Of a stretch of DNA of 64,000 nt, positions 1 through 64,000 are shown one piece after another. Each line of letters opens with the position of its first letter. Position 1 is the stretch's first letter. The translations under genes were made by a program, and so were the position numbers. Source of the DNA: Acidimicrobiales bacterium (GTDB taxonomy: Bacteria > Actinomycetota > Acidimicrobiia > Acidimicrobiales > JACDCH01). The notes beneath the pieces are model-generated. The model saw nothing but the letters and a program-made list of their open reading frames with translations, ran no database searches and had not been told where the DNA came from. The stretch is from contig JBPCON010000033.1 of the NCBI GenBank assembly GCA_051000215.1, positions 757-64,756 on the forward strand, written 5' to 3'.

Positions 1-831
1 ATGGGCTCGAGCATGGGCCAAGGCGTCGGGAAGGCCGTCCCCAAGTCCTACTTCGGCCGCTACCAATGGACCTCGCAGTTCCAGGGCGCCGAGCTGATCG
101 CGCAGAAGTGGGGCCTCACGCGTGACGACCTCGACCGCTTCGGGCTCGACTCCCAAGAGCGGGCGGCCCGAGCATGGCGGGAGGGCGCGTTCGACACGCA
201 GATCGTCGAGCTCGATGCACCCGACCTCGGCGACGATGGCAAGCCCACCGGCTCGACCCATCACGTGGCGCGCGATGAGGGTTTGCGCGACACGACCCTC
301 GAGGGGCTCGGCGCGCTCAAGGCCGTCGTCGGGGAGAACGACCCGGTCGTCGGCGCGGCAGGCGGCTCGCACACAGCCGGCACGTCGTCGCAGATTTCCG
401 ACGGCGCCGGCGCGGTGTTGTTGATGTCGAGCGACAAGGCGTCCGCCCTCGGCCTGACGCCGAAGGCCCGCATCGTCGACACCTGCCTGGTCGGGTCCGA
501 TCCCGTCCTCATGCTCACGGGACCGATCGACGCGACCCAACGGCTCCTCGAGCGCACCGGCCTTTCGATCGACGACATGGACGTGACGGAGATCAACGAG
601 GCTTTCGCCTCGGTCGTGCTCGCGTGGGAGCGCGAGCTGAAGGCCGATCACGCCAAGGTCAACCCGAACGGCGGCGCGATCGCCCTCGGGCACCCGTTGG
701 GGGGCACCGGCGCGATCCTCACCACCAAGGCACTGCACGAGCTCGAGCGCACGGGCGGCCGCTACGGCCTCGTGACCATGTGCTGCGGCGGCGGCCTCGG
801 CACCGGCACAATCATCGAACGCCTGGCTTGA
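1..831 (+). CDS. acetyl-CoA C-acyltransferase (thiolase), 5' end outside window
   Basis: NEAF, GHPLG and CCGGG thiolase motifs; begins mid-protein at the window edge. Confidence 0.93.
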   Translation: MGSSMGQGVGKAVPKSYFGRYQWTSQFQGAELIAQKWGLTRDDLDRFGLDSQERAARAWREGAFDTQIVELDAPDLGDDGKPTGSTHHVARDEGLRDTTLEGLGALKAVVGENDPVVGAAGGSHTAGTSSQISDGAGAVLLMSSDKASALGLTPKARIVDTCLVGSDPVLMLTGPIDATQRLLERTGLSIDDMDVTEINEAFASVVLAWERELKADHAKVNPNGGAIALGHPLGGTGAILTTKALHELERTGGRYGLVTMCCGGGLGTGTIIERLA

Positions 832-835
832 GCCA

Positions 836-880
836 TCTCGAGGCAATAGGTGGCGCGTAGCGCCACCTATTGCCTCGAGA
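836..880. repeat. perfect 21-bp hairpin, REP-like element copy 1 (possibly also a terminator)
   Basis: tctcgaggcaataggtggcgc-gta-gcgccacctattgcctcgaga; near-identical inverted copy at 47447-47491. Confidence 0.85.
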
Positions 881-916
881 ACAAGCTGGGTCACGCCCCG
901 CTCGTACGGTCCCGGC

Positions 917-1465
917 GTGCGCAGGCTCGCCGTCGTCGTCCTCGTCGTCTTCTTCGGACTCGGGCTCGCGGCGTGCGGCGGGTCATCGACATCGGCATCG
1001 CTGCCTGCGGGGCAGGGCACGATCGTGCGGGTCGTCGACGGCGACACGGTCGTCGTCCACATCGGGGGCGTCGACGAAGACGTGCGCCTGATCGGCATCG
1101 ACACCCCGGAGACGAAGAAACCTGATCACCCGGTCGAGTGCTACGGCCTCGAGGCCTCGCATCGCGCTGCCGAACTGCTCGCACCGGGCACGGTCGTGCG
1201 CCTCGAACGCGACGCCGAGGCGCGCGACCGCTACGACCGGCTCCTCGCGTACCTCTACCGAGTCTCCGACGGGATGTTCATCGAGGATCAGATGCTGCGC
1301 GAGGGCTTGGCCGGCACGCTCGCCATTGCGCCCAACACGGCGCACGAGGCAGACCTCTCCTCCGCGGCTGCCGCTGCACGGCTCGCCGGCACCGGGCTGT
1401 GGACCGCGTGCGGGGGCAACCACGTGGTGCCGGGGGCTGTCGGTTCGCCGCCCAGCACCCGCTAG
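917..1465 (+). CDS. thermonuclease (SNase-like) family lipoprotein
   Basis: VVDGDT, VRLIGIDTPE and DRYDRLLAY motifs; lipobox LAAC; TACGGT 6 nt before GTG. Confidence 0.9.
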   Translation: MRRLAVVVLVVFFGLGLAACGGSSTSASLPAGQGTIVRVVDGDTVVVHIGGVDEDVRLIGIDTPETKKPDHPVECYGLEASHRAAELLAPGTVVRLERDAEARDRYDRLLAYLYRVSDGMFIEDQMLREGLAGTLAIAPNTAHEADLSSAAAAARLAGTGLWTACGGNHVVPGAVGSPPSTR

Positions 1466-1503
1466 TGCAGCACCTCCGAAACGAACCGCTAGCGTTCGCC
1501 GCC

Positions 1504-2352
1504 GTGACCGCGCTCGCCGAACGGCTCGGCTTCGGCCCCGCCGACCGGCTGCTCATCGTCAACTGCGATGACCTCGGCTCGAGCTACGCCGCCAACGTCG
1601 GCTGCTACGAGGCGTTGCGCGACGGCGTCGCCACAAGCGCAACGTTGATGGTGCCCGCCCCCTGGGCACGCGAGGCCGCGTCGCGCTACCGCGGCGAAGA
1701 CGTCGGTGTGCACCTGACCCTCAATGCCGAGTACGACCTCTACCGGTGGGGCCCGATCACCCACGCCCCATCGCTCCTCGACGGCGACGGCGGCTTTCCG
1801 CGGACCGTCGACGACATCTGGGACCATGCCGACCTCGACGAGGTTCGGCGCGAGCTGCGCGCCCAGGTCGAGCGCGCCGTGCTCTGGGGTTTCGACGTCA
1901 GCCACCTCGACAGCCACATGGGCGCGCTGCAGCTGCGCCCCGAGTTCTTCGACATCTACCTCGACCTCGCCATCGAGTTCGGTCTCCCGTTGCGTCTGAG
2001 CGGCGAATCGTCGCAGCGCGCAGCCGGCTTCCCCTTCCGTCGCCTCGCAGCCGAGCAGGGCGTGGTCTTCCCCGACAGCTTCGTCGTCACGCGCAGCGTT
2101 GGGAGCCGCTCGAGCATCGAGTCGGTCCTGGCCGACCTTCGCCCCGGGGTCACCGAGGTCTACCTGCACCCGGCCACCGACAACCCCGGCCTCCGCGCTT
2201 TCGCGCCCGACTGGCAAGCGCGCGTCGACGATCACGCGCTCCTCACTTCCGACCCATGGCTGCGCAGCGCGCTCGACGCAGCCGGCGTCATCCGCATCGG
2301 CTACAGGGCCCTGCGCGATCTGCAGCGCGCAGCCGCCCCCGTCGCGCTCTGA
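1504..2352 (+). CDS. YdjC/ChbG-family carbohydrate deacetylase
   Basis: IVNCDDLG, GVHLTL, HLDSHM and YLHP motifs; start moved to GTG 1504 after TAGCGT. Confidence 0.85.
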   Translation: MTALAERLGFGPADRLLIVNCDDLGSSYAANVGCYEALRDGVATSATLMVPAPWAREAASRYRGEDVGVHLTLNAEYDLYRWGPITHAPSLLDGDGGFPRTVDDIWDHADLDEVRRELRAQVERAVLWGFDVSHLDSHMGALQLRPEFFDIYLDLAIEFGLPLRLSGESSQRAAGFPFRRLAAEQGVVFPDSFVVTRSVGSRSSIESVLADLRPGVTEVYLHPATDNPGLRAFAPDWQARVDDHALLTSDPWLRSALDAAGVIRIGYRALRDLQRAAAPVAL

Positions 2353-2359
2353 GGCGAGT

Positions 2360-2743
2360 TCAGGCCTGCGTCTGCGCGGCAACGGCCGCTTCGAGCGCAC
2401 CCCACTCCGGGCTCTGCAGCACGGGGAGCAGCCGCAGGATCGGGCCGGTCGATGACGACTTGAGCTTTCCCTGCATGAGCGCAGTCTGCGAGTCGAGCTG
2501 ACCCGTGGCGAGCGCCGAAAGGATCGCTCCGGTCGCGAGCAGCTCGACGTCGACATCGCCTTCGCCGCCGAGCCCCGCCGAGGTGACTCGTCCGTCGAGG
2601 AACACGACCTCGTAACGCTGCTCGGCGCGCTTGGCCTCGCCGACCACGAGGCGGACGCGCCCCGATGCGCCGCGCCGCTCCGGCAGCGTCGCGGCCTCGG
2701 CGACGACGATCTCGAACCACTCGGGCGACAGGAGCTGCGCCAT
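2360..2743 (-). CDS. SCP2 sterol-binding domain protein
   Basis: MAQLLSPEWF...ALMQGKLK pattern; TGATG overlap with the mca stop. Confidence 0.7.
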   Translation of the reverse strand: MAQLLSPEWFEIVVAEAATLPERRGASGRVRLVVGEAKRAEQRYEVVFLDGRVTSAGLGGEGDVDVELLATGAILSALATGQLDSQTALMQGKLKSSSTGPILRLLPVLQSPEWGALEAAVAAQTQA

Positions 2744-3621
2744 CAACCTGCGCTCTCGGCGACGAGCTCGCGCACGCCGGCGAAGAGGTCGTCCTCGGGG
2801 GCCGGGGCGTCGACGAGGCTGCGAGCCAGCGTGTAGTCCTCCCACGGGTGCACCGTGGCCGCAACGTCGTCGGGCAGCGCGAACCAGAACTTGCCTTCCG
2901 GGTCGATCTGGGTCGCATGGGCCAGCAACGCGGCCTTGCGACGCCCGTAGAACGCCGATACCTCGATCCGCGTGGTGATCTTGTCGTCGTGTGACGGGCC
3001 CTCGAACCACTTCGCGTCGTAGGGCGACTCGAGCTCGAGCTCGAGCAGCTTCGCGTGCGTTGCTTCGATGCGGGCTCGAGACCAGGTCGTGTAATACAGC
3101 TTGAGGGGCTGCCATGGTGAGCCCAGGTCGAGGTAGCGGTCGGGGTCGGCTGCGGCATCGAAGGCGATGTCGGAGATCTCGTGCACCCGGAGGTGATCGG
3201 GGTGCGGGTAGCGGGTTTGCTCGTCGGGGTAGGTCACCACGACTTGGGGACGCTCGCGCCGGATGATCGCCACGAGCCGCCCAACGGCATCGTCGAGCGC
3301 GGCCCGGGCGAAACAACCTGGGTCGGCGTTCTCCGGCGAGTCGGGCATGCCCGAATCGCGGTAGCCGAGCCAGACCACCTCGTCGTAGCCGATGATGGCG
3401 GCGGCGCTGTCGAGCTCGCGTCGGCGAACAGCAGCGATGTCGGCTCGCACCTCGGGCCGGTCCATCGCGGGGTTGAGGATCGACCCAGCTTCGCCGCCCG
3501 TGCAGCAGACGAGTACGCAGCGCACACCGTCGTCGTGGTACTTAGCGACGGTTCCCGACCCCTTCGACGACTCGTCGTCGGGATGGGCGTGCACGGTGAG
3601 CAGGCGCAGGTCGGCGTCCAT
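2743..3621 (-). CDS. mca: mycothiol conjugate amidase
   Basis: HAHPDDESSKG, YPHPDH, WQPLKLYY and AHATQIDP motifs. Confidence 0.88.
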   Translation of the reverse strand: MDADLRLLTVHAHPDDESSKGSGTVAKYHDDGVRCVLVCCTGGEAGSILNPAMDRPEVRADIAAVRRRELDSAAAIIGYDEVVWLGYRDSGMPDSPENADPGCFARAALDDAVGRLVAIIRRERPQVVVTYPDEQTRYPHPDHLRVHEISDIAFDAAADPDRYLDLGSPWQPLKLYYTTWSRARIEATHAKLLELELESPYDAKWFEGPSHDDKITTRIEVSAFYGRRKAALLAHATQIDPEGKFWFALPDDVAATVHPWEDYTLARSLVDAPAPEDDLFAGVRELVAESAG

Positions 3622-3642
3622 CGAGACAACGGTACCGGCGGG

Positions 3643-3954
3643 CTACTCGTTCGGGTTGCGGTCGGTTGGCAAGTGCCCGCCGCGGGCGTACCAGACACCG
3701 ACGAGCGCGCCGAGCAGAACCCCGACGACGAGCCCGGCCGGGAGAGCGATGCGCACCAGCGCGTGGCGGAAGAACGGACGATCGAGCCCGTGGGGGTCGG
3801 ACTGTGCGAGCGCGTAGAGGGGGATGGCGATGATGGCGTAGACGACACCGATCACCGACAGCCCGATGGCAGCGCCCACCGCGGCCGCGAGCGCAAGCGA
3901 ACGCACAACAGGTACGGGTTGCTTCGCGCGGTCCTCGGCTTCGATCTCGTCCAC
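3643..3954 (-). CDS. small membrane protein (2 TM)
   Basis: two hydrophobic segments in the C-terminal part of ORF 3643..4590; TACGAT upstream of GTG. Confidence 0.65.
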   Translation of the reverse strand: MDEIEAEDRAKQPVPVVRSLALAAAVGAAIGLSVIGVVYAIIAIPLYALAQSDPHGLDRPFFRHALVRIALPAGLVVGVLLGALVGVWYARGGHLPTDRNPNE

Positions 3955-3999
3955 CGCAGTCGATCGTAGCGACGCGCCGCTCACCACTACCCTCGCTCG

Positions 4000-4710
4000 G
4001 TGCCCAAGGACCTGCGCGGCTTCGCTCGGCGCGCCGGGCTCACGCTCCTCGCCTCGCTGCTCGCCGCCTGCTCGAGCACGACCACCCGGGCTGACCAGGG
4101 CAAGGCGATCGCCAGCAGCGCCGGGCTCGGAGCCGACGTCGCAGATCTCCTCGCGCTGGCGATCTCGGGAAGCGACGGCACCTTCGTCGTCACCTACAAG
4201 ACCACCGCCACGGACGGCACCGACCAGCAAGTCACGATCACCCAGAGCCCACCGAACCGGCGCGTCGACGTCTACCTCGCCAGCGGCACCCTGGAGTCGA
4301 CGATCCGCGCGGGCGACGTCAGCTACCAGTGCACCAAGACCGAAGCGTGGACCTGCGCCGCACTGGGGGCGCAAGGACCGGGCGGAGAAGACCGCGTGCT
4401 CGACCCCAAGACCGTGACCGCAGCGATCGAGCAGCTCACCCGACGTGTCGACGACTACGACTTTCGCGTCGAGGACCGCCAACTGCTCGGCGTCACCGCC
4501 CGCTGCCTCGTGACGACGCTGAAGCCCGGGCGGTCCGACCCGTCGCTCGGCAGCGCAGCGACGCTGTGTCTCGCGCCGTCGGGCGCGCAACTGCTCGTCG
4601 ACGTGCCGCGCGGCAAGCTCGAGGCGAGCGCGTACCGCGCCGACGTCGCCACCGACGCGTTCAGCCTCCCGGCGCAGCCAACGAGCTCCTCATCGTCGGC
4701 GTCGTCCTGA
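4000..4710 (+). CDS. hypothetical lipoprotein
   Basis: lipobox LLAAC, further cysteines, TACCCT 6 nt before GTG. Confidence 0.7.
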   Translation: MPKDLRGFARRAGLTLLASLLAACSSTTTRADQGKAIASSAGLGADVADLLALAISGSDGTFVVTYKTTATDGTDQQVTITQSPPNRRVDVYLASGTLESTIRAGDVSYQCTKTEAWTCAALGAQGPGGEDRVLDPKTVTAAIEQLTRRVDDYDFRVEDRQLLGVTARCLVTTLKPGRSDPSLGSAATLCLAPSGAQLLVDVPRGKLEASAYRADVATDAFSLPAQPTSSSSSASS

Positions 4711-4725
4711 CCGTCGCGACCGCGG

Positions 4726-5955
4726 TCAGGCGGGCTGGAGTGGCCGAAGCTCCTGTTCGCCGGTGTCCTCGTCCTCGACGAGGTACCACCCGCAAAGCTC
4801 CGCGAGCTCGACATGGCCTTCGTCGGGCCCGGACGCGATCAGCTCGTCGCCCGGCTCGAGGACGACGTGGCCGCGGGGGCGATACAGGTAGCGGTCGTCG
4901 CGTCGCACTGCGAGCACGTGGAACCCGGGTTCGACGTCGAGACGCAACTCGCCGAGCGCCTTGCCGTCCGCGCGCGACCCGGACGCGACGGGCACCCGCA
5001 CCACGACCTCGTCGGAGTCGCCGAGTGCGAGCGCGAGGATCGGGTGCAGCTCCTCTTTCTGCTCGATGAGCCAGACCATGGCTTGGGCCTGATCACCAAG
5101 ATCCTCAGCTGCTTGGGAGAGATGCAGGAGGCCGCGTAGAGGCGCAGGGTCGAGGTTGTCCGCAGCAGCTCGCAAGACCCACAGCTCGAGGCGGTCCTTC
5201 ATCTCATCGAGGCGGTCCTCGAGGTGGCGGACCTCGGCGGCAAGCCCCTGATCGCGCAACACGAGGGCGGAGTAAGCGAGGCCGATCGCGGCCTCGGAGA
5301 TGTTCTTCATCTCCACGAGCACGTCGACGGCCCGGTCGAGGTCGGTCAGCGTGCCGTCCTCCGGCGGTGTCGGCGGCTCCCACCGGGGCGCGGCCGCCAA
5401 CTCGCGGAGCCGGTCGATGCCGGCCGGTGACCCCCTGAGGAACAGCACGTCGCCGGGGACGCACAGCTGATCGCCGTCGACGTCGGTGATCCAGTCGCGA
5501 TCTCGACGAACCGCGACGACCCGCATGCCCGTCTGCACCGGCAGCTCGAGCGCGGAGAGCGGGCGCCGTGCGAGGTGCGACTGCTCGCGCACGCGGACCC
5601 GATGCGAGACCTCCTCTGCGTTGGAGAGGTCGGCGACCAGCTCGCGCGGGATGCCGAGGCGGTGCGTGACGATGCGGGCGATGTCGACGGCGTCGTTGCC
5701 GATGTTCTCGATCGCAGAGATGACCTGAAGCACCGAGGCCATCTCCTCGGCCTCTCGCAGGCTCCGGGCTGCCATGACCGAGATGGCCCGCATGTCGTGG
5801 ACCAGCTCCGACATCTTCTCCTCGAGCTCCCCGACCTCCTCGGCCATGTCGGCATCGCCGAAGTAGAGGGCGGCGTAGGCCAGGTCGACCATCAGCTCGG
5901 AGGTGTCCTTCGCCTCCGAGAGCATCGCCTTGAGGTTGCGGGGTCTGTCATCCAT
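4726..5955 (-). CDS. tandem (PhoU-like + TrkA-C/RCK_C) x2 regulatory protein
   Basis: two repeats (KDTSELMVDLAYAAL / KNISEAAIGLAYSAL), each followed by an RCK_C-like segment (VAVRR..PGD). Confidence 0.8.
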   Translation of the reverse strand: MDDRPRNLKAMLSEAKDTSELMVDLAYAALYFGDADMAEEVGELEEKMSELVHDMRAISVMAARSLREAEEMASVLQVISAIENIGNDAVDIARIVTHRLGIPRELVADLSNAEEVSHRVRVREQSHLARRPLSALELPVQTGMRVVAVRRDRDWITDVDGDQLCVPGDVLFLRGSPAGIDRLRELAAAPRWEPPTPPEDGTLTDLDRAVDVLVEMKNISEAAIGLAYSALVLRDQGLAAEVRHLEDRLDEMKDRLELWVLRAAADNLDPAPLRGLLHLSQAAEDLGDQAQAMVWLIEQKEELHPILALALGDSDEVVVRVPVASGSRADGKALGELRLDVEPGFHVLAVRRDDRYLYRPRGHVVLEPGDELIASGPDEGHVELAELCGWYLVEDEDTGEQELRPLQPA

Positions 5956-5976
5956 GGGGTGAGCGTGCTCAGTCTG

Positions 5977-7212
5977 TCACGCGATGCCGAGGACCACGAT
6001 GGCGATGATCAGCGACACTGCCCCGAGCAGGTCGAGCGACGAGGTCACGAGCGGGATGCCGTGGTTGTCGGGGTCGAGTCCGAGCCGGAACGTCATCACC
6101 GCGGCGAGGGCCGCCACGACGACTGCACACGTGGTCGCGAACAAGCCCGCGAGCAGCGACAGCTGCATGACGCTCAGCACCCCCGGGCTCGCGAGGCCGA
6201 AAGCGGCCGAGACGACGTTCGAGGACAGACCGAGCAACGTGAAGACGGAGATGGCGAAGAGGTAGGTGAGGATGATGTCGTCGACGACGAGGCGAATCTG
6301 CGACAGGCGGGGCTCGAGGGTGCCGAGGTGCAGCCGCGTCGACAGTCGCGCTGCGAGGATTCCGCCGAGGGCACCGGAGTCCTCGAGGAACGGGGGCACG
6401 AGGACGAGCAGCGCGGGGAACGCCACGAAGGACTCGAGACGCTTCTCGATCGTGACGCCCGCCACGACGTCGATGACGCCGGCGATGAGCAGGATGGGAA
6501 GCGACTCGCGCGCGATGCGCCGCAACACCGGCAGCTTGGCGTGCAGGCACACCGCGGCGCTGACCAACCCGACAGCGACGCAGAGGGCCGCGCCGATGGG
6601 CGTGACCCAGCGGATGCCGACGAACGCGGTCCCGATGAACAACGCGGGAAGCGTCACCATGTCGCCAGCGGCGGTCACGATCGGGGCTGCGACGTTGTCG
6701 AGGTCCCATCCCCGGCGCGCGCTCAGCGATGAGACGCCAACGGTTATGCCCAGCACGACAGCCGACGACAGCACCCCGCCGATCATCGAGACCACGAGGA
6801 GGTCGGCCAGGCTTATCGCGTTCGGGACGGCGACGATCACGATCAACGCCTTGGCCAGCACCGCAAGTGCAGCCGAGAGGCTGAGGCTGAGAAGGAGCGC
6901 TGCTGCGATGTTCTGCCCCACAGGTGTGTCGGCGCGCCGTGAGAGGCGGTAGTCACCTGTGTGGATGAGCGTGCCGAGCCGGCTGCCGAGCGCGCCGAAG
7001 ATGTTGCCGCGCATGCCGATCGCGGCAGGCACGAGCACGAGGAGGCCGGGCAGGCGGTCGAGGGTTCCGGTGATCGAACCGAGCGTTAGCCCAGCAGCGA
7101 GGTCACCAACGGAGCTGAGACCGAGCGCGCCGAAGCCCTGCAGGAGCGCGGCCCGCTCGTCGCGCACGACGCGCCGCAAGCGGGCAACGGGAGAGATCGC
7201 GATAGTGGGCAC
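5977..7212 (-). CDS. MgtE/SLC41-type divalent cation transporter, two fused membrane domains
   Basis: GMRGNIFG, DNVAAPIVTAAGD and GLDPDNHGIPLVTSSLD motifs; no CBS domains. Confidence 0.85.
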   Translation of the reverse strand: MPTIAISPVARLRRVVRDERAALLQGFGALGLSSVGDLAAGLTLGSITGTLDRLPGLLVLVPAAIGMRGNIFGALGSRLGTLIHTGDYRLSRRADTPVGQNIAAALLLSLSLSAALAVLAKALIVIVAVPNAISLADLLVVSMIGGVLSSAVVLGITVGVSSLSARRGWDLDNVAAPIVTAAGDMVTLPALFIGTAFVGIRWVTPIGAALCVAVGLVSAAVCLHAKLPVLRRIARESLPILLIAGVIDVVAGVTIEKRLESFVAFPALLVLVPPFLEDSGALGGILAARLSTRLHLGTLEPRLSQIRLVVDDIILTYLFAISVFTLLGLSSNVVSAAFGLASPGVLSVMQLSLLAGLFATTCAVVVAALAAVMTFRLGLDPDNHGIPLVTSSLDLLGAVSLIIAIVVLGIA

Positions 7213-7293
7213 TCGGGGGCTCCCCCATCGTGATCACCTCCAGCTTGGGAGCTGCGGACAGAGCCGGTGCAACCTACTGCACGACCCGCGGGC

Positions 7294-8922
7294 ATGCTGA
7301 TGGATGTGACGGCCATCGAAGCGCTCGTCGAGGAGTACCTCGCCTGGATCCTCGAACAAGACCCGACCCGGGCCTCCTTCCACGGCGCAGAGGGCTTCGA
7401 CGATCTCCTCCCGGATCTCTCGGCCGCCGGCTTCGCGGCCAGATTCGTGGCAGAGGACGACTTCGCAGCGCGGTTCGGGGCGCTCGACGATGCCGGGCTC
7501 AACGCGGAGCAACGTATCGATCGCGATCTCGTCGTGAGCAACCTGCGAGGTGCGCAGATCATGCGCGACTTCGAAGGCTGGCGCCGCAACCCCGACACAT
7601 ATCTGACCCCGGCACTGATGGGCACCTTCGCTCTTTTCGCCCGGAGGTTGCGCCCCGAGGCCGAGCTGGCCGCGAGCGCAGTGCGCCGGCTCGAGCAGAT
7701 CCCCGTCCTCGTCGTTGATGCCCAGGCCAACCTCGACCCGGCCATAGCGAGCCCTCGGATGATCACCCGGGCGCTCGGGCAATGCCGGGCGGCCGTCACC
7801 TGGTGCCGCGACCTCCTCCCCGCTGAGGTGACCGACGAGGGGGCTCGGCGTTCCGTGGCCGAGGCCGGCGACGCGGCTGCCAGCTCGCTCGAGACCTTCG
7901 CCACCTTCCTCGCCGACCTCGCTGAGCACGCTCGCGGCGATTGGGCGATCGGCGAAGCGCGGTATTCGGCGCTGCTGCGCGAGCGCGAGCTGCTCGATGC
8001 TGATGCCGCCTCGCTCCAAGCGCGCGGCGCAGCAGCGCACGCTGAGCTCGACGCGGAGCTGCGCGCGTTGTGCGAGCGTGAGTTCGCCTCACCGGACTGG
8101 CGTCACGTGCTCGAGTTGGTCAACGCCGATCGGCCGGCCACCCCCGAGGAGATGCTCGTCGGCTACACCGAGGCCACGGCGCGGTGCCGGGCCTTTCTCG
8201 TCGAGCACGATCTCGTGTCGTTCCCCGATGGCGAGTCGTGCACCGTCGAGCCGTCGCCTCCTTTCCAGCGGCCGGTGCTGGCCGTGGCGTCCTACTTCCA
8301 GCCACCCGCGTTGCGTCAGGTGCTCACCGGGCGTTTCAACGTGCCGTTCCCGCCGGTGGGGGTGACGGCCGACGAGTTGGCGGAGCGTCTCGCCGACAAC
8401 AGCCACCCCAGCATGGCGACAACCTCTGCGCACGAGGCCTACCCAGGGCACCACTGGCACTTCGCTCGCCTCCAGGTCGCTGCCTCACCGCTACGGCGGC
8501 TCGTGACCAGCACGTACTTCGTGGAGGGCTGGGCCCTCTACACCGAGCGAATGATGCACGAGCACGGCTTCTTCAGCACCCCCGCCGAGGTGGTGTGTCA
8601 CCTCGACGCACGCAACTTCCGAGCGGCTCGGATCGTGGTCGACACCGGTCTGCACTGCGGGGAGATCGACTTCGACGAAGCTGTCGAGCACATGACCACC
8701 AAGACAGGCCTGACCCCAGCCACGGCTCGCCAGGAGGTGACCCGCTACTGCGCGTGGCCAACCCAGGCTTCGTCGTACCTCACCGGCTCACTCGAGATCG
8801 AGTCGATCAGGGAGGAGTGGTTCGACTCGAGCCTGGGCTCGTTGCGCGAGTTCCACGACCGGATCGCCGGAACCGGCGCGCTTCCCCTCGGGCTCGCCCG
8901 ACGCGCGACCCTCGAGGCGTGA
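7294..8922 (+). CDS. DUF885 family protein (metallopeptidase-like)
   Basis: HEAYPGHH, EGWALYTE and RIVVDTGLH motifs; exact start uncertain. Confidence 0.88.
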   Translation: MLMDVTAIEALVEEYLAWILEQDPTRASFHGAEGFDDLLPDLSAAGFAARFVAEDDFAARFGALDDAGLNAEQRIDRDLVVSNLRGAQIMRDFEGWRRNPDTYLTPALMGTFALFARRLRPEAELAASAVRRLEQIPVLVVDAQANLDPAIASPRMITRALGQCRAAVTWCRDLLPAEVTDEGARRSVAEAGDAAASSLETFATFLADLAEHARGDWAIGEARYSALLRERELLDADAASLQARGAAAHAELDAELRALCEREFASPDWRHVLELVNADRPATPEEMLVGYTEATARCRAFLVEHDLVSFPDGESCTVEPSPPFQRPVLAVASYFQPPALRQVLTGRFNVPFPPVGVTADELAERLADNSHPSMATTSAHEAYPGHHWHFARLQVAASPLRRLVTSTYFVEGWALYTERMMHEHGFFSTPAEVVCHLDARNFRAARIVVDTGLHCGEIDFDEAVEHMTTKTGLTPATARQEVTRYCAWPTQASSYLTGSLEIESIREEWFDSSLGSLREFHDRIAGTGALPLGLARRATLEA

Positions 8923-9557
8923 GACGCCGATCCTCGCTCGTCGCGCTCTGCGCGCTCGGCGCGCTCGTTCTCCTCGCATGTTCGAGCGATGGCCGCGCGT
9001 TGCGCGCCCCGCCGCCGGGCGCGACGGTTCGCCCCAGTCCCAGCACGACGGTCGCTGCGATCGGGAACGGCTCGAACGATGGCGCGGTGATCGCGACGGC
9101 GACACCCGAGCCGGTGCTGGCGAGCCCAGCCTTCGTCGACCGCGATCCGATCCCGACCGTGTTCACGTGCGATGCCCCAGGAGCGGCCTCGCCACCGCTC
9201 GCGTGGACCGCTCTGCCGCCCGGCACCGTTGAGGTCGCCATCAGCCTTGTCGACCCGGACGCTGGAGGGAGGGTGCACTGGGTCGTCGCTGGGATCGACC
9301 CTTCGGTGCGCTCGCTCGAGCAGGGCAAGGTGCCCGATGGCGCCGTGCAGCTTCGAAACGGCGCAGGGTCGACCGGCTTCGAGCCGCCCTGTCCGCCGAC
9401 GGGTGCTGCGCCGCATCGTTACGTGTTCACCCTCTACGCGCTCGGCCAGCCAAGCGGGCTCACCGAGTCCGCACCGACGAGCGACGCGCTCATCATGCTC
9501 TCCGATGGAGCGCTCGGCAGCGCCATGCTCGTCGGCACGTTCCAACGCAGCGGCTGA
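8919..9557 (+). CDS. YbhB/YbcL (PEBP) family lipoprotein
   Basis: DPDA, HWVV, PPCPP and HRYVFTLYAL motifs; GTGA overlap; lipobox LLAC. Confidence 0.85.
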   Translation: MRRRSSLVALCALGALVLLACSSDGRALRAPPPGATVRPSPSTTVAAIGNGSNDGAVIATATPEPVLASPAFVDRDPIPTVFTCDAPGAASPPLAWTALPPGTVEVAISLVDPDAGGRVHWVVAGIDPSVRSLEQGKVPDGAVQLRNGAGSTGFEPPCPPTGAAPHRYVFTLYALGQPSGLTESAPTSDALIMLSDGALGSAMLVGTFQRSG

Positions 9558-9573
9558 TCCCGTCAGAGGCCGA

Positions 9574-9671
9574 GCGGATAGGCGAGGCCGGGGCCCGAAC
9601 GGCCCGCCGGCGAAGCCGGCAAGAGTCGACGAACCGGCTTGACTTTGAGCGGGGGACGCCCACCTATCCGC
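9574..9671. other. multi-branched intergenic stem-loop (structured element or terminator)
   Basis: outer stem gcggatagg/cctatccgc enclosing three hairpins, between convergent genes. Confidence 0.5.
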
Positions 9672-9679
9672 GCGGGTCC

Positions 9680-9958
9680 TCAGGGACGCGTCGAGAATCC
9701 CCTGAGGCCGCGAGGTTCCTCGTCGGTGATGTCGACCGCTGACACAACCGCGTTGGGCGGCCCGACAGCTGTCCAACCGAGCAGCTCATCGACCGCGGCT
9801 CGGCGCCCCTCCAAGACGAGCTCGACGCCGCCGTCTTCACGGTTGACGGCGGAACCAGCCACACCGAGGCGGCGAGCCTCGCGCTGCGCCGAAGCGCGGT
9901 ACCACACACCCTGTACACGGCCCCACACGAGGACCCGAACGCGCACGACGTCGTCCAC
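9680..9958 (-). CDS. acyP: acylphosphatase
   Basis: GRVQGVWYR and N..DGGVE motifs. Confidence 0.88.
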   Translation of the reverse strand: MDDVVRVRVLVWGRVQGVWYRASAQREARRLGVAGSAVNREDGGVELVLEGRRAAVDELLGWTAVGPPNAVVSAVDITDEEPRGLRGFSTRP

Positions 9959-9974
9959 CGGGCAAGGTTGCCCC

Positions 9975-10607
9975 ATGGACGCCCTCGACGTGCTCACCGC
10001 AGCCGTCCTGGTCATCGTCGGCGTGCGTATCAGCGGCGGGACGCGGCTTGCGGTCAGCCGCGTCGGACGCAACAGGGTCCGCGAGATCGTCCGCGGCTTG
10101 CGGTGGCGGCACTTCGCTCTCGCTGTCCCGGCGCTGGTCGTGGTGGGCGCAGCAGTCATCGGGCTGGCTTCGCTTCCCGTCTTGAGCTGGGGCTGGTGGA
10201 CCGCGATCGGCGGCATCGGCAACCCGGTTATCGGTGGGACCGACCGCACGACGGGATCGCCCCTCGAGTGGCTGATCCCCCTGCTGTTCGTCGCCATGTT
10301 GCTGCCGGCGCTCCCGCTCTTCGCCGAAGGGGAGGAGCGTGCGTTTCGCCTCGGCTCGGAGCTGCGTACGACGTGGGAGCGGGTAGGCAAGGCCGTGCAG
10401 TTCGGCTTGGCACACGCGGTCATCGGGATCCCTGTCGGTGCCGCGCTCGGCTTGTCACTCGGTGGGGCCTACTTCACGTTGGCGTACCTGCGTCGCTGGC
10501 AGAGCACACTCAGCCAGCGCGAGGCAATGCTCGAAAGCACGCGCTGCCACCTCGCCTACAACCTGGTCGTCATCGCAGCGGTCGTCGTGCTCGTCGCCTT
10601 GGGCTGA
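9975..10607 (+). CDS. membrane protein, CPBP/Abi intramembrane protease-like
   Basis: several TM segments; EE..FR, FGLAH and H..YN motifs. Confidence 0.65.
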   Translation: MDALDVLTAAVLVIVGVRISGGTRLAVSRVGRNRVREIVRGLRWRHFALAVPALVVVGAAVIGLASLPVLSWGWWTAIGGIGNPVIGGTDRTTGSPLEWLIPLLFVAMLLPALPLFAEGEERAFRLGSELRTTWERVGKAVQFGLAHAVIGIPVGAALGLSLGGAYFTLAYLRRWQSTLSQREAMLESTRCHLAYNLVVIAAVVVLVALG

Positions 10608-10611
10608 GGCC

Positions 10612-11802
10612 TCAACGGAGAGCGATCTCCCAACCGGCACCGTCGCGGTACTCCTTGAGGATCCGACGCGCGACCGTGTGCACGTGCACCTCGTCGGGGC
10701 CGTCGTAGATGCGCCCGAAGCGCGCCGAGCGGTACATGAAGCTGAGGGGCGTGTCGTCGGTGAGACCCATCGCACCGTGGGCTTGGATGGCCCGGTCGAT
10801 CACGTCGTGCAGCATGCGGGCGCCGACGACCTTGATCACCCCGATCTCCACCCGGGCCTGCTCGCCCTGGTCGATCTTGTGCGCAGCGGCAAGCGTCAGG
10901 AGCCTGCACGCCTGGATCGAGGCGTAGCTCTCGAACACGTGCTGTTGCATGAGCTGTTTGGCCGCAAGAGGCTCACCGAACGCAGTGCGGTTGTTGAGCC
11001 GGTTGCAGAGCAGGTCGAAGGCTCGTTGCGCCTGACCGAGCCAACGCATGCAGTGGAAGATCCGTCCCGGGCCAAGACGTTCCTGAGCGATGACGAAGCC
11101 GTGCCCCCGCGGTCCCAGAAGGTTGGCTGCTGGCACGCGCACGTCGTCGTAGAGCACCTCGCAATGCCCGCCGCGTATGCCGAGCACCGGGGTCTCCCGA
11201 ACGATCGTGTAGCCGGGCGTGTCGGTCGGGACCACGATCATCGAGAAGGCCGCATGGTCCGGGGCGTCGGCCTCGGTCCGACACATCACCGTGGTGTACG
11301 CGGCGCGGTTCGCTCCGGTCGTGAACCACTTGCGCCCGGTGATGACCCACTCGTCGCCGTCGAGCACGGCGCGAGTCTGCAACTGAGTGGGATCCGAGGA
11401 AGCAACCTCGGGCTCGGTCATCGCGAAGCTTGGTGAGATCTCGGCGGCCACGAGCCGATCGAGGTACTTCGCGCGCCACTCCTCGTTGGCGTACTTGTGC
11501 AGCATCAACGAGTCCTGCAGCGTGTAGGTCCCGAGCGCGATCTGCCCGAACTCGCTGCGACCCTGCACCTCGTTCACATACACGTAGTCGAGGAAAGGGA
11601 GCCCACCGCCGCCGAGCTCAGCGGGATGCCCGAGCGCCCACAGGCCGCGAGCCTTCGCCTTGTCCTGGAGTGACTTCATGAGCACTCGCGCTTCGTCATC
11701 GCCACGGTGCAGCACGTCTTCGAACGGTTCGACCTCCTCGGTGACGAAGTCGAAAACGGCGTCGCGTATCGGGCGAACGTGTGCTGGCACCTCGAAGCTC
11801 AT
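10612..11802 (-). CDS. acyl-CoA dehydrogenase
   Basis: FAMTEP, GRKWF, RLGPGRIFHCMR and IYDGPDEVH motifs. Confidence 0.93.
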   Translation of the reverse strand: MSFEVPAHVRPIRDAVFDFVTEEVEPFEDVLHRGDDEARVLMKSLQDKAKARGLWALGHPAELGGGGLPFLDYVYVNEVQGRSEFGQIALGTYTLQDSLMLHKYANEEWRAKYLDRLVAAEISPSFAMTEPEVASSDPTQLQTRAVLDGDEWVITGRKWFTTGANRAAYTTVMCRTEADAPDHAAFSMIVVPTDTPGYTIVRETPVLGIRGGHCEVLYDDVRVPAANLLGPRGHGFVIAQERLGPGRIFHCMRWLGQAQRAFDLLCNRLNNRTAFGEPLAAKQLMQQHVFESYASIQACRLLTLAAAHKIDQGEQARVEIGVIKVVGARMLHDVIDRAIQAHGAMGLTDDTPLSFMYRSARFGRIYDGPDEVHVHTVARRILKEYRDGAGWEIALR

Positions 11803-11842
11803 GCGCGCCGAACTTAGAGGCCGGGCGCTACCGCCCGTTCAG

Positions 11843-12931
11843 TCAGTCGCGCGAGCGGCGTGGGAACCAACGGGACCTGACGCGCTCCGAGGACCGGTCC
11901 GAGGACCACAACGCGTACGGGGCCATGGTCAGCCCAGCGAGCGCGATGAGCACGGTGTCGTAGTTGACCCGCCAACCGCGAAAGTCGCGCCAACACGCGT
12001 CGCGGTCGGGACGCGTCGGGACCCCATAGCTCGCCAGCTCCTCGTAGGCGGCGTCGAATTCGCTCCGATCGATGCTGATCGGGCCGTCGGGCGGCGGGTC
12101 GGGGTCGTAGGCGATCCCGTAGTAGTCGGCGATGCGCCGCAGAGCGAGGAAGCCCGCCCTGATCGTGATCTGCGCCTGCGCGTCCATGGGGAGGTTGAGC
12201 GTCGACGCTCGAAGCGCTGCGGCGTCGAGCAGCACACCAGCTGACGTGACCCATGACCTCTCATGGCTGATGGAACGGAAGAACACGAGCGATGGCTGCG
12301 AGGTGTGGGTCTCCTCGACGTCGGCGAACCACGTCTCCCAATCGGCCCAGACCGCGTCGAGGGCATCGAGGCGAGCAAGGCGATGGTGACGCTTGATCAT
12401 CTCCGTCGCGCTCGGCGGATCACCGGCGCGCGCCGCCAGCCGTGTGACGGCGATCTCGCGCCGCTGGAACGCTGAGTAGATCGAGGGCAGGTAGGAGATG
12501 AGCAGGGCGACAAGACCGAGCCCGAGGGTTGCGGCCACGAACGACGCGATGTGCGTCGGCAGATCGGGGGCTTGGTGCGTACCGAGCGTGAGCGTCGAGG
12601 AGCCAGCCAGCTCGAAGGCCTCTCGCAGCGGGTCGACATGAAGGCCCCAGAACACCGCGCTGAACCCGGCGATGCTCAAGCTGATCCACGTCGCGGGTAG
12701 GCACATGAGCCCGATCGGGGCGAACATCGCCATCGCCCTGTCGCGCTGCTCGTAGGACTTCGCCCGCCTCAGGGGCAGGTCGAAGACCTTGCGCACCGAG
12801 AGGAACGTCCAACGGGTGAGCAAGACGACCTCTCCGCGGGGCAGGATCACGGTGCGGATCGCCGACAGCAGCGCCCAGCCCACGAGGAACACTCCCGCGA
12901 GGAGCGCTGCGACCCGACCGATCTCCGCCAT
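11843..12931 (-). CDS. membrane protein, potassium-channel-like (degenerate pore helix)
   Basis: TM segments with STLTLG pore-like motif; ISYLPSIYSAFQRRE. Confidence 0.6.
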   Translation of the reverse strand: MAEIGRVAALLAGVFLVGWALLSAIRTVILPRGEVVLLTRWTFLSVRKVFDLPLRRAKSYEQRDRAMAMFAPIGLMCLPATWISLSIAGFSAVFWGLHVDPLREAFELAGSSTLTLGTHQAPDLPTHIASFVAATLGLGLVALLISYLPSIYSAFQRREIAVTRLAARAGDPPSATEMIKRHHRLARLDALDAVWADWETWFADVEETHTSQPSLVFFRSISHERSWVTSAGVLLDAAALRASTLNLPMDAQAQITIRAGFLALRRIADYYGIAYDPDPPPDGPISIDRSEFDAAYEELASYGVPTRPDRDACWRDFRGWRVNYDTVLIALAGLTMAPYALWSSDRSSERVRSRWFPRRSRD

Positions 12932-12972
12932 GGCGCCAGAGGATACGGCCGGCTCCCGCTAGAACTGCCGGC

Positions 12973-14160
12973 GTGCCTGGTGATCACGTCCCGCTGACCG
13001 ATGCCCTGCTCGTGGCGGACACCTACGCCGGCGACCCGCATGCGGTGTTAGCTGCGCTGCGCGCTCGAGGTCCGTTGAGCTGGAACGCGACGAAGGGGTT
13101 CTGGGCGGTGAGCACCCACGCCGAGGTGCTCGCCGCGTCGAGCGACCCAGCGACGTTCTGCTCAGGCCGCGGCATCCTCGTCGAGGAGATCGGGCGCACC
13201 TACGACTCACCGCCGACGATGATGCACACCGACCCGCCACAGCACGCCCGCTACAGGGGGCTCGCCCAACCGGCGTTCAAACCGTCGGCGATGCGCGGGA
13301 TGGAGGCGATGGTGCTTGCGCTCGCGTCGCCGCTGGTTGCCTCGTTGGCGGCGGGCGGACCCGTTGACATCGTGCACGAGCTGGCCGAGCCGTTCCCCCT
13401 GCAGGTCATCGGCTCGCTACTCGGCATCGATGCGAGCGACCAGGACAAGCTCGTCGCGTGGTCGAACGCGTCGATCCCGGGCGCCGGCGAGTACACCGAC
13501 GACGAGCGGCTCGCGTTGATGGGCGAGATGACGGTCGAGCTGCTCGGCCTCGCAGCCACGCACCGCGGCGCACCGAGCGAAGGGCTCATCTCGACGCTGG
13601 CCACCCTCGAGGTCGATGGCGAGCGGTTGAGCACAGACGAGCTCGGCATGTTCCTCGTCCAACTGCTCGTCGCCGGGAACGAGACCACCCGCAACGCCAT
13701 CTCCGGTGGCCTCGTCGCGCTCGCTGAGAGCCCCGAGTCGTGGTCGCGCCTGCGCGGCGACCGCTCGCTTGTGCCCCTCGCCGTCGAGGAGATCCTGCGG
13801 TGGACGACCCCGGTCATCTCCTTCCTCCGTACCGCGACGCGCGACTGCACCCTGGGCGGCGTCGACGTCGCAGACGGCGACCCGTTGCTGTTGCTCTACG
13901 CGTCAGCCAACCGCGACGAGCTCGCCTTTGGTCGCTCTGCCTCATCGTTCGACGTCGGTCGCGATCCCAACCACCACCTCGCGTTCGGCTTCGGCACCCA
14001 CTTCTGCCTCGGCGCTGCGCTCGCCCGCATGGAGCTGCGCATCGTCCTGCAGCTCCTGCTCGATCGCTTCGTCGCGCTCGCGCCTGGCGGCCCGGTCGAA
14101 CGTTCCGGGTCGGCGATCATCGCCGGCGTGCGCTCGGCACCGTTGGTGCTCTCGAGCTGA
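12973..14160 (+). CDS. cytochrome P450
   Basis: AGNETT I-helix, EEILR, and heme motif FGFGTHFCLG. Confidence 0.95.
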   Translation: MPGDHVPLTDALLVADTYAGDPHAVLAALRARGPLSWNATKGFWAVSTHAEVLAASSDPATFCSGRGILVEEIGRTYDSPPTMMHTDPPQHARYRGLAQPAFKPSAMRGMEAMVLALASPLVASLAAGGPVDIVHELAEPFPLQVIGSLLGIDASDQDKLVAWSNASIPGAGEYTDDERLALMGEMTVELLGLAATHRGAPSEGLISTLATLEVDGERLSTDELGMFLVQLLVAGNETTRNAISGGLVALAESPESWSRLRGDRSLVPLAVEEILRWTTPVISFLRTATRDCTLGGVDVADGDPLLLLYASANRDELAFGRSASSFDVGRDPNHHLAFGFGTHFCLGAALARMELRIVLQLLLDRFVALAPGGPVERSGSAIIAGVRSAPLVLSS

Positions 14161-14228
14161 CCGATCGCGCCGCCACCGCGGCGACTGCCCCGCATGCGCA
14201 GATGACCTCGCCCACTAGGTTCGGGCGC

Positions 14229-15185
14229 ATGGGACTGCTTCAACGCTCGACCGAAAGCCTGCCGGCGCCGGTCCGTCGCGTCGGGCGGCCGCTGAAGCGT
14301 GCGGCGCTCGCGGCGAGAGGCCGGCTCGAGGAGCAGCGCAACCCCGCGCTCCACTGGCTCCGCCAGTCGGTCCGCGACGCGGCCGCCGGCCCCGAGGTGT
14401 GGGACACGATCTGGGACAACCGTCGCCGTCTCGTGCGCGAGCTCGCACCAGGCAAATCCTTCCTCGACCTCGGCGGCATGTTCTTCATCGACGGCGACAT
14501 CGCGTTCCTGGCCGAGGAGTGCGGCGCGTCACGGGTCGTGCTCTTCGACGCCATGGACCCGTCGGACGCGTTCGCGGAGAAGCACGAGGCCAAGGGTTCG
14601 AACGTGCACTTCGTGCAGGGCGACTTCCACGACCCCTACGACATCGAGCAGCTCGGCACGTTCGACGTCGTGTGGTGCTGTGGGGTGATCTACCACACGC
14701 CCCACCCGATCCAGCAGATCCAGCATCTGCGCCAGCTCACCCGCCACCGCCTCGTGCTCGGGAGCCTTGTCGTGCCCGAAGTGCCCGGTTTCGAGCAGGC
14801 GGCCCTGCTCTACCCGGGCATGTCGCCGAGCATGCGGGCGACGTTCACGACGTTCGCCGGCGGTACGCACACCTTCCCGGGGATGACCGTGCCGTTCGAC
14901 GAGGAGCCGCTCATGGCCTACGTCAACATGTGGTTCGGTCTGACGCCTTCGATCATCCGGGCGATGCTCGTTCACACCGGTTTCGAGCCCATCGAGGACC
15001 ACCAGGTCACACCGTTCTCCTACGACGTCGTGGCCAAGTTGGGTGGCGTCTCACCTGACATCTACCCGCCCCGTTTTCAATCGCAGGGGCGAGCGCTCGC
15101 GCGCTACGAGGGCGTGCCCGACGAAAAGCTCCCGGCGTACGCTGCAGAACAGGTGCGCGCCCTGCGCGCCCACCCGCCCTTCTGA
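14229..15185 (+). CDS. class I SAM-dependent methyltransferase-like protein
   Basis: FLDLGG and FDVVWCCGVIYH motifs; TAGGTT 7 nt before ATG. Confidence 0.75.
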   Translation: MGLLQRSTESLPAPVRRVGRPLKRAALAARGRLEEQRNPALHWLRQSVRDAAAGPEVWDTIWDNRRRLVRELAPGKSFLDLGGMFFIDGDIAFLAEECGASRVVLFDAMDPSDAFAEKHEAKGSNVHFVQGDFHDPYDIEQLGTFDVVWCCGVIYHTPHPIQQIQHLRQLTRHRLVLGSLVVPEVPGFEQAALLYPGMSPSMRATFTTFAGGTHTFPGMTVPFDEEPLMAYVNMWFGLTPSIIRAMLVHTGFEPIEDHQVTPFSYDVVAKLGGVSPDIYPPRFQSQGRALARYEGVPDEKLPAYAAEQVRALRAHPPF

Positions 15186-15192
15186 GCACCGA

Positions 15193-18100
15193 TCAGCGGA
15201 AGTCGCGGCTGCGGCTGGGAGCGCCGAGTGGGAGGGGCTCGACGACCTCGGCAACGATGTTCGTCACGCCCTCGCTGCGCTCGAGGCGCCCCCGGATGAG
15301 CAGCGCTGGGCACGAGCGCACCACCGTGCGGTAGCGCGCCCAACACCCCTTCGAGCAGATCACGTTGATGAGCCCCGTCTCGTCTTCGAGGTTCACGAAG
15401 GTCACGCCGGCTGCGGTGGCCGGACGCTGGCGGTGGGTGACGATGCCGGCGACGACCACCTTGCTCCCCGCCTCGGCTTCGCCGAGCCGCGACGCCACCA
15501 GCACACCGAGCTCGTCGAGATGCGCCCGCACGAAGCGGGTGGGATGCCCATCGGGGCTCACCCCCGTTGCCCACAGATCCGCGTTGGCGGTCTCGCGGTC
15601 GGACAGCCAGGGCAGCGTCGGCGCGACAGCACCGGTGACGATGCCGGCGAGGCGGTCGGGCTTGGACTGGGCGACGGCACCAGCAGACCACAGCGCGGCA
15701 CGACGATCGAGGTCGAAGCACGCGAACGCGCCGGCAGTGGCGAGGGCCTCGAGGTGAGGCAGCGAAAGGCCCGGTACTCGCCGCAGGAGATCTTCCATGG
15801 TGGCGTAGGGGCGACCTGCATCGATGGCCTTGGCCTGCTCGTCGCCGATGCCGCGCACCGACCCGATGCCGAGGCGCACCACCGGCCCGCCCCGGCCCCA
15901 CTCCTCGGGTGCGATGTCGGGCCCGGGTCGTGCGGCCAAGGGCTCAGCGTGTTCGAGGGTGGCCTGCCAACCCGACGCGTTGAGATCGGGTGTGCGTACC
16001 TCGACGCCGTGACGGCGCGCGTCTTGCACCAGTGAGTGCGGCGAGTAAAAGCCCATGGGCTGCGCGTTGAGCAACCCCGCGCAGAACGCTGCCGGCTCGT
16101 AGCGCTTGAGCCACGACGAGGAGTACACGAGGTAGGCGAAGCTCACCGAGTGGCTCTCGGGGAACCCGTAGCTGGCGAACGCTGCCAGCTTCTCCCAGAT
16201 CTGCTCGATGACGTCGGAGGCGACGTGACGCTCGCTCGCGCCGTCGATGAAGAGCTGGTGAAGGCGCTCCATGCGCTCCTTGCTGCGCTTCGAGCCCATG
16301 GCCTGGCGCAGCTGGTCGGACTCACCTGCGCTGAACCCGCCGACGTCGATGGCCATCTGCATGAGCTTCTCTTGGAACAGGGGGATGCCGAGGGTCTTCT
16401 CGAGGCTGCGTTCGAGCAACGGATGCAGGTAGGTGACGGGCTCCTGGCCGTTGCGCCGGCGGATGTAGGGGTGCACCGAGCCCCCCTGGATCGGCCCGGG
16501 CCGGATGAGGGCCACCTAGACGACGAGGTCGTAGAACGTGTGCGGCCGCAGCCGCGGCAGCGTGGCCATCTGCGCCCGCGACTCGACCTGGAACACACCG
16601 ACCGAGTCGGCCCGGCAGAGCATGGCGTAGACCTCGTCGTCCTGCGGGAGCGCTGCGAGGTCGACCTCGACCCCGCGGTGCTCGCGCACGAGGTCGATGG
16701 TGCCGTGCAAGGCCGAGAGCATCCCGAGCCCGAGCAGGTCGAACTTCACGAGGCCAACGGCTGCGCAGTCGTCTTTGTCCCACTGCAAGACGGTGCGATC
16801 CTCCATGCGCCCCCACTCGACGGGGCACACCTCGACGACGGGCCTGTCGCAGATCACCATGCCGCCGGAGTGGATGCCCAGGTGGCGGGGGAAGTGCTCG
16901 ACCTGCTTGGCCAGGTCGATGACAGGGGCTGGGATGTCGTGGTCGCGCAACCCCTCCGTGTTGCGCACCGGGCCCCACCCATCGACTTGCTTCGACCACG
17001 CGTCTTGCTGGCCGGTGGAGAAGCCGAGAGCCTTGGCCATGTCGCGGATCGAGGACTTGGCGCGGTAGGTGATGACGTTGGCCACCTGGGCTGCGTGCTC
17101 GCGGCCGTGGCGGGCATAGACGTACTGGATCGCCTCCTCGCGCCGGCCCGACTCGATGTCGATGTCGATGTCGGGCGGCCCGTCTCGCTCCGGCGACAAG
17201 AAGCGCTCGAAGAGCAGACCGAGCTTCACCGCATCCGCGCTGGTGATCCCGAGGGCGAAGCACACCGCGCTGTTGGCAGCCGAGCCCCGACCCTGGCAGA
17301 GGATGTCGTGGCTGCGGCAGAACTCGACGATGTCCCACACCACGAGGAAGTAGCCAGGGAACCCGAGGGCCTCGATGAGCGCGAGCTCATGGTCGATCTG
17401 GGCGTAGGCGCCTGGGACGCTCTCGTGACCCCGCTCGCCGTAGCGGCGGGTGGCACCCAGCTCGGTGAGCCGGCGCAGGTGCTCCATCTCGCTCAGCCCG
17501 TCGGGGCAGGGGAAAGGCGGCAAGTTCGGGGCGACCAGCTTGAGGTCGAAAGCACAGGCCACACCCAGCTCGGCAGCACGCTCGACGGCTCCCGGGTAGC
17601 GGCGGAAGCGGCGATCCTGCTCGAACCCGGCTCGGAGGTGCGCGCCGGCACCACCGGGCAGCCACCCGTCGATCTCGTCGAGGCTGCGCCTGGCGCGCAC
17701 AGCGGCAAGCGCGGTGGCCAGCGGGCGGCGCGACGGCGTGGCGTAGTGGACGTTGTTCGTTGCCACGACGTCGACGCCGGCTCGGGCCGCAACGTGGGCG
17801 AGCGCATCGTTGCGAGCGGAATCGAGAGGGTCGCCGTGGTCCCACAGCTCGACGGCGACGTTGGCCCGCCCGAACACGGCGACGAGGTCGGCCAAGGCTC
17901 GGGCTGCGGCAGCGGGACCTTGGCGCACGAGCGCTGCTGGCACCGTGCCCTTGCGGCAACCGGTGAGCACGAGCCACTCGTTGCCGTGCGCCTCGGCCAA
18001 CGCGCTCATCTCGTAGACCGGCTTGCCCTTCTCCGCACCTCGCAGCTGGGCGGTGGAGATGGTGCGGGCGAGACGGGCATAGCCCGCGGGGCTGCGGGCG

Positions 18101-18555
18101 AGCACGAGGAGGTGGGCGCCCTCAGGGTCGGCCTCACCGTTTTGGGGCTTCGTCAACCCGAGGCTCAGCTCGGCGCCAAAGGCCGCGGGCAGGCCGACCT
18201 CGCGGGCGGCTTCGGCGAAGCGGACCACGCCGTAGAGGCCATCGTGGTCGGTGAGGGCGAGCGCCTCGAGACCGAGCCGAGCCGCCTCCTCAGCCAGCTC
18301 CTCAGGGTGCGATGCGCCGTCGAGGAAGGAGAAGTTGGAGTGTGCGTGGAGCTCGGCGTAGGGCACCGTGCCGCGCCGGCGGGCGACAGCTGCGACGTAA
18401 GGCTGGCGCTTGCGCGACCACGCCGGGCTGTCCCCCCCGTTGGTGTGCTCGGGAAAGCCGGCAGGCACGTTGCTCGGCCGGCCCCCAGATCGGGAACGGT
18501 CGGAGAGCCGACGCTCGAGCTCGCTCCACGGCATCGCCGGGTTGTTGAAGCCCAT
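15193..18555 (-). pseudogene. dnaE2: error-prone DNA polymerase DnaE2/ImuC interrupted by an in-frame TAG at 16516-16518
   Basis: PHP domain (ELHAHSNFSFLDGAS), PDIDID, KFDLLGLG, FYDLVV*VALIRPGPIQG and C-terminal SRDFR; the two ORFs are contiguous and in the same frame. Confidence 0.9.
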
Positions 18556-18559
18556 CGTC

Positions 18560-20182
18560 TCAGTCGTAGACGGCGGCGATCGACCACCGGCCGTTCTCGA
18601 GGACGACGAGGCGCGCGACGCCATCGTCGGTGAGCACTTGGAAGCGGGCGCGGCGGCGGTGCGTCACCGGATCCCACCAACGCTCCTCGACCGGCCACGG
18701 GCCAGCCCACGCCGCGACGCGCCGTTCGTTGCGGCCTGCGCGCAGGCGCTCGGGGGTGGCGCTGAGCGTGCCGCGCCCATCGACGCCGACGGGCGCGCCG
18801 TTGGCGTCGAGCACCTCGATCTCGGTGGGCTCGGCTGGGACGGTGGCAGGCGAAGGCGACGGCAGCGCGCCAGGCCACGGTCGCTCACCGGGAAGCGGCA
18901 CACCGCTCGAGGTGCTTGCCGCGGGTTTCGCTGCCGGGCGAGCCGCGCTCAGATCGACCGCCCCCGCTGGCACCGCGGCGACGAGCTCGCCTGGTAGGCG
19001 ACCGCCGCGCCACTCGGGGACGGTCACCGATTCGGGGCCGAGCAGGCCCTCGAGCCGCGCGAGGGCGCGCATGACCCGTTCGTCGGCAACACCTGCGCTC
19101 CCCCAGAACCCGAGTTGGCGGCCCTTCGCTGCCACGACCTCGTCGGGCTCGAGGCGCAGCAAGGTGATGCCGGCCGTCGGACGCTTGGCCCCGCTCAGCC
19201 AACCGTCGAGCTGCCAGCGGACCCGCTCGGCGATGGCCGCTGGTCCCAGCGCTCCCGCCGTGCCAGCCCCCTCCATGCGCCACAGCCGCTCATTGCGCTC
19301 GCCGTGCTCGGTCTCGGCGATCACGAGCACGCGGGTGCACGCCTCGCCCCGAGCATGGAGACGACCGGTGAGCTGCTCGGCGAGGGCGCGGGCGACGAAC
19401 GCCGCCGGCTCGACGCGCTCGGCTGGAGGGTCGAGCTCGCTCTGCACGGCCAGCTCCGGTTGCGGCGAGCGGGTGGCAAGCGGGCGAGGGTCGAGGCCGC
19501 TGGCGAGGCGGTGTGCTGTTGCCCCCTGCGGTCCGAAGCGCGCGAGCACATCGGTCGCTGGGAGCGCGGCGAGCTCGCCGAGCGTGTGCAGGCCGAGGCG
19601 GCGCAACACCTCGACGAGCTCGGGACGTTCGAGCACCTCGAGCTGGCACCCCGCGAGGAAAGCGCTGGCCCCACCCTCTGGGACGACGAGCAGGCCACCG
19701 CCCCCGCTGGCCCCGGTGTTGCCAGCACCGAGCGCAGCGGCGAGGGCGGCAGCGAAGGGGCCGTCGGCGACTCCCACCGAGATGGGGCGGCGACCGCAGA
19801 GAGCGTCATCGGCGAGTGCAAGGGCGCGGCGAGCAAGTGCCTCGTCGCCGCCGAAGTAGCGCGCCGGACCGAGTGTGCCAAACGCGCAACGGCCGGGGAC
19901 GGTGAGCTCGATGCGCGGCGTGAGCGCCTCCATGGCGCCGAGCACGGGCTCGAAGGAGCGCGCATCGCGTGCGGGGTCGGGCGCGAGAACAACGAGTGCT
20001 GGGCAGCGCGCTTGGGCCTCGCGGCGGCGCATGCCGTTCGCAACCCCCTCGGCGCGCGCAGCGGGTGAGGTGACGGTCGCCCGATTGGCAACGAAGACGG
20101 CCGCCGGTTCGTCGAGGGTGAAACCGGCGGCGGTGATCGCCCAGTCGGGGCAGTCGACCACGAGTGTGCGCACGGGCCTCAC
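18560..20182 (-). CDS. imuB: Y-family polymerase-like ImuB
   Basis: GMRRREAQARCP, RYFGGDE and GPWPVEERWWD motifs; lies between imuA and dnaE2; GTGA overlap. Confidence 0.88.
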   Translation of the reverse strand: MRPVRTLVVDCPDWAITAAGFTLDEPAAVFVANRATVTSPAARAEGVANGMRRREAQARCPALVVLAPDPARDARSFEPVLGAMEALTPRIELTVPGRCAFGTLGPARYFGGDEALARRALALADDALCGRRPISVGVADGPFAAALAAALGAGNTGASGGGGLLVVPEGGASAFLAGCQLEVLERPELVEVLRRLGLHTLGELAALPATDVLARFGPQGATAHRLASGLDPRPLATRSPQPELAVQSELDPPAERVEPAAFVARALAEQLTGRLHARGEACTRVLVIAETEHGERNERLWRMEGAGTAGALGPAAIAERVRWQLDGWLSGAKRPTAGITLLRLEPDEVVAAKGRQLGFWGSAGVADERVMRALARLEGLLGPESVTVPEWRGGRLPGELVAAVPAGAVDLSAARPAAKPAASTSSGVPLPGERPWPGALPSPSPATVPAEPTEIEVLDANGAPVGVDGRGTLSATPERLRAGRNERRVAAWAGPWPVEERWWDPVTHRRRARFQVLTDDGVARLVVLENGRWSIAAVYD

Positions 20183-20937
20183 GATGCTTTGCCAACCCGC
20201 GGCGGCCGCGCCGCGCTCGCGACGAGATCGCGCACGATGCACGGTTCGCCCTGCGTGGTCGCGAAGGCGACGCCGCCGCCGGCAGCCGGCAACCACAGCT
20301 CCGCGCGGCGGGGGCGGGCGTAGACCCGTCGACCATCGGCTTCGACCGTGACGCGCCGCGCCCGCAGATGCCCGTGACCCTCGCCCAGCCCCTCCCAGGC
20401 CGAGGCCGTGACGGTGAGGCTGACGTCGGGGGCCTCGGGCCACGCATCGAGGCCCTTTTGCGCAGCCAGGATGACGAGCACCGAGCCCCGCTCGCGCGCC
20501 CGGGCAGTGAGCCGGCGGGCGTCGGCGCCTGCCACCCGAGCGGAGCTTCGCACGACCACGATGTCGAGCCCGTCGACCAACGTGGCCACCACGGTGGCCC
20601 ACTGCTGCTTGGGCGGTTCGGCAACGAGCACGAGGTGGGCGAGGTCGACGCCCAGCTCGTGGGCCGCTGCCAGCCCGAGGCTCGAGATGCCGACTGCTGC
20701 CACCCATGACCCTGCAGCCGCCGGGCCGGCCACCAGCGCGAGGGCAAGCGACGTGGACCCTCCCACGACCACTGTTGTCCCCCGCCGCAGCCCGTCGGGC
20801 AACAGCGACGAGAACGCCAAAGTGACTGGCAGCACGTGCTCGCGAGCCAAGGCCACCGGGCGGGCCCGTTCCGCCGCCGCCGCGAGCCGGTTTCTTGCTG
20901 TTGCTCCCTCGCTCCGCATTGCACAAGAATCGAACAC
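20179..20937 (-). CDS. imuA: RecA-like ImuA'
   Basis: LLPDGLRRG and RRLTARARERGSVL motifs; first gene of the cassette; start may be ATG 20919. Confidence 0.82.
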   Translation of the reverse strand: MFDSCAMRSEGATARNRLAAAAERARPVALAREHVLPVTLAFSSLLPDGLRRGTTVVVGGSTSLALALVAGPAAAGSWVAAVGISSLGLAAAHELGVDLAHLVLVAEPPKQQWATVVATLVDGLDIVVVRSSARVAGADARRLTARARERGSVLVILAAQKGLDAWPEAPDVSLTVTASAWEGLGEGHGHLRARRVTVEADGRRVYARPRRAELWLPAAGGGVAFATTQGEPCIVRDLVASAARPPRVGKAS

Positions 20938-20945
20938 CCGTTCGG
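20930..20945. promoter_or_regulatory. LexA (SOS) box
   Basis: TCGAAC-ACCC-GTTCGG matches the actinobacterial TCGAAC-N4-GTTCGA, at the imuA start. Confidence 0.88.
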
Positions 20946-20978
20946 CTGTGTCAACACGTGCTCAGCCAGCACCGCTGG

Positions 20979-22259
20979 TCAGGGGAAGAGGCCGCGGGCC
21001 TCGATCGCGTCTGCGACGCGCTCGACGGCGAGCGCGAACGCGCCGCGGCGCAGTGACACGCCGAGGGTCTCGGCCTTCGCCCACACTGCGATGAACGCTG
21101 CGTCCATGCGCGCTCGCAATCGCTCGGCAACGAGGGTGTCCTCCCACGCATAGCCCTGCCGCGACTGGGCCCATTCGAAGTAGCTCGCCGTCACCCCTCC
21201 GGCGTTGGCGAGGATGTCGGGGACGACGACGACGCCCCGGCGATCGAGCACCGGTTCACCCTCGATCGTCGTCGGTCCGTTCGCAGCCTCGACCACAACG
21301 TCTGCTGCGAGGCGCTCGGCAACCGCCGCGGTGATCACCCCACCGAGAGCAGCGGGGATAAACAGCGCACATGGCACGTCGTAGATGGCATCAGCCTCGA
21401 TCGGATCCCCGCCGGTGAAGCCGGCCACGGTGCGCTGCGCCGATGCGTGAGCCGCGAGGGCACCGGGGTCGAGCCCGCCATCGTTGCGGACCGCTCCAGC
21501 CACGTCGCTCACCGCGACGACGCGCATGCCGGCCGACGCGAGGAGGAACGCGAGTGGCCCGCCGACCTTGCCGAAGCCTTGGATCACGACGCGTGCCCCG
21601 ACGAGGGGCAGATCGAGCGCCTCGAAGGCCTGACGCACGCACACCACGACACCGGTCGCTGTCGCCCCTGCGTGCAAGCGCGTGCCGCCGATCGACAACG
21701 GCTTGCCGGTGACGATGCCGCCGAGGTGCTGCCCTGCGGTCATCGAGAGCGTGTCCATCAACCATGCCATCACGCGCCCATCGGTGTTCACGTCGGGCGC
21801 AGGCACATCACGGTCGGGTCCGAGGATCGGGCTCACCTCGTACGCGTAGCGGCGCGTCAACCGTTCGAGCTCACCATCGCTGAGCTTCGTAGGGTCGCAA
21901 CGCACGCCGCCTTTCGCGCCTCCGAACGGCAGGTCGGCAACCGCGGTCTTGAACGTCATCGACGCCGCCAACGCCTTGACCTCATCGACGTCGAGCCGGG
22001 GGTGGAAGCGCAGGCCCCCCTTCCCCGGCCCGCGGGTCGTGTCGTGCTGCACGCGCCAGCCCGTGTAGACCTCGATCGAGCCGTCGTCCATCCGCACCGG
22101 CACCGCGACCTCGAGCACGCGCTTGGGTGTTTGCAGCAGTCGGTGCACGCCAGAGTCGACGCCCACGAGGGCGGCAGCGTCGTCGAGCCGCGCCAAGACG
22201 GCCTGCCATGCGGATGGCACCACGAGAGTGTGCCCCAGCACGCCCCGCCGCAGGTGCAC
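20979..22259 (-). CDS. Glu/Leu/Phe/Val dehydrogenase (glutamate dehydrogenase-like)
   Basis: GPGKGGLRF, GGAKGG, PAPDVNT, QGFGKVG and NAGGVTASYFEW motifs; true start probably ~22223. Confidence 0.92.
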   Translation of the reverse strand: MHLRRGVLGHTLVVPSAWQAVLARLDDAAALVGVDSGVHRLLQTPKRVLEVAVPVRMDDGSIEVYTGWRVQHDTTRGPGKGGLRFHPRLDVDEVKALAASMTFKTAVADLPFGGAKGGVRCDPTKLSDGELERLTRRYAYEVSPILGPDRDVPAPDVNTDGRVMAWLMDTLSMTAGQHLGGIVTGKPLSIGGTRLHAGATATGVVVCVRQAFEALDLPLVGARVVIQGFGKVGGPLAFLLASAGMRVVAVSDVAGAVRNDGGLDPGALAAHASAQRTVAGFTGGDPIEADAIYDVPCALFIPAALGGVITAAVAERLAADVVVEAANGPTTIEGEPVLDRRGVVVVPDILANAGGVTASYFEWAQSRQGYAWEDTLVAERLRARMDAAFIAVWAKAETLGVSLRRGAFALAVERVADAIEARGLFP

Positions 22260-22273
22260 GCTCGCCCGTCGCG

Positions 22274-23029
22274 CTACTCCGCTGGCGCGGGCTCCTCGGC
22301 CGTCGCGGCGTCGTCGGTCGCCGCGACATCGTCGCCGGCCCCAGCACCTTCGGCGCCATCAGCCGCGACGGGATCAACCGCTGCACGCTCCGGGTCGGCG
22401 ACGCGTGCAGCCTCCTCGACGCCTTCGGCATCATCGGCCGCTTCGTCACCGCCGCCGGCACCCGCATTCTCAGCGCTCGGAGCCGCAGTGACCGAAGCGG
22501 GCTCGACGACCGCCGCAACAGGCTCTTCGGCGCCCGCAGGACCCTCCACCACGATGGCGGCGGGCATCCGCTGCCCGCTCGGTGACGCTGCCACCGAGTC
22601 CGACTCGGCGGTGGCAGCTGTCGGTGCCTCCACAGCTGCTGGCTCTTCTGCTGACTGCGCCGCGGGATCTTCGGTTGGCTCTGCGCGCGCCTCGGCGTGG
22701 CCCTCGGACTCGCCTGCCGGGTTGTCCGGCGCCTCGGCCGGCTGATCGGGGTAGAAACGAAAGAGGTTCCGCACGACATCGCCCAGGGCATCGCCGCTGG
22801 AACCGCGCGCCAAGGTGACGGTCACGACGGAACCGTTCATGTGGATGGCATCCACGCCCCCCTGCTCGAAGAGCCGGCGTGCGAGCTCGTCGACGGGGCG
22901 GTCACCCTCGACGAGCTGGCCAGCTGCCCAGCGCTCGTGACCCATCCCCGAGAGCGGCCGGTTGAGCTCGAAGCGAACGATGCCAGGGCGCGACGACGGC
23001 TTCTCCACGACGGTGATCGGCTGGCCCAT
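22274..23029 (-). CDS. Nfu/NifU-N-like domain protein with long acidic Ala/Glu/Asp tail
   Basis: ~95-aa globular N-terminus (RFELNR..LARRLF..VVTVT) followed by a low-complexity tail. Confidence 0.6.
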   Translation of the reverse strand: MGQPITVVEKPSSRPGIVRFELNRPLSGMGHERWAAGQLVEGDRPVDELARRLFEQGGVDAIHMNGSVVTVTLARGSSGDALGDVVRNLFRFYPDQPAEAPDNPAGESEGHAEARAEPTEDPAAQSAEEPAAVEAPTAATAESDSVAASPSGQRMPAAIVVEGPAGAEEPVAAVVEPASVTAAPSAENAGAGGGDEAADDAEGVEEAARVADPERAAVDPVAADGAEGAGAGDDVAATDDAATAEEPAPAE

Positions 23030-23094
23030 CGGGCGCGGACGGTAGCCGGGGGCATCCCTGGAGTGCGAGCCATCCGGCCCTACGGTCGAACGCG

Positions 23095-24225
23095 ATGGAG
23101 CGGGCCGAAGCTTCCCAACGAGAGGCTCCCGCGGTTGTCCGCGCCGTGCCGTGGCGCACGATCTGGGCGACGATCGCATCGGTCGTTGCCGCGTACGTCG
23201 CGTACCAGCTGTTCCTCTCCGTGACGCGAATCGTCACCTGGCTGGTGGTCGCCGGCTTCTTCACGATCGTTCTGACGCCGCCTGTCGACTTCCTCCAACG
23301 CAAGTCGGGGATGCGTCGTGGCCTTGCCACGTTCCTCGTCTTCATCGTCGGCCTCGGGCTGCTAGCCGCGATGCTCTACGCGTTCATCCGACCTGTCGTC
23401 GAACAGGCTTCGACGTTCTCGCGCGACCTCCCCCATTACGTGCAGGACGCTCGCGAGGGGAAGGGATGGATCGGCGACATCGTGCGCCGCTACGACCTCG
23501 AACAGAAGGTCACCGAGAACCAGGACAAGATCCAAGCGACGCTCACCGATCTGGGCGCGCCTGCGCTCGCCGTCGCGCGCACGGTCTTCAACACCCTCCT
23601 CGCGCTCCTCACGATCATCGTGTTGACGTTCCTGATGCTCATGGAGGGCCCGCACCTCAGCGAGACCGCGCTGAACCTCCTACCCGATGACAACAGGGAA
23701 CGTTTCCGCGTCGTCGCCGTCGACGCAGCGCGCGCCGTGTCGGGCTACGTCTTCGGCAACCTGCTCATCAGCGTGATCGCCGGCCTCGCAGCGTGGATCG
23801 TGCTCACACTCGCGGGCGTCCCCCATGCGGGAGTGCTCGGGCTGTTCGTCGCGTTCGCCGATCTGATCCCGCTCGTCGGCGCGACGCTCGGGGCTGTGCC
23901 GACGATCGGCTTCGCCTTCCTCCACGGGATCCCGGCCGGCATTGCCGCGCTCGTGTTCTTCATCATCTACCAGCAGTTCGAGAACCACGTCCTGCAGGTG
24001 GGCATCATGTCGAGGACGGTCAAGGTCAACCCGCTCACGGTGCTGATCAGCGTGTTGATCGGGGTCGAGCTGTTCGGCTTCCTCGGCGCCCTGCTCGCGA
24101 TCCCGGTAGCGGGCATCCTGCAAGTGGTCATCCGCGACATCTACGACGAGCACCACGGTCGGCTCAAGCCCGAGCCGACCGTCGGCGCCAGCCAGACCGT
24201 CGCAGCCAGCGCGACCACGGAGTGA
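23095..24225 (+). CDS. AI-2E family transporter
   Basis: multi-TM; LIPLVGA, QQFENH and GALLAIP motifs. Confidence 0.9.
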   Translation: MERAEASQREAPAVVRAVPWRTIWATIASVVAAYVAYQLFLSVTRIVTWLVVAGFFTIVLTPPVDFLQRKSGMRRGLATFLVFIVGLGLLAAMLYAFIRPVVEQASTFSRDLPHYVQDAREGKGWIGDIVRRYDLEQKVTENQDKIQATLTDLGAPALAVARTVFNTLLALLTIIVLTFLMLMEGPHLSETALNLLPDDNRERFRVVAVDAARAVSGYVFGNLLISVIAGLAAWIVLTLAGVPHAGVLGLFVAFADLIPLVGATLGAVPTIGFAFLHGIPAGIAALVFFIIYQQFENHVLQVGIMSRTVKVNPLTVLISVLIGVELFGFLGALLAIPVAGILQVVIRDIYDEHHGRLKPEPTVGASQTVAASATTE

Positions 24226-25028
24226 GCCCGCTTCGTTACCTGATGTGCCCGCCGGCGCACTTCGGGGTGCTCTACGAGATCAACCCATGGATGCACCGCG
24301 ACGTGAAGGTCGATCCAGAGCTGGCCATGCTGCAATGGGAGGGACTGTTCGCGACGATGCGTGCCGCGGGGGCCAGCATCGAGTTGATCGAGCCCGCGGC
24401 CGCGGTCCCCGACCTCGTCTTCACGGCCAACGCCGGCATCGTGATCGCGGACCTGTTCGTGCCGAGCCACTTCCGCCACGTCGAGCGCCAGGCCGAGACG
24501 CCGATCTTCACCCGCTGGTTCGCCGAGCGCGGCCACGACGTGCGCGTGCTACCCGATGACATGCGCCACGAAGGCGCTGGCGACGCCCTGCCCTTCGGCG
24601 GCGTGCTGCTGTCGGGCCACGGCTCACGATCGGACACGACAGCAGCGGACATGCTCAGCGCGTTGCTCGCCGTGCCCGTGCAGCCGATCGCGCTCGTCGA
24701 GCCGAGGCTGTATCACCTCGACCTCACGTTCTGCCCGCTCGACGACCGCCACGCCCTCTGCGCACCGTTGGGGTGGAACAGCGACGGCTTGCGCGCGATC
24801 GAGGAGCTCGTGGCCGAGCCGCTGTGGCTCACCGACGAGGAGGCTCTCGCCTTCTGCGCCAACTCGGTCGTGGTCGGGTCGACGATCGTCATGCCGAGCG
24901 CGCCGGTGCGCGTCGCGCGGCAGCTCGAGGCGTGGGGCTACGAGGTCGTCGAATGCTCGGTCGGCGAGTTCTTGAAGGCGGGCGGGGGCTGTCGCTGCCT
25001 CACGCTCGCGCTCGACGTCGATCTGTGA
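24222..25028 (+). CDS. amidinotransferase / dimethylarginine dimethylaminohydrolase family
   Basis: YEINPWM, PDLVFTAN, EGAGD, YHLD and KAGGGCRCLT motifs; GTGA overlap. Confidence 0.88.
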   Translation: MSPLRYLMCPPAHFGVLYEINPWMHRDVKVDPELAMLQWEGLFATMRAAGASIELIEPAAAVPDLVFTANAGIVIADLFVPSHFRHVERQAETPIFTRWFAERGHDVRVLPDDMRHEGAGDALPFGGVLLSGHGSRSDTTAADMLSALLAVPVQPIALVEPRLYHLDLTFCPLDDRHALCAPLGWNSDGLRAIEELVAEPLWLTDEEALAFCANSVVVGSTIVMPSAPVRVARQLEAWGYEVVECSVGEFLKAGGGCRCLTLALDVDL

Positions 25029-25366
25029 GCTTGCACGCCCAGCGCGATCGAAACGGCCGCGAGCGTGAGGTGCACGGCGATGAATGCCGCGCCGCGACCG
25101 CCGACGAGCATCGAGATCGCTGAGGCTGTCCACGACGCGACGGTCACCGCGAGCACGACGTCGACGATGCGCTGCCGCGGCAGGGTCGTCGAACGCGCTG
25201 CGACGAGAAGCGCGAGCGCTCCAAAGACGAGCACCATCGACCACACGACGATGGCGGCCTTGGTCACGGAGGTGCTCGTGTCGTCGCCCAGCGCGTTCTT
25301 GATGCGCGTGCCCCAGCAGTATCCGGTCCAGACCGCGAAGGCGGTGATCCAACGGCGAGCGGTCAC
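24938..25366 (-). CDS. small membrane protein
   Basis: four hydrophobic segments, WGTRIKN and AVHLTLA; the 3' end overlaps the convergent gene by ~90 nt, so the end is uncertain. Confidence 0.6.
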   Translation of the reverse strand: MTARRWITAFAVWTGYCWGTRIKNALGDDTSTSVTKAAIVVWSMVLVFGALALLVAARSTTLPRQRIVDVVLAVTVASWTASAISMLVGGRGAAFIAVHLTLAAVSIALGVQAHRSTSSASVRQRQPPPAFKNSPTEHSTTS

Positions 25367-25373
25367 CCCACCA

Positions 25374-25553
25374 TCATCCCGGAGGCGAGCCCCCGACCTC
25401 CACATCGGGATCCTCGATCGGGGTGTCTCGATCGCCGTCGGCAAAGTGGTTCTCGTCGGGATCGGGGATGGCGTCGTGGTCTTGGGCCTGCTTGCGGGCC
25501 TGGTCGATCTCGGCCCCGACCTCGTCGAGGCGCTCCTGCTGCGGGTCGCTCAT
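25374..25553 (-). CDS. small acidic hypothetical protein (59 aa, not in ORF track)
   Basis: MSDPQQERLDEVGAEIDQARKQAQDHDAIPDPDENHF...SPPG; high-GC3 codons; TAGAAC 6 nt before ATG. Confidence 0.65.
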   Translation of the reverse strand: MSDPQQERLDEVGAEIDQARKQAQDHDAIPDPDENHFADGDRDTPIEDPDVEVGGSPPG

Positions 25554-25588
25554 GGCCCAGTTCTACCCCCGGCGACGAGACCGGCTAC

Positions 25589-25606
25589 CTTGACCGCTCA
25601 GTCAAG
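25589..25606. promoter_or_regulatory. palindromic operator candidate CTTGAC-N6-GTCAAG
   Basis: cttgac cgctca gtcaag, upstream of an acyl-CoA dehydrogenase. Confidence 0.5.
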
Positions 25607-25633
25607 TTTGTGTGCGACGCGAGGGAGCAGCCG

Positions 25634-26899
25634 GTGACCGACGTCTCGACCGAGGAGCTCGCCGAGGAGGCAAGGGCCTTCCTCGGCGCCAACGCCAAGC
25701 CGAAGAAGGGCGACGACAAGCCCTTTCGCTGGGGTGAGGGCGAGGATGACATGGCCCTCTTCGACGAGGTCGATCGCGAGAAGGAGAAGGCCGACAAAGC
25801 CGAGGCACAAGCGTTCCGCGCGAAGCGCTACGACGCTGGCCTCGGGTGGATCAGCGGCCCGAAGCAGTTCGGCGGGCGCGAGCTCTCCCAAGCCCACGAG
25901 CGCGCCTATGCCGCCGTCGAGGCTCGCTACGACATCCCGTCCATGGGTTTCTTCGGGATCGGTCTCGGCATGGTCGCGCCGACGATCCTCGCCCACGCGC
26001 AACCCCACATCGCCGAGCGGTACCTGCCGAAGATGTGGCGCGGCGACATCGTCGCCTGCCAGCTCTTCTCCGAACCCGGCGCGGGCTCCGACCTTGCTTC
26101 GCTCACGGCGCGCGCCGAGCGCGACGGCGACGAGTGGATCCTGAACGGTCAGAAGGTGTGGACCTCCGGCGCGCACTACAGCGACATCGGCGAGATCATC
26201 TGCCGCACCGACGTCGAGCTGCCGAAGCACCGCGGTCTCACCGGATTCGTCGTCGACATGCACGCTCCTGGCGTGGAGGTGCGCCCGTTGCGCCAGATGA
26301 CAGGCGGCGCTTCGTTCAACGAGGTCTTCTTCAACGACGTCCGGGTGCCCGACGACCACCGCCTCGGCGACGTGAACCAAGGCTGGACCGTTGCGCTCAC
26401 GACGCTCATGAACGAGCGGGCCTCGATCGGCGCCGGCGGTGTCGCGAGCGGTGGCATGGGCGGCATCGGCAACGCGCAGCGACTGATCGAGATGGTCCGC
26501 CACTTCGGTCTCGACGACGATCCGGTCACGCGTCAAGAGCTCGCCAAGGTCTACATCGGTTTCCAGGTCGCCAAGCTGAACAACCAGCGGGCCATGGACA
26601 AGATCAAGGCAGGCCAGGCCCCGGGTCCTGAGCTGTCGGGCGCCAAGCTCTCGCTCACCCAGAACATGAAAGCGGTCTCGGAGTTCGTGGCCCGCGTGCT
26701 CGGACCGCGCATCATCGCGAACAGCGGCGAGTGGGGCACCTACGCGTGGAGCAAGTTCCTCATGGGGCTCCCCGGCATGAAGGTCGCGGGCGGCACCGAC
26801 GAGGTGCTGCGCAACATCATCAGCGAGCGCGTCCTCGGCATGCCCAAGGAGCCCGGCATCGACACCACATCGCCCTTCAAGGACATCCGCATCAGCTAG
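25634..26899 (+). CDS. acyl-CoA dehydrogenase
   Basis: CQLFSEPGAGSDLA, NGQKVWTS, FNEVF and GGTDEV motifs. Confidence 0.93.
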   Translation: MTDVSTEELAEEARAFLGANAKPKKGDDKPFRWGEGEDDMALFDEVDREKEKADKAEAQAFRAKRYDAGLGWISGPKQFGGRELSQAHERAYAAVEARYDIPSMGFFGIGLGMVAPTILAHAQPHIAERYLPKMWRGDIVACQLFSEPGAGSDLASLTARAERDGDEWILNGQKVWTSGAHYSDIGEIICRTDVELPKHRGLTGFVVDMHAPGVEVRPLRQMTGGASFNEVFFNDVRVPDDHRLGDVNQGWTVALTTLMNERASIGAGGVASGGMGGIGNAQRLIEMVRHFGLDDDPVTRQELAKVYIGFQVAKLNNQRAMDKIKAGQAPGPELSGAKLSLTQNMKAVSEFVARVLGPRIIANSGEWGTYAWSKFLMGLPGMKVAGGTDEVLRNIISERVLGMPKEPGIDTTSPFKDIRIS

Positions 26900-26913
26900 C
26901 GGCGCGCCCAGCT

Positions 26914-27165
26914 TCAGCGCGCGAGGCGGCGGGCGAGGAGGACACCGACGACGGTGAACAGCGGGATGAGCGCCGGGACGAGCAGCAGGCCCCCGCCGAG
27001 ACCGACGGCCGTGAGACCCAACAAGGCCGTGCCGATCACTCCGGTGGTGAGAAGTGCTGCCGGTGAGCCCTTGCCGACCGTGGCTTTCGTCGTGCGGGTT
27101 GCGTAGCGGCGCTCCACCTTGGCCGCGAACTCCGCTCGACTCTGCTCGAGCTCCGCCTCGTCCAT
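26914..27165 (-). CDS. small membrane protein
   Basis: TGATG-coupled to rnhB; two C-terminal TM segments. Confidence 0.6.
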   Translation of the reverse strand: MDEAELEQSRAEFAAKVERRYATRTTKATVGKGSPAALLTTGVIGTALLGLTAVGLGGGLLLVPALIPLFTVVGVLLARRLAR

Positions 27166-27863
27166 CAGAACAGGTGCTGCTGGCCGCCGGGGGCGAGACG
27201 GGGGACGCCGGTCCAGGGGAGGGCGTCCATGAACACCCATGAACGGCGGTGGATGGCAGAGGGCCCGAGGCCGCGGAGCGCCACCTTGTGGCGCGGGCAC
27301 GGGTAGCCCTTGTTGGCCTCGAAGTCCCAGTAAGGGTGGTGCTCGGCCTCGGCCCGCATGATGCGGTCGCGGGTGACCTTGGCGAGGATCGAAGCTGCCG
27401 ACACCGACAAGCAGTGGGCATCGGCCTTGATCATGCGGATGGTCGTGCCGCGCCCGACGAAGTCCCAGTTGCCGTCAACGACGACCCGATCGGCGTGCAG
27501 GCCGAGCCCGTCGAGCGCGCGGCCGGGCGCGAGCTTCTGCGCACGCGACATGCCAAGGGTGTCGCACTCCTGGTGCGTGGCGTGCCCGACGCCCCAGGCC
27601 AGGCACCAACCGGCGATGCGATCGAACATCGCCTCGCGCTCTGCCTCGGTGAGCACCTTCGAATCGCGGATCTTGTACACCCGCCGGTCCTTGGGCACCA
27701 CGGCGGCCCCGACGGTGAGCGGGCCGGCCCAGGCTCCCCTGCCGACCTCATCCATCCCGACGACGACGTCGTGCCCAGCGCTCCAGAGCGCTCGCTCGAC
27801 TTCGAGCGAAGGCCCCTTCGCCTTGATCGCCTTGCGCAGCTTCGGCGCGGTGACGGCAGCCAT
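27165..27863 (-). CDS. rnhB: ribonuclease HII
   Basis: DEVGRGAWAGP, DSK, AASILAKVTRD, NKGY and HRRS motifs. Confidence 0.93.
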   Translation of the reverse strand: MAAVTAPKLRKAIKAKGPSLEVERALWSAGHDVVVGMDEVGRGAWAGPLTVGAAVVPKDRRVYKIRDSKVLTEAEREAMFDRIAGWCLAWGVGHATHQECDTLGMSRAQKLAPGRALDGLGLHADRVVVDGNWDFVGRGTTIRMIKADAHCLSVSAASILAKVTRDRIMRAEAEHHPYWDFEANKGYPCPRHKVALRGLGPSAIHRRSWVFMDALPWTGVPRLAPGGQQHLF

Positions 27864-27888
27864 CTCGAGTCGACGTTAGCTTCGGGCC

Positions 27889-28212
27889 ATGAGCACCGAG
27901 CCCCCTACCAACTCGATCGGCTCGGCCGGGAGCATTCTCTCGATCGGTTCGGCTGGCGCGATCTTGTCGATCGGCTCGGCAGGGTCGATCCTCTCCATCG
28001 GGTCGGCAGGCGCGATCTTGTCGATCGGGTCGGCAGGGTCGATCCTCTCCATCGGGTCAGCCGGCAGCATCCTCTCGATCGGCTCGGTCGGCTCGATCCT
28101 CGCCGAGCGCGGCGCGTTCGTCGTTCGCAGATCAGGTGCCTTCGTCCGGCGGGGCGTACCGCGAGTGGCTGCTTTCGCAGCTGCCGGCGCGCTTCTCGCT
28201 GCTTGGGCTTGA
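27889..28212 (+). CDS. SIGSAGSIL tandem-repeat protein with C-terminal hydrophobic anchor
   Basis: seven 9-aa repeats with synonymous codon variation; TAGCTT 6 nt before ATG; ends 3 nt before the OsmC-family gene. Confidence 0.72.
   Translation: MSTEPPTNSIGSAGSILSIGSAGAILSIGSAGSILSIGSAGAILSIGSAGSILSIGSAGSILSIGSVGSILAERGAFVVRRSGAFVRRGVPRVAAFAAAGALLAAWA
27913..28101 (+). repeat. 7 x 27-bp coding tandem repeat
   Basis: degenerate units encoding SIGS(A/V)G(S/A)IL. Confidence 0.9.
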
Positions 28213-28215
28213 GCG

Positions 28216-28683
28216 ATGGCCACCGTCCACCACTACAGGACAACGTGTTCGTGGACGGGTTCGACAGGGGTCGGCTACGACACGTACGACCGCACCCATG
28301 TCGTCAGCGCGCCACCAGCGAACATCGAGCTCACGCTGGCGAGCGACCCTGCGTTCAACGGCGACGCGACGTTGCTCAACCCTGAGCAGCTGCTCGTGCT
28401 CGCTGCGTCGTCGTGCCAACTTCTCGCGTTCCTCGCTGTTGCGGCACGCGCGCGCGTCGACATCGTTGCGTACGACGACGAAGCCGAGGGCACCATGCCC
28501 GAGGACAACCTTCCGACGCGCATCAGCGCCATTACGTTGCGTCCCCGCATCACGGTCGCTGGCGATCACCCCGTCGAGAAGATCGAGCGCCTGGTGCGCA
28601 GTGCCCACGACCAGTGCTACATCGCAAACAGCCTCACGACCGTGATCACCATCGAACCCGTCATCGAAGTCCGCTCGGACTGA
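28216..28683 (+). CDS. OsmC/Ohr family protein
   Basis: NPEQLL..AASSC and AH..CYIANS motifs. Confidence 0.88.
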   Translation: MATVHHYRTTCSWTGSTGVGYDTYDRTHVVSAPPANIELTLASDPAFNGDATLLNPEQLLVLAASSCQLLAFLAVAARARVDIVAYDDEAEGTMPEDNLPTRISAITLRPRITVAGDHPVEKIERLVRSAHDQCYIANSLTTVITIEPVIEVRSD

Positions 28684-28689
28684 TCTTCG

Positions 28690-29676
28690 ATGCGCTACGT
28701 GGTGTTCGGAGCGGGTGCGATCGGGGGCGGCATCGGGGGGCGCCTCGCACAGCACGGTCACGACGTCACGCTCATCGCCCGCGGGAAGCATCGCGACGCG
28801 ATCCGCGACCTCGGCCTGCGCGTCGCCGACCCTGAGGGCGACGAACGCGTCGCTGTGCCGGTCGTCGAGCACCCCGGTGAGGTCGAGCTGATCGACGGCG
28901 ACGTCGTGATCATCGCGGTGAAGTCCCAAGACACCGACGTCGCCCTTCGCGACCTTGCCGCGGTGGCCCCACCGAGCATCAGCGTGGCGTGCGCCCAGAA
29001 CGGCGTCGAGAACGAGCGGCTCGCGGCGCGGCGCTTCGAATTCGTGTACGGCGTGTTGGTCGTCATGCCCGCGACGCACCTCGAGCCGGGCGAGGTGCTC
29101 ATCCACACGCATCCCATCAGCGGCATCCTCGACGTCGGCCGTTACCCATCGGGTTCCGACAAGCGCGCCGAGCAGATCGTCGCCGACCTCAGCGCTTCGA
29201 CGTTCAGCTCCTTCGTCGATCCGCGGATCATGCGGGCGAAGTACGGCAAGCTCCTGCTCAACCTCGGCAACGCGATCGAGGCGCTCACCGGCGAGCGATC
29301 CTTCGGCGTCGGCCAGCTCTACGAGCGGGCACGAACCGAGGCCGAGGCGTGTTACGCCGCAGCCGGCATCGATGCGGGAACGGCCGAGGACGACAGAGCG
29401 CGGCGCGGCGAGCTGATGCACCTTCGCCCAGCCGGAGGCCGAACAAGGAGCAAGGGCTCGTCCTGGCAGAGCTTGGCTCGCGGCAAGGGATCGATCGAGG
29501 TCGACCACCTCAACGGAGAGATCTCGTTGCTCGGTCGGCTGCATGGCGTTGCGACGCCGGTGAACGCTGCCTTGCAACGCATCGCAAACCGCGCTGCGCG
29601 CGAAGGCGTCGAGGCGGGCTCGATGTCGATCGCCGACCTCACCGCAGCCGTCGACCGCCTGGTTCTGAGTCCCTAG
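28690..29676 (+). CDS. ketopantoate reductase (PanE/ApbA) family
   Basis: GAGAIG, AVKS, AQNG, KLLLN, SSWQS and E.DHLNGE motifs. Confidence 0.85.
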   Translation: MRYVVFGAGAIGGGIGGRLAQHGHDVTLIARGKHRDAIRDLGLRVADPEGDERVAVPVVEHPGEVELIDGDVVIIAVKSQDTDVALRDLAAVAPPSISVACAQNGVENERLAARRFEFVYGVLVVMPATHLEPGEVLIHTHPISGILDVGRYPSGSDKRAEQIVADLSASTFSSFVDPRIMRAKYGKLLLNLGNAIEALTGERSFGVGQLYERARTEAEACYAAAGIDAGTAEDDRARRGELMHLRPAGGRTRSKGSSWQSLARGKGSIEVDHLNGEISLLGRLHGVATPVNAALQRIANRAAREGVEAGSMSIADLTAAVDRLVLSP

Positions 29677-30656
29677 CGGCCCTTCGTCGCGTCCACTGCG
29701 ACAGCTCCGACGACCGCAGCGCGCCAGGCGAAGAGGTGCGTGCCGCGCTCGGCCGGGGTCTTGCCGAGCCGGACGACGACGAGGTCCAGGTCGGGGCTGA
29801 TGAGGATCGACTGGCCCTCGTAGCCCGCTGCCCAGAACGAGCCGTGCTCGTCGCCGGTCACCCACCAATGCGCGCCGTAGAGCTTGCCGTCTTCAGGGTC
29901 GACCGAGAGGGGCCGGCGCCCGTGGTCGACCCAACCCTCGGGGAGCAGCCGGAGCCCGCCAGCGACGCCGTCGTGCAGGTACAGCTCGCCGAAGCGGGCG
30001 AAGTCGCGGGTTGTGGCATGGACGTATGAGGACGCGACCCAGGTGCCGGCAGCATCGAATGTCGCGCGCGCAGTCGTCATCGCGGTCGGACCGAAGAGGC
30101 GATCGGCAAGAAACGCCTCGACGGCGTCGCGCCCACCGATGGTGCGCCCGACGATCGCGCTGACGATGTTGGTCGTGCCGCTCGAGTAGCAGAACCGCTC
30201 ACCGGGCACCGCCGCGAGCTTTCGACTCTCCGCGTACGCGGCCACGTCTGAGGAGCCCGAGCCGAAGAGCATCTCGATGACATCGGAGCGACCGGCCTCG
30301 ACGTAGTCCTCGGCCCATGCCAGGCCATCGCGCATCTCGAGCAGGTGCTCGACGGTGATCGAGCGCCGCTCGTCCGCCTGCCACGCGGGCACCGGCGCCG
30401 GCGCAGCCACATCGAGCACACCGTCGGCCTGCAACATGCCGACGACGGCGTGGAGCATCGACTTGGCCATCGACCACGACAGCAGCAGGGTCTCGGCGCC
30501 AATCGGCTCGGCGGGCCGATCGAGGTGCGCCAGGGTTCCGGCATAGCGCTCGGCGACGACCTCGCCTCGGTACACGATCAGGAGGGCATTCGTCGTCGCC
30601 AAGGGTCCGATCTCATCGAACATGGCATCGACGAGCTGCTCGAGCGTCGGGTTCAT
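29673..30656 (-). CDS. serine hydrolase, beta-lactamase class C-like
   Basis: SMAK (SxxK), YSS, DFARFG and GYEGQ motifs. Confidence 0.88.
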   Translation of the reverse strand: MNPTLEQLVDAMFDEIGPLATTNALLIVYRGEVVAERYAGTLAHLDRPAEPIGAETLLLSWSMAKSMLHAVVGMLQADGVLDVAAPAPVPAWQADERRSITVEHLLEMRDGLAWAEDYVEAGRSDVIEMLFGSGSSDVAAYAESRKLAAVPGERFCYSSGTTNIVSAIVGRTIGGRDAVEAFLADRLFGPTAMTTARATFDAAGTWVASSYVHATTRDFARFGELYLHDGVAGGLRLLPEGWVDHGRRPLSVDPEDGKLYGAHWWVTGDEHGSFWAAGYEGQSILISPDLDLVVVRLGKTPAERGTHLFAWRAAVVGAVAVDATKGR

Positions 30657-30700
30657 CCGCGCATGTTGCCTCAACGCGCGCCGGGCATGATGGGCGGCGC

Positions 30701-31564
30701 ATGTGGATCGACTGGGACGTCGCCGCCGCGACCTCCATCGTGCTCGCGGTGGCGGTCCTGCTCTGGCGCAACGCGCGCGCCGGCTGGGCAATCGGACTAC
30801 GTGCCACAGCCCGCGAGCTGTCGCTCGTGCTCGCCCTCTACTCCGTGTGGCAATGGGCGCACGAACAGGCCGTGACGGAGGTGGCGGGCGCACGCGAGCA
30901 TGCGCTCTGGCTCTACGACCTCCAGCACAGCCTCCACATCCCTGACGAGATCGCGCTGCAGAAGGCTGTGCTCCCGCACGGCTGGCTCGCCCAAACGCTC
31001 AACGGCTACTACGCGCTCGTCCACGTCCCCGCGCTGATCTGCCTGCTCGTGTGGCTCTTCTTCGGCCATCGCGACCGCTATCCCTGGGTGCGCAACACCC
31101 TTGCGCTGCTCACCGCTGGTTGCCTTTTCCTCCAGACGATCCCCATGGCGCCGCCGCGCATGTTTCCCGAGCTCGGCTTCGTCGACACCGGACTGCTCTA
31201 CGGCCAGTCGGTCTACGGCCGCGGCGGGAGCGGCATCTCGAACCAGCTTGCAGCGATGCCGTCGGTGCACGTCGGATGGGCGCTCCTCGTCGGCCTCGCT
31301 GCGGCAGTGATCGGGAGCAGCCGTTGGCGGTGGGTGGTCCTCCTGCATCCCATCCTCACCGTCGTCGCGGTCACCGCTACCGCGAACCACTGGTACGGCG
31401 ACGGCATCGTCGCCGGCGCCATCCTCGTCGTGGCCCTTGCGATCGTCGCCGCCGCCGATCGGATCGCAGCATGTTGGCGGGACCGTGTCGGGGAGGCGCA
31501 CCGACCCGGCGAGTCGATGAGGATCACGTCGGTCACGCCTGCACCTACGCAGTCGCCTTCGTGA
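30701..31564 (+). CDS. PAP2-family membrane protein (IPC synthase-like)
   Basis: APPR, AAMPSVHVGW and TANHWYGD motifs. Confidence 0.85.
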   Translation: MWIDWDVAAATSIVLAVAVLLWRNARAGWAIGLRATARELSLVLALYSVWQWAHEQAVTEVAGAREHALWLYDLQHSLHIPDEIALQKAVLPHGWLAQTLNGYYALVHVPALICLLVWLFFGHRDRYPWVRNTLALLTAGCLFLQTIPMAPPRMFPELGFVDTGLLYGQSVYGRGGSGISNQLAAMPSVHVGWALLVGLAAAVIGSSRWRWVVLLHPILTVVAVTATANHWYGDGIVAGAILVVALAIVAAADRIAACWRDRVGEAHRPGESMRITSVTPAPTQSPS

Positions 31565-32528
31565 TGACCTCGCCGGCGAAGGCGACAGCTTCGAGATCCC
31601 ATCCGTCGCTGGGCATGTTGGCCGTGATGCCGTCGAGGCCGAGTGCGAGGAGGCCCTGCACCTGCTCGCCCACCTCGTCGGCGTCGCCGATGAGGAAGCG
31701 CGCGCCGAAGGCCTTGCGCGAGCCCTCGTCGAGATCGGCCCAGCGCATGCCCATGCCTGCAAGGCGCTCGTCGAGCTTGGCGACGCCCTCCTCGTGGGTG
31801 CGCCCGAGGAACAGCGACGCAAGCGGAGTCTTGTTGATCGTGGCCATGTCGCGACCGGCGCGCTCGCAGTGCGCGGCGAGCACCTCGAGCTTGTGAGGTA
31901 TCTCGTCGAACCCCGACGTGAAGTTGGCCATCTCTGCGTGCTCGGCCATCAGACGCAACGTCTTCTTCTCCCCCTGACCACCGATCATGATCGGCGGCCC
32001 ACCGGCTCGTATCGGAGCTGGGGAGTTGATCGCGTCCTTCACCCGGTAGTGCGCGCCTTCGATCGTCGGCCGTTCGCCGCGGAACATCGCGCGGCAGATG
32101 TGCAGCGCCTCCTCGAGGCGCTCGAAGCGCTCCTTGACCGGGGGGAACTCGACGCCCAGAGCCTCGTGCTCGAGGTCGAACCAGGCAGCGCCGATGCCAA
32201 GGAACGCCCGACCCTGCGAGATCACGTCGAGGGTCGTGACGATCTTGGCGAGAATCGATGGGTTCCGGTAGGTGACGCCCGTGACGAGGGTCCCGAGCAG
32301 GACCTTGTCTGTGCGCGCCGCGATGGCACCGAGCAGCGTGTACGCCTCGAGCATCTCGTGCTCCGGCGGGCCCAACATGGGCAGCTGGTAGAAGTGGTCC
32401 ATCACCATCACCGTGTCGAACCCGTTGCGCTCCGCTGTCTGGGCAACGGCGGCGATGCGCTCGAAAAGCTCGTCGGGGGCGACGTTGGGGTAGGTGAAGT
32501 TCGGGATCTGGAGACCGGCACGGATCAT
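31545..32528 (-). CDS. LLM class F420-dependent oxidoreductase
   Basis: MDHFYQ, LVTGVTYRNP, GIGAAW and IGGQGEKKTLR motifs. Confidence 0.88.
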   Translation of the reverse strand: MIRAGLQIPNFTYPNVAPDELFERIAAVAQTAERNGFDTVMVMDHFYQLPMLGPPEHEMLEAYTLLGAIAARTDKVLLGTLVTGVTYRNPSILAKIVTTLDVISQGRAFLGIGAAWFDLEHEALGVEFPPVKERFERLEEALHICRAMFRGERPTIEGAHYRVKDAINSPAPIRAGGPPIMIGGQGEKKTLRLMAEHAEMANFTSGFDEIPHKLEVLAAHCERAGRDMATINKTPLASLFLGRTHEEGVAKLDERLAGMGMRWADLDEGSRKAFGARFLIGDADEVGEQVQGLLALGLDGITANMPSDGWDLEAVAFAGEVITKATA

Positions 32529-32554
32529 GGGCGGTGGTCTACACCCGATGACGG

Positions 32555-33766
32555 CTATTCCTCCTCCTTCGCCTCCTCCTCGCCGGTCACGGGATCGACG
32601 ATGCGCTCGACCAGGTCGGCGACCCTGTCGCGGATGAGCCCGCGTCTGCGCCACGCCCGCTCCTCGGCGCGTTCACCGTCGAAGCCGTCGTCGACGGCCC
32701 TGACCGTCCACAGCTGCACGCGCCCGATGTGCTTGAGGTGGCGGGTGCGCAGCTGCTTCCAGCGAAGGGTCGGCTCGCCAGCCAGCGCTGCGTGCACCGC
32801 CGCGGAGACGACGACCGACCCCTCGTACGCGATGCCGACGATGCGCGACGCGAGGTTCACCGTCGGTCCGAAGAGGTCGCCCTCGCGCTCGAGCACTGCG
32901 CCGGACGCGATGCCGACACGCACGTCGGACAGCACATCGTCGCTGTGGTACGCCTCGGCCAACGCCAGCCCGATCATCACGGCGCGGCTGGGCTCTGCCA
33001 CGGCGTACATCACCTCGTCGCCGATCATCTTCACGACGCGCCCGCCGAGCTCGTTGACGACGTCGTATGCGGTCTGCTCGAACCGATCGACGACGCGAGC
33101 CAGCGCGTGATCGTCGAGCTGCTGGGAGAGCGCCGTGAAGCCCACGAGGTCGGCGAAGCCCACTGCAAGCCCGGCCGATTCGCCATCAGCGACAGCTGTG
33201 TCGCGGATCATGCGCCGATACGCCGCGACCTGCATGTGCCTGCGCCACGCGTACTCGAGGATCTGGGGCATCGTCGTCTGCAGCATCCCGGCGCGCAGCA
33301 CAGCAGGATCGGATCCCGCGGGGAGGCGCGGCACCCACGTTGAGTCGGCGCCCACGTCGTCGACGCGGGCTTCGATCGCGTCGATCTGCGCAGCCGCGAT
33401 TCGTGCCATCGAGACACCGATGACCCGCGCCATCTGCAGGGCAACATCCTCCTCGACGAGCCCGATGGCCATGAGCCGCTTCACGATGATCAAGAGGTCG
33501 ACGTCGGCTTGGGTGAAGGCCTTCTCATCAGCGAGCGGGTCGGGGAACCCGAGGGCACGCCAGAAGCGCTTCGCCTGCTCCCCCAGCCCGGAGAGCTCCA
33601 TCGCCTCGGGTTGGGTGAAGACGGGCTCGCCGGGGAAGATGAAGCTGCTCACGGCGAGCAACCCGAGCGTCCCGTCGGCAGTAGCCCTGTCGACGTCTCG
33701 CTCAGAAACGCCGAGCGAGAGCACCAGCTCGCGCATCGACTGGGGCCCCTCGGGCGGTTCGCTCAC
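32555..33766 (-). CDS. class III adenylate/guanylate cyclase with N-terminal regulatory domain
   Basis: FADLVGFT, VKMIGDEVM and GDLFGPTVNLASR motifs. Confidence 0.92.
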   Translation of the reverse strand: MSEPPEGPQSMRELVLSLGVSERDVDRATADGTLGLLAVSSFIFPGEPVFTQPEAMELSGLGEQAKRFWRALGFPDPLADEKAFTQADVDLLIIVKRLMAIGLVEEDVALQMARVIGVSMARIAAAQIDAIEARVDDVGADSTWVPRLPAGSDPAVLRAGMLQTTMPQILEYAWRRHMQVAAYRRMIRDTAVADGESAGLAVGFADLVGFTALSQQLDDHALARVVDRFEQTAYDVVNELGGRVVKMIGDEVMYAVAEPSRAVMIGLALAEAYHSDDVLSDVRVGIASGAVLEREGDLFGPTVNLASRIVGIAYEGSVVVSAAVHAALAGEPTLRWKQLRTRHLKHIGRVQLWTVRAVDDGFDGERAEERAWRRRGLIRDRVADLVERIVDPVTGEEEAKEEE

Positions 33767-35196
33767 CCGAAGCTCCTGCCCGGCTCGTCGACCCGGGCGC
33801 CGACTTCGATCGGCCCGTAGACACCCGGGAGCCCGCCACCCGGCTCGACCGGGGCGAGCAAGGCCTCGCCCGTGACGTCGGTGCTCGACCACGAGGGATC
33901 CAAACCAGGAGCGGTCAGCGTCAGGCCATGAGGCGCTTCCCACAGGAGTGCCGGCCGCGTGCCGTGCCAGCGCACCGCATAGGACACGACGCCGCCGGCC
34001 ACTGGCGCGTCGTGGACCTCGACGCCCTGCCCGAACCAAGCAGGATCCACATGCGGCCAGAGGGCGACACGGCCGTCGACGTCGTCGCCGATGAGGACAT
34101 CGCGGACCCGCGCCAGCAGCTCGGCAGGGGCGCTCGTCGGGTGGGACCGCGCCGGCCACGTCCACGTCGAGGATGCGGACGCGACGAGCGTTGCGACCCG
34201 TTCGAGCGCTCCCCCCCGGCGATCCAACTGGTCGCCGCGCACGACGAACCCGGCACCGGGGATGACCCGGTACCCGCGCCGCTCGGCGAGCTGGGCCAGC
34301 TCGTCGGCAAACCCCCAACGCTCCAGGCAGCCGAGCACCGTCGGGTCGTCGAATGCACGCTCGTCGGCGTTGAGCACGAGGGCGCTTCGGCACGCTGCGA
34401 CGCCCTGCTGGAGCCGCTCGTCGGGGACAGATATGCGCATCGCGCGCCGTAGGTGAGCCCCCCACCCGCTCGCGACCTGCGTGGCCGCCGGCAACGAGGA
34501 CGGGTCGACCTCGAAGGTAGCCAAGGCAACGCGACGCACCGCAGTGTGCGGGAGCGCGTAGACGAGCGCGAGCGTCGCGAGCCCGGCGCTGTCGCGCACC
34601 TCGCCGAGTTGGTCCGGCAGCCCTCGCGTTCCACCGAACACCTGCTCGGCGACGTCGATCGAGCCACGCGAACCTGCTGCGAAAGCGGGGGCGCTCCCCA
34701 ACGAGATGGCAGTGCGCCCGTTGAGAAGGACCATGTCGCCTTCGAGAGCGGCGCGCTTCAGCGTCGCGACCGAAGCGAGATCGTACGGGCGAACCGCAAG
34801 CGCGAGCGCGACAGGCACGTGCGAGCGGTTCTCGACCTCGACGACGACCGCGTCGCCGGCTGCGGCCCGAGCTCCGTAGCAGCGGTGCACGATCTCGCCG
34901 CCGGGCACCCGCATCGTTGTCTCCACGACCGGCGCTTCATCGATGAGCCCCTGGTGCACCCGCGTCGCTGGCTCGCGCGTCGGGATGTGCCACCCGTCCT
35001 CGGCTCCGATCCACCAGTCGAGCGACCACCCGCCGCGGGCAGCTACGACGAGCCCGCGTTGATCGACCGAAGCCGCCACGCCCGAGTCGACCGTGCCGAC
35101 CCCAGTGGCGATGGGCTGCTCTTCGCACGCCGATCGGGACTCGAGCCAGTCGGGCAACACCCAGCCCGTCGGGAGCGCCACCCGACGTCGAACCAT
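33763..35196 (-). CDS. conserved hypothetical protein (glycoside-hydrolase-like terminal domains)
   Basis: codon-coupled to gpsA and the cyclase; WSLDWWIGAED and SYAVRWHG..PALLWE. Confidence 0.65.
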   Translation of the reverse strand: MVRRRVALPTGWVLPDWLESRSACEEQPIATGVGTVDSGVAASVDQRGLVVAARGGWSLDWWIGAEDGWHIPTREPATRVHQGLIDEAPVVETTMRVPGGEIVHRCYGARAAAGDAVVVEVENRSHVPVALALAVRPYDLASVATLKRAALEGDMVLLNGRTAISLGSAPAFAAGSRGSIDVAEQVFGGTRGLPDQLGEVRDSAGLATLALVYALPHTAVRRVALATFEVDPSSLPAATQVASGWGAHLRRAMRISVPDERLQQGVAACRSALVLNADERAFDDPTVLGCLERWGFADELAQLAERRGYRVIPGAGFVVRGDQLDRRGGALERVATLVASASSTWTWPARSHPTSAPAELLARVRDVLIGDDVDGRVALWPHVDPAWFGQGVEVHDAPVAGGVVSYAVRWHGTRPALLWEAPHGLTLTAPGLDPSWSSTDVTGEALLAPVEPGGGLPGVYGPIEVGARVDEPGRSFG

Positions 35197-36194
35197 CAGG
35201 TGTGGTGTTCCAGCGTGACCTCGCGCCGTAGCAAGCCCCTGTACGCGTCCTCGGCCGAGCGCCCTTCGTGCACGACACCGACCACCTCGGAGACGATCGG
35301 CATCTCGACGCCGTGCTCCTCGGCGAGCTCGAGCACGGTGCGGCACGACTTCACCCCTTCAGCCACCTGGTTCATCTCAGCGATGACCTCATCGATCGTG
35401 CGACCCTTTCCGAGCTGCTCGCCGACCGAGCGGTTCCGCGACTGCGGGCTGATGCAGGTCGCCACGAGGTCGCCCATGCCCGCCATGCCCGCGAACGTCA
35501 TGGGGTCGCCCCCCATCGCGACTCCGAGACGGGTCATCTCGGCCAAGCCCCTCGTGATCACCGCGGCGCGCGTGTTGTCGCCGGTGCCCAATCCGTCGGC
35601 CATCCCCGTGGCTATGGCGATCACGTTCTTCACAACGCCGCCGACCTCGGAGCCGATCACGTCGCGGTTCACGTAGACGCGAAACACCTCGGTCGCGAAG
35701 ACGCGTTGCAGCTCAGCCCCGATGAACTCATCCGCCATCGCCACCACCGCGGCGGCAGCGTGACCGGCGAGGATCTCCTTGGCGAGGTTCGGCCCCGACA
35801 GCACCGCGACGGGATGTCCGGGGAGCACGTCGTGCACGAGCTGGCTCATGCGCAGACGGGTGCCGCCCTCGAGGCCCTTGGCCAGGCTCACCACCGGCAC
35901 CCAAGGCCGCACGTGCGCCGCGACTCCTTCGAGCGCGGCACGAAAGCCGTGCGACGGCACCCCCATGACGACCACGTCGGCCTCGCACACCGCCTCGTCC
36001 AACGATGAGGTCGCCTCGAGATCCGCGTGCAGCTCGAACGGCGCGAGGTAATCGCCGTTGCGGTGCTCGAGCGCGATCTGATCCGCGAGCTCCTTGCGGC
36101 GCGCCCACAAGACGGTCGGCGTGTTGTGAGCCGCGAGGTGCGCGACGGTCGTACCCCACGAGCCCGCACCGATGACCGCAACGCGGATCGTCAT
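35196..36194 (-). CDS. gpsA: NAD(P)H-dependent glycerol-3-phosphate dehydrogenase
   Basis: GAGSWGT, SGPNLAKE, KNVIAIA, GDLVATC.S..SRN and EGVKS motifs. Confidence 0.95.
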   Translation of the reverse strand: MTIRVAVIGAGSWGTTVAHLAAHNTPTVLWARRKELADQIALEHRNGDYLAPFELHADLEATSSLDEAVCEADVVVMGVPSHGFRAALEGVAAHVRPWVPVVSLAKGLEGGTRLRMSQLVHDVLPGHPVAVLSGPNLAKEILAGHAAAAVVAMADEFIGAELQRVFATEVFRVYVNRDVIGSEVGGVVKNVIAIATGMADGLGTGDNTRAAVITRGLAEMTRLGVAMGGDPMTFAGMAGMGDLVATCISPQSRNRSVGEQLGKGRTIDEVIAEMNQVAEGVKSCRTVLELAEEHGVEMPIVSEVVGVVHEGRSAEDAYRGLLRREVTLEHHT

Positions 36195-36272
36195 GCCATG
36201 ACCTTACGTCGAGCCCTCGCACGCGGGCGCCAACGGGAGGGGCGAAGCGCGCGGGTCAGTAGCATCCGGCGG

Positions 36273-36836
36273 ATCGCAGCCACGCACGTGCTCATCCCGA
36301 TCAAGTCGTTCCGGCGCGCCAAGTTGCGCCTCGCACCCACCCTCGGGCGCGAGCAACGAGAGGCGCTCGCGCGGCGCATGGCAGCGCGGGTCGTGACCGC
36401 AGCAAGCCCGCTTCCCGTTGCGGTCGTGTGCGACGACGACGACGTCGCATCGTGGGCCCATGCCCGCGGCGCCGACGTCGTGTGGGCACCAGGTCTCGGC
36501 CTCAACGGCGCGGTGCAGCACGGCGTCTCGCGCCTCGGTGAGACCGGGGCGCTCGAGGTGATCGTCGCTCATGGCGACCTCCCGCTCGCTGACGACCTCA
36601 GCCGGCTCGCCGGCTTTCCTGGTCTGACCCTCGTACCGGATCGCCGTGACGATGGCACCAACGTGCTCGTCGTGCCGACAGGCATCGACTTCACATTCTC
36701 CTACGGCGCAGCTTCCCTCGCTCGCCATCGCGACGAGGCGGATCGCCTCGTGCTCCCCTACCGCGTGCTGCGCGACCCGCGGCTCGCGTGGGACGTCGAC
36801 GTACCCGCTGACCTCGAAGACCTCACGTGGGGGTGA
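36273..36836 (+). CDS. cofC: 2-phospho-L-lactate/PEP guanylyltransferase (F420 biosynthesis)
   Basis: PIKSF..AKLRL, GLNGA, DLP, GTN and DVD.PADL motifs; divergent from gpsA; start either ATC 36273 or GTG 36288. Confidence 0.88.
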   Translation: MAATHVLIPIKSFRRAKLRLAPTLGREQREALARRMAARVVTAASPLPVAVVCDDDDVASWAHARGADVVWAPGLGLNGAVQHGVSRLGETGALEVIVAHGDLPLADDLSRLAGFPGLTLVPDRRDDGTNVLVVPTGIDFTFSYGAASLARHRDEADRLVLPYRVLRDPRLAWDVDVPADLEDLTWG

Positions 36837-37564
36837 GCCGTGACCTCGCGACGCCAGCGCGCGCGCTCGCGATCGCAGCCCACCCCGACGACGTCGAGTT
36901 CGGCTGCGGCGCCACGTTCGCGAAGTGGTCGGCTTCTGGCGCGACCTGCCACCACCTGGTCCTCACCGACGGGTCGAAAGGCTCGTGGGACCCGCGCCAG
37001 AACGGATCGGAGCTGATCGCCGAGCGCAAGCGTGAGCAGCAAGCTGCGGCGCAGGCGCTTGGCTGCACCGGTGCGGTGCACTTCCTCGAACGCGTCGACG
37101 GAGAGTTGGAGGCCGACCTGGTCACCAGAGCCGAGGTCGCCCGGCACATCCGCGAGCTGCGGCCAGACGTCGTGATCGGCCACGACCCCTGGAAGCGCTA
37201 CCGGTTGCATCCCGACCACCGAAACGCGGGGCTCCTCGCGATCGAGGGTGTCGTGGCAGCGCGAGATCCTCATTTCTTCTCCGACCAGCGCATCGACAGC
37301 TGGCGTCCGACCGCGATCCTGTTGTGGGAGGCCGACGAGGTCGACCACGTCGAAGACGTGACCGGCTACGTCGGCGCCAAGCTCGCAGCGCTCGAAGCGC
37401 ACACGAGCCAGCTGCGCTCGACGATGGGGGTGATCGCGGGCGAGCCCGACGAGCCCGCACAACGGGCAGCGTTCGCTCGCCGCGTCAGCGACCGCCTCGC
37501 AGCGTTCGGACGCCAGGCAGGCGTGGCCTACGGCGAAGCGTTCAAGCTCATCACCGACTTGTAG
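36833..37564 (+). CDS. PIG-L/LmbE family deacetylase
   Basis: AHPDD, HPDH and AHTSQ motifs; GTGA overlap with cofC. Confidence 0.88.
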   Translation: MSRDLATPARALAIAAHPDDVEFGCGATFAKWSASGATCHHLVLTDGSKGSWDPRQNGSELIAERKREQQAAAQALGCTGAVHFLERVDGELEADLVTRAEVARHIRELRPDVVIGHDPWKRYRLHPDHRNAGLLAIEGVVAARDPHFFSDQRIDSWRPTAILLWEADEVDHVEDVTGYVGAKLAALEAHTSQLRSTMGVIAGEPDEPAQRAAFARRVSDRLAAFGRQAGVAYGEAFKLITDL

Positions 37565-38372
37565 GTCCGCGCGACGGTGGCAACGTCGGCGCGCCGGCGA
37601 AGCACTGCGCGATCGACAGCCACTCGGCAGCGGCGTCGCCTTCGAGCTCGAGCGCGGTCTCGGCGACCCCGCGGCGCTGGGTGACCACGAGGCAGAAGTC
37701 CTGTGCCGAGCCCCGGACAACGTCGACCGCGGCAGCGTCGCCTGCCATCCAGCGCGCGCCGGTAGGGAGCAGCAGCTCGACCCGCACCGGCGAGGCCGGC
37801 ACCTCGCGCCCGCGCACGGTGTAGCTCCAACCGCGCGTCGAGAAGCCCAGGTGGCAGATGTGGCGCAACCGGTCGGTTGGTGACCGATCGACCCGATGGC
37901 CGGCCGACGCCAGCCCGTCGACGACGTCCTGACCGTGAGCCCACGTCTCCATGAGCCGAGCGGTGGCGAACGACCGCACGCTCATCGGCGGCCCGTACCA
38001 AGGCAGGCGCACCCCTTCGTCCAGCGCGTGGAGCGCGTCGAGGCACGAGGCACGCGCGGTGCGCCATGCAACCAGAAGCGCGACGCCCGTGCTGTCGCGA
38101 GCGAGGCGCCCGGCCAGCTCCTCGAACGCTGGGAAGTCAGCGAGGGCCGCGTCGCGCTCGACCGTGAAGGCCGCAGGATCAGCCGCTGCGAGCCGCCCAC
38201 GATCATCGAAGAACGCGAGGTGGCCGATCTGGTCGCGCACCAGCCAAGGCGACGCCGGCGTGAGGACGTCCCACGCTGCGTCGTCGAGCGGCTCGACGAC
38301 GGCATCGAGCGCCTTGTGCTCCGCCTCCAGCTCCTCGAGAAGCGAATGCACGTCTTGGGCAGCGGCGGCCAC
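37551..38372 (-). CDS. TIGR03084-like DinB/MDMPI family metal-binding protein
   Basis: W.VRDQIGHLAFFD, PWYGPPMS and ARLMETWAHGQD motifs. Confidence 0.85.
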   Translation of the reverse strand: MAAAAQDVHSLLEELEAEHKALDAVVEPLDDAAWDVLTPASPWLVRDQIGHLAFFDDRGRLAAADPAAFTVERDAALADFPAFEELAGRLARDSTGVALLVAWRTARASCLDALHALDEGVRLPWYGPPMSVRSFATARLMETWAHGQDVVDGLASAGHRVDRSPTDRLRHICHLGFSTRGWSYTVRGREVPASPVRVELLLPTGARWMAGDAAAVDVVRGSAQDFCLVVTQRRGVAETALELEGDAAAEWLSIAQCFAGAPTLPPSRGPTSR

Positions 38373-38417
38373 GCCCTCATCATGGCCGCCTCGCGCGCCA
38401 CGTGTTACGAAGCTGGC

Positions 38418-38639
38418 GTGCTCGCAGACGGGACATACGACGTTTTCGTCGTCGACGCCGCGGTGGAGGGCGACCAGACAAACCTCGAGCTGACGATCCT
38501 CGCAGGCGAGCGCAAAGGTGAGATCGTCGCGGTGCGCGCCGTGGGGCTCGGTCGCGACGAGCTCGACCTGCTCGGCCTGCCGGCGACGCTCACCGTCGAA
38601 AAGGGTGTGCCAACGGTCGCCATCGACGACAAGCTCTGA
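38418..38639 (+). CDS. small hypothetical protein
   Basis: LADGTYDVFVVDA..LTILAGERKGE; coding-like codon usage; fills the gap before the GNAT gene. Confidence 0.6.
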   Translation: MLADGTYDVFVVDAAVEGDQTNLELTILAGERKGEIVAVRAVGLGRDELDLLGLPATLTVEKGVPTVAIDDKL

Positions 38640-38640
38640 C

Positions 38641-39300
38641 ATGGCGCTCGTCGATCACTGGCCACTGTTCGGGCTGGAGGTGCACACCCCCCTGCTCGTG
38701 CTGCGATATCCCGACGAAGACCTCAGCCTCGAGCTCGTCGAGCTCGCGGAGCGCGGGGTGCACGACCCGTCGACGATGCCGTTCCTCGTCCCGTGGACCG
38801 ACGACCCGCCTCGCGCCCACCTCCAGCACCTGTGGCGCAACCGCGCCGATTGGAAGCCAGACGGATGGCACCTCCAGCTCGTCGCTCTCCTCGACGGCGT
38901 CGTGGTCGGGACGCAGGCCGTGAGCGGTACGAATTTCGCGGCGCGCCGGACCGCCGAGACCGGTTCATGGGTCGGTCTCGCCCATCAAGGTCGCGGCATC
39001 GGCAAGGAGATGCGCGCCGCGATCTTGCACCTCGCGTTCGCCGGGCTCGACGCGCGCATCGCTACGACGGCCGCCTGGCACGACAACGCTGCTTCGCTCG
39101 CCGTGACGCGCGCGCTCTGCTACGAGCCCAACGGCTCGACGCCCGAGATGCGCCGCGAGAGGGCCGAAGAGCAGCTTCGCTTCGTCTTGACCCGCCAGGG
39201 CTGGGAGGCGCGTCGTCGCGACGACATCGAGCTGGTCGGCCTCGAGCCGTGCCTCTCGATGTTCGGCTGCGCGACGCCAAGCTCGGCGGGAGCAAGCTGA
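38641..39300 (+). CDS. GNAT acyltransferase (Rv0802c-like)
   Basis: WPLFGL, ETGSW, QGRGIGKEMRAA and DNAASL motifs. Confidence 0.85.
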   Translation: MALVDHWPLFGLEVHTPLLVLRYPDEDLSLELVELAERGVHDPSTMPFLVPWTDDPPRAHLQHLWRNRADWKPDGWHLQLVALLDGVVVGTQAVSGTNFAARRTAETGSWVGLAHQGRGIGKEMRAAILHLAFAGLDARIATTAAWHDNAASLAVTRALCYEPNGSTPEMRRERAEEQLRFVLTRQGWEARRRDDIELVGLEPCLSMFGCATPSSAGAS

Positions 39301-39301
39301 C

Positions 39302-40033
39302 GTGCTCACGCCGCGTTTCGTACCTGAGGAATGGACACTCACCGACCTGAGAAGCACGGTGGGCTCGCTGCACATCCGCTTCGCGTGGATCATCGCCGGC
39401 AACGACGATGCCGACGGCCTGCTCGAGCTCGCGGGCGAGCTCTCTGCCCTCGTCGGGCTCACTCCCTCAGCCACGGCCGAGCGCCACGAGCTCGAGCTGA
39501 CGACCGTTCGGGGCGAGGCGATCCTTCGCGACGCGGCCGCGCTCGTCGCGCCGCTGCTCGCCCCCGCGGGCGGGCCGGGCACGGTCGCAGGGCTCTTCCG
39601 ATCCGACGGGGGCGTGCCCAAGCTCGCTGTGGACGAGGCCGACATCGATCACCGCGGCATCGTCGGCGACCGCCAGGCGACGAGAGCCCATCACGGTCGC
39701 GTCTGGCAAGCACTGTGCCTGTGGTCGCGCGAGGTGATCGACGAGCTGCGAGGCGAAGGGCACCCGATCGGTCCGGGCCGAGCGGGCGAGAACGTCACCA
39801 TCGCCGGTCTCGATTGGGCTGCGTTGCGCCCCGGCGTGCAGCTTCGCATCGGTGAAGCGGTCGCCGAGCTGTCGTCGTACGCGACGCCGTGTGTGAAGAA
39901 CGCCCAGTGGTTCCTCGGCGGTGATTTCGACCGCATGGGCCACGACCGCGACCCCGGGATCAGCCGCATCTACGCTTCGGTCATCACCCCGGGCGCTGTC
40001 CGCCTCGGTGACCGCGTCATGGTCCTGCGCTGA
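39302..40033 (+). CDS. MOSC domain-containing protein
   Basis: GGVPK, HHGR..QALCL, GENVT and PC motifs. Confidence 0.82.
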   Translation: MLTPRFVPEEWTLTDLRSTVGSLHIRFAWIIAGNDDADGLLELAGELSALVGLTPSATAERHELELTTVRGEAILRDAAALVAPLLAPAGGPGTVAGLFRSDGGVPKLAVDEADIDHRGIVGDRQATRAHHGRVWQALCLWSREVIDELRGEGHPIGPGRAGENVTIAGLDWAALRPGVQLRIGEAVAELSSYATPCVKNAQWFLGGDFDRMGHDRDPGISRIYASVITPGAVRLGDRVMVLR

Positions 40034-40038
40034 CCTGT

Positions 40039-40740
40039 TCAGCCTTGCGTTTCGATGGCTGCGAGCGCGGCGAGCGCCGCTACCTTCGCAGCTCGGGTGC
40101 TCCCCTGGGCCAGGCGAACCAGGCGAGGGATGTGGTGTGGGTGCACCACGACGTAGCGGATGCCAGCGCCGACGCGCGCCGACCCATCAGGGTTGGTGAG
40201 GGCGAGCACGTCATCACCGACGAAGCCGTCCACGACGAGATCGCTGATGCCTCGAAACGCCGTCCACGGAAGACCGCGCGACGCGCACACGCCGGCGATC
40301 GCGGCCGTCTCCATGTCGACGGAGAGGATCACCCCGTCCACGAACGCCTGCATCGCCTGTGGAGTGAGCAGCTCGTCGCCGGTGCGAACCGTGCCTCGCA
40401 GCTCGGCCCCGCCCAGCGCCGACGCGTGATGCGCAGCCCCGGCCACCGCGTCGAAAGCGATCGCGGGGACGTGCAGATCCCCGATGGCCATGCTCGGGTC
40501 GAGCCCGCCAGCGATGCCGGTCACGACGACGTGATCCGGCCGTATCGCGTCGAGCGCTCGCTCCGTCATCGCTGCCGAAGCTTGCGTGCCGATGCCCGCC
40601 ACGACGGCGAAGACGTCGACGCCGTTGACGACCCCCTCGTGCACGGCGAGCGCACCCCGGGTCGAGCGCGCCAGCCGCGCCGCCTTCGCGAAGGGACGCA
40701 GCTCGACGGGCATCGGCGCGAGCACGAGGACGGCGGTCAC
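40039..40740 (-). CDS. nucleoside phosphorylase / MTA-SAH nucleosidase family
   Basis: GIAGG, VDMETAA and RGISD motifs. Confidence 0.8.
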   Translation of the reverse strand: MTAVLVLAPMPVELRPFAKAARLARSTRGALAVHEGVVNGVDVFAVVAGIGTQASAAMTERALDAIRPDHVVVTGIAGGLDPSMAIGDLHVPAIAFDAVAGAAHHASALGGAELRGTVRTGDELLTPQAMQAFVDGVILSVDMETAAIAGVCASRGLPWTAFRGISDLVVDGFVGDDVLALTNPDGSARVGAGIRYVVVHPHHIPRLVRLAQGSTRAAKVAALAALAAIETQG

Positions 40741-41147
40741 AGCTCGCCGCCGATGCGGGCGGCGACATCGATTGCCTCGTCGTTGGACGCATAGGTGGTG
40801 CGGGGCCAGAAGAACCCGCGCAACCCATCACCCTTGGTGCGGGGGACGATGTGCACGTGCAGGTGTGCGACGCTCTGGCTGACGCGGTTGTTCAAGGCGA
40901 CGAACGAGCCTGTCGCTGCCATGGCCCGCTCGACTGCGCCGCTCAGCGCGCGCGCCCGCTGGAACAGCGGCTCGACGAGCCCTGGTGGCAGGTCTGTCAA
41001 CGTCTCGTGGTGCGCCCGGGGGACGAGCAGGACATGACCCGCGAAGAGGGGGCGGTTGTCGAGGAACGCGAACGCCACATCGTCGTCGAGCACCACGTGC
41101 GCCCGACTGCGGCCCGCGACGATGTCGCAGAACGAGCAGGTCGCCAC
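40737..41147 (-). CDS. HIT family protein
   Basis: CSFC and HLHVHIVPR motifs. Confidence 0.92.
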   Translation of the reverse strand: MATCSFCDIVAGRSRAHVVLDDDVAFAFLDNRPLFAGHVLLVPRAHHETLTDLPPGLVEPLFQRARALSGAVERAMAATGSFVALNNRVSQSVAHLHVHIVPRTKGDGLRGFFWPRTTYASNDEAIDVAARIGGEL

Positions 41148-41291
41148 GGCTGGCGAGCGTAGGGCCGCACGGGGCCATCCACCACCAGGACCTGCGCCTG
41201 GTGGTTTCATGAGCGCCGATGTTCCGTCCGCGCCGCGACCTCCCTTTCGCCGGTTGACCACCGCGGCGTGCCTCTCCCTCATGAGGTGGCC

Positions 41292-42620
41292 GTGAACGAT
41301 CCCCTCCGCCCAACGGCGCGCCCGCGCAGCGCCCCGGTGCGCACGTACGTGCTCGACACCTCGGTGCTCCTCGCCGACCCGCGGGCCCTGCTGCGCTTCG
41401 ACGAGCACGCCGTCGTGCTCCCGATCGTCGTGCTGATGGAGCTCGAGGCGAAGCGTGACCACCCCGAGCTCGGCTGGGCGGCGAGGCAGGCGCTACGACT
41501 GCTCGAGGGGTTCAGGGTCGACGCCGACTCGCTCACCGAGCCCGTCGTCGCGAACGCTGCTGGCGGTACCGTGCGAGTCGAGCTCAACCACCAGAGCACG
41601 GCTGGTTTGCCGCCCGCTATGGCGGCTGAGAACAACGACCATCGCATCCTCGCGGTCGCGAAGAACCTGAGCGACGAGGGTCTCGACGTGACGGTGGTGA
41701 CAAAGGATCTGCCCCTCCGGCTCAAATCCTCGATCGTCGGGCTGCGCGCAGATGAGTACCGAAACGAGCTCGCGAGCGACTGCAGCTGGAACGGATTCGC
41801 TGAGCTCGAGGCGGACGGCGACGAAGTCGACGAGCTCTTCGCGGCGCGTGTGCTCGACCACGCCGAAGCGCGCGAGCTGCCGTGCAACACCGGCGTCGCG
41901 CTGGTTGCCGGATCGCAATCGGCCCTCGGGCGGGTGCGTGACGACAAACGGATCCACCTCGTGCGTGGCGACCGCACGCTGTTCGACGTGCACGGTCGTT
42001 CGGCCGAGCAGCGCATCGCGATCGACTTGCTCAGTGATCCGAGCGTCGGCATCGTGTCGATCGGTGGGCCGGCTGGCACGGGCAAGAGCGTCATCGCGCT
42101 GGCCGCTGGCCTCGACGCGGTGCTCGAGCAGCGCACGCACAAACGAGTGGTCGTCTTCCGCCCGATCTTCGCCGTCGGTGGCCAGGATCTCGGGTTCCTG
42201 CCAGGCTCCGAGGCCGAGAAGATGGCGCCATGGACGGCGGCGGTGCTCGACGCGCTCGAGGCCATCGTCGGTCCGGAGATCATCGAGGAGGTCGAGTCGC
42301 GGGGGTTGCTCGAGGTGCTCCCGCTCACCCACATCCGCGGTCGCAGCCTCACCGACACCTTCGTGATCATCGACGAGGCCCAGAACCTCGAGCGCCCGGT
42401 GCTGCTCACCGCGCTGTCACGCCTCGGCGAAGGCAGCCGGGTGGTGCTCACCCACGACGTCGCGCAACGCGACAACCTGCGCGTCGGTCGACACGACGGC
42501 ATCGCTTCGGTCATCGACGCGTTGCGGGGCCACCCGCTGTTCGGGCACATCACCCTCACGCGCTCCGAGCGCAGCCCCATCGCCGCGCTGGTGACCGAGC
42601 TGCTCGACAGCGCGGTATAG
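41292..42620 (+). CDS. phoH2: PhoH2 (PIN domain + PhoH ATPase)
   Basis: PIN motifs YVLDTSVLL and NDHRIL; [13 protein letters not shown] and DEAQN. Confidence 0.92.
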
Positions 42621-42700
42621 CCCCGGGGCGGGGATCCAACTATTCCGCGCGTGGCGCCCCTACCCTCGTGGTCCGGACGAGCGATCTGAGGGGGCACCGG

Positions 42701-43324
42701 ATGCAGAAGCGCCCGGTCGTCTACGGACTCGACATCGAGACCGACACGACCATCGACGGGCTCGACCCGGCAGTCGCACCCGTCGTCACCGTTGCGCTGT
42801 CGAACCCCGGGTTCGATGAGGTGTTCACCGGCCGAGAGGACGAGCTGCTCGAGCAGCTCGACGCCCGGCTCGCGACGATGGACCCCGGCGTGCTCGCGAC
42901 CTGGAACGGCGCCGCGTTCGACCTTCCGTTCCTCGCCGAGCGCGCCGAGCTGCACGGCATCACGCTCGGGCTGCGCCTCCGCTACGACCCAACGATCCGC
43001 ATGGGCCACGAGCCGCTACCCGGGCACCCCGGCGCGTACCGGGCGCGCTGGCACGACCACGGCCACGTCGATGCGTACCGCCTCTACCGTGGCGACGTCG
43101 GGCCCGCGCTGCGGGTGTCGTGCGCGCTCAAGTCGATCGCGCGCCTCGTCGGGCTCGCGCCGCTCGAAGTCGATCGCACGCGCATCCACGAGCTGTCGCG
43201 CGAGGCGCTGCACGCGTACGCAGCCAGCGACGCTCGCTTGGCTCGCGTGCTGACCGAGCGGCGCTGGTCGACAGCTTCGCGGTTCATCGATCGGTTCCCT
43301 GTCGCTGGCGCGCAGGTGGCCTGA
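42701..43324 (+). CDS. standalone DnaQ/PolB-type (DEDDy) 3'-5' exonuclease
   Basis: ExoI LDIETD, ExoII WNGAAFDLPFL and ExoIII YAASDA. Confidence 0.82.
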   Translation: MQKRPVVYGLDIETDTTIDGLDPAVAPVVTVALSNPGFDEVFTGREDELLEQLDARLATMDPGVLATWNGAAFDLPFLAERAELHGITLGLRLRYDPTIRMGHEPLPGHPGAYRARWHDHGHVDAYRLYRGDVGPALRVSCALKSIARLVGLAPLEVDRTRIHELSREALHAYAASDARLARVLTERRWSTASRFIDRFPVAGAQVA

Positions 43325-43388
43325 GCGTCCTCGAGCGCGCTCATCCTGCGGGTTGGGCGGCCTCGACGTCGGCGGGCCTCGGCTCTGA

Positions 43389-44432
43389 CTATCCAGGTGG
43401 GAGCGCAGCGGCTTTGCCGCCCCGGGCGAACAGCTTGGCGAGTTCGTCGCGCGCTGCTGGCGTCATCGATGCCCAGTCGTAGATCGACCCGCCGATGGAC
43501 TGCGTGGCCACGAGCGAGCGGGCGAAGCCATCCATGCTCGCCGAGGTCATGAGGTCGCCGATCCCGCCGATGCCGTGCACCGGTGCACGCTCGTCGCCGA
43601 GATCGGCGCGCAGCCGGCGCGTGCTCTCCTCGTTGTACGAATAGCCATCGGCGTAGCCCGACTCCTCCGACCGGAAGGTCCAGTAGCTCATCGGCAGCCA
43701 CACGTCGTAGAGCGCGGCGAGCCTCGCCCACGGGAACTCTGGCCACAGGTTCGGGTTGATGACCTCGGTCTGCACCGGGGGCAGCACGATGGCACCGAGC
43801 ACGTCGCCCTTCGTCTCCGTCCGGAAGCGCTCAGAGAGATCGATGAGCAGTGCGTTGCGGGCGCCGGTGTCGGGAACGTCGTCGGTGAACTCGATGTCGA
43901 TTGCGATGCCGTCGAAGCGGTGGCCGAGCACGTTGAAGCTGTCGAGGCGGGCGAGGTTGGCAAGATCACGGGCAGGGTCGCGAAAGCGCGGCAGGTACCA
44001 CGCCACCACCGCGATGCCCCTGCGATGCGCGCGGAGCAAGATGGTGGCGGTCGTGGCGGGATCGACGATCCCGCCGGGTGTTCGGGTGTCCTCCCGCGCG
44101 GCCTGCAAGAAGAGGGTCCTCACACCGTGCTCGGCGAGATCGTCGACGACCTCGGGTGTGATCGGCGGAGCAACGCCGTCGCGCTGGTAGGCCACGCCAT
44201 AGTCGAAGCCGTCGACCCACGCGCCAAGCCCCTGGTAGGGAGCGATGGTGCGGGTCCGAGGCCCAGCCCCTCCGGCGAGCGACGGCACGGCGCCCCCGAG
44301 AGCAGCGCCGGGCGGGGGCCGAGCGTCGCCGTGGCCTGCATCGATCAGCACGCCGCCGGCAACGAGCAGCGCGATGGCGACCGCGACGGCGGTGCGGCCT
44401 GTCGCACGCCGGCATGCAGCGTTGAGGCGCAT
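43389..44432 (-). CDS. secreted glycoside-hydrolase-like (TIM barrel) protein
   Basis: signal peptide; VAWYLP, GIAIDIE and WLPMSYW motifs. Confidence 0.6.
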   Translation of the reverse strand: MRLNAACRRATGRTAVAVAIALLVAGGVLIDAGHGDARPPPGAALGGAVPSLAGGAGPRTRTIAPYQGLGAWVDGFDYGVAYQRDGVAPPITPEVVDDLAEHGVRTLFLQAAREDTRTPGGIVDPATTATILLRAHRRGIAVVAWYLPRFRDPARDLANLARLDSFNVLGHRFDGIAIDIEFTDDVPDTGARNALLIDLSERFRTETKGDVLGAIVLPPVQTEVINPNLWPEFPWARLAALYDVWLPMSYWTFRSEESGYADGYSYNEESTRRLRADLGDERAPVHGIGGIGDLMTSASMDGFARSLVATQSIGGSIYDWASMTPAARDELAKLFARGGKAAALPPG

Positions 44433-44491
44433 CGTGCGAACGTACCGACCTTCTGGGGCTCCGTTGCGGCGGGCCACTACCTTTGCGCCCC

Positions 44492-45970
44492 GTGCCGCTG
44501 GTCATGGGAGTCGACTCGTCGACCCGCTCGACGAAGCTCGAGGTCCGCGACGCCGACGACGGCACGTTGGTCGCATCCGGTCAGGCACCTCATCCAGACG
44601 CACGCCCGCCCCGAAGCGAGCAGGATCCGCGCTCGTGGTGGAATGCGCTGCTCAGCGCCATCACCGAAGCCGGGGTGCGAGACGTCGCAGCGCTCTCGGT
44701 CGCCGCCCAGCAGCACGGCATGGTCGCGCTCGACGCCGCGGGTGCGGTCCTGCGCCCAGCCAAGCTCTGGAACGACATCGAGTCGACGCCCGATGCCGCC
44801 CGGATGATCGAGCACATCGGCGCCCAACGTTGGGGGCGGGTCTGCGGTTCGGTGCCCACCGCCGGCTCCACGATCTCGAAGCTCGCGTGGCTCGCGCGCG
44901 TCGAGCCGCGCACGTTCGCTCGCATCGGCACCGTGCTCGCCCCTCATGACCATTTGACCTACCGGCTCACCGGCCGCTTCGTCACCGATAGGGGCGACGC
45001 GTCAGCGAGTGGCTACTGGTCACCGACCGACGATCGCTGGCGTCCCGAGCTACTCGAACGCGCGGTCGGCGCGCATCCATCGGGTTCGTGGTCCGACAAG
45101 CTGCCAGAGGTCCTCGGCCCGTCCGAGCCATCTGACTGGCTGTCTGCGTCGACCCACGATGTGCTCGGCTTGCGGGGCCGGCCCCTGTGTGGCCCCGGAA
45201 CCGGCGACACCATGGCAGCGGCGCTCGGCGTCGGCCTCGCTCGCGCCGATGTCGTCATCTCGCTCGGGGCCTCGGCACGCCTGTTCTCCCGCAGCCTGCG
45301 CCCAACCGCTGACGGCACGGGTGCGATCGCGGGGCTGGCCGACGCGACCGGTGAGTTCCTCCCCCTGGTGCTGCGCCGCAACGCCACCGTCGCGACCGAC
45401 GCGATAGCGCGCGTTCTGGGCGTTGACCGCGACGAGCTCGACGAGTTGGCGCTGTCGGCTCCAACCGGAGCGAGGGGTGTCGTGCTGTTGCCGGACGCCT
45501 CTGCGCAGCGCACGCCTGCTCGAAGCAGCGCTCTGGGCTCGCTCGTTGGTTTGCACGCTGATGTGACCCGCGAGCAGATCGCACGTGCCGCGTTCGAGGG
45601 CGTCGTGTGCAGCGCGCTCGACTCGCTCGACGCGCTCGGAGCTGCCGGAGTCGACACTTCGGGTCGCCTCGTGCTGATCGGCGCCGGCGCACGATCGAGG
45701 GCGTACCAGCGTGTGGTCGCGGATCTGAGCGGGCGCGACGTGCTCGTTCCTGACGGCGACGAGCACATCGCAACCGGCGCGTGCGTCCAGGCGGCGGCCG
45801 TGCTGCACGGCTGTGCGCCAGACGACGTCGCAGCCGCGTGGGGCCTCCGCTCCGGGGAGATGATCGCTCCGGAACCCCGGGTGGATCGGGCCGGCGTCCG
45901 GCGAGCGCACGCCTTGGCGCGCCACCCTGGCGCCGAAGCTCCCAAGAACATGAAAGATCATGAAGAATGA
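44492..45970 (+). CDS. FGGY carbohydrate kinase (xylulokinase-like)
   Basis: GVDSST, QQHGMV, KLWND, TDRGDAS and RAAFEG motifs; several C-terminal motifs diverged. Confidence 0.85.
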   Translation: MPLVMGVDSSTRSTKLEVRDADDGTLVASGQAPHPDARPPRSEQDPRSWWNALLSAITEAGVRDVAALSVAAQQHGMVALDAAGAVLRPAKLWNDIESTPDAARMIEHIGAQRWGRVCGSVPTAGSTISKLAWLARVEPRTFARIGTVLAPHDHLTYRLTGRFVTDRGDASASGYWSPTDDRWRPELLERAVGAHPSGSWSDKLPEVLGPSEPSDWLSASTHDVLGLRGRPLCGPGTGDTMAAALGVGLARADVVISLGASARLFSRSLRPTADGTGAIAGLADATGEFLPLVLRRNATVATDAIARVLGVDRDELDELALSAPTGARGVVLLPDASAQRTPARSSALGSLVGLHADVTREQIARAAFEGVVCSALDSLDALGAAGVDTSGRLVLIGAGARSRAYQRVVADLSGRDVLVPDGDEHIATGACVQAAAVLHGCAPDDVAAAWGLRSGEMIAPEPRVDRAGVRRAHALARHPGAEAPKNMKDHEE

Positions 45971-46008
45971 TGAAACATCTTGACCGAGCACTGAGCCTCT
46001 GTCATGGT
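45950..46008 (+). promoter_or_regulatory. promoter with three 10-bp-phased direct repeats upstream of the -35
   Basis: TGAAAGATCA TGAAGAATGA TGAAACATCT, then TTGACC-17 nt-CATGGT. Confidence 0.55.
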
Positions 46009-46098
46009 GCGGTCACGGATGGGGCCATCGACCCGCCCGCTCGCTGACGTTCGCAATCCGATCGCCGGCCTCCCCGCCTCCAGCCCGGGAGCACCCTC

Positions 46099-47433
46099 GT
46101 GTCATCACCGCGCTTTCGCCGCGCCCGCCTCGGCGCGCCCCTTCTCGTCGTCGGCTGCGCCCTCGCCGTCTTCCTCCGGATGAGCCCTGGCCCGACCTCC
46201 GCTGATGCCGTGGTCGAGCACGCGGTCGGCTACGAGGCGACCGTCGCGCAATGGACGAGCTGGTACGGCTCGTACGGGCTCGGAGACGCAGGGGTCGGGT
46301 GGTGCATCGACCACGGGTTGCGCGCCCCGGACCCCGACCTCGGCTACGCGCCGACACCGGTCGACGAGCAGAGCCCGGGCATCCGCGCCGCTGTGGCGTG
46401 GGCCGTGAGCGCGCACGGGATCAACCCCGACGCCGTTCGCGCTGCTGGGGTGATGCTGGCCATCCACGATCTCATGGGGGCCGAGTACCCCACCGGCCTG
46501 CTCGACGTCGACACCCTCGACCCGTCCCAACTCGCCGGCTTCGACGGCAACGAAGGCAACGTCATCGCGCAGGCACAGGCGATCAAGGCCGACGCCCTCG
46601 CGCACGGCGATCTCGTCGCGCCGCTCGCCCTTTCGATCGCGGCGCCCGCCGTGGAGCCGGGGGCGACGTCCGAGCTCGAGGTGCACCTGCTCGATGCGGG
46701 GGGCCGTCCGATCGCCGGCATCTCCGTGTCGCTCAGCTCATCCGGGGCCGTCCTCGCGAGCGGGGGCGCAGTGACGGGTCCGGGCGGCGACGTGCGGGTG
46801 GCGTTCACGGCAGTGGCGGGGACGAACGCGTTTCACGCGGCGGCCGACCCGCCCGACCCCGCGCTGCACGCGTACGCGTCGACGTCAGAGCCAGCCCAGC
46901 GTGTCGCGATACCCGCCGCTGCGCACGTCGCAGCCGACACGTCGTTCGTGGCCGCGTCGCCGACGACAGTGCCCCCCACGACGACCACGACCACGACAGT
47001 GGCGCCGAGCACCACAACGATGCCCACCACCACCACGTCCACCACGCTCGCGCCGAGCACCACGAGCACCACACTGGCGCCCACGACCACGACGCCGCCC
47101 ACCACGACGACCACCGTGCCCGTGACGACCAGCGTGCCGGCGCCCACCACGACCACGACGCTGCGCCCAGCTGCGACGACGAGCACGACGGCAGCGCCGG
47201 TGACGACCGAGACGACCGAGACGACGACGGCCCCATCGACGACCGCACCCGTCGTGGCGGCGACGTCACCAGCGGCGCCGAGCACACCCGTCGTGCCGGC
47301 GACCGCCTCGCGCCCCCTGCCCCGAACCGGCGTCGAAGCGCTCCCCCTGGCTTCGACCGGCTCGGGGCTCACCCTGCTCGGCGGTGCCCTGGTGAGCGCC
47401 GCCCGCCGGCGCGCCGCATGGCGACGCCGCTGA
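46099..47433 (+). CDS. sortase-anchored surface protein: putative thioester domain, Thr-rich stalk, LPRTG
   Basis: signal peptide, WCID motif, Y...AQR motif, PTTT repeats, LPRTG + TM + RRR tail. Confidence 0.75.
   Translation: MSSPRFRRARLGAPLLVVGCALAVFLRMSPGPTSADAVVEHAVGYEATVAQWTSWYGSYGLGDAGVGWCIDHGLRAPDPDLGYAPTPVDEQSPGIRAAVAWAVSAHGINPDAVRAAGVMLAIHDLMGAEYPTGLLDVDTLDPSQLAGFDGNEGNVIAQAQAIKADALAHGDLVAPLALSIAAPAVEPGATSELEVHLLDAGGRPIAGISVSLSSSGAVLASGGAVTGPGGDVRVAFTAVAGTNAFHAAADPPDPALHAYASTSEPAQRVAIPAAAHVAADTSFVAASPTTVPPTTTTTTTVAPSTTTMPTTTTSTTLAPSTTSTTLAPTTTTPPTTTTTVPVTTSVPAPTTTTTLRPAATTSTTAAPVTTETTETTTAPSTTAPVVAATSPAAPSTPVVPATASRPLPRTGVEALPLASTGSGLTLLGGALVSAARRRAAWRRR
46960..47270 (+). repeat. 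Thr/Pro-rich low-complexity coding repeat
   Basis: acc/acg runs encoding (A/V)P(S/T)TTTT units. Confidence 0.85.
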
Positions 47434-47446
47434 GCGACAAGGCTCG

Positions 47447-47491
47447 TTCTCGAGGCAATACGGGGCGCTACGCGCCACCTATTGCCTCGAG
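47447..47491. repeat. REP-like hairpin copy 2
   Basis: inverted copy of 836-880 with two mismatches in one arm, between convergent genes. Confidence 0.85.
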
Positions 47492-47508
47492 TTCGATGAA
47501 TGGGGGGT

Positions 47509-48756
47509 TCAGCGCATGTTGCCGGTGTGGCCGAGGGAGAAGCGCCCGGGCTGGGGCCAGACCGTGAGGCCGTGGGGGCCTCCGCCGACAGCGATACGGG
47601 TGAGGAAGCCGCCGTTCACCAAGTCGAACACGTAGACCTCGCTGTCGTAGCGTCCAGAGAGCCACAGCTCCTTGCCATCGGCAGTGATGTTGCCCATGTC
47701 GGGGCTGCCGCCGTTGGGGACCGGCCACGTGACGGTGACCGCATCCGTGGCCATGTCGATGACCGAGACGCTCCCCTTCCCGCCCGGCGGGCCGCCGATC
47801 ATGTCGGTGCCGCGGTTGGCGACGTACATCGTCTTGCCGTCGCGGCTGGGGTTGAGGCCATGCGCGCCGATGCCCGTCTCGATGAAGCCCGTCTTGGTGA
47901 ACGATTCGCCGTCGACGATCTCCACGCCGCCCGACATCATGTCGGCGACGTAGAACGTCTTCCCGTCGGCCTTCGCCCTGATGTCCTGGGGCATCGTTTT
48001 CGACCCGAGGTCGAGGAAGCCGACGATCGATCGTGTCGCCATGTCGATCTTCACGAGCTTGCCGGCGAACTCGCAGGTGAAGATCGCGTAGCCGCCGTCA
48101 GCGGAGTAGTCGCTGTGGTTGATGCCGTCGCACTCGGTGACGGAAAGCGACGACTGCAGCTCCATCGTCTTCGGATCGCGGAAGTCGAGCCTCTTGCGAC
48201 CTTCGGCGACGACGATCGCCTGCTTGCCGTCGGGCGTGAAGTAGAGGTTGTAGGGGTCGTCGACCGCGACGGGATCGCCGTGGGATCCGTCGACCGGGTT
48301 GATCGGGATGAGCGAGTTGCCCTGGTTGTTCAGCTCCCACAGCGTGCGCAGGTCGTAGGACGGCACGATGTGTTGGGGCTCGTTGCCAGCGGCGAACGAG
48401 CCGACCACCTGTTTCGTGGTCGGGTCGATCATCGTCACGGTGTTGGAGAGGCCGTTGGGCACGTAGACGAGGGGTCGATCACCGGCCACTCTCGGGTCGA
48501 GGTGCCCCACAGCCTGCTCGCTGTAGATGTTGTGCTCGTCGAGCACGGGCGGCATGCCCACCGCTGAGCTCGGCGCGGCGGTCGTGCCCGATGATGGGGG
48601 GCTCGATCCGCTCTCGCCGCTCGTCGAGTTCACAGTCGAGCCACTCTCGGTCGACGTCTTGGCCTTTCCGCCGCCGCCGACGAGCTCGAACACCGCAACG
48701 CCGACGACAACGATGACTGCGACGAGAAGCGCGATGCGACGGGCGTTCTGCGACAT
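47509..48756 (-). CDS. YncE/YVTN beta-propeller membrane-anchored protein
   Basis: N-terminal TM, Ser-rich linker, repeated (Y/W)V.N..S..V..ID and DGK motifs. Confidence 0.85.
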   Translation of the reverse strand: MSQNARRIALLVAVIVVVGVAVFELVGGGGKAKTSTESGSTVNSTSGESGSSPPSSGTTAAPSSAVGMPPVLDEHNIYSEQAVGHLDPRVAGDRPLVYVPNGLSNTVTMIDPTTKQVVGSFAAGNEPQHIVPSYDLRTLWELNNQGNSLIPINPVDGSHGDPVAVDDPYNLYFTPDGKQAIVVAEGRKRLDFRDPKTMELQSSLSVTECDGINHSDYSADGGYAIFTCEFAGKLVKIDMATRSIVGFLDLGSKTMPQDIRAKADGKTFYVADMMSGGVEIVDGESFTKTGFIETGIGAHGLNPSRDGKTMYVANRGTDMIGGPPGGKGSVSVIDMATDAVTVTWPVPNGGSPDMGNITADGKELWLSGRYDSEVYVFDLVNGGFLTRIAVGGGPHGLTVWPQPGRFSLGHTGNMR

Positions 48757-48814
48757 GACTGCTCGACCGTAGTAGCTCGATCAGCGTGCCCTGCAGCACC
48801 GCGACGCACTACGT

Positions 48815-48831
48815 TCTGACGCACCGTCAGA
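48815..48831. promoter_or_regulatory. palindromic operator TCTGACG-N3-CGTCAGA, copy 1
   Basis: tctgacgcaccgtcaga upstream of the CoA transferase; 16/17 identical to 52581-52597. Confidence 0.72.
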
Positions 48832-48852
48832 TCTCGTGGAGGCCCGCCGACC

Positions 48853-50085
48853 ATGTCCCAGCCGCCCTTGGCCGGCGTCCGCATCATCGAGTGCTCCATG
48901 CTCGGACCGGCGGCGATCACGACAAACCTCGCCGACCTCGGCGCCGAGGCCATCAAGGTCGAGCCACCCTCGGGCGACTACGTGCGCCAGATGACGTGGC
49001 CCATCGTCGAGGGCACCTCTCTCATGCATCTGCACGTCAACCGTGGCAAGCGGTCGGTCGTGCTCGACCTGCGCACCGAAGAAGGCGCAGCCACGTTCCT
49101 CGACCTCGTGCGCGACGCCGACGCGGTCGTCGAGGCGATGCGCCCTGGCGGACTCGAGCGCCGCGGCCTCGGCTACGACGAGCTGCGCGCCGTCAACCCC
49201 ACGATCGTGTTCATCACCATCTCCGGCTACGGCATGACCGGGCCGTACCGCGACATGCCGAGCCACGGCATCGCGTACGACACGTGGGCCGGCATCGTCG
49301 CTCCGGCCTACGACGACGACGGCTTCTGCTATCTCCCCGAGCACGTCTCGATCGGCATCAACGCCGGCCCGCTCTACGGCGCGCTCGGGATCCTCGCCGG
49401 GATCATCCAAGCTCGGGCAACCGGCGCCGGCTGCCAGCTCGAGCTGGCACAGTCCGATGCCGCTGCTGCGTTCGACTGGTACCGCAGTGAGTCGTACAAG
49501 GCCTACGAGCGGCCGCAGTCCGAGGTGGCGGGCAACGCAGCCGATGGCGGCGAGCGCCGGGCGCCCGGGACAGCAGGCATGCTCGAAGGCGTGCGCTACC
49601 AGCTGTATGAGACCAAGGACGCACGCCATGTGCTCTTCATGGCGTCCGAGCAGCTGTTCTGGAAGCGGTTCTGCGAAGCGATGGATCGCGCAGAGCTGTT
49701 CGAGCGGTGGCCAGGGTCGACCTACGGCGACCACGCGCGAGGCAACCACGAGCTGCACGCCATCCTGCGAGACGTCTTCCTGTCGAAGACGGCCGAAGAG
49801 TGGCTCGACTTCGCCAACACCGTCAACACCCCAATCGCTCCCGTCAACACACCGCAGAACATCGGCGACGACCCCCAGTTCAACGAGCGCCTGCCGTGGC
49901 TCCCCGCGGCTGTGCTCGGCGCCGAGCAGATCCCCGTGCCGATCAAGGTCGTCGCCGGCGCTGCTCTCTCCGCGCCGACGAAGGCACCGGAGATCGGCGA
50001 ACACACCGAGCAGGTGCTGCGCGACGTCCTCGGCTACGACGAGGCCAGCATCGCAGCCAAGCGCGCCGCTGGCGCGTTCGGGTAA
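48853..50085 (+). CDS. family III CoA transferase (CaiB/BaiF)
   Basis: LADLGAE.IKVE, NRGKRS, ISGYG.TGPY and APEIGEHT motifs. Confidence 0.9.
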   Translation: MSQPPLAGVRIIECSMLGPAAITTNLADLGAEAIKVEPPSGDYVRQMTWPIVEGTSLMHLHVNRGKRSVVLDLRTEEGAATFLDLVRDADAVVEAMRPGGLERRGLGYDELRAVNPTIVFITISGYGMTGPYRDMPSHGIAYDTWAGIVAPAYDDDGFCYLPEHVSIGINAGPLYGALGILAGIIQARATGAGCQLELAQSDAAAAFDWYRSESYKAYERPQSEVAGNAADGGERRAPGTAGMLEGVRYQLYETKDARHVLFMASEQLFWKRFCEAMDRAELFERWPGSTYGDHARGNHELHAILRDVFLSKTAEEWLDFANTVNTPIAPVNTPQNIGDDPQFNERLPWLPAAVLGAEQIPVPIKVVAGAALSAPTKAPEIGEHTEQVLRDVLGYDEASIAAKRAAGAFG

Positions 50086-50087
50086 CT

Positions 50088-50999
50088 CTAGAAGCGCAGC
50101 CCTGGGGCGCGGGTCTTGAAGACGTCGGTTGCGAGCTGTTGGCCGAGCTTCGTCGCGTCCCAGCGCCGGCCGCCGTTGTTGATCGTGGCGCCGTCGGTCC
50201 ATCCCTGCATCAGGATGATGTTCTCGGCAACGGCGCGAATGACCTGGCCGGTTACCAGCTGCGACTCGTCGGAGGCCAACCAGGCCACGAGTGGCGATGC
50301 GATCGACGGGTCCATGCGGTTGAACTCGTCGTCGGGGATGTCGTCTGGTTCGATGACAGCCGGCGCGTTGGGCATGGTCCCGGTGATGCGCGTCGCTCCT
50401 GCTGGGCCGATCGCGTTGACCGTCACGCCAAGCTTGTACAGCTCGAGCGACAGCGTCTGCGTCAGCGACGCGATCGCCGCTTTTGCCGGCGCATAGTTCG
50501 TCTGGCCGAAGTTGCCGACGAGCCCTGCCCCCGAGACGGTGTTGACGATGCGTCCGGTGAAGGTCTCGCCGGCTCGAGAGCGAGCGCGCCAGTGCTTCGC
50601 TGCGAAGTGGCAGGGCAACCACGTGCCCCGCACGTGCACGCGCATGACCGCGTCGAAGTCGGAGGGTTTCATGTTCCAGATGGCGCCGTCGCGCACGATG
50701 CCGGCGTTGTTGACCAGCACGTCGAGTCGGCCGTGCTCGTCGACGGCTTGTTGCACCATCGCGGCTGCCTGCTCCTCGTCGGACACGTCGCCGTAGTTCG
50801 CCGTTGCCTTCCCGCCGCGGCCTTCGATGAGCGCCACGGTGAGGTCCGCGTCGCGGCCGGTTCCCTCACCGGTCACCGAGCCTCCGAGGTCGTTGACGAT
50901 CACCTGTGCACCCTGCTTTGCGAGCTCGAGCGCGTGGCCCCGACCGATCCCGTGACCGGCGCCGGTGACGATCGCGACCTTGCCTTCGATGATTCCCAT
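50088..50999 (-). CDS. short-chain dehydrogenase/reductase
   Basis: TGAGHGIG, NNAG and YAPAK motifs. Confidence 0.93.
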   Translation of the reverse strand: MGIIEGKVAIVTGAGHGIGRGHALELAKQGAQVIVNDLGGSVTGEGTGRDADLTVALIEGRGGKATANYGDVSDEEQAAAMVQQAVDEHGRLDVLVNNAGIVRDGAIWNMKPSDFDAVMRVHVRGTWLPCHFAAKHWRARSRAGETFTGRIVNTVSGAGLVGNFGQTNYAPAKAAIASLTQTLSLELYKLGVTVNAIGPAGATRITGTMPNAPAVIEPDDIPDDEFNRMDPSIASPLVAWLASDESQLVTGQVIRAVAENIILMQGWTDGATINNGGRRWDATKLGQQLATDVFKTRAPGLRF

Positions 51000-51012
51000 C
51001 AGCTGATCCCTT

Positions 51013-52566
51013 TCAGTGTTTCGAGAGCTCCGCGCGCAGCTCGAACTTCACGACCTTGCCTGTCGGGTTGCGCGGGAGGGAGGCGAGCACCTCGAGCTGC
51101 TCGGGCAGCTTCTGCTTCATGAGGCCGTGCTCGAGGAGGAAGTCGTTGAGCTCGGGCAACGTCGGCGCGTCGTCGTGCGCCGCTGCGACGACCACCGCGC
51201 AAGCGCGTTCACCGGTGCGCTCGTCGGGGAGTCCGACCACGGCGACGTCGGCCACCTTTGGGTGCGTGAACAAGAGGTCCTCGAGCTCCTTCGCCGAGAT
51301 GTTCTCCATGTTGCGGATGATGATGTCCTTGACGCGGCCGGTGATGCGCACGTTGCCGGCGGCATCGAGGGTGCCGAGGTCGCCGCTGCGAAACCACCCC
51401 TCGTCATCGAACGCTGCGGCATCGAGGGACGGGTCCAGGTAGCCCTTCATGAGCTGGGGGCCCTTTGCCCTGATCTCGCCCTCCTCGCCGACCGCGCACA
51501 CGGTGCCGTCGAGCGCGACTGCGCGCAGCTGCACGTCACGCGTGGCGCGACCCTCGGTCTCGGCGAGCACGTCGTCGGCGTCTGTCGTCCACGCCATCGC
51601 GATGATCGGCGCCTCGGTGAGCCCGTATCCCGACACGATGCCGACGCCACCGAGCTCCGACTTGCAGTCGTGGTGCAGTTGCGGTGGCTTGGGGGCTCCA
51701 CCGCCGGTGCACAGCCGCAGGTTGGGGAACAGCGGCACATCGGGTTGGGCGCGCTGTGCGGCGAGGTAGGCCATGTGGAACGGCGTACCCGCCCCGGCGA
51801 CGGTGATGTCGTGGGCGCCGAGGAATGCTGGCGTCGACTTGGCATCGAAGGCCTCGACGAACACGAGCTGGCAGCCGACCAGCAACGCGTTGTAGAGCCA
51901 ACCGATCCCCCCGATGTGCGTGAAGGGGAAGACGAGTGCTGCGCGATCGTCCGGTCTCAGGTCCTGGCACTCGCTCATCGCGATCGCGCTCGCCCCCACC
52001 GTCAGGTCGGTGTGTTGCGCGCCCTTGGGATCGGCTGTCGTGCCTGATGTGTAGAAGTACCAACGGACGGGCTCGTTGCCCGCGTCGCGGACCGGCTCGA
52101 GCGTCGCGGTGTCGGCCTCGGGCAGCGGGCTCCCTGCGTCGGCGTTGACGACCAGGATCTCGAGGCCCGGCTGGTGTGCCGCGATCTGGCTGGCCATCTC
52201 CAGGTAGTCGAACCCGCGCCACTGGCCGGGAACCACGAGCAGCTTCGTTTTCGCCTGGGCGCAGACGAATCCGACCTCGCGCTGACGGTAGATCGGCAGG
52301 ATGGGGTTCTGGATCGCGCCGAGCCTCGACAGCGCGACCACGAGGATCGCTGAGTCGAACCACGTGGGGAGCTGCCATGACACCACATCGCCAGACTCGA
52401 TCCCCGTCGCCGCGAGCCCCGCAGCGGCGAGCTCGGCTCGAGCCATCAGCTCAGCGAAGCGCAGCGTTCGACCGCGTTCGTCGACGCCGAACAGCGCGTC
52501 GGGTGTCGCGGTGGCGCGCGCTTCGAGCAGCTCCCAGAGGCTCCGAAGCTCGAGCATCGCTGCCAT
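51013..52566 (-). CDS. AMP-binding acyl-CoA ligase (cyclohexanecarboxylate-CoA ligase-like)
   Basis: YTSGTTADPKG, GYGLTE, RSGDLG and GKVVK motifs. Confidence 0.9.
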   Translation of the reverse strand: MAAMLELRSLWELLEARATATPDALFGVDERGRTLRFAELMARAELAAAGLAATGIESGDVVSWQLPTWFDSAILVVALSRLGAIQNPILPIYRQREVGFVCAQAKTKLLVVPGQWRGFDYLEMASQIAAHQPGLEILVVNADAGSPLPEADTATLEPVRDAGNEPVRWYFYTSGTTADPKGAQHTDLTVGASAIAMSECQDLRPDDRAALVFPFTHIGGIGWLYNALLVGCQLVFVEAFDAKSTPAFLGAHDITVAGAGTPFHMAYLAAQRAQPDVPLFPNLRLCTGGGAPKPPQLHHDCKSELGGVGIVSGYGLTEAPIIAMAWTTDADDVLAETEGRATRDVQLRAVALDGTVCAVGEEGEIRAKGPQLMKGYLDPSLDAAAFDDEGWFRSGDLGTLDAAGNVRITGRVKDIIIRNMENISAKELEDLLFTHPKVADVAVVGLPDERTGERACAVVVAAAHDDAPTLPELNDFLLEHGLMKQKLPEQLEVLASLPRNPTGKVVKFELRAELSKH

Positions 52567-52579
52567 GCGTCCCCTCCCG

Positions 52580-52598
52580 ATCTGACGGACCGTCAGAT
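52580..52598. promoter_or_regulatory. palindromic operator TCTGACG-N3-CGTCAGA, copy 2
   Basis: atctgacgg-a-ccgtcagat just upstream of the acyl-CoA ligase RBS. Confidence 0.75.
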
Positions 52599-52690
52599 GG
52601 TACTGATGCGCTCGATGTGGGCCTGGATCGAGCGGCCAGCCGCGTCGACCCAACCGTTGCTCGCGGCCTGGCCGCTGTCGACGCGGACGA

Positions 52691-54262
52691 TCATCCGGTG
52701 GCCTCGAGCGCGGCTTGCTTCGCCCACCCGTAGTCGGCCTTGCCGGCCGGCGACCGCTTGACCTCGTCGACCCACACGAACGCTCGCGGCAGCTTGTAGC
52801 CCGCGAGCTGCTCACGGCAGTGCGCATCGAGATCGTCGTCAGCGACGGAGGTTGCTGGGGCGCGGGAGACGACAGCGACGACCTTGTGGCCCCAGCGCTG
52901 GTCGGGGACGCCGACGACGAGAGAGTCGTACACGCCGGGATGCCCGGCGAGAACCTTCTCGACCTCCTCGGGATAGACCTTCTCGCCGCCCGTGTTGATG
53001 CACATCGAGCCCCGGCCGAACATCTGGATGGTGCCGTCGGCCAAGATCTCCGCGACGTCGCCGGTCAGCACCCAGCGCACGCCGTCCTTTTCGACAAAGG
53101 TCTCTGCCGTCTTCTCGGAGTCGCCGTAGTACCCGAGTGGGATGTGGCCACAGCGTGCGATGCGACCCTGCTTACCCGAGCCGGCTTCCACCTCGGTGAT
53201 CGTGCCGGGGTCGATGACCGTGGTCTCCTTGTCGTAGCTCGCGAACTTGCCGTCGCCGGTGTTGTACGCCTGCGCTCCGGTCTCGGACGCGCCGTAGCCG
53301 TCGTTGATGGCCACGTTGGGGAACACCTCGGCGATCTCGGCCCGGCCCGCAGCCGAGAGCGGCACCGCGCCGGAGCCGAAGGAGTAGATCGACGAGACGT
53401 CGTAGCTGTCCTTGTGCGCGAGGTACTCGTCGATGAGGGGCCGCGCCACAGCGTCGCCGATGATCGTCACGACGTTGGCCTTGTGCTCGGTGATCATTCT
53501 CCACACCTGCGCGTAGTCGGTTCGAGGGGCCGACCGGGTGAGCAGATTTCGGCCCCCGGCGAGGAACCACGCCCACGTCGTCCACTGCGCCGCGCCGTGC
53601 ATGAGCGGGGCGAGCGGGAAGAAGATGATCGGGTCGTCCATGATTCGTTGCGTGATGTCGCGCGGGTCGGTGAGCGGGTTCGCTCGCGTGAAGTCGCCGC
53701 CACCGAAGCACGAGTAGAAGGCGTCCTCCTGGCGCCAGACCACGCCCTTCGGCATACCGGTCGTGCCGCCTGTATAGACGACGTAGAGGTCATCGCCGGT
53801 GCGTTCGATCGCCTTCTGCTCCGGGGATGCTGCCGCGACGAGCGTCTCGTAGTCGCCCCCATCGCCGACCGAGACGCTGGTGTGCAATGTCGCGACATCG
53901 GGGGCAACGGCCGCGACGCGATCGGCGAATTCGACATCGTGCACGACGGCCTTCAGGTCGGCGTCGTTGAAGAGGTGCCGCAGCTCGGTGTCGACGTAGC
54001 GGTAGTTGACGTTGATCGGCACCGCTCGCAGCTTGAACGCAGCGAGCATCGTCTCGATGTACTCGGGGCAGTTGTAGAGGTAGCAGCCGACGTGGTCGTT
54101 GGGGCCGACACCGGCGTCGGCGAGCACGTCGGCCAGGCGGTTCGCTCTCTCCTCGAGCTGCGCGTACGTCGAGGAGCGATCGTCGACAACGAGCGCGACG
54201 CGGTCGGCCACGAGCGGGAGCACCGCCTCCCACATGTCCGCGAGGTTGAACGTGAGGCTCAT
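52691..54262 (-). CDS. acyl-CoA synthetase (FadD19-like)
   Basis: YTGGTTGMPKGV, GASETG, INTGGEKVYPEEVE and SPAGKADY motifs. Confidence 0.9.
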   Translation of the reverse strand: MSLTFNLADMWEAVLPLVADRVALVVDDRSSTYAQLEERANRLADVLADAGVGPNDHVGCYLYNCPEYIETMLAAFKLRAVPINVNYRYVDTELRHLFNDADLKAVVHDVEFADRVAAVAPDVATLHTSVSVGDGGDYETLVAAASPEQKAIERTGDDLYVVYTGGTTGMPKGVVWRQEDAFYSCFGGGDFTRANPLTDPRDITQRIMDDPIIFFPLAPLMHGAAQWTTWAWFLAGGRNLLTRSAPRTDYAQVWRMITEHKANVVTIIGDAVARPLIDEYLAHKDSYDVSSIYSFGSGAVPLSAAGRAEIAEVFPNVAINDGYGASETGAQAYNTGDGKFASYDKETTVIDPGTITEVEAGSGKQGRIARCGHIPLGYYGDSEKTAETFVEKDGVRWVLTGDVAEILADGTIQMFGRGSMCINTGGEKVYPEEVEKVLAGHPGVYDSLVVGVPDQRWGHKVVAVVSRAPATSVADDDLDAHCREQLAGYKLPRAFVWVDEVKRSPAGKADYGWAKQAALEATG

Positions 54263-54272
54263 GGTGCGCTTC

Positions 54273-55211
54273 CTACTTGATCGCGACAGGGTTCACTGGC
54301 GAGCCGAGCGCGCCGGTGAATGGTATGGGCGAGGCCTCGAGCAAGAAGCAGTACCGACCGTCGCCGGCACAGTCTGCCGCGAGCGCCTCGAGGTCGAAGT
54401 TCTGACCTTGCGTCAGGCCCATGTCGCGCAGCTGCAGCAGGTGCACAGGAAAGAGCGCGGAGGGGTCTTCCCCCGGGTATTGCTCCATGGCGACGGTGTC
54501 GGTCGCGACAGCGGCCACCTCGTGGCCCTTGAACCACGCAGGGCACTGGGTCGTGAGCCCGGCCTGAGGCCCCGTCGTGTACTCGGTGCGCTGCTTGGCG
54601 TGCATGAGCTGGGCGCGGCCGGTGCGCACGAGCGCGACATCGCCTGCCTCGAGCGCGACCGAAGCCAGCTCGAGCGCTGCGGAGAGGTCATCCGCCGTGA
54701 TCCCGTAACCGGGATCGAGCTGCTCGACGCCCTTGGCCCGAGCGACGTCGAGCAGCACGCCGCGCGAGGTGAGCGAGCGGACCTTGTGGATGCCGAGCTT
54801 CGTCGCACCTGACTCTGCGGTGATGCTCGAGGCCGGGTACCCGTTGTAGAGCTGCCCGCCGTAGCTGACGTGGGCGAGCGAGTCCCAGTGCGTCGAGGCT
54901 TGCAGGCCCATGGTGACGACGTCGTCGCTGCAGCAGAAGTTCGCGATATCGCCCGCGTACGGCGTGTTGACGGCGATCATCGTGCGGCGCGGGTTGATGC
55001 GCCCCGGGATCGAGCCGACCTGCGGGCTGCTGGCGTCGAACGGCATCGCCAGCGAGAGCCTGCGGCCGTCGACGATCGCCGCCGCACCGCGTCGCACCGC
55101 GGCGTCGTCGATCAGGTTGAGCGTGCCCAGCTGATCGTCATCACCCCACCGGCCCCACTGGCGGACCCGCTCGGCGATCTCGACGAACCAATCAGGCAGG
55201 GGCGCCGGCAC
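54273..55211 (-). CDS. cyclase family (kynurenine formamidase-like) metal hydrolase
   Basis: WGRWG..DQLGTLN, QASTHWDSLAH and GSPVNP motifs. Confidence 0.9.
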   Translation of the reverse strand: MPAPLPDWFVEIAERVRQWGRWGDDDQLGTLNLIDDAAVRRGAAAIVDGRRLSLAMPFDASSPQVGSIPGRINPRRTMIAVNTPYAGDIANFCCSDDVVTMGLQASTHWDSLAHVSYGGQLYNGYPASSITAESGATKLGIHKVRSLTSRGVLLDVARAKGVEQLDPGYGITADDLSAALELASVALEAGDVALVRTGRAQLMHAKQRTEYTTGPQAGLTTQCPAWFKGHEVAAVATDTVAMEQYPGEDPSALFPVHLLQLRDMGLTQGQNFDLEALAADCAGDGRYCFLLEASPIPFTGALGSPVNPVAIK

Positions 55212-55219
55212 GATTCTCC

Positions 55220-56290
55220 TCAGCTGAACGCGAGGACGCCGCGGTTGAGCTTGCCATCGTGCAGGTCGTCGAGGGCCTGTTGGATGTCGCCGGGCTGGTA
55301 GGTCTGGCTCACCATCTCATCGAGCAGGAAGCGCCCGTCGAGGTAGAAGCCGACGATGAGCGCGATGTCGTGGTGTGGACGTGTCGCGCCGTAGCGGCAG
55401 CCGAGGATCGCCTTGTCGTTGTACATCGTGCTCACGACGAAGCTGGCCTCTGTACCCATCTTGGGCACACCCAGCAGCACACACGAGCCGCCCCAGTCGA
55501 GCAGGTCGATCGACTGGCGGATGAGCGCTGGGTGCCCGACGCACTCGAACGCATAGTCGACGCCGTTCGCCAGACCGAGAGCCTTGACGGCCGCAACGGT
55601 GTCGTCCGTCGACGACGCGTCGATGAAGTCGGTGGCACCGAACTGCTTTGCCACGGCCTCCTTGGCCGGGTTGGCGTCGACGACGACGATTCGCCCAGCA
55701 GCCGACAACCGCGCAGCTTGGATGACGGCTTGGCCGATCCCGCCGGCCCCGATGACGAGCACGGTCTCTCCCGGCTGCACCTTCGCCCGGTTCAACACCG
55801 CACCAGCTCCGGTCACGACGGCGCAGCCGATGAGACATGCAGCGTCGAGCGGCACGCGCACGTCGATGACCACCGCCTGGGTCTCGTGGCACACCGTCAC
55901 CTCGGTGAACACACCAGCGTTCGCGAACTGGTACGCCTTCTCGCCACCGACGGTGAAGGGACGACTCAGCTTGCCTGCCGTATCGCGGCAGTGCGTTGGC
56001 TGGCCCCTGTCGCACGCGTCGCACTGCCCGCAGTTGCCGAGCGTGGTCAACACGACGTGGTCGCCGACCTTCACCTTGGTGACAGCCGAGCCCACCTCCT
56101 CGACGATCCCTGCACCTTCGTGGCCGAGCACGACTGGGGTCGGGAACGGGATCGTCCCGTCGATCACCGAGACGTCGCTGTGGCACAGCCCGGCCCGGTG
56201 GATGCGCACCCGCACCTCGCGGTCGCGGACTGCGCGCACCTCAACGTCGTCGCGCACCTCGAGCGCACCGGTCCAGACGATGCCCTTCAT
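55220..56290 (-). CDS. Zn-dependent alcohol dehydrogenase
   Basis: GLCHSD, GHEGAG, CGQCDAC and GAGGIG motifs. Confidence 0.93.
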   Translation of the reverse strand: MKGIVWTGALEVRDDVEVRAVRDREVRVRIHRAGLCHSDVSVIDGTIPFPTPVVLGHEGAGIVEEVGSAVTKVKVGDHVVLTTLGNCGQCDACDRGQPTHCRDTAGKLSRPFTVGGEKAYQFANAGVFTEVTVCHETQAVVIDVRVPLDAACLIGCAVVTGAGAVLNRAKVQPGETVLVIGAGGIGQAVIQAARLSAAGRIVVVDANPAKEAVAKQFGATDFIDASSTDDTVAAVKALGLANGVDYAFECVGHPALIRQSIDLLDWGGSCVLLGVPKMGTEASFVVSTMYNDKAILGCRYGATRPHHDIALIVGFYLDGRFLLDEMVSQTYQPGDIQQALDDLHDGKLNRGVLAFS

Positions 56291-56375
56291 GTTCCCCTCG
56301 CGGTCTCGGCCGATTTCGGCCTCGCCAGGCGTCGCCCTTCGGGCGCCGGCTCGATCATGTTCCCCTCGCGATCAT
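56287..56375 (-). repeat. MIRU-like interspersed unit: 72-bp copy (56287-56358) plus 21-bp deleted copy (56355-56375)
   Basis: encodes MIARGT* then MIEPAPEGRRLARPKSAETARGT*, each junction an ATGA overlap; 70/72 identical to 63303-63374. Confidence 0.85.
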
Positions 56376-58114
56376 CGGGCCGCACCGTTCGGTGCCAGCA
56401 CTCTGCCGGGGAGCCCAGCGTCGGGCTGCAGCTCGCCGTCGATCACGATGGGAACGCCGTTGACGATCGTGGCGTGCACGCCGGCCGGCTTGGAGGTCCA
56501 CCGGCCCGCCCCGTTCGGGAAGTCGTGGACGAACTCCTTGTGCGAGGGACTGACCGTGTCGGGGTCGAAGATCATGATGTCGGCTGCCCAGCCGGCGAGC
56601 AGCAGACCACGATCGGTGAGCCCGCACAGGGCCGCCGGGATGGCGGTGAGCTTGCGCACGCCCTCCTCGAGCGTGAAGCCGCCCCACTCGCGAACCCAGT
56701 AGCGCAGGAAGTAGCTCGAGGCTTCGGCGCCGTCGTCGCGGTCGAGGTGGGCGCCACCGTCTGACGTGCCGACGACCATGTGGGGATCCTCCTGGGCGAC
56801 CCTCGTGCCCTCGATCCACTCTGGCGTCTCCGTCTTCCAGAGGAGCTCGACCCTGAGGTCCTCGGACAGCGCAATGTCGAGCATCGCATCGGTCGGGTGC
56901 ACGCCGAGCTCAGCTGCGATGTCGACGAGGGAGCGACCGACGTACTTGTCGTTCTCGGGCTTCGTCACCGCGTTGATGTGCAGCACCGACCAGTGCGGTG
57001 GCGGGAGCGTCGGGCCGGCAGATGGGTCGCGGTTCGGGTTGTCGACCGAGTCGCGGATTGCATCGCGAAAGGCAGCGTCGCGCAGCAAAGCGATGCGCTC
57101 CTCGGTGCTCGAAGCCTCGGTGAACATGCGGTTGAACTGCCGGGCGCCTTCGTAGAGCTTCGTGCCCGTCGCGAGGTCGAAGGTGCGGTTGAACGGCTTC
57201 GACATCGCCATCGAGTAGACGGCTGCGCCTTGCTCGGTGGCCTCGTCGACGAAGCGCTTGGCGTTGTCCCACCCGGCTGTCGGCGCGTCCACCTTCGAAC
57301 GGGCACCGAGGCCTTGGATGATCACCGGCATGCGCGCTGCGAGCGAGAGGTCGATCAGAAGCGCCTCGTCGTCGGGCGTGATGCCGCCGACGGCCGAGCC
57401 AGGGAGGTACGCAATCGAGCCGCCCCTTCCTTTTCCCGCGGCCTCGACGAGCGAGCGCAGCTCGCCGAGCGACGAGAGCCGGCTGGGCACCGGACGGTCG
57501 GCCGAGTCGAAGTGCGTCGGCGAATGGGTCGAGGAGAAGCCAGCAGCGCCGGCGTCCATGGCCTCGCGCACGATCGTGACCATGCGCTCGACCTCGTCGG
57601 CCGTGGCCTCGCGGGCTTGGCAGTCGTCACCCATCACGTAGCGGCGGATCGCGCAGTGCCCGACGTAGAACGCCGCGTTGATGCCGAGCTTGCCGCGCAT
57701 GTGCTCGAGGTACTCGGGGAACGTCTCGAAACCATCGAAGGGGATGCCGCCGAGCGCGCTCGCGTCCATGCCCTCGACCCGCGCGAACAGCTGGATGAGC
57801 CAAGGGCTGTCGCCGGGCCGCAGCGGCGCGACCGAGAAGCCGCAGTTGCCCGCGACCACCGTGGTGACGCCGTGGTAGCAGCTCGATGTGCCGTAGGGCT
57901 CGAAGGTGAGTTGCGGGTCGTAGTGGGTGTGTGGATCGACGATGCCCGGCGCGACGATGCGTCCCCCAGCGTCGATCTCCTTGACGCCCTTGCCATCCAC
58001 GAAGCCGATCTCGGCGATGCGACCGTCTCGTACCGCGACATCGGCGCGCCGCCGAGGGAGCCCCGTGCCGTCGATGACGAAGCCGTTCCTGATCACGAGG
58101 TCGAAGGTCGTCAT
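56372..58114 (-). CDS. N-acyl-D-amino-acid deacylase family amidohydrolase
   Basis: DPHTHYD, GNCGFS, SDGGAH and ADIMIFD motifs. Confidence 0.9.
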   Translation of the reverse strand: MTTFDLVIRNGFVIDGTGLPRRRADVAVRDGRIAEIGFVDGKGVKEIDAGGRIVAPGIVDPHTHYDPQLTFEPYGTSSCYHGVTTVVAGNCGFSVAPLRPGDSPWLIQLFARVEGMDASALGGIPFDGFETFPEYLEHMRGKLGINAAFYVGHCAIRRYVMGDDCQAREATADEVERMVTIVREAMDAGAAGFSSTHSPTHFDSADRPVPSRLSSLGELRSLVEAAGKGRGGSIAYLPGSAVGGITPDDEALLIDLSLAARMPVIIQGLGARSKVDAPTAGWDNAKRFVDEATEQGAAVYSMAMSKPFNRTFDLATGTKLYEGARQFNRMFTEASSTEERIALLRDAAFRDAIRDSVDNPNRDPSAGPTLPPPHWSVLHINAVTKPENDKYVGRSLVDIAAELGVHPTDAMLDIALSEDLRVELLWKTETPEWIEGTRVAQEDPHMVVGTSDGGAHLDRDDGAEASSYFLRYWVREWGGFTLEEGVRKLTAIPAALCGLTDRGLLLAGWAADIMIFDPDTVSPSHKEFVHDFPNGAGRWTSKPAGVHATIVNGVPIVIDGELQPDAGLPGRVLAPNGAAR

Positions 58115-58127
58115 GGCACGCTCAAAC

Positions 58128-58141
58128 TAGAACGCGTTCTA
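58128..58141. promoter_or_regulatory. KstR-like operator TAGAAC-GC-GTTCTA, copy 1
   Basis: fits TnnAACnnGTTnnA; lies in a divergent intergenic region. Confidence 0.75.
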
Positions 58142-58193
58142 TTCTTGCTGCAAGGCACGGGACAAGTGTCGTCGGTCGTGCCAGCATCGGCAC

Positions 58194-59411
58194 ATGCCTT
58201 ACACATCAGGGCGGGTCGTCCACGACGCCGACGCCCACATCATGGAGACCCCGACCTGGCTGCGCGACCACGCCGACCCGTCGGTGCGCGATCGCATCGC
58301 ACCCCTCCGCTATCCCGGCGGCAACGAGCTCAAGCAGACGGGCGACGTCGCTGCGCAGCAGGCCGACCTCGTCGCAGCGTTCGACCGCCTCGCAGCGAAG
58401 CACCGCTCCGACGACTACGTCGCCGTCGAGCAGGCCGAGATCATGATGCGCAAGAACTTCGCTGCTACAGGGGCGTTTCTCCCCGAGGATCGCGGCCGGG
58501 CCCTCGACCTGCTCGGCTTCTCGAGCCAGCTCGTGTTCAACACGTTCCACAACCGGCGCCTGCGCGACTGGGAGCACAGCGGCGACCTCGACCTCGCCTA
58601 CGGAGCAGCTCGCGCCCACAACCGCGGGATGGTCGAGTTCTGCTCGATCGACGAGCGGCTCCTCGCCACGTGCTACGTGCCCCTCGCCGACCCTGAGCGC
58701 GCTGTCGCGTTCGCTGGTGAAGCGATCGAGCTCGGCGCGGCGGCGCTGCTCATCGCGTCGAGCTGCCCCGCGGGCCGAAGCCCAAGCCACATCGCCTTCG
58801 ACCCGGTGTGGGCGCAGGCCGAGGCTGCCGGCATCCCGATCGTCTTCCACGTCGGCGGCACCGGCGACCTCATCGAGCGCGACTACTTCAACAACGGCCT
58901 GCCGATCCCGCCCGACTTCCACGGCGGCGAGGAGAACTTCCGCTCGGTCGACTACATGGGCATCCCGCACCCGCCCATGCAGGCGTTGGCCACCCTCATC
59001 TTCGACGGCGTCCTCGAGCGGTTCCCGACGTTGCGCTTCGCAGCGATCGAGCAGGGGGCCATCTGGGTGCCGTCGTGGATGCGCCAGATGGAGTCGGCCT
59101 TCGATGCGTTCCACCGCCACGAGGAGCGCATCGAACAGCTCTCGATGCGACCGAGCGACTACGTGCGCCGCCAGGTGCGCGCCACGCCCTACCCGACAGA
59201 AGACGTCGGATGGATCATCGAGCAGAGCGGGCCCGAAGTGTGCATGTTCTCCTCCGACTACCCCCACGTCGAAGGAGGCCGCAAGCCCGTCGAGCGCTTC
59301 GAGGCAAGCCTCGACGCGTCGGGCATCGGCGAGGAAGCTCGCCAGCGCTTCTGGAGCGACAACATGCTCGACCTCATGGGATCAGCTGCCGAACACCTCG
59401 CCGCCGCGTAA
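58194..59411 (+). CDS. amidohydrolase_2 family protein
   Basis: DADAH, VFH, GVLERFP and SSDYPHVE motifs. Confidence 0.9.
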   Translation: MPYTSGRVVHDADAHIMETPTWLRDHADPSVRDRIAPLRYPGGNELKQTGDVAAQQADLVAAFDRLAAKHRSDDYVAVEQAEIMMRKNFAATGAFLPEDRGRALDLLGFSSQLVFNTFHNRRLRDWEHSGDLDLAYGAARAHNRGMVEFCSIDERLLATCYVPLADPERAVAFAGEAIELGAAALLIASSCPAGRSPSHIAFDPVWAQAEAAGIPIVFHVGGTGDLIERDYFNNGLPIPPDFHGGEENFRSVDYMGIPHPPMQALATLIFDGVLERFPTLRFAAIEQGAIWVPSWMRQMESAFDAFHRHEERIEQLSMRPSDYVRRQVRATPYPTEDVGWIIEQSGPEVCMFSSDYPHVEGGRKPVERFEASLDASGIGEEARQRFWSDNMLDLMGSAAEHLAAA

Positions 59412-59475
59412 GGGTGCTGGCGGGCGTCGCTGCGACCGCTCGCTCTCAGTGTCACACCTCGGGTGCATGATGCAG

Positions 59476-59489
59476 GGAACATATGTTCG
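59476..59489. promoter_or_regulatory. LexA (SOS) box overlapping the HNH gene start
   Basis: GGAAC-ATAT-GTTCG, one mismatch from CGAAC-N4-GTTCG. Confidence 0.65.
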
Positions 59490-60745
59490 TCTCGCTCACC
59501 TTCCTGCTCGACCAGTTGGTCTCCTACAACCTGGCTGCTGAGCCGTCGACGTGGACGAGCGAGCAGGCGCTGGGCGTCGTGGCCGTGGCGTCGAGGATCA
59601 AGAACGCGGCTGGCACGTTGGAGGCCATCGCGGCTGCTCGCGTCGCGGAGACCGGCGCGTGGCGCAACAGCGGCGCGCCGACCCCAGCCGATTGGTTCGC
59701 CGGGCAAACAGGGTCGAGCACCAATCAGGCGAAAGAGCGCCTCGAGACAGCGACCGCGCTCAACGGGGGTTTGGACGCGACAGCCGAACGGGCCAAGGCG
59801 GGCAAGCTCTCAGCAGAGCAGGCCGCGGCCATCACCGACGCCGCGACCAAGAACCCCGACGCGGAAGACGAGCTGCTCGCGACCGCCGATCGGGAGTCTC
59901 TCAACGAGCTGCGCGACAAGTGCAAGACCAAGAAACGCGAAGCCGACACCGACCCCGACGCCACCCACCGCCGGTTGCGCAGCCAGCGCAGCCTGCGCCG
60001 CTACTGCGACAAGGAAGGCGCAGCACACCTGCACTGGAACTCCACCGCGGATGACGCATCGGAGATCGACACCACACTCGATGCGATCATCGACGAACTG
60101 TTCGAAACCGCACGCAAGGACAACAGGAACGAACCCCGCGACGCCTACGCCGCCGACGCGCTCACCGAAATGGCCCGCCGCGCTCGCGGCGGACCGGCGG
60201 GCCCCACCAAGTCGGCCAAGGCCGCAGCGAAATACCTCGGGCTCATCCGCGCCGACCTGTCGGCGCTCGTGCGCGGCAACGTTCAGCCCGGTGAGCTGTG
60301 TGAGATCACCGGCATCGGGCCCATCCCGGTGTCACGCGCCCGCGAACTACTCGGCGAATCCATCCTCAAGCTCGTCCTCACAAGCGGCCGCGACGCGAAC
60401 GTCACCCACCTCGGCCGCGGCGCCAACGCCACGCAACGGATCGCGCTGCTGTGGCGCTCACCCATCTGCTCTGTTGCCGGCTGCAGCCGCCGCGCCCGCC
60501 TCGAGAACGACCACATCACCACCTTCGCCGAGGTCCGCGAGACAAGCCTCGACAACCTCGAACCCAAATGCGAGCACCACCACGACCTCAAGACCTACCA
60601 AGGCTGGGAGAAACTCCCCGACACCGGGCGACAACCCATGATCCCCCCCGAAGACCCCCGCCACCCCCGCTACCGGCCACCCCCAGAGGTCGAGCCTGAG
60701 TCGCCCGGGCACAACGATCAACTGGTAGGCGCCCTCCTCAACTGA
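59483..60745 (+). CDS. DUF222 (13E12-repeat-like) HNH endonuclease
   Basis: ADAL..MAR, GIGPIP and C..GC..DH..NL..CEHHH..K motifs. Confidence 0.85.
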   Translation: MFVSLTFLLDQLVSYNLAAEPSTWTSEQALGVVAVASRIKNAAGTLEAIAAARVAETGAWRNSGAPTPADWFAGQTGSSTNQAKERLETATALNGGLDATAERAKAGKLSAEQAAAITDAATKNPDAEDELLATADRESLNELRDKCKTKKREADTDPDATHRRLRSQRSLRRYCDKEGAAHLHWNSTADDASEIDTTLDAIIDELFETARKDNRNEPRDAYAADALTEMARRARGGPAGPTKSAKAAAKYLGLIRADLSALVRGNVQPGELCEITGIGPIPVSRARELLGESILKLVLTSGRDANVTHLGRGANATQRIALLWRSPICSVAGCSRRARLENDHITTFAEVRETSLDNLEPKCEHHHDLKTYQGWEKLPDTGRQPMIPPEDPRHPRYRPPPEVEPESPGHNDQLVGALLN

Positions 60746-61244
60746 GCGCTGCGACGAGGACCTCGGGGTCTGCGACCGTAACGGTCAACGCCGAGTGGGC
60801 ACGCAGGTCGACCGGGCCGGCCTTGACCGGCTCGGCGAAGCTGATGCACACGCCGCGCGCCGTCGTCGTTGCGAACGTGAGACCGCTATCTCGCAACGAC
60901 AGGCGCGGCGGCCCCGCCACCTTAAGGAGCGAGTAGGGGCCGGTCACCTCTGCGCTCACCACGTTGGCGAGCGGGGTCCGCAGACGCCAAATGCCGAATC
61001 GCACCGCGAGCATGCCGTCGGCGATCTCGACTCGAGCCCGGCGCGGGAGGACCCCGGCCAGGATGCTGAACGGAAGGACACGCGCGTCTGAGGCGAACGC
61101 GAACGACAGCGCGCTCGGCTGCTGCGTCACGACGAGCTCGTCCTGCGAAGTGGCGGCTGGCGCCTCGAAGCTCATTGACGCGTCCTGCGCGGCGTCAACG
61201 CCGACCGGCTCGGTGTCCGGCCGATCGACCGTCAGATCGACCAC
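60738..61244 (-). CDS. conserved actinobacterial hypothetical protein; possibly frameshifted 5' part from ATG 61344
   Basis: RFG.W.L.TPL.NV, GPPRLSL.D.GLTFAT and LTVTVADP motifs. Confidence 0.7.
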   Translation of the reverse strand: MVDLTVDRPDTEPVGVDAAQDASMSFEAPAATSQDELVVTQQPSALSFAFASDARVLPFSILAGVLPRRARVEIADGMLAVRFGIWRLRTPLANVVSAEVTGPYSLLKVAGPPRLSLRDSGLTFATTTARGVCISFAEPVKAGPVDLRAHSALTVTVADPEVLVAALS

Positions 61245-61469
61245 GTCGCCGTCGATCTGACAGGTGCTCGCGCACCTCCATCTCGAACTCCCGCTCCAAC
61301 AGGTCGTCGCGCTTGGGTCCGACCCTGTTCCCGCCTGCCTCCATGCGTGGACCTCCGTCTCAGGGCGTTCGTCAGACCTTCCCCGAAGCGGACGTCGTCA
61401 TCGTTTACCACCCGGCGCGCACGCAGCTCCCTGGCAATCCCCGAGCAGGCTGATCAGCGGCACCCTCGA

Positions 61470-61832
61470 TCACCGCGGCTCGAGCAGCTCGATGCGGTTG
61501 CCGAAGGGGTCAGCGACGTAGACGCGGTCGTAGCCGTCGAGGGGCTCGTCGTCGACCAGATCGACGCCGGCGCCGCGCAGACGCTCGGTCAACGCAGACA
61601 GGTCGCGCACGAGAAGCGCCGGGTGGGCCTTGCGGGCGGGCCGGAAGGCACCTTCGACTCCGAGGTGGATCTTGAGCGCTCCGTCTTCGAACCAGCACCC
61701 GCCGCGCGCTGCCAGGTTTGGCGGCTTGGGCACGTTCGCGATGCCGAGCAGGCCCTCGTAGAACGCGATAGCGGCCGGCTCCTCGCCCGCCGGCATCGTG
61801 AGCTGCACGTGGTCGATCCGCTCGACTCTCAT
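61470..61832 (-). CDS. VOC/glyoxalase family protein
   Basis: IDHVQL, FYEGLLG, KAHPAL and DPFGNRIEL motifs. Confidence 0.9.
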   Translation of the reverse strand: MRVERIDHVQLTMPAGEEPAAIAFYEGLLGIANVPKPPNLAARGGCWFEDGALKIHLGVEGAFRPARKAHPALLVRDLSALTERLRGAGVDLVDDEPLDGYDRVYVADPFGNRIELLEPR

Positions 61833-61845
61833 GTCGACAAGCTTT

Positions 61846-63306
61846 CTAGCCGGGCCAGATGATGCTCTGTAGCTCGCTGTATGCGTGCAGGCCGTAGGTG
61901 CCGCCATCGCGGCCGACGCCCGACTGCTTGAAGCCGCCGAAGGGGGCCTCGTGGTTTCGCTGCGCCGTGTTGATGCCGACGTTGCCACTGCGCAGTTGGC
62001 GCGCGACGCGCATGCCGCGAGCGGAATCGCCGGTGAACACGTAGTCGTACAAGCCGAACTCGGTGCTGTTGGCCAAGGCGATGGCCTCGTCCTCGTCGTC
62101 GAAGGGCAACACGACGACGACGGGTCCGAAGAACTCCTCTTGCACGGCGCGCATGCCTTGCTTGCAAGCGGCGATGAGCGTCGGAGCAACGTAGAAGCCG
62201 GCTGCCATGTCGGGCCGCGCTCCGCCGGCCACGAGCTCGCCGCCTTCCTCGATCCCCGACTGCACGAGCGCCTCGATCCTGTCGCGCTGCACCGCGGAGA
62301 TGACGGGGCCGAGCACGGTGTCGCTTTCGAGAGGGTCGCCGACCTTGAACCGAACGGCCGCAGCGCCGAGCCGCGCAACCACTTGGTCATAGACCCCACG
62401 CTGGACGATGACCCGTGTTGGCGCTGTGCAGATCTGGCCCGAGTGGAACGCCCAGGCCGAGGTGATGGTGCCGATGGCGACCTTGAGGTTGGCATCGTCG
62501 AACACGACGCCGGCACCCTTGCCGCCGAGCTCCATCAGTTGGCGCTTCATGCCCCGCCCCGCGACCTCACCGATGCGTTGACCAACGACCGTCGAGCCCG
62601 TGAAGGAGATCATGTCGACCGAGGGCGACGCGACGATCGCCTCACCGACGCCGGCGCCGCTGCCGACGACGATGTTCACGACACCGGGAGGGAAGCCGGC
62701 CTGGTCGAGCACCTCGCCGAAGCGGAGGACAGCGAGGGGGTCTTGCGGCGCGGGTTTGACCACAACGGTGTTGCCCATTGCCAGCGCCGGGCCGATCTTG
62801 CCCGCCATGTTCACGATCGGGAAGTTGTATGGCGTGATGCAGGCCACCACGCCGACCGGCTGGCGCACTGCCACCGCGCCGATGAGCCCGCCGGGCGCAA
62901 GGGCAGTGGTCGGCATCTCCGACGGCGCGAGCGCCGTCTCGCGGGGTTCGACCGCGCCCTTGGCGTAGCGGCGCATCCGCTCGACGCACGTCGGCACCTG
63001 CATGGTCGACGCGACGCGCATCGTTGCGCCTGTCTCCGCCTGCACGAGCGGGATCAGCTCGTCGATCCTCTCGCGCAGGATGTCGCCCGCCTTGTTGAGC
63101 AGCTCCGCACGGTGTTCGGGCTTCGTTCGGCTCCACGCACCGAACGCCTCAGCTGCCGCATCGGTGGCCTGGCGAGCCTGCTCGACCGATGCCTCCGGAG
63201 CCTGACCGACGACGGTCTCGGTTGCGGGGTTCACGATGTCGTAGGTGCCTGAAGCGCCGTCGACGCGCTCACCGCCGATGAGGAGCTGGTACTCGCTGGC
63301 CATCAT
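61846..63306 (-). CDS. aldehyde dehydrogenase
   Basis: ITPYNFP, FTGS, ELGGK, GQIC, EEFFGP and PFGGFKQSG motifs. Confidence 0.95.
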   Translation of the reverse strand: MMASEYQLLIGGERVDGASGTYDIVNPATETVVGQAPEASVEQARQATDAAAEAFGAWSRTKPEHRAELLNKAGDILRERIDELIPLVQAETGATMRVASTMQVPTCVERMRRYAKGAVEPRETALAPSEMPTTALAPGGLIGAVAVRQPVGVVACITPYNFPIVNMAGKIGPALAMGNTVVVKPAPQDPLAVLRFGEVLDQAGFPPGVVNIVVGSGAGVGEAIVASPSVDMISFTGSTVVGQRIGEVAGRGMKRQLMELGGKGAGVVFDDANLKVAIGTITSAWAFHSGQICTAPTRVIVQRGVYDQVVARLGAAAVRFKVGDPLESDTVLGPVISAVQRDRIEALVQSGIEEGGELVAGGARPDMAAGFYVAPTLIAACKQGMRAVQEEFFGPVVVVLPFDDEDEAIALANSTEFGLYDYVFTGDSARGMRVARQLRSGNVGINTAQRNHEAPFGGFKQSGVGRDGGTYGLHAYSELQSIIWPG

Positions 63307-63374
63307 GTTCCCCTCGCGGTCTTGGCCGATTTCGGCCTCGCCAGGCGTCGCCCTTCTGGCGCCGGCTCGATCAT
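63303..63374 (-). repeat. MIRU-like interspersed unit, full copy 2
   Basis: encodes MIEPAPEGRRLARPKSAKTARGT*; its TGA overlaps the ALDH ATG. Confidence 0.85.
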
Positions 63375-63418
63375 GGCACCAGACTAGAACGCGTTCTAGT
63401 CTGAGAACATGATCGAGC
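63365..63418. promoter_or_regulatory. symmetric bidirectional promoter with KstR-like operator copy 2 (core 63385-63398)
   Basis: 24-bp perfect palindrome cagactagaacgcgttctagtctg; TAGTCT-6 nt-ATG on both strands. Confidence 0.8.
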
Positions 63419-64000
63419 TTGCCGAGATCCCCCGCATCATCTCCGTCGACGACCACGTGGTCGAGCCACCGACGCTGTGGACCGACCGGCTGCCGAAGAG
63501 GTACCTCGATCGCGCGCCGCGGGTCGAGCGCGACACAGCGCGCTTTCACTTCGAGGGTGGCGTCTTCTCCTTCGAGAAAGGCGTCGAAGGCGGGGAGCCG
63601 TGCGACTGGTGGCTCTACGACGACCTCGTCTACCCGTTCCCGAAGCTCTCGGCTGCCGTGGGGTTCGACGATCTCGATGTCACACCGACCACCTACGACG
63701 ACATCCGATCCGGCTGCTGGATTCAGAAAGATCGACTCGCGGACATGGACGCCAACCACATGGACGCGTCGATCTGCTTCCCGAACACGCTCCCCCGGTT
63801 CTGTGGTCAGACGTTCTACGAGCGAGACGACAAGGAGCTCGCGCTCCTCTGCGTCGAGGCGTACAACGACTGGATGCTCGACGAGTGGTGCGCCGGCGAC
63901 GGCAAAGGCCGCTTGATCCCGCTCACGATGGTGCCGCTGTGGGACGCGGGGCTCGCAGCAGCCGAGGTGCGGCGCAACGCGGCCCGGGGTAGCTACGCCG
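63409..64000 (+). CDS. amidohydrolase_2 family protein, 3' end outside window (not in ORF track)
   Basis: MIELAEIPRIISVDDHVVEPP..., ICFPN.LPRFCGQ and AYNDW. Confidence 0.9.
   Translation, partial: MIELAEIPRIISVDDHVVEPPTLWTDRLPKRYLDRAPRVERDTARFHFEGGVFSFEKGVEGGEPCDWWLYDDLVYPFPKLSAAVGFDDLDVTPTTYDDIRSGCWIQKDRLADMDANHMDASICFPNTLPRFCGQTFYERDDKELALLCVEAYNDWMLDEWCAGDGKGRLIPLTMVPLWDAGLAAAEVRRNAARGSYA

Follow-up and report, generated by a model that had tools for sequence, protein, structure and literature searches.

A probable MIRU-type repeat family at operon gene junctions in an Acidimicrobiales genome

The window analysed here, a stretch of 64,000 nucleotides (nt) of DNA from an Acidimicrobiales bacterium, contains a zinc-type alcohol dehydrogenase (ADH) gene and an aldehyde dehydrogenase (ALDH) gene, each preceded by a 72-nt unit on the minus strand (Table 1). 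The two units are identical at 70 of 72 positions, and each is an exact ATG-to-TGA open reading frame (ORF) of 23 amino acids, MIEPAPEGRRLARPKSA[E/K]TARGT*. The TGA of unit A (56289-56287) shares bases with the ATG of the ADH gene, that of unit B (63305-63303) shares bases with the first ATG of the ALDH gene, and both units carry a ribosome-binding-site-like motif, GAGGGG, 5 nt ahead of the ATG. Next to unit A lies a short copy (ATG ATC GCG AGG GGA ACA TGA) with an internal deletion that keeps both ends and the reading frame; it retains the first 7 and last 16 letters of the unit, with 51 nt (17 codons) lost. The TGA of this copy shares bases with the ATG at the head of unit A. The initial annotation of this DNA had described an unbroken chain from the amidohydrolase through ORFs of 6 and 23 amino acids to the ADH; this chain is real, because the ATG of the short copy overlaps the TGA of the amidohydrolase gene, and ATGA is found at three of three joints.

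A repeat search of the window returned the pair of units A and B as 82 nt at 94% identity; no other non-tandem direct repeat in the window comes close to this length. Upstream of unit B no gene runs in its direction, and the gene that begins beyond it is divergent; unit B therefore lies within a divergent promoter region. The 14-mer palindrome upstream of unit B recurs in identical form at 58128-58141, upstream of the amidohydrolase gene (two matches compared with 0.22 expected), and the operator-like palindrome upstream of the ALDH gene is kept in relatives. A scan for promoters and terminators placed no site at the repeat units. One match of the covariance model for the family (model R1) at 49696-49754 was discarded, as it falls within a CoA-transferase-like coding region.

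Table 1 Features of the window, with positions, and sites of repeat copies in the genome
Feature	Position	Strand	Basis or remark
Unit A, full 72 nt	56287..56358	-	covariance-model match, 91.8 bits
21-nt internally deleted unit (MIARGT*)	56355..56375	-	sequence, reading frame
Unit B, full 72 nt, on ALDH start codon	63303..63374	-	covariance-model match, 89.4 bits
Hairpin 1 (variable stem), unit A	56330..56348	-	one G.A mismatch interrupts this copy
Conserved 31-nt core, unit A	56296..56326	-	13 copies genome-wide with 0-1 mismatch
Hairpin 2, GGCCG AAAT CGGCC, inside unit A core	56308-56321	-	
GAGG ribosome-binding-like motif, unit A; its beginning falls within the core	56294-56299	-	
Zinc-type alcohol dehydrogenase gene, downstream of unit A	55220..56290	-	ADH_N, ADH_zinc_N
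Amidohydrolase gene, upstream of short unit, same operon as ADH	56372..58114	-	Amidohydro_3, E 3e-27
Aldehyde dehydrogenase gene, downstream of unit B	61846..63306	-	Pfam Aldedh, E 3e-156
Divergent gene, incomplete at window end	63409..63999	+	Amidohydro_2, weak match
Perfect 14-nt operator-like palindrome, 10 nt upstream of unit B	63385..63398	.	sequence
Array, ilvB / ilvN junction			
Array, rimP / nusA junction			
Array, purD / purE-like junction			
Array, ABC1 kinase / CoA-binding enzyme junction			
Array, tetR / P450 junction			
Array, amidohydrolase / ADH junction			
Array, SDR / small lipoprotein junction			
Array, lipoprotein / convergent gene junction			
Unit on ALDH start codon			
Truncated copy, divergent spacer			

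Further copies, which the initial annotation had anticipated, are present across the 2.8-Mb genome. Counting as clear any copy with E <= 1e-9 (BLAST and model R1), we found 15 units at 10 loci on 8 contigs; with 13 clear copies besides the two in the window, the window pair is not a chance likeness. Four further sites (C58, C25, C28 and C32) hold diverged or decayed copies. C40, where the beginning of a PGI-like gene (MIEPAPE) may be a captured unit end or its source, holds a 20-nt 5' piece. Units are 68-72 nt in length and frequently stand two in tandem, in arrays of 1 to about 2.3 units (periods of 65-69 nt) that are head-to-tail in every case. Nine loci have an array or unit directly beside a gene, and in all nine it runs in the direction of that gene, with none antisense; seven loci lie between two co-oriented genes.

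The proposed placement and design hold for part of the family. At 5 of 10 loci the array end shares bases directly with the next start codon, and at 2 more it reaches one via further short overlaps, but C8a, C8b and C63 touch no start codon. Seven of the 15 units start with ATG, whereas eight have CTG in its place. In the ATGA units at C12 (both loci), C61 and C27, and in part at C57, the two ends of the ORF share bases with the adjacent stop and start codons; the eight CTGA units lack this arrangement. At the rimP and tetR loci the reading frame of the upstream protein runs on through the array, which forms its C-terminal part in place of separate mini-ORFs (protein tails at C11 and C31). Periods mostly fit the way in which the units are read: 68, 17 or 20 nt (2 mod 3) in ATGA chains and 69 or 66 nt (0 mod 3) in arrays that are read through (69 nt at C31, 66 nt for the first C8a period), but one 65-nt period at C8 (2 mod 3, CTGA-joined) fits neither pattern. 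The tetR insert, of 138 nt (46 codons), keeps the frame and has an 11-nt direct duplication on its flanks.

Each unit consists of a fixed 5' end, a variable hairpin that pairs, a 31-nt core and a tail of GAGG plus (A/C)TGA. The 5' end is a TGA that can serve as the stop codon of the upstream gene, overlapped by an ATG in the seven ATG units, and apart from the end-TGA words there is no stop in any sense frame. At the 3' end, GAGG is followed after 6-7 nt by (A/C)TGA; when a unit inserts, the stop-start overlap is thereby restored and the next gene gains a Shine-Dalgarno-like site. Mean pairwise identity is a mosaic, high in the first 10 nt of the 5' end (92%) and in the core (96%) and low in the hairpin region (52%) and the tail (49%). 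Terminal inverted repeats, a trait of MITEs, are absent: ATGATCGAGCC at the 5' end is not complementary to GAGGGGAACATGA at the 3' end.

The empty sites that the initial annotation had suggested looking for were found at five junctions, the unit being absent at every orthologous site compared in related genera. Most of these sites are a bare ATGA, GTGA or TGATG stop-start overlap or a bare start codon. At ilvB/ilvN, 10 of 10 relatives are without the unit family, 7 of them with a bare GTGA or TGATG. The amidohydrolase-ADH gene pair is kept in 14 relatives, and the family is absent from all 14 junctions; 11 have no insert (ATGA, GTGA or TGATG), one of these 11 having a 10-nt spacer. The family is likewise absent at rimP/nusA in 11 of 11 relatives (10 insert-free), and the tetR/P450 junction is insert-free in 7 of 7. 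At the ALDH start, the three relatives that could be aligned (G006, G003 and G001) all have the operator, then 10-11 nt, then the ATG.

In some relatives, three of these junctions (ilvB/ilvN, amidohydrolase/ADH and rimP/nusA) are occupied by different repeat families of similar design. These families, of 93 nt (period 89) and roughly 100 nt, occur in G011, G013, G005, G002, G012 and G016, and share with the present family the (A/G)TGA-bounded units, the tandem arrays and the identical three junctions. Their 5' ends are also similar to that of the present family (TGAGCGAGC versus TGATCGAGC), whereas their interiors are unrelated and their copy numbers higher: each of the four richest genomes has at least 24-52 matches, and G006 only 7. 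All 16 units of the 93-nt family captured by pattern are mini-ORFs bounded by (A/G)TGA. The 93-nt family gave no significant match in the source genome (best E 0.05). The relatives' repeat matches metagenome-assembled genomes titled Acidimicrobiia, Acidimicrobiales or Ilumatobacteraceae. At one junction the roughly 100-nt family stands in either orientation, and each orientation is an overlap-bounded ORF.

Searches for a second carrier of the present family were negative in all the collections covered. Model R1 did not find it in 40 relatives or in the 17 other genomes of the GTDB family (18 species genomes including the source); its sole match in the relatives, in G002, sits within a membrane-protein coding region and was set aside as chance. 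The exact 24-nt core had no match in a public collection of genome contigs and 14 matches among metagenome contigs, all within a single conserved coding gene that has no relation to the repeat (records of the source genome may be excluded from both results); neither collection therefore yields a second carrier. Searches of plasmids with blastn gave no match for the unit or for the relatives' 93-nt unit. Among the sequencing runs, one contig of an independent run, X2, has a second, extra 20-nt short unit at the amidohydrolase/ADH junction with the ATGA chain kept, as seen in a single metagenome contig at a depth of 7.1 of 21.9; contigs of X3, X4 and X6 break at the units and are uninformative on copy number. 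Several odd joints in the run contigs proved to be cross-mapping of other copies of the family.

We consider it likely that the units belong to a MIRU-type repeat that is lineage-specific and non-autonomous and occurs both interspersed and in tandem. Judging from the orthologous sites, the family appears to have dispersed in the lineage of the source genome after its split from the related genera examined, landing on (A/G/C)TG(A) words at stop-start overlaps, on a start codon and, in one case, on an out-of-frame TGA within a coding region. Arrays then appear to have grown and shrunk locally by tandem duplication and internal deletion. The genes beside the units probably stay translated, as has been proposed for mycobacterial MIRUs. 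Ribosomes ending an upstream gene would translate the mini-ORF and then pass to the downstream start, and surviving copies may thus be nearly neutral for operon expression; at the ALDH locus, ribosomes would begin on the seemingly leaderless 5' ATG of unit B. Where the frame is not closed, the array would simply be read as a protein tail, as in RimP and TetR. The fixed 5' end, the 31-nt core and the pairing-preserving hairpin may be the parts needed for copying or for a role at the RNA level. The translation of the units, its coupling to the next gene and the harmlessness of the copies are all predictions from sequence. The term 'translational relay cassette', under which the window units were first described, suits the ATG units with their overlaps and not the CTG units, the arrays read as protein tails or the loci without a start codon; given 7 of 15 ATG starts, two protein-tail arrays and three start-less loci, it therefore fits part of the family.

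What moved the units bears on the leading alternative, a dispersed minisatellite without a dedicated transposition step, whether encoded by the element or by the host, in which ectopic gene conversion or template switching at TGA/ATGA microhomologies, followed by slippage, would spread copies and selection would remove those that break translation. No transposase-like gene was found: Y1_Tnp (PF01797) was absent from all 18 genomes of the family (52-98% complete), with control genomes giving matches, and the RVT_1 and TnpB zinc-ribbon domains were not found in the source genome, in an assembly type from which mobile genes are often missing. As neither a mobilising gene nor another genome with the family was found, movement is read only from presence versus absence at orthologous sites across genera. 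The minisatellite explanation would also account for the lack of terminal inverted repeats, the direct duplication around the tetR array, the tandem arrays, the internal deletion between CG microhomologies and the strain variant with its extra short unit. However, 10 unlinked loci have been reached with exact 5' and 3' ends each time, the 5' end and core are 92-96% identical while the rest diverges, which points to a recognised sequence, and several unrelated families occupy similar sites in relatives. We therefore regard it as unlikely.

A second alternative is a structured cis-regulatory RNA (a leader that binds a protein or ligand, or a site of processing or stabilisation) recruited before co-regulated genes, with the mini-ORF incidental. 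The core, hairpin 2 included, hardly varies between copies, and hairpin 1 has seven different stems at the 10 loci, all of which pair. In an alignment fitted to a hand-given structure (model R1, realigned), six of the seven pairs of helix 1 are changed on both sides, in 19 cells. In 500 shuffles the observed values for cell count, pair-type count, percentage paired and covariation score were never reached, whereas 9 of the 500 reached six pairs changed on both sides. RNAalifold on a plain MAFFT alignment, in which hairpin 1 is mis-registered, gave 0 of 10 pairs with compensatory change. Perfect stems may also come from template-switch repair of quasi-palindromes, with no selection needed. Also in favour of a regulatory RNA, the two window copies are in operons with a common operator palindrome. 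Against it, the folding energy of unit A with its flanks is no lower than that of shuffled sequence (-39.8 versus -41.3 +/- 3.5 kcal/mol, z = +0.43), and at E <= 10 a scan of 54000-64000 of the window with Rfam 15 placed no family on the units. The neighbouring genes, of housekeeping and catabolic function (ilvBN, rimP-nusA, purD-purE, kinase, P450), are unrelated, copies stand in tandem, within coding regions and behind a gene without a downstream partner, and the orthologous sites of relatives lack the unit or carry unrelated repeats. A regulatory RNA thus seems improbable as the origin of the family.

Still less probable are palindromes of the REP/BIME type or derived from IS200/IS605, moved by a Y1 (RAYT/TnpA) transposase that inserts beside a short target word. 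The two G+C-rich hairpins per unit, the insertion beside a fixed short word (TGA) and a target duplication that is absent or very short would suit such elements, but the Y1 domain was found in none of the 18 family genomes (52-98% complete) and the arrays are all head-to-tail and non-alternating. That the mini-ORF is a functional small protein, and its copies a small gene family, is hardly credible: exact ORFs of 23-24 codons do follow a Shine-Dalgarno-like site in the preceding unit, but the peptide varies freely in the hairpin 1 part while nucleotide pairing stays, more than half of the units have no ATG, and the rimP and tetR loci read this DNA in other frames.

The reading as a MIRU-type repeat rests on likeness to a system known from mycobacteria. 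As described in papers that cite Supply et al. 1997, MIRU units are 40-100 bp in length (PMC2734929), lie between genes and are presumed to form part of polycistronic transcripts (PMC3635867), and are apparently mobile, with insertion at a start codon coupling the internal ORF to the gene at -4 spacing (PMC12548453). On these descriptions, the present family is similarly short, dispersed, often tandem and intergenic within operons, and the variation of MIRU copy number between strains may have a counterpart in the extra short unit of the X2 contig. It differs in its host, which belongs to another class than the Mycobacteriaceae, in the CTG that replaces ATG in about half of the units, and in the two arrays that are in-frame protein parts and the one unit that replaces a seemingly leaderless start; it also has a pairing-preserving variable hairpin and a near-invariant 31-nt core. 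REP/BIME elements, which are moved by RAYT transposases (PMC2817692), resemble the present units as short G+C-rich hairpin repeats that lie between operon genes and are co-transcribed. The present units differ from these in that no Y1 transposase was found in 18 genomes, in having head-to-tail arrays only and in their defined start, stop and Shine-Dalgarno end words. Rickettsia palindromic elements are short repeats that survive in coding regions by frame preservation. The small mobile sequences found within enterobacterial genes (PMC2759123) resemble the tetR and rimP arrays in keeping the frame inside coding regions. Unlike both of these, most present copies lie between genes on stop-start overlaps, and they have no terminal inverted repeats. 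In the synthetic bicistronic design (PMC12548453), ribosomes reach a downstream gene by way of a short leader ORF; this design has in common with the present units a short ORF with an internal Shine-Dalgarno site and an end that overlaps the target start, whereas the present units are natural, repeated and dispersed.

In the literature cited here, start-codon insertion with mini-ORF coupling as the means by which MIRUs survive is based on mycobacteria alone, and our search of the open literature, whose 'MIRU-like' part covered papers up to 2012, returned no description of such elements outside mycobacteria. The present results extend the MIRU-type design beyond that group, to at least three unrelated sequence families in uncultured actinobacteria of the Acidimicrobiia type. 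Clean empty sites, the reuse of junctions and in-frame insertions make the design rule testable by comparison of many genomes, and the units, at 17 to 93 nt, offer natural compact cassettes with which termination-reinitiation could be assayed in reporters. They also carry a warning for annotation: RimP and a TetR regulator have repeat-encoded tails, and gene callers will misplace such starts.

More tentatively, Acidimicrobiia may harbour a whole class of fast-evolving elements without a transposase that home to (A/G)TGA and ATG words in operons, their 5' end and core being recognised by a possibly host-encoded activity. The idea draws on the reuse of junctions by different families, on relay ORFs in either orientation and on the one seemingly leaderless start that has been taken over; we give it a minority chance. 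Were it true, gene junctions would be the niche of these elements and translational coupling the rule that they have to obey, and operons of these bacteria would contain a natural, evolvable system for tuning the ratios at which their genes are expressed.

Two 72-nt units in the window, A and B, differ at 2 of 72 positions in the minus-strand reading, and GAGGGG stands 5 nt before the ATG of both dehydrogenase genes that they abut. As described in the initial annotation, each is an exact mini-ORF joined to its gene by a TGA/ATG overlap (70/72 identical). The same reading confirms the reported chain of amidohydrolase, 6-amino-acid ORF, 23-amino-acid ORF and alcohol dehydrogenase (ADH), with ATGA at all three joints; the shorter ORF lacks 51 nt (17 codons) of the unit, because only its first 7 and last 16 letters remain.

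Further copies had been predicted elsewhere in the genome (G000; 2.8 Mb, 63 contigs, 97% complete; the window is from contig C12). Clear copies (E ≤ 1e-9) number 15, spread over 10 loci and 8 contigs; BLAST, a fuzzy core search and a covariance model trained on 14 units all give this result. Units stand in head-to-tail pairs at five loci, and one of the two loci on contig C8 (C8a) carries two units followed by the opening 15 nt of another. A diverged array of 1.3 units lies on C58, and decayed copies on C28 (before a UvrD-like helicase gene), C32 (before an SDR gene) and C25 still place the 3′ GAGG–ATG part on a gene start. On C40, a PGI-like gene (MIEPAPETERV...) begins with the first 20 nt of the unit and overlaps the stop of a phosphomannomutase gene by ATGA; this piece represents a captured end of a unit or, alternatively, the sequence from which the 5′ end of the unit came.

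Genomic context was read from Pfam matches of flanking ORFs and frame by frame. At all loci where units abut a gene (9/9), they share its orientation (chance of about 0.002 if loci are independent coin flips). The repeat-encoded RimP tail and TetR insert are both missing from the orthologues of relatives.

Features of the window and loci of the repeat family in G000 (ORF, open reading frame)
Feature	Position	Strand	Reading
Unit A, 72 nt	56358..56287	-	exact ORF, 23 codons + TGA
Unit B, 72 nt	63374..63303	-	exact ORF, 23 codons + TGA; in a divergent promoter region, on the ALDH start codon
Short copy, 21 nt	56375..56355	-	first 7 + last 16 letters of the unit kept
Zinc-type alcohol dehydrogenase gene	55220-56290		ATG overlapped by TGA of unit A
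Aldehyde dehydrogenase (ALDH) gene	61846-63306		ATG overlapped by TGA of unit B
Amidohydrolase gene	56372-58114		TGA overlapped by ATG of the 21-nt copy
Amidohydrolase / short unit + unit / ADH	in window		ATGA chain
ilvB / 2 units / ilvN			chain ilvB > 24 aa > 23 aa > ilvN; ATGA at all joints
purD / partial 5′ ends + 1 unit / purE-like			one 31-aa ORF, ATGA at purD stop to GTGA at next start
ABC1 kinase / 2 units / CoA-binding enzyme			kinase stop is the unit's TGA; first unit CTG; second unit a 19-aa ORF, then a 10-aa ORF, then GTGA onto the enzyme gene
rimP / 2 units / nusA	C11:31426-31568		first TGA out of RimP frame; frame runs through 136 nt (45-aa tail) and stops at the final ATGA of nusA
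tetR / 2 units / P450	C31:20415-20558		period 69 nt; both units in frame (46 extra residues), 15 nt (5 codons) before the TetR stop, which retains its own ATGA overlap with the P450 start
SDR / 2.2 units / small lipoprotein gene			units without ATG; array ends 30 nt before next start
Lipoprotein gene / 1.2 units / convergent gene
Truncated copy	C63		divergent spacer
PGI-like gene start (first 20 nt of unit)	C40:63406-63425 (L016)

The proposal that units are ATGA-bounded mini-ORFs of frame-preserving length holds in part. Seven of the 15 units begin with ATGA, with chains at ilvB/ilvN and amidohydrolase/ADH; the other eight begin with CTGA, and the RimP and TetR arrays are read as parts of proteins. 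Periods are 2 mod 3 where ATGA chains occur (68 and 17) and 0 mod 3 at C31 (69) and in the first C8a period (66), but the other C8 periods are 65 nt, 2 mod 3, despite CTGA joints. Unit ends rebuild TGA, GAGG and ATG, and lengths mostly suit the reading mode.

The units have four modules: a 5′ end, (A/C)TGA(T/C/A)CGAGC; hairpin 1, the stem of which varies from locus to locus; a 31-nt core that includes hairpin 2 (GGCCG AAAT CGGCC); and a tail of GAGG, 6–7 nt and (A/C)TGA. Mean pairwise identity is 92% over the first 10 nt, 96% in the core, 49% in the tail and 52% in the hairpin-1 region, the last an underestimate because the MAFFT alignment mis-registers some loops. Read by eye, seven distinct hairpin-1 stems across the 10 loci all pair, with one G.A mismatch in each of the C12 and C11 copies. 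In an alignment fitted to a hand-given structure, and biased toward it, 6 of 7 hairpin-1 pairs are changed on both sides, in 19 cells. Among 500 shuffles, 9 matched the 6 pairs, and not one came up to the real alignment in cell count, pair-type count, percent paired or covariation score. The other two helices show no covariation in this alignment. Three points speak against a special RNA fold: that bias, the zero compensatory pairs found by RNAalifold on the plain alignment, and the folding of unit A plus flanks, which is not better than that of shuffled sequence (z = +0.43). No Rfam family matches the units, there are no promoter-like or terminator-like sites at them, and their ends are not inverted repeats of each other.

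Orthologous junctions came from the rest of the GTDB family to which G000 belongs (17 further species, in 7 further genera), with IlvN proteins around 76–85% identical to that of G000. The G000 repeat family is absent from every junction compared. At ilvB/ilvN, 7 of 10 relatives have no insert (bare GTGA or TGATG) and 3 a different one; at amidohydrolase/ADH, 11 of 14 have none (ATGA, GTGA or TGATG, one with a 10-nt spacer) and 3 a different one; and at rimP/nusA, 10 of 11 have none (ATGA or TGATG) and 1 a different one. No insert is present at tetR/P450 (7 relatives) or at the ALDH start (3 relatives aligned to the start codon). The empty ADH and ALDH sites sought in the initial annotation therefore exist, and because the sites lack the G000 family in all relatives compared, the units were gained in the G000 lineage. 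As read from sequence, the targets were (A/G)TGA overlaps and a start codon; in one case the target was a CTGA within a gene, out of frame. TetR of the relatives ends a few residues past the G000 insertion point, and an 11-nt direct duplication lies on both sides of the G000 array.

At the ALDH start, the three relatives have an operator palindrome, then 10–11 nt without a Shine–Dalgarno-like run, then ATG; at precisely this ATG, G000 carries 71 nt more. TAGTCT, a TANNNT-like hexamer, ends 6 nt before this ATG. Such hexamers just before an ATG are linked to leaderless genes of actinobacteria, and the ALDH mRNA probably starts at or beside the ATG; the ATG of unit B would then have taken the place of this putative leaderless start codon. 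The perfect 14-nt palindrome TAGAACGCGTTCTA is at 58128-58141 and 63385-63398, just upstream of the amidohydrolase–ADH operon and of the ALDH gene (2 matches versus 0.22 expected), and is kept upstream of the ALDH orthologues of the relatives. It resembles operators of KstR-like TetR regulators, which control lipid and steroid catabolism, and its overlap with a TANNNT-like hexamer suggests leaderless or near-leaderless starts.

The filled junctions of relatives hold other repeats. A 93-nt unit (period 89) is at ilvB/ilvN in G011 and G013 and at amidohydrolase/ADH in G013. DNA searches gave at least 52 matches in G011, 46 in G013, 24 in G005 and 48 in G002, lower bounds from the top 40 candidates scored per genome. 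Arrays in G011, G013 and G005 (L085–L112) reach seven or more units (for example, L095:1412-1600). A sequence pattern captured 16 distinct full units at loci of these genomes, and all 16 are (A/G)TGA-bounded 93-nt ORFs with ATG or GTG; the pattern set the TGA ends and left start codon and frame free. A unit of around 100 nt is at amidohydrolase/ADH in two genomes of one genus, G012 (L257) and G016 (L260), the latter with two copies oriented oppositely to that of G012; by our reading, either orientation is an ORF from the upstream stop to the ATGA on the ADH start. For the 26-nt core of the 93-nt family, genome_contigs yields at least 121 matching stretches; among the matches listed, nearly all are MAGs titled Acidimicrobiia, Acidimicrobiales, Ilumatobacteraceae or Actinomycetota, which gives the group its taxonomic place. 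G000 itself lacks a significant match to this family (best E 0.05). In G002 (L088, L093, L098, L103, L108, L113) and G006 (L089, L094, L099, L104, L109), the core of the 93-nt family has other termini, which resemble short inverted repeats (GGTGACCG ... CGGTCAC); this form may be a MITE-like relative.

The covariance model found no true copy of the G000 family in 40 relatives (17 of the same family, 23 from other families of the order); the single match was rejected as it lies inside a coding region. The exact 24-nt core of the G000 unit has 0 matches in genome_contigs, and those in metagenome_contigs (L058–L071) are chance matches, all within a single conserved coding gene from unrelated soil bacteria, so that an exact-word scan by itself would give a false distribution. 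Y1_Tnp was found in 0 of 18 family genomes, and RVT_1 and the TnpB domain are absent from G000 (controls positive; assemblies incomplete).

The stretch is partly present in 20 DNA runs from 13 studies, with 0 RNA runs among them. Contigs of four runs were compared with the window. Behind 56353, one contig of run X2 (depth 7.1 of 21.9) contains an additional 20 letters, a second short-unit copy that again keeps the ATGA chain; contigs of other runs stop at the unit, and some contig joints come from cross-mapping of further copies of the subfamily. The X2 contig is direct, though weak, evidence that short-unit copy number changes between strains.

Other repeats in the window include a 59-nt palindromic sequence at 828-886 and 47442-47500 (46.6 kb apart, arms 88% complementary). 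A tandem array at 27913-28131 (27-nt period, six overlapping 84-nt copies, 61–100% identity) is probably a coding 9-residue repeat, and an irregular direct repeat rich in ACC/ACG at 46949-47180 is probably a low-complexity Thr/Pro-type coding stretch.

MIRUs are described as units of 40–100 bp that M. tuberculosis H37Rv carries at 41 loci (PMC2734929). Most lie between genes, and they are thought to be transcribed as parts of polycistronic operons (PMC3635867); they are also described as apparently mobile, inserting at start codons with an internal ORF coupled at −4 spacing (2025 review citing Supply et al. 1997; PMC12548453). The G000 family has the same design, a likeness drawn from descriptions of MIRUs. 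Searches of the openly accessible literature found no description of such elements in Acidimicrobiia, nor, in papers up to 2012, of 'MIRU-like' elements elsewhere.

The repeat is dispersed and co-oriented, was gained at stop–start words and has undergone local duplication and deletion of units. We infer that ribosomes translate the mini-ORFs or protein tails and then reinitiate at the rebuilt overlap; insertions that survive would therefore be close to neutral or would adjust expression ratios. Along with the hairpin, the conserved 5′ end and core probably serve in copying or at the RNA level. To the MIRU-type picture this adds several families that reuse the same junctions, protein tails encoded in frame, and a copy at a start codon that is probably leaderless.
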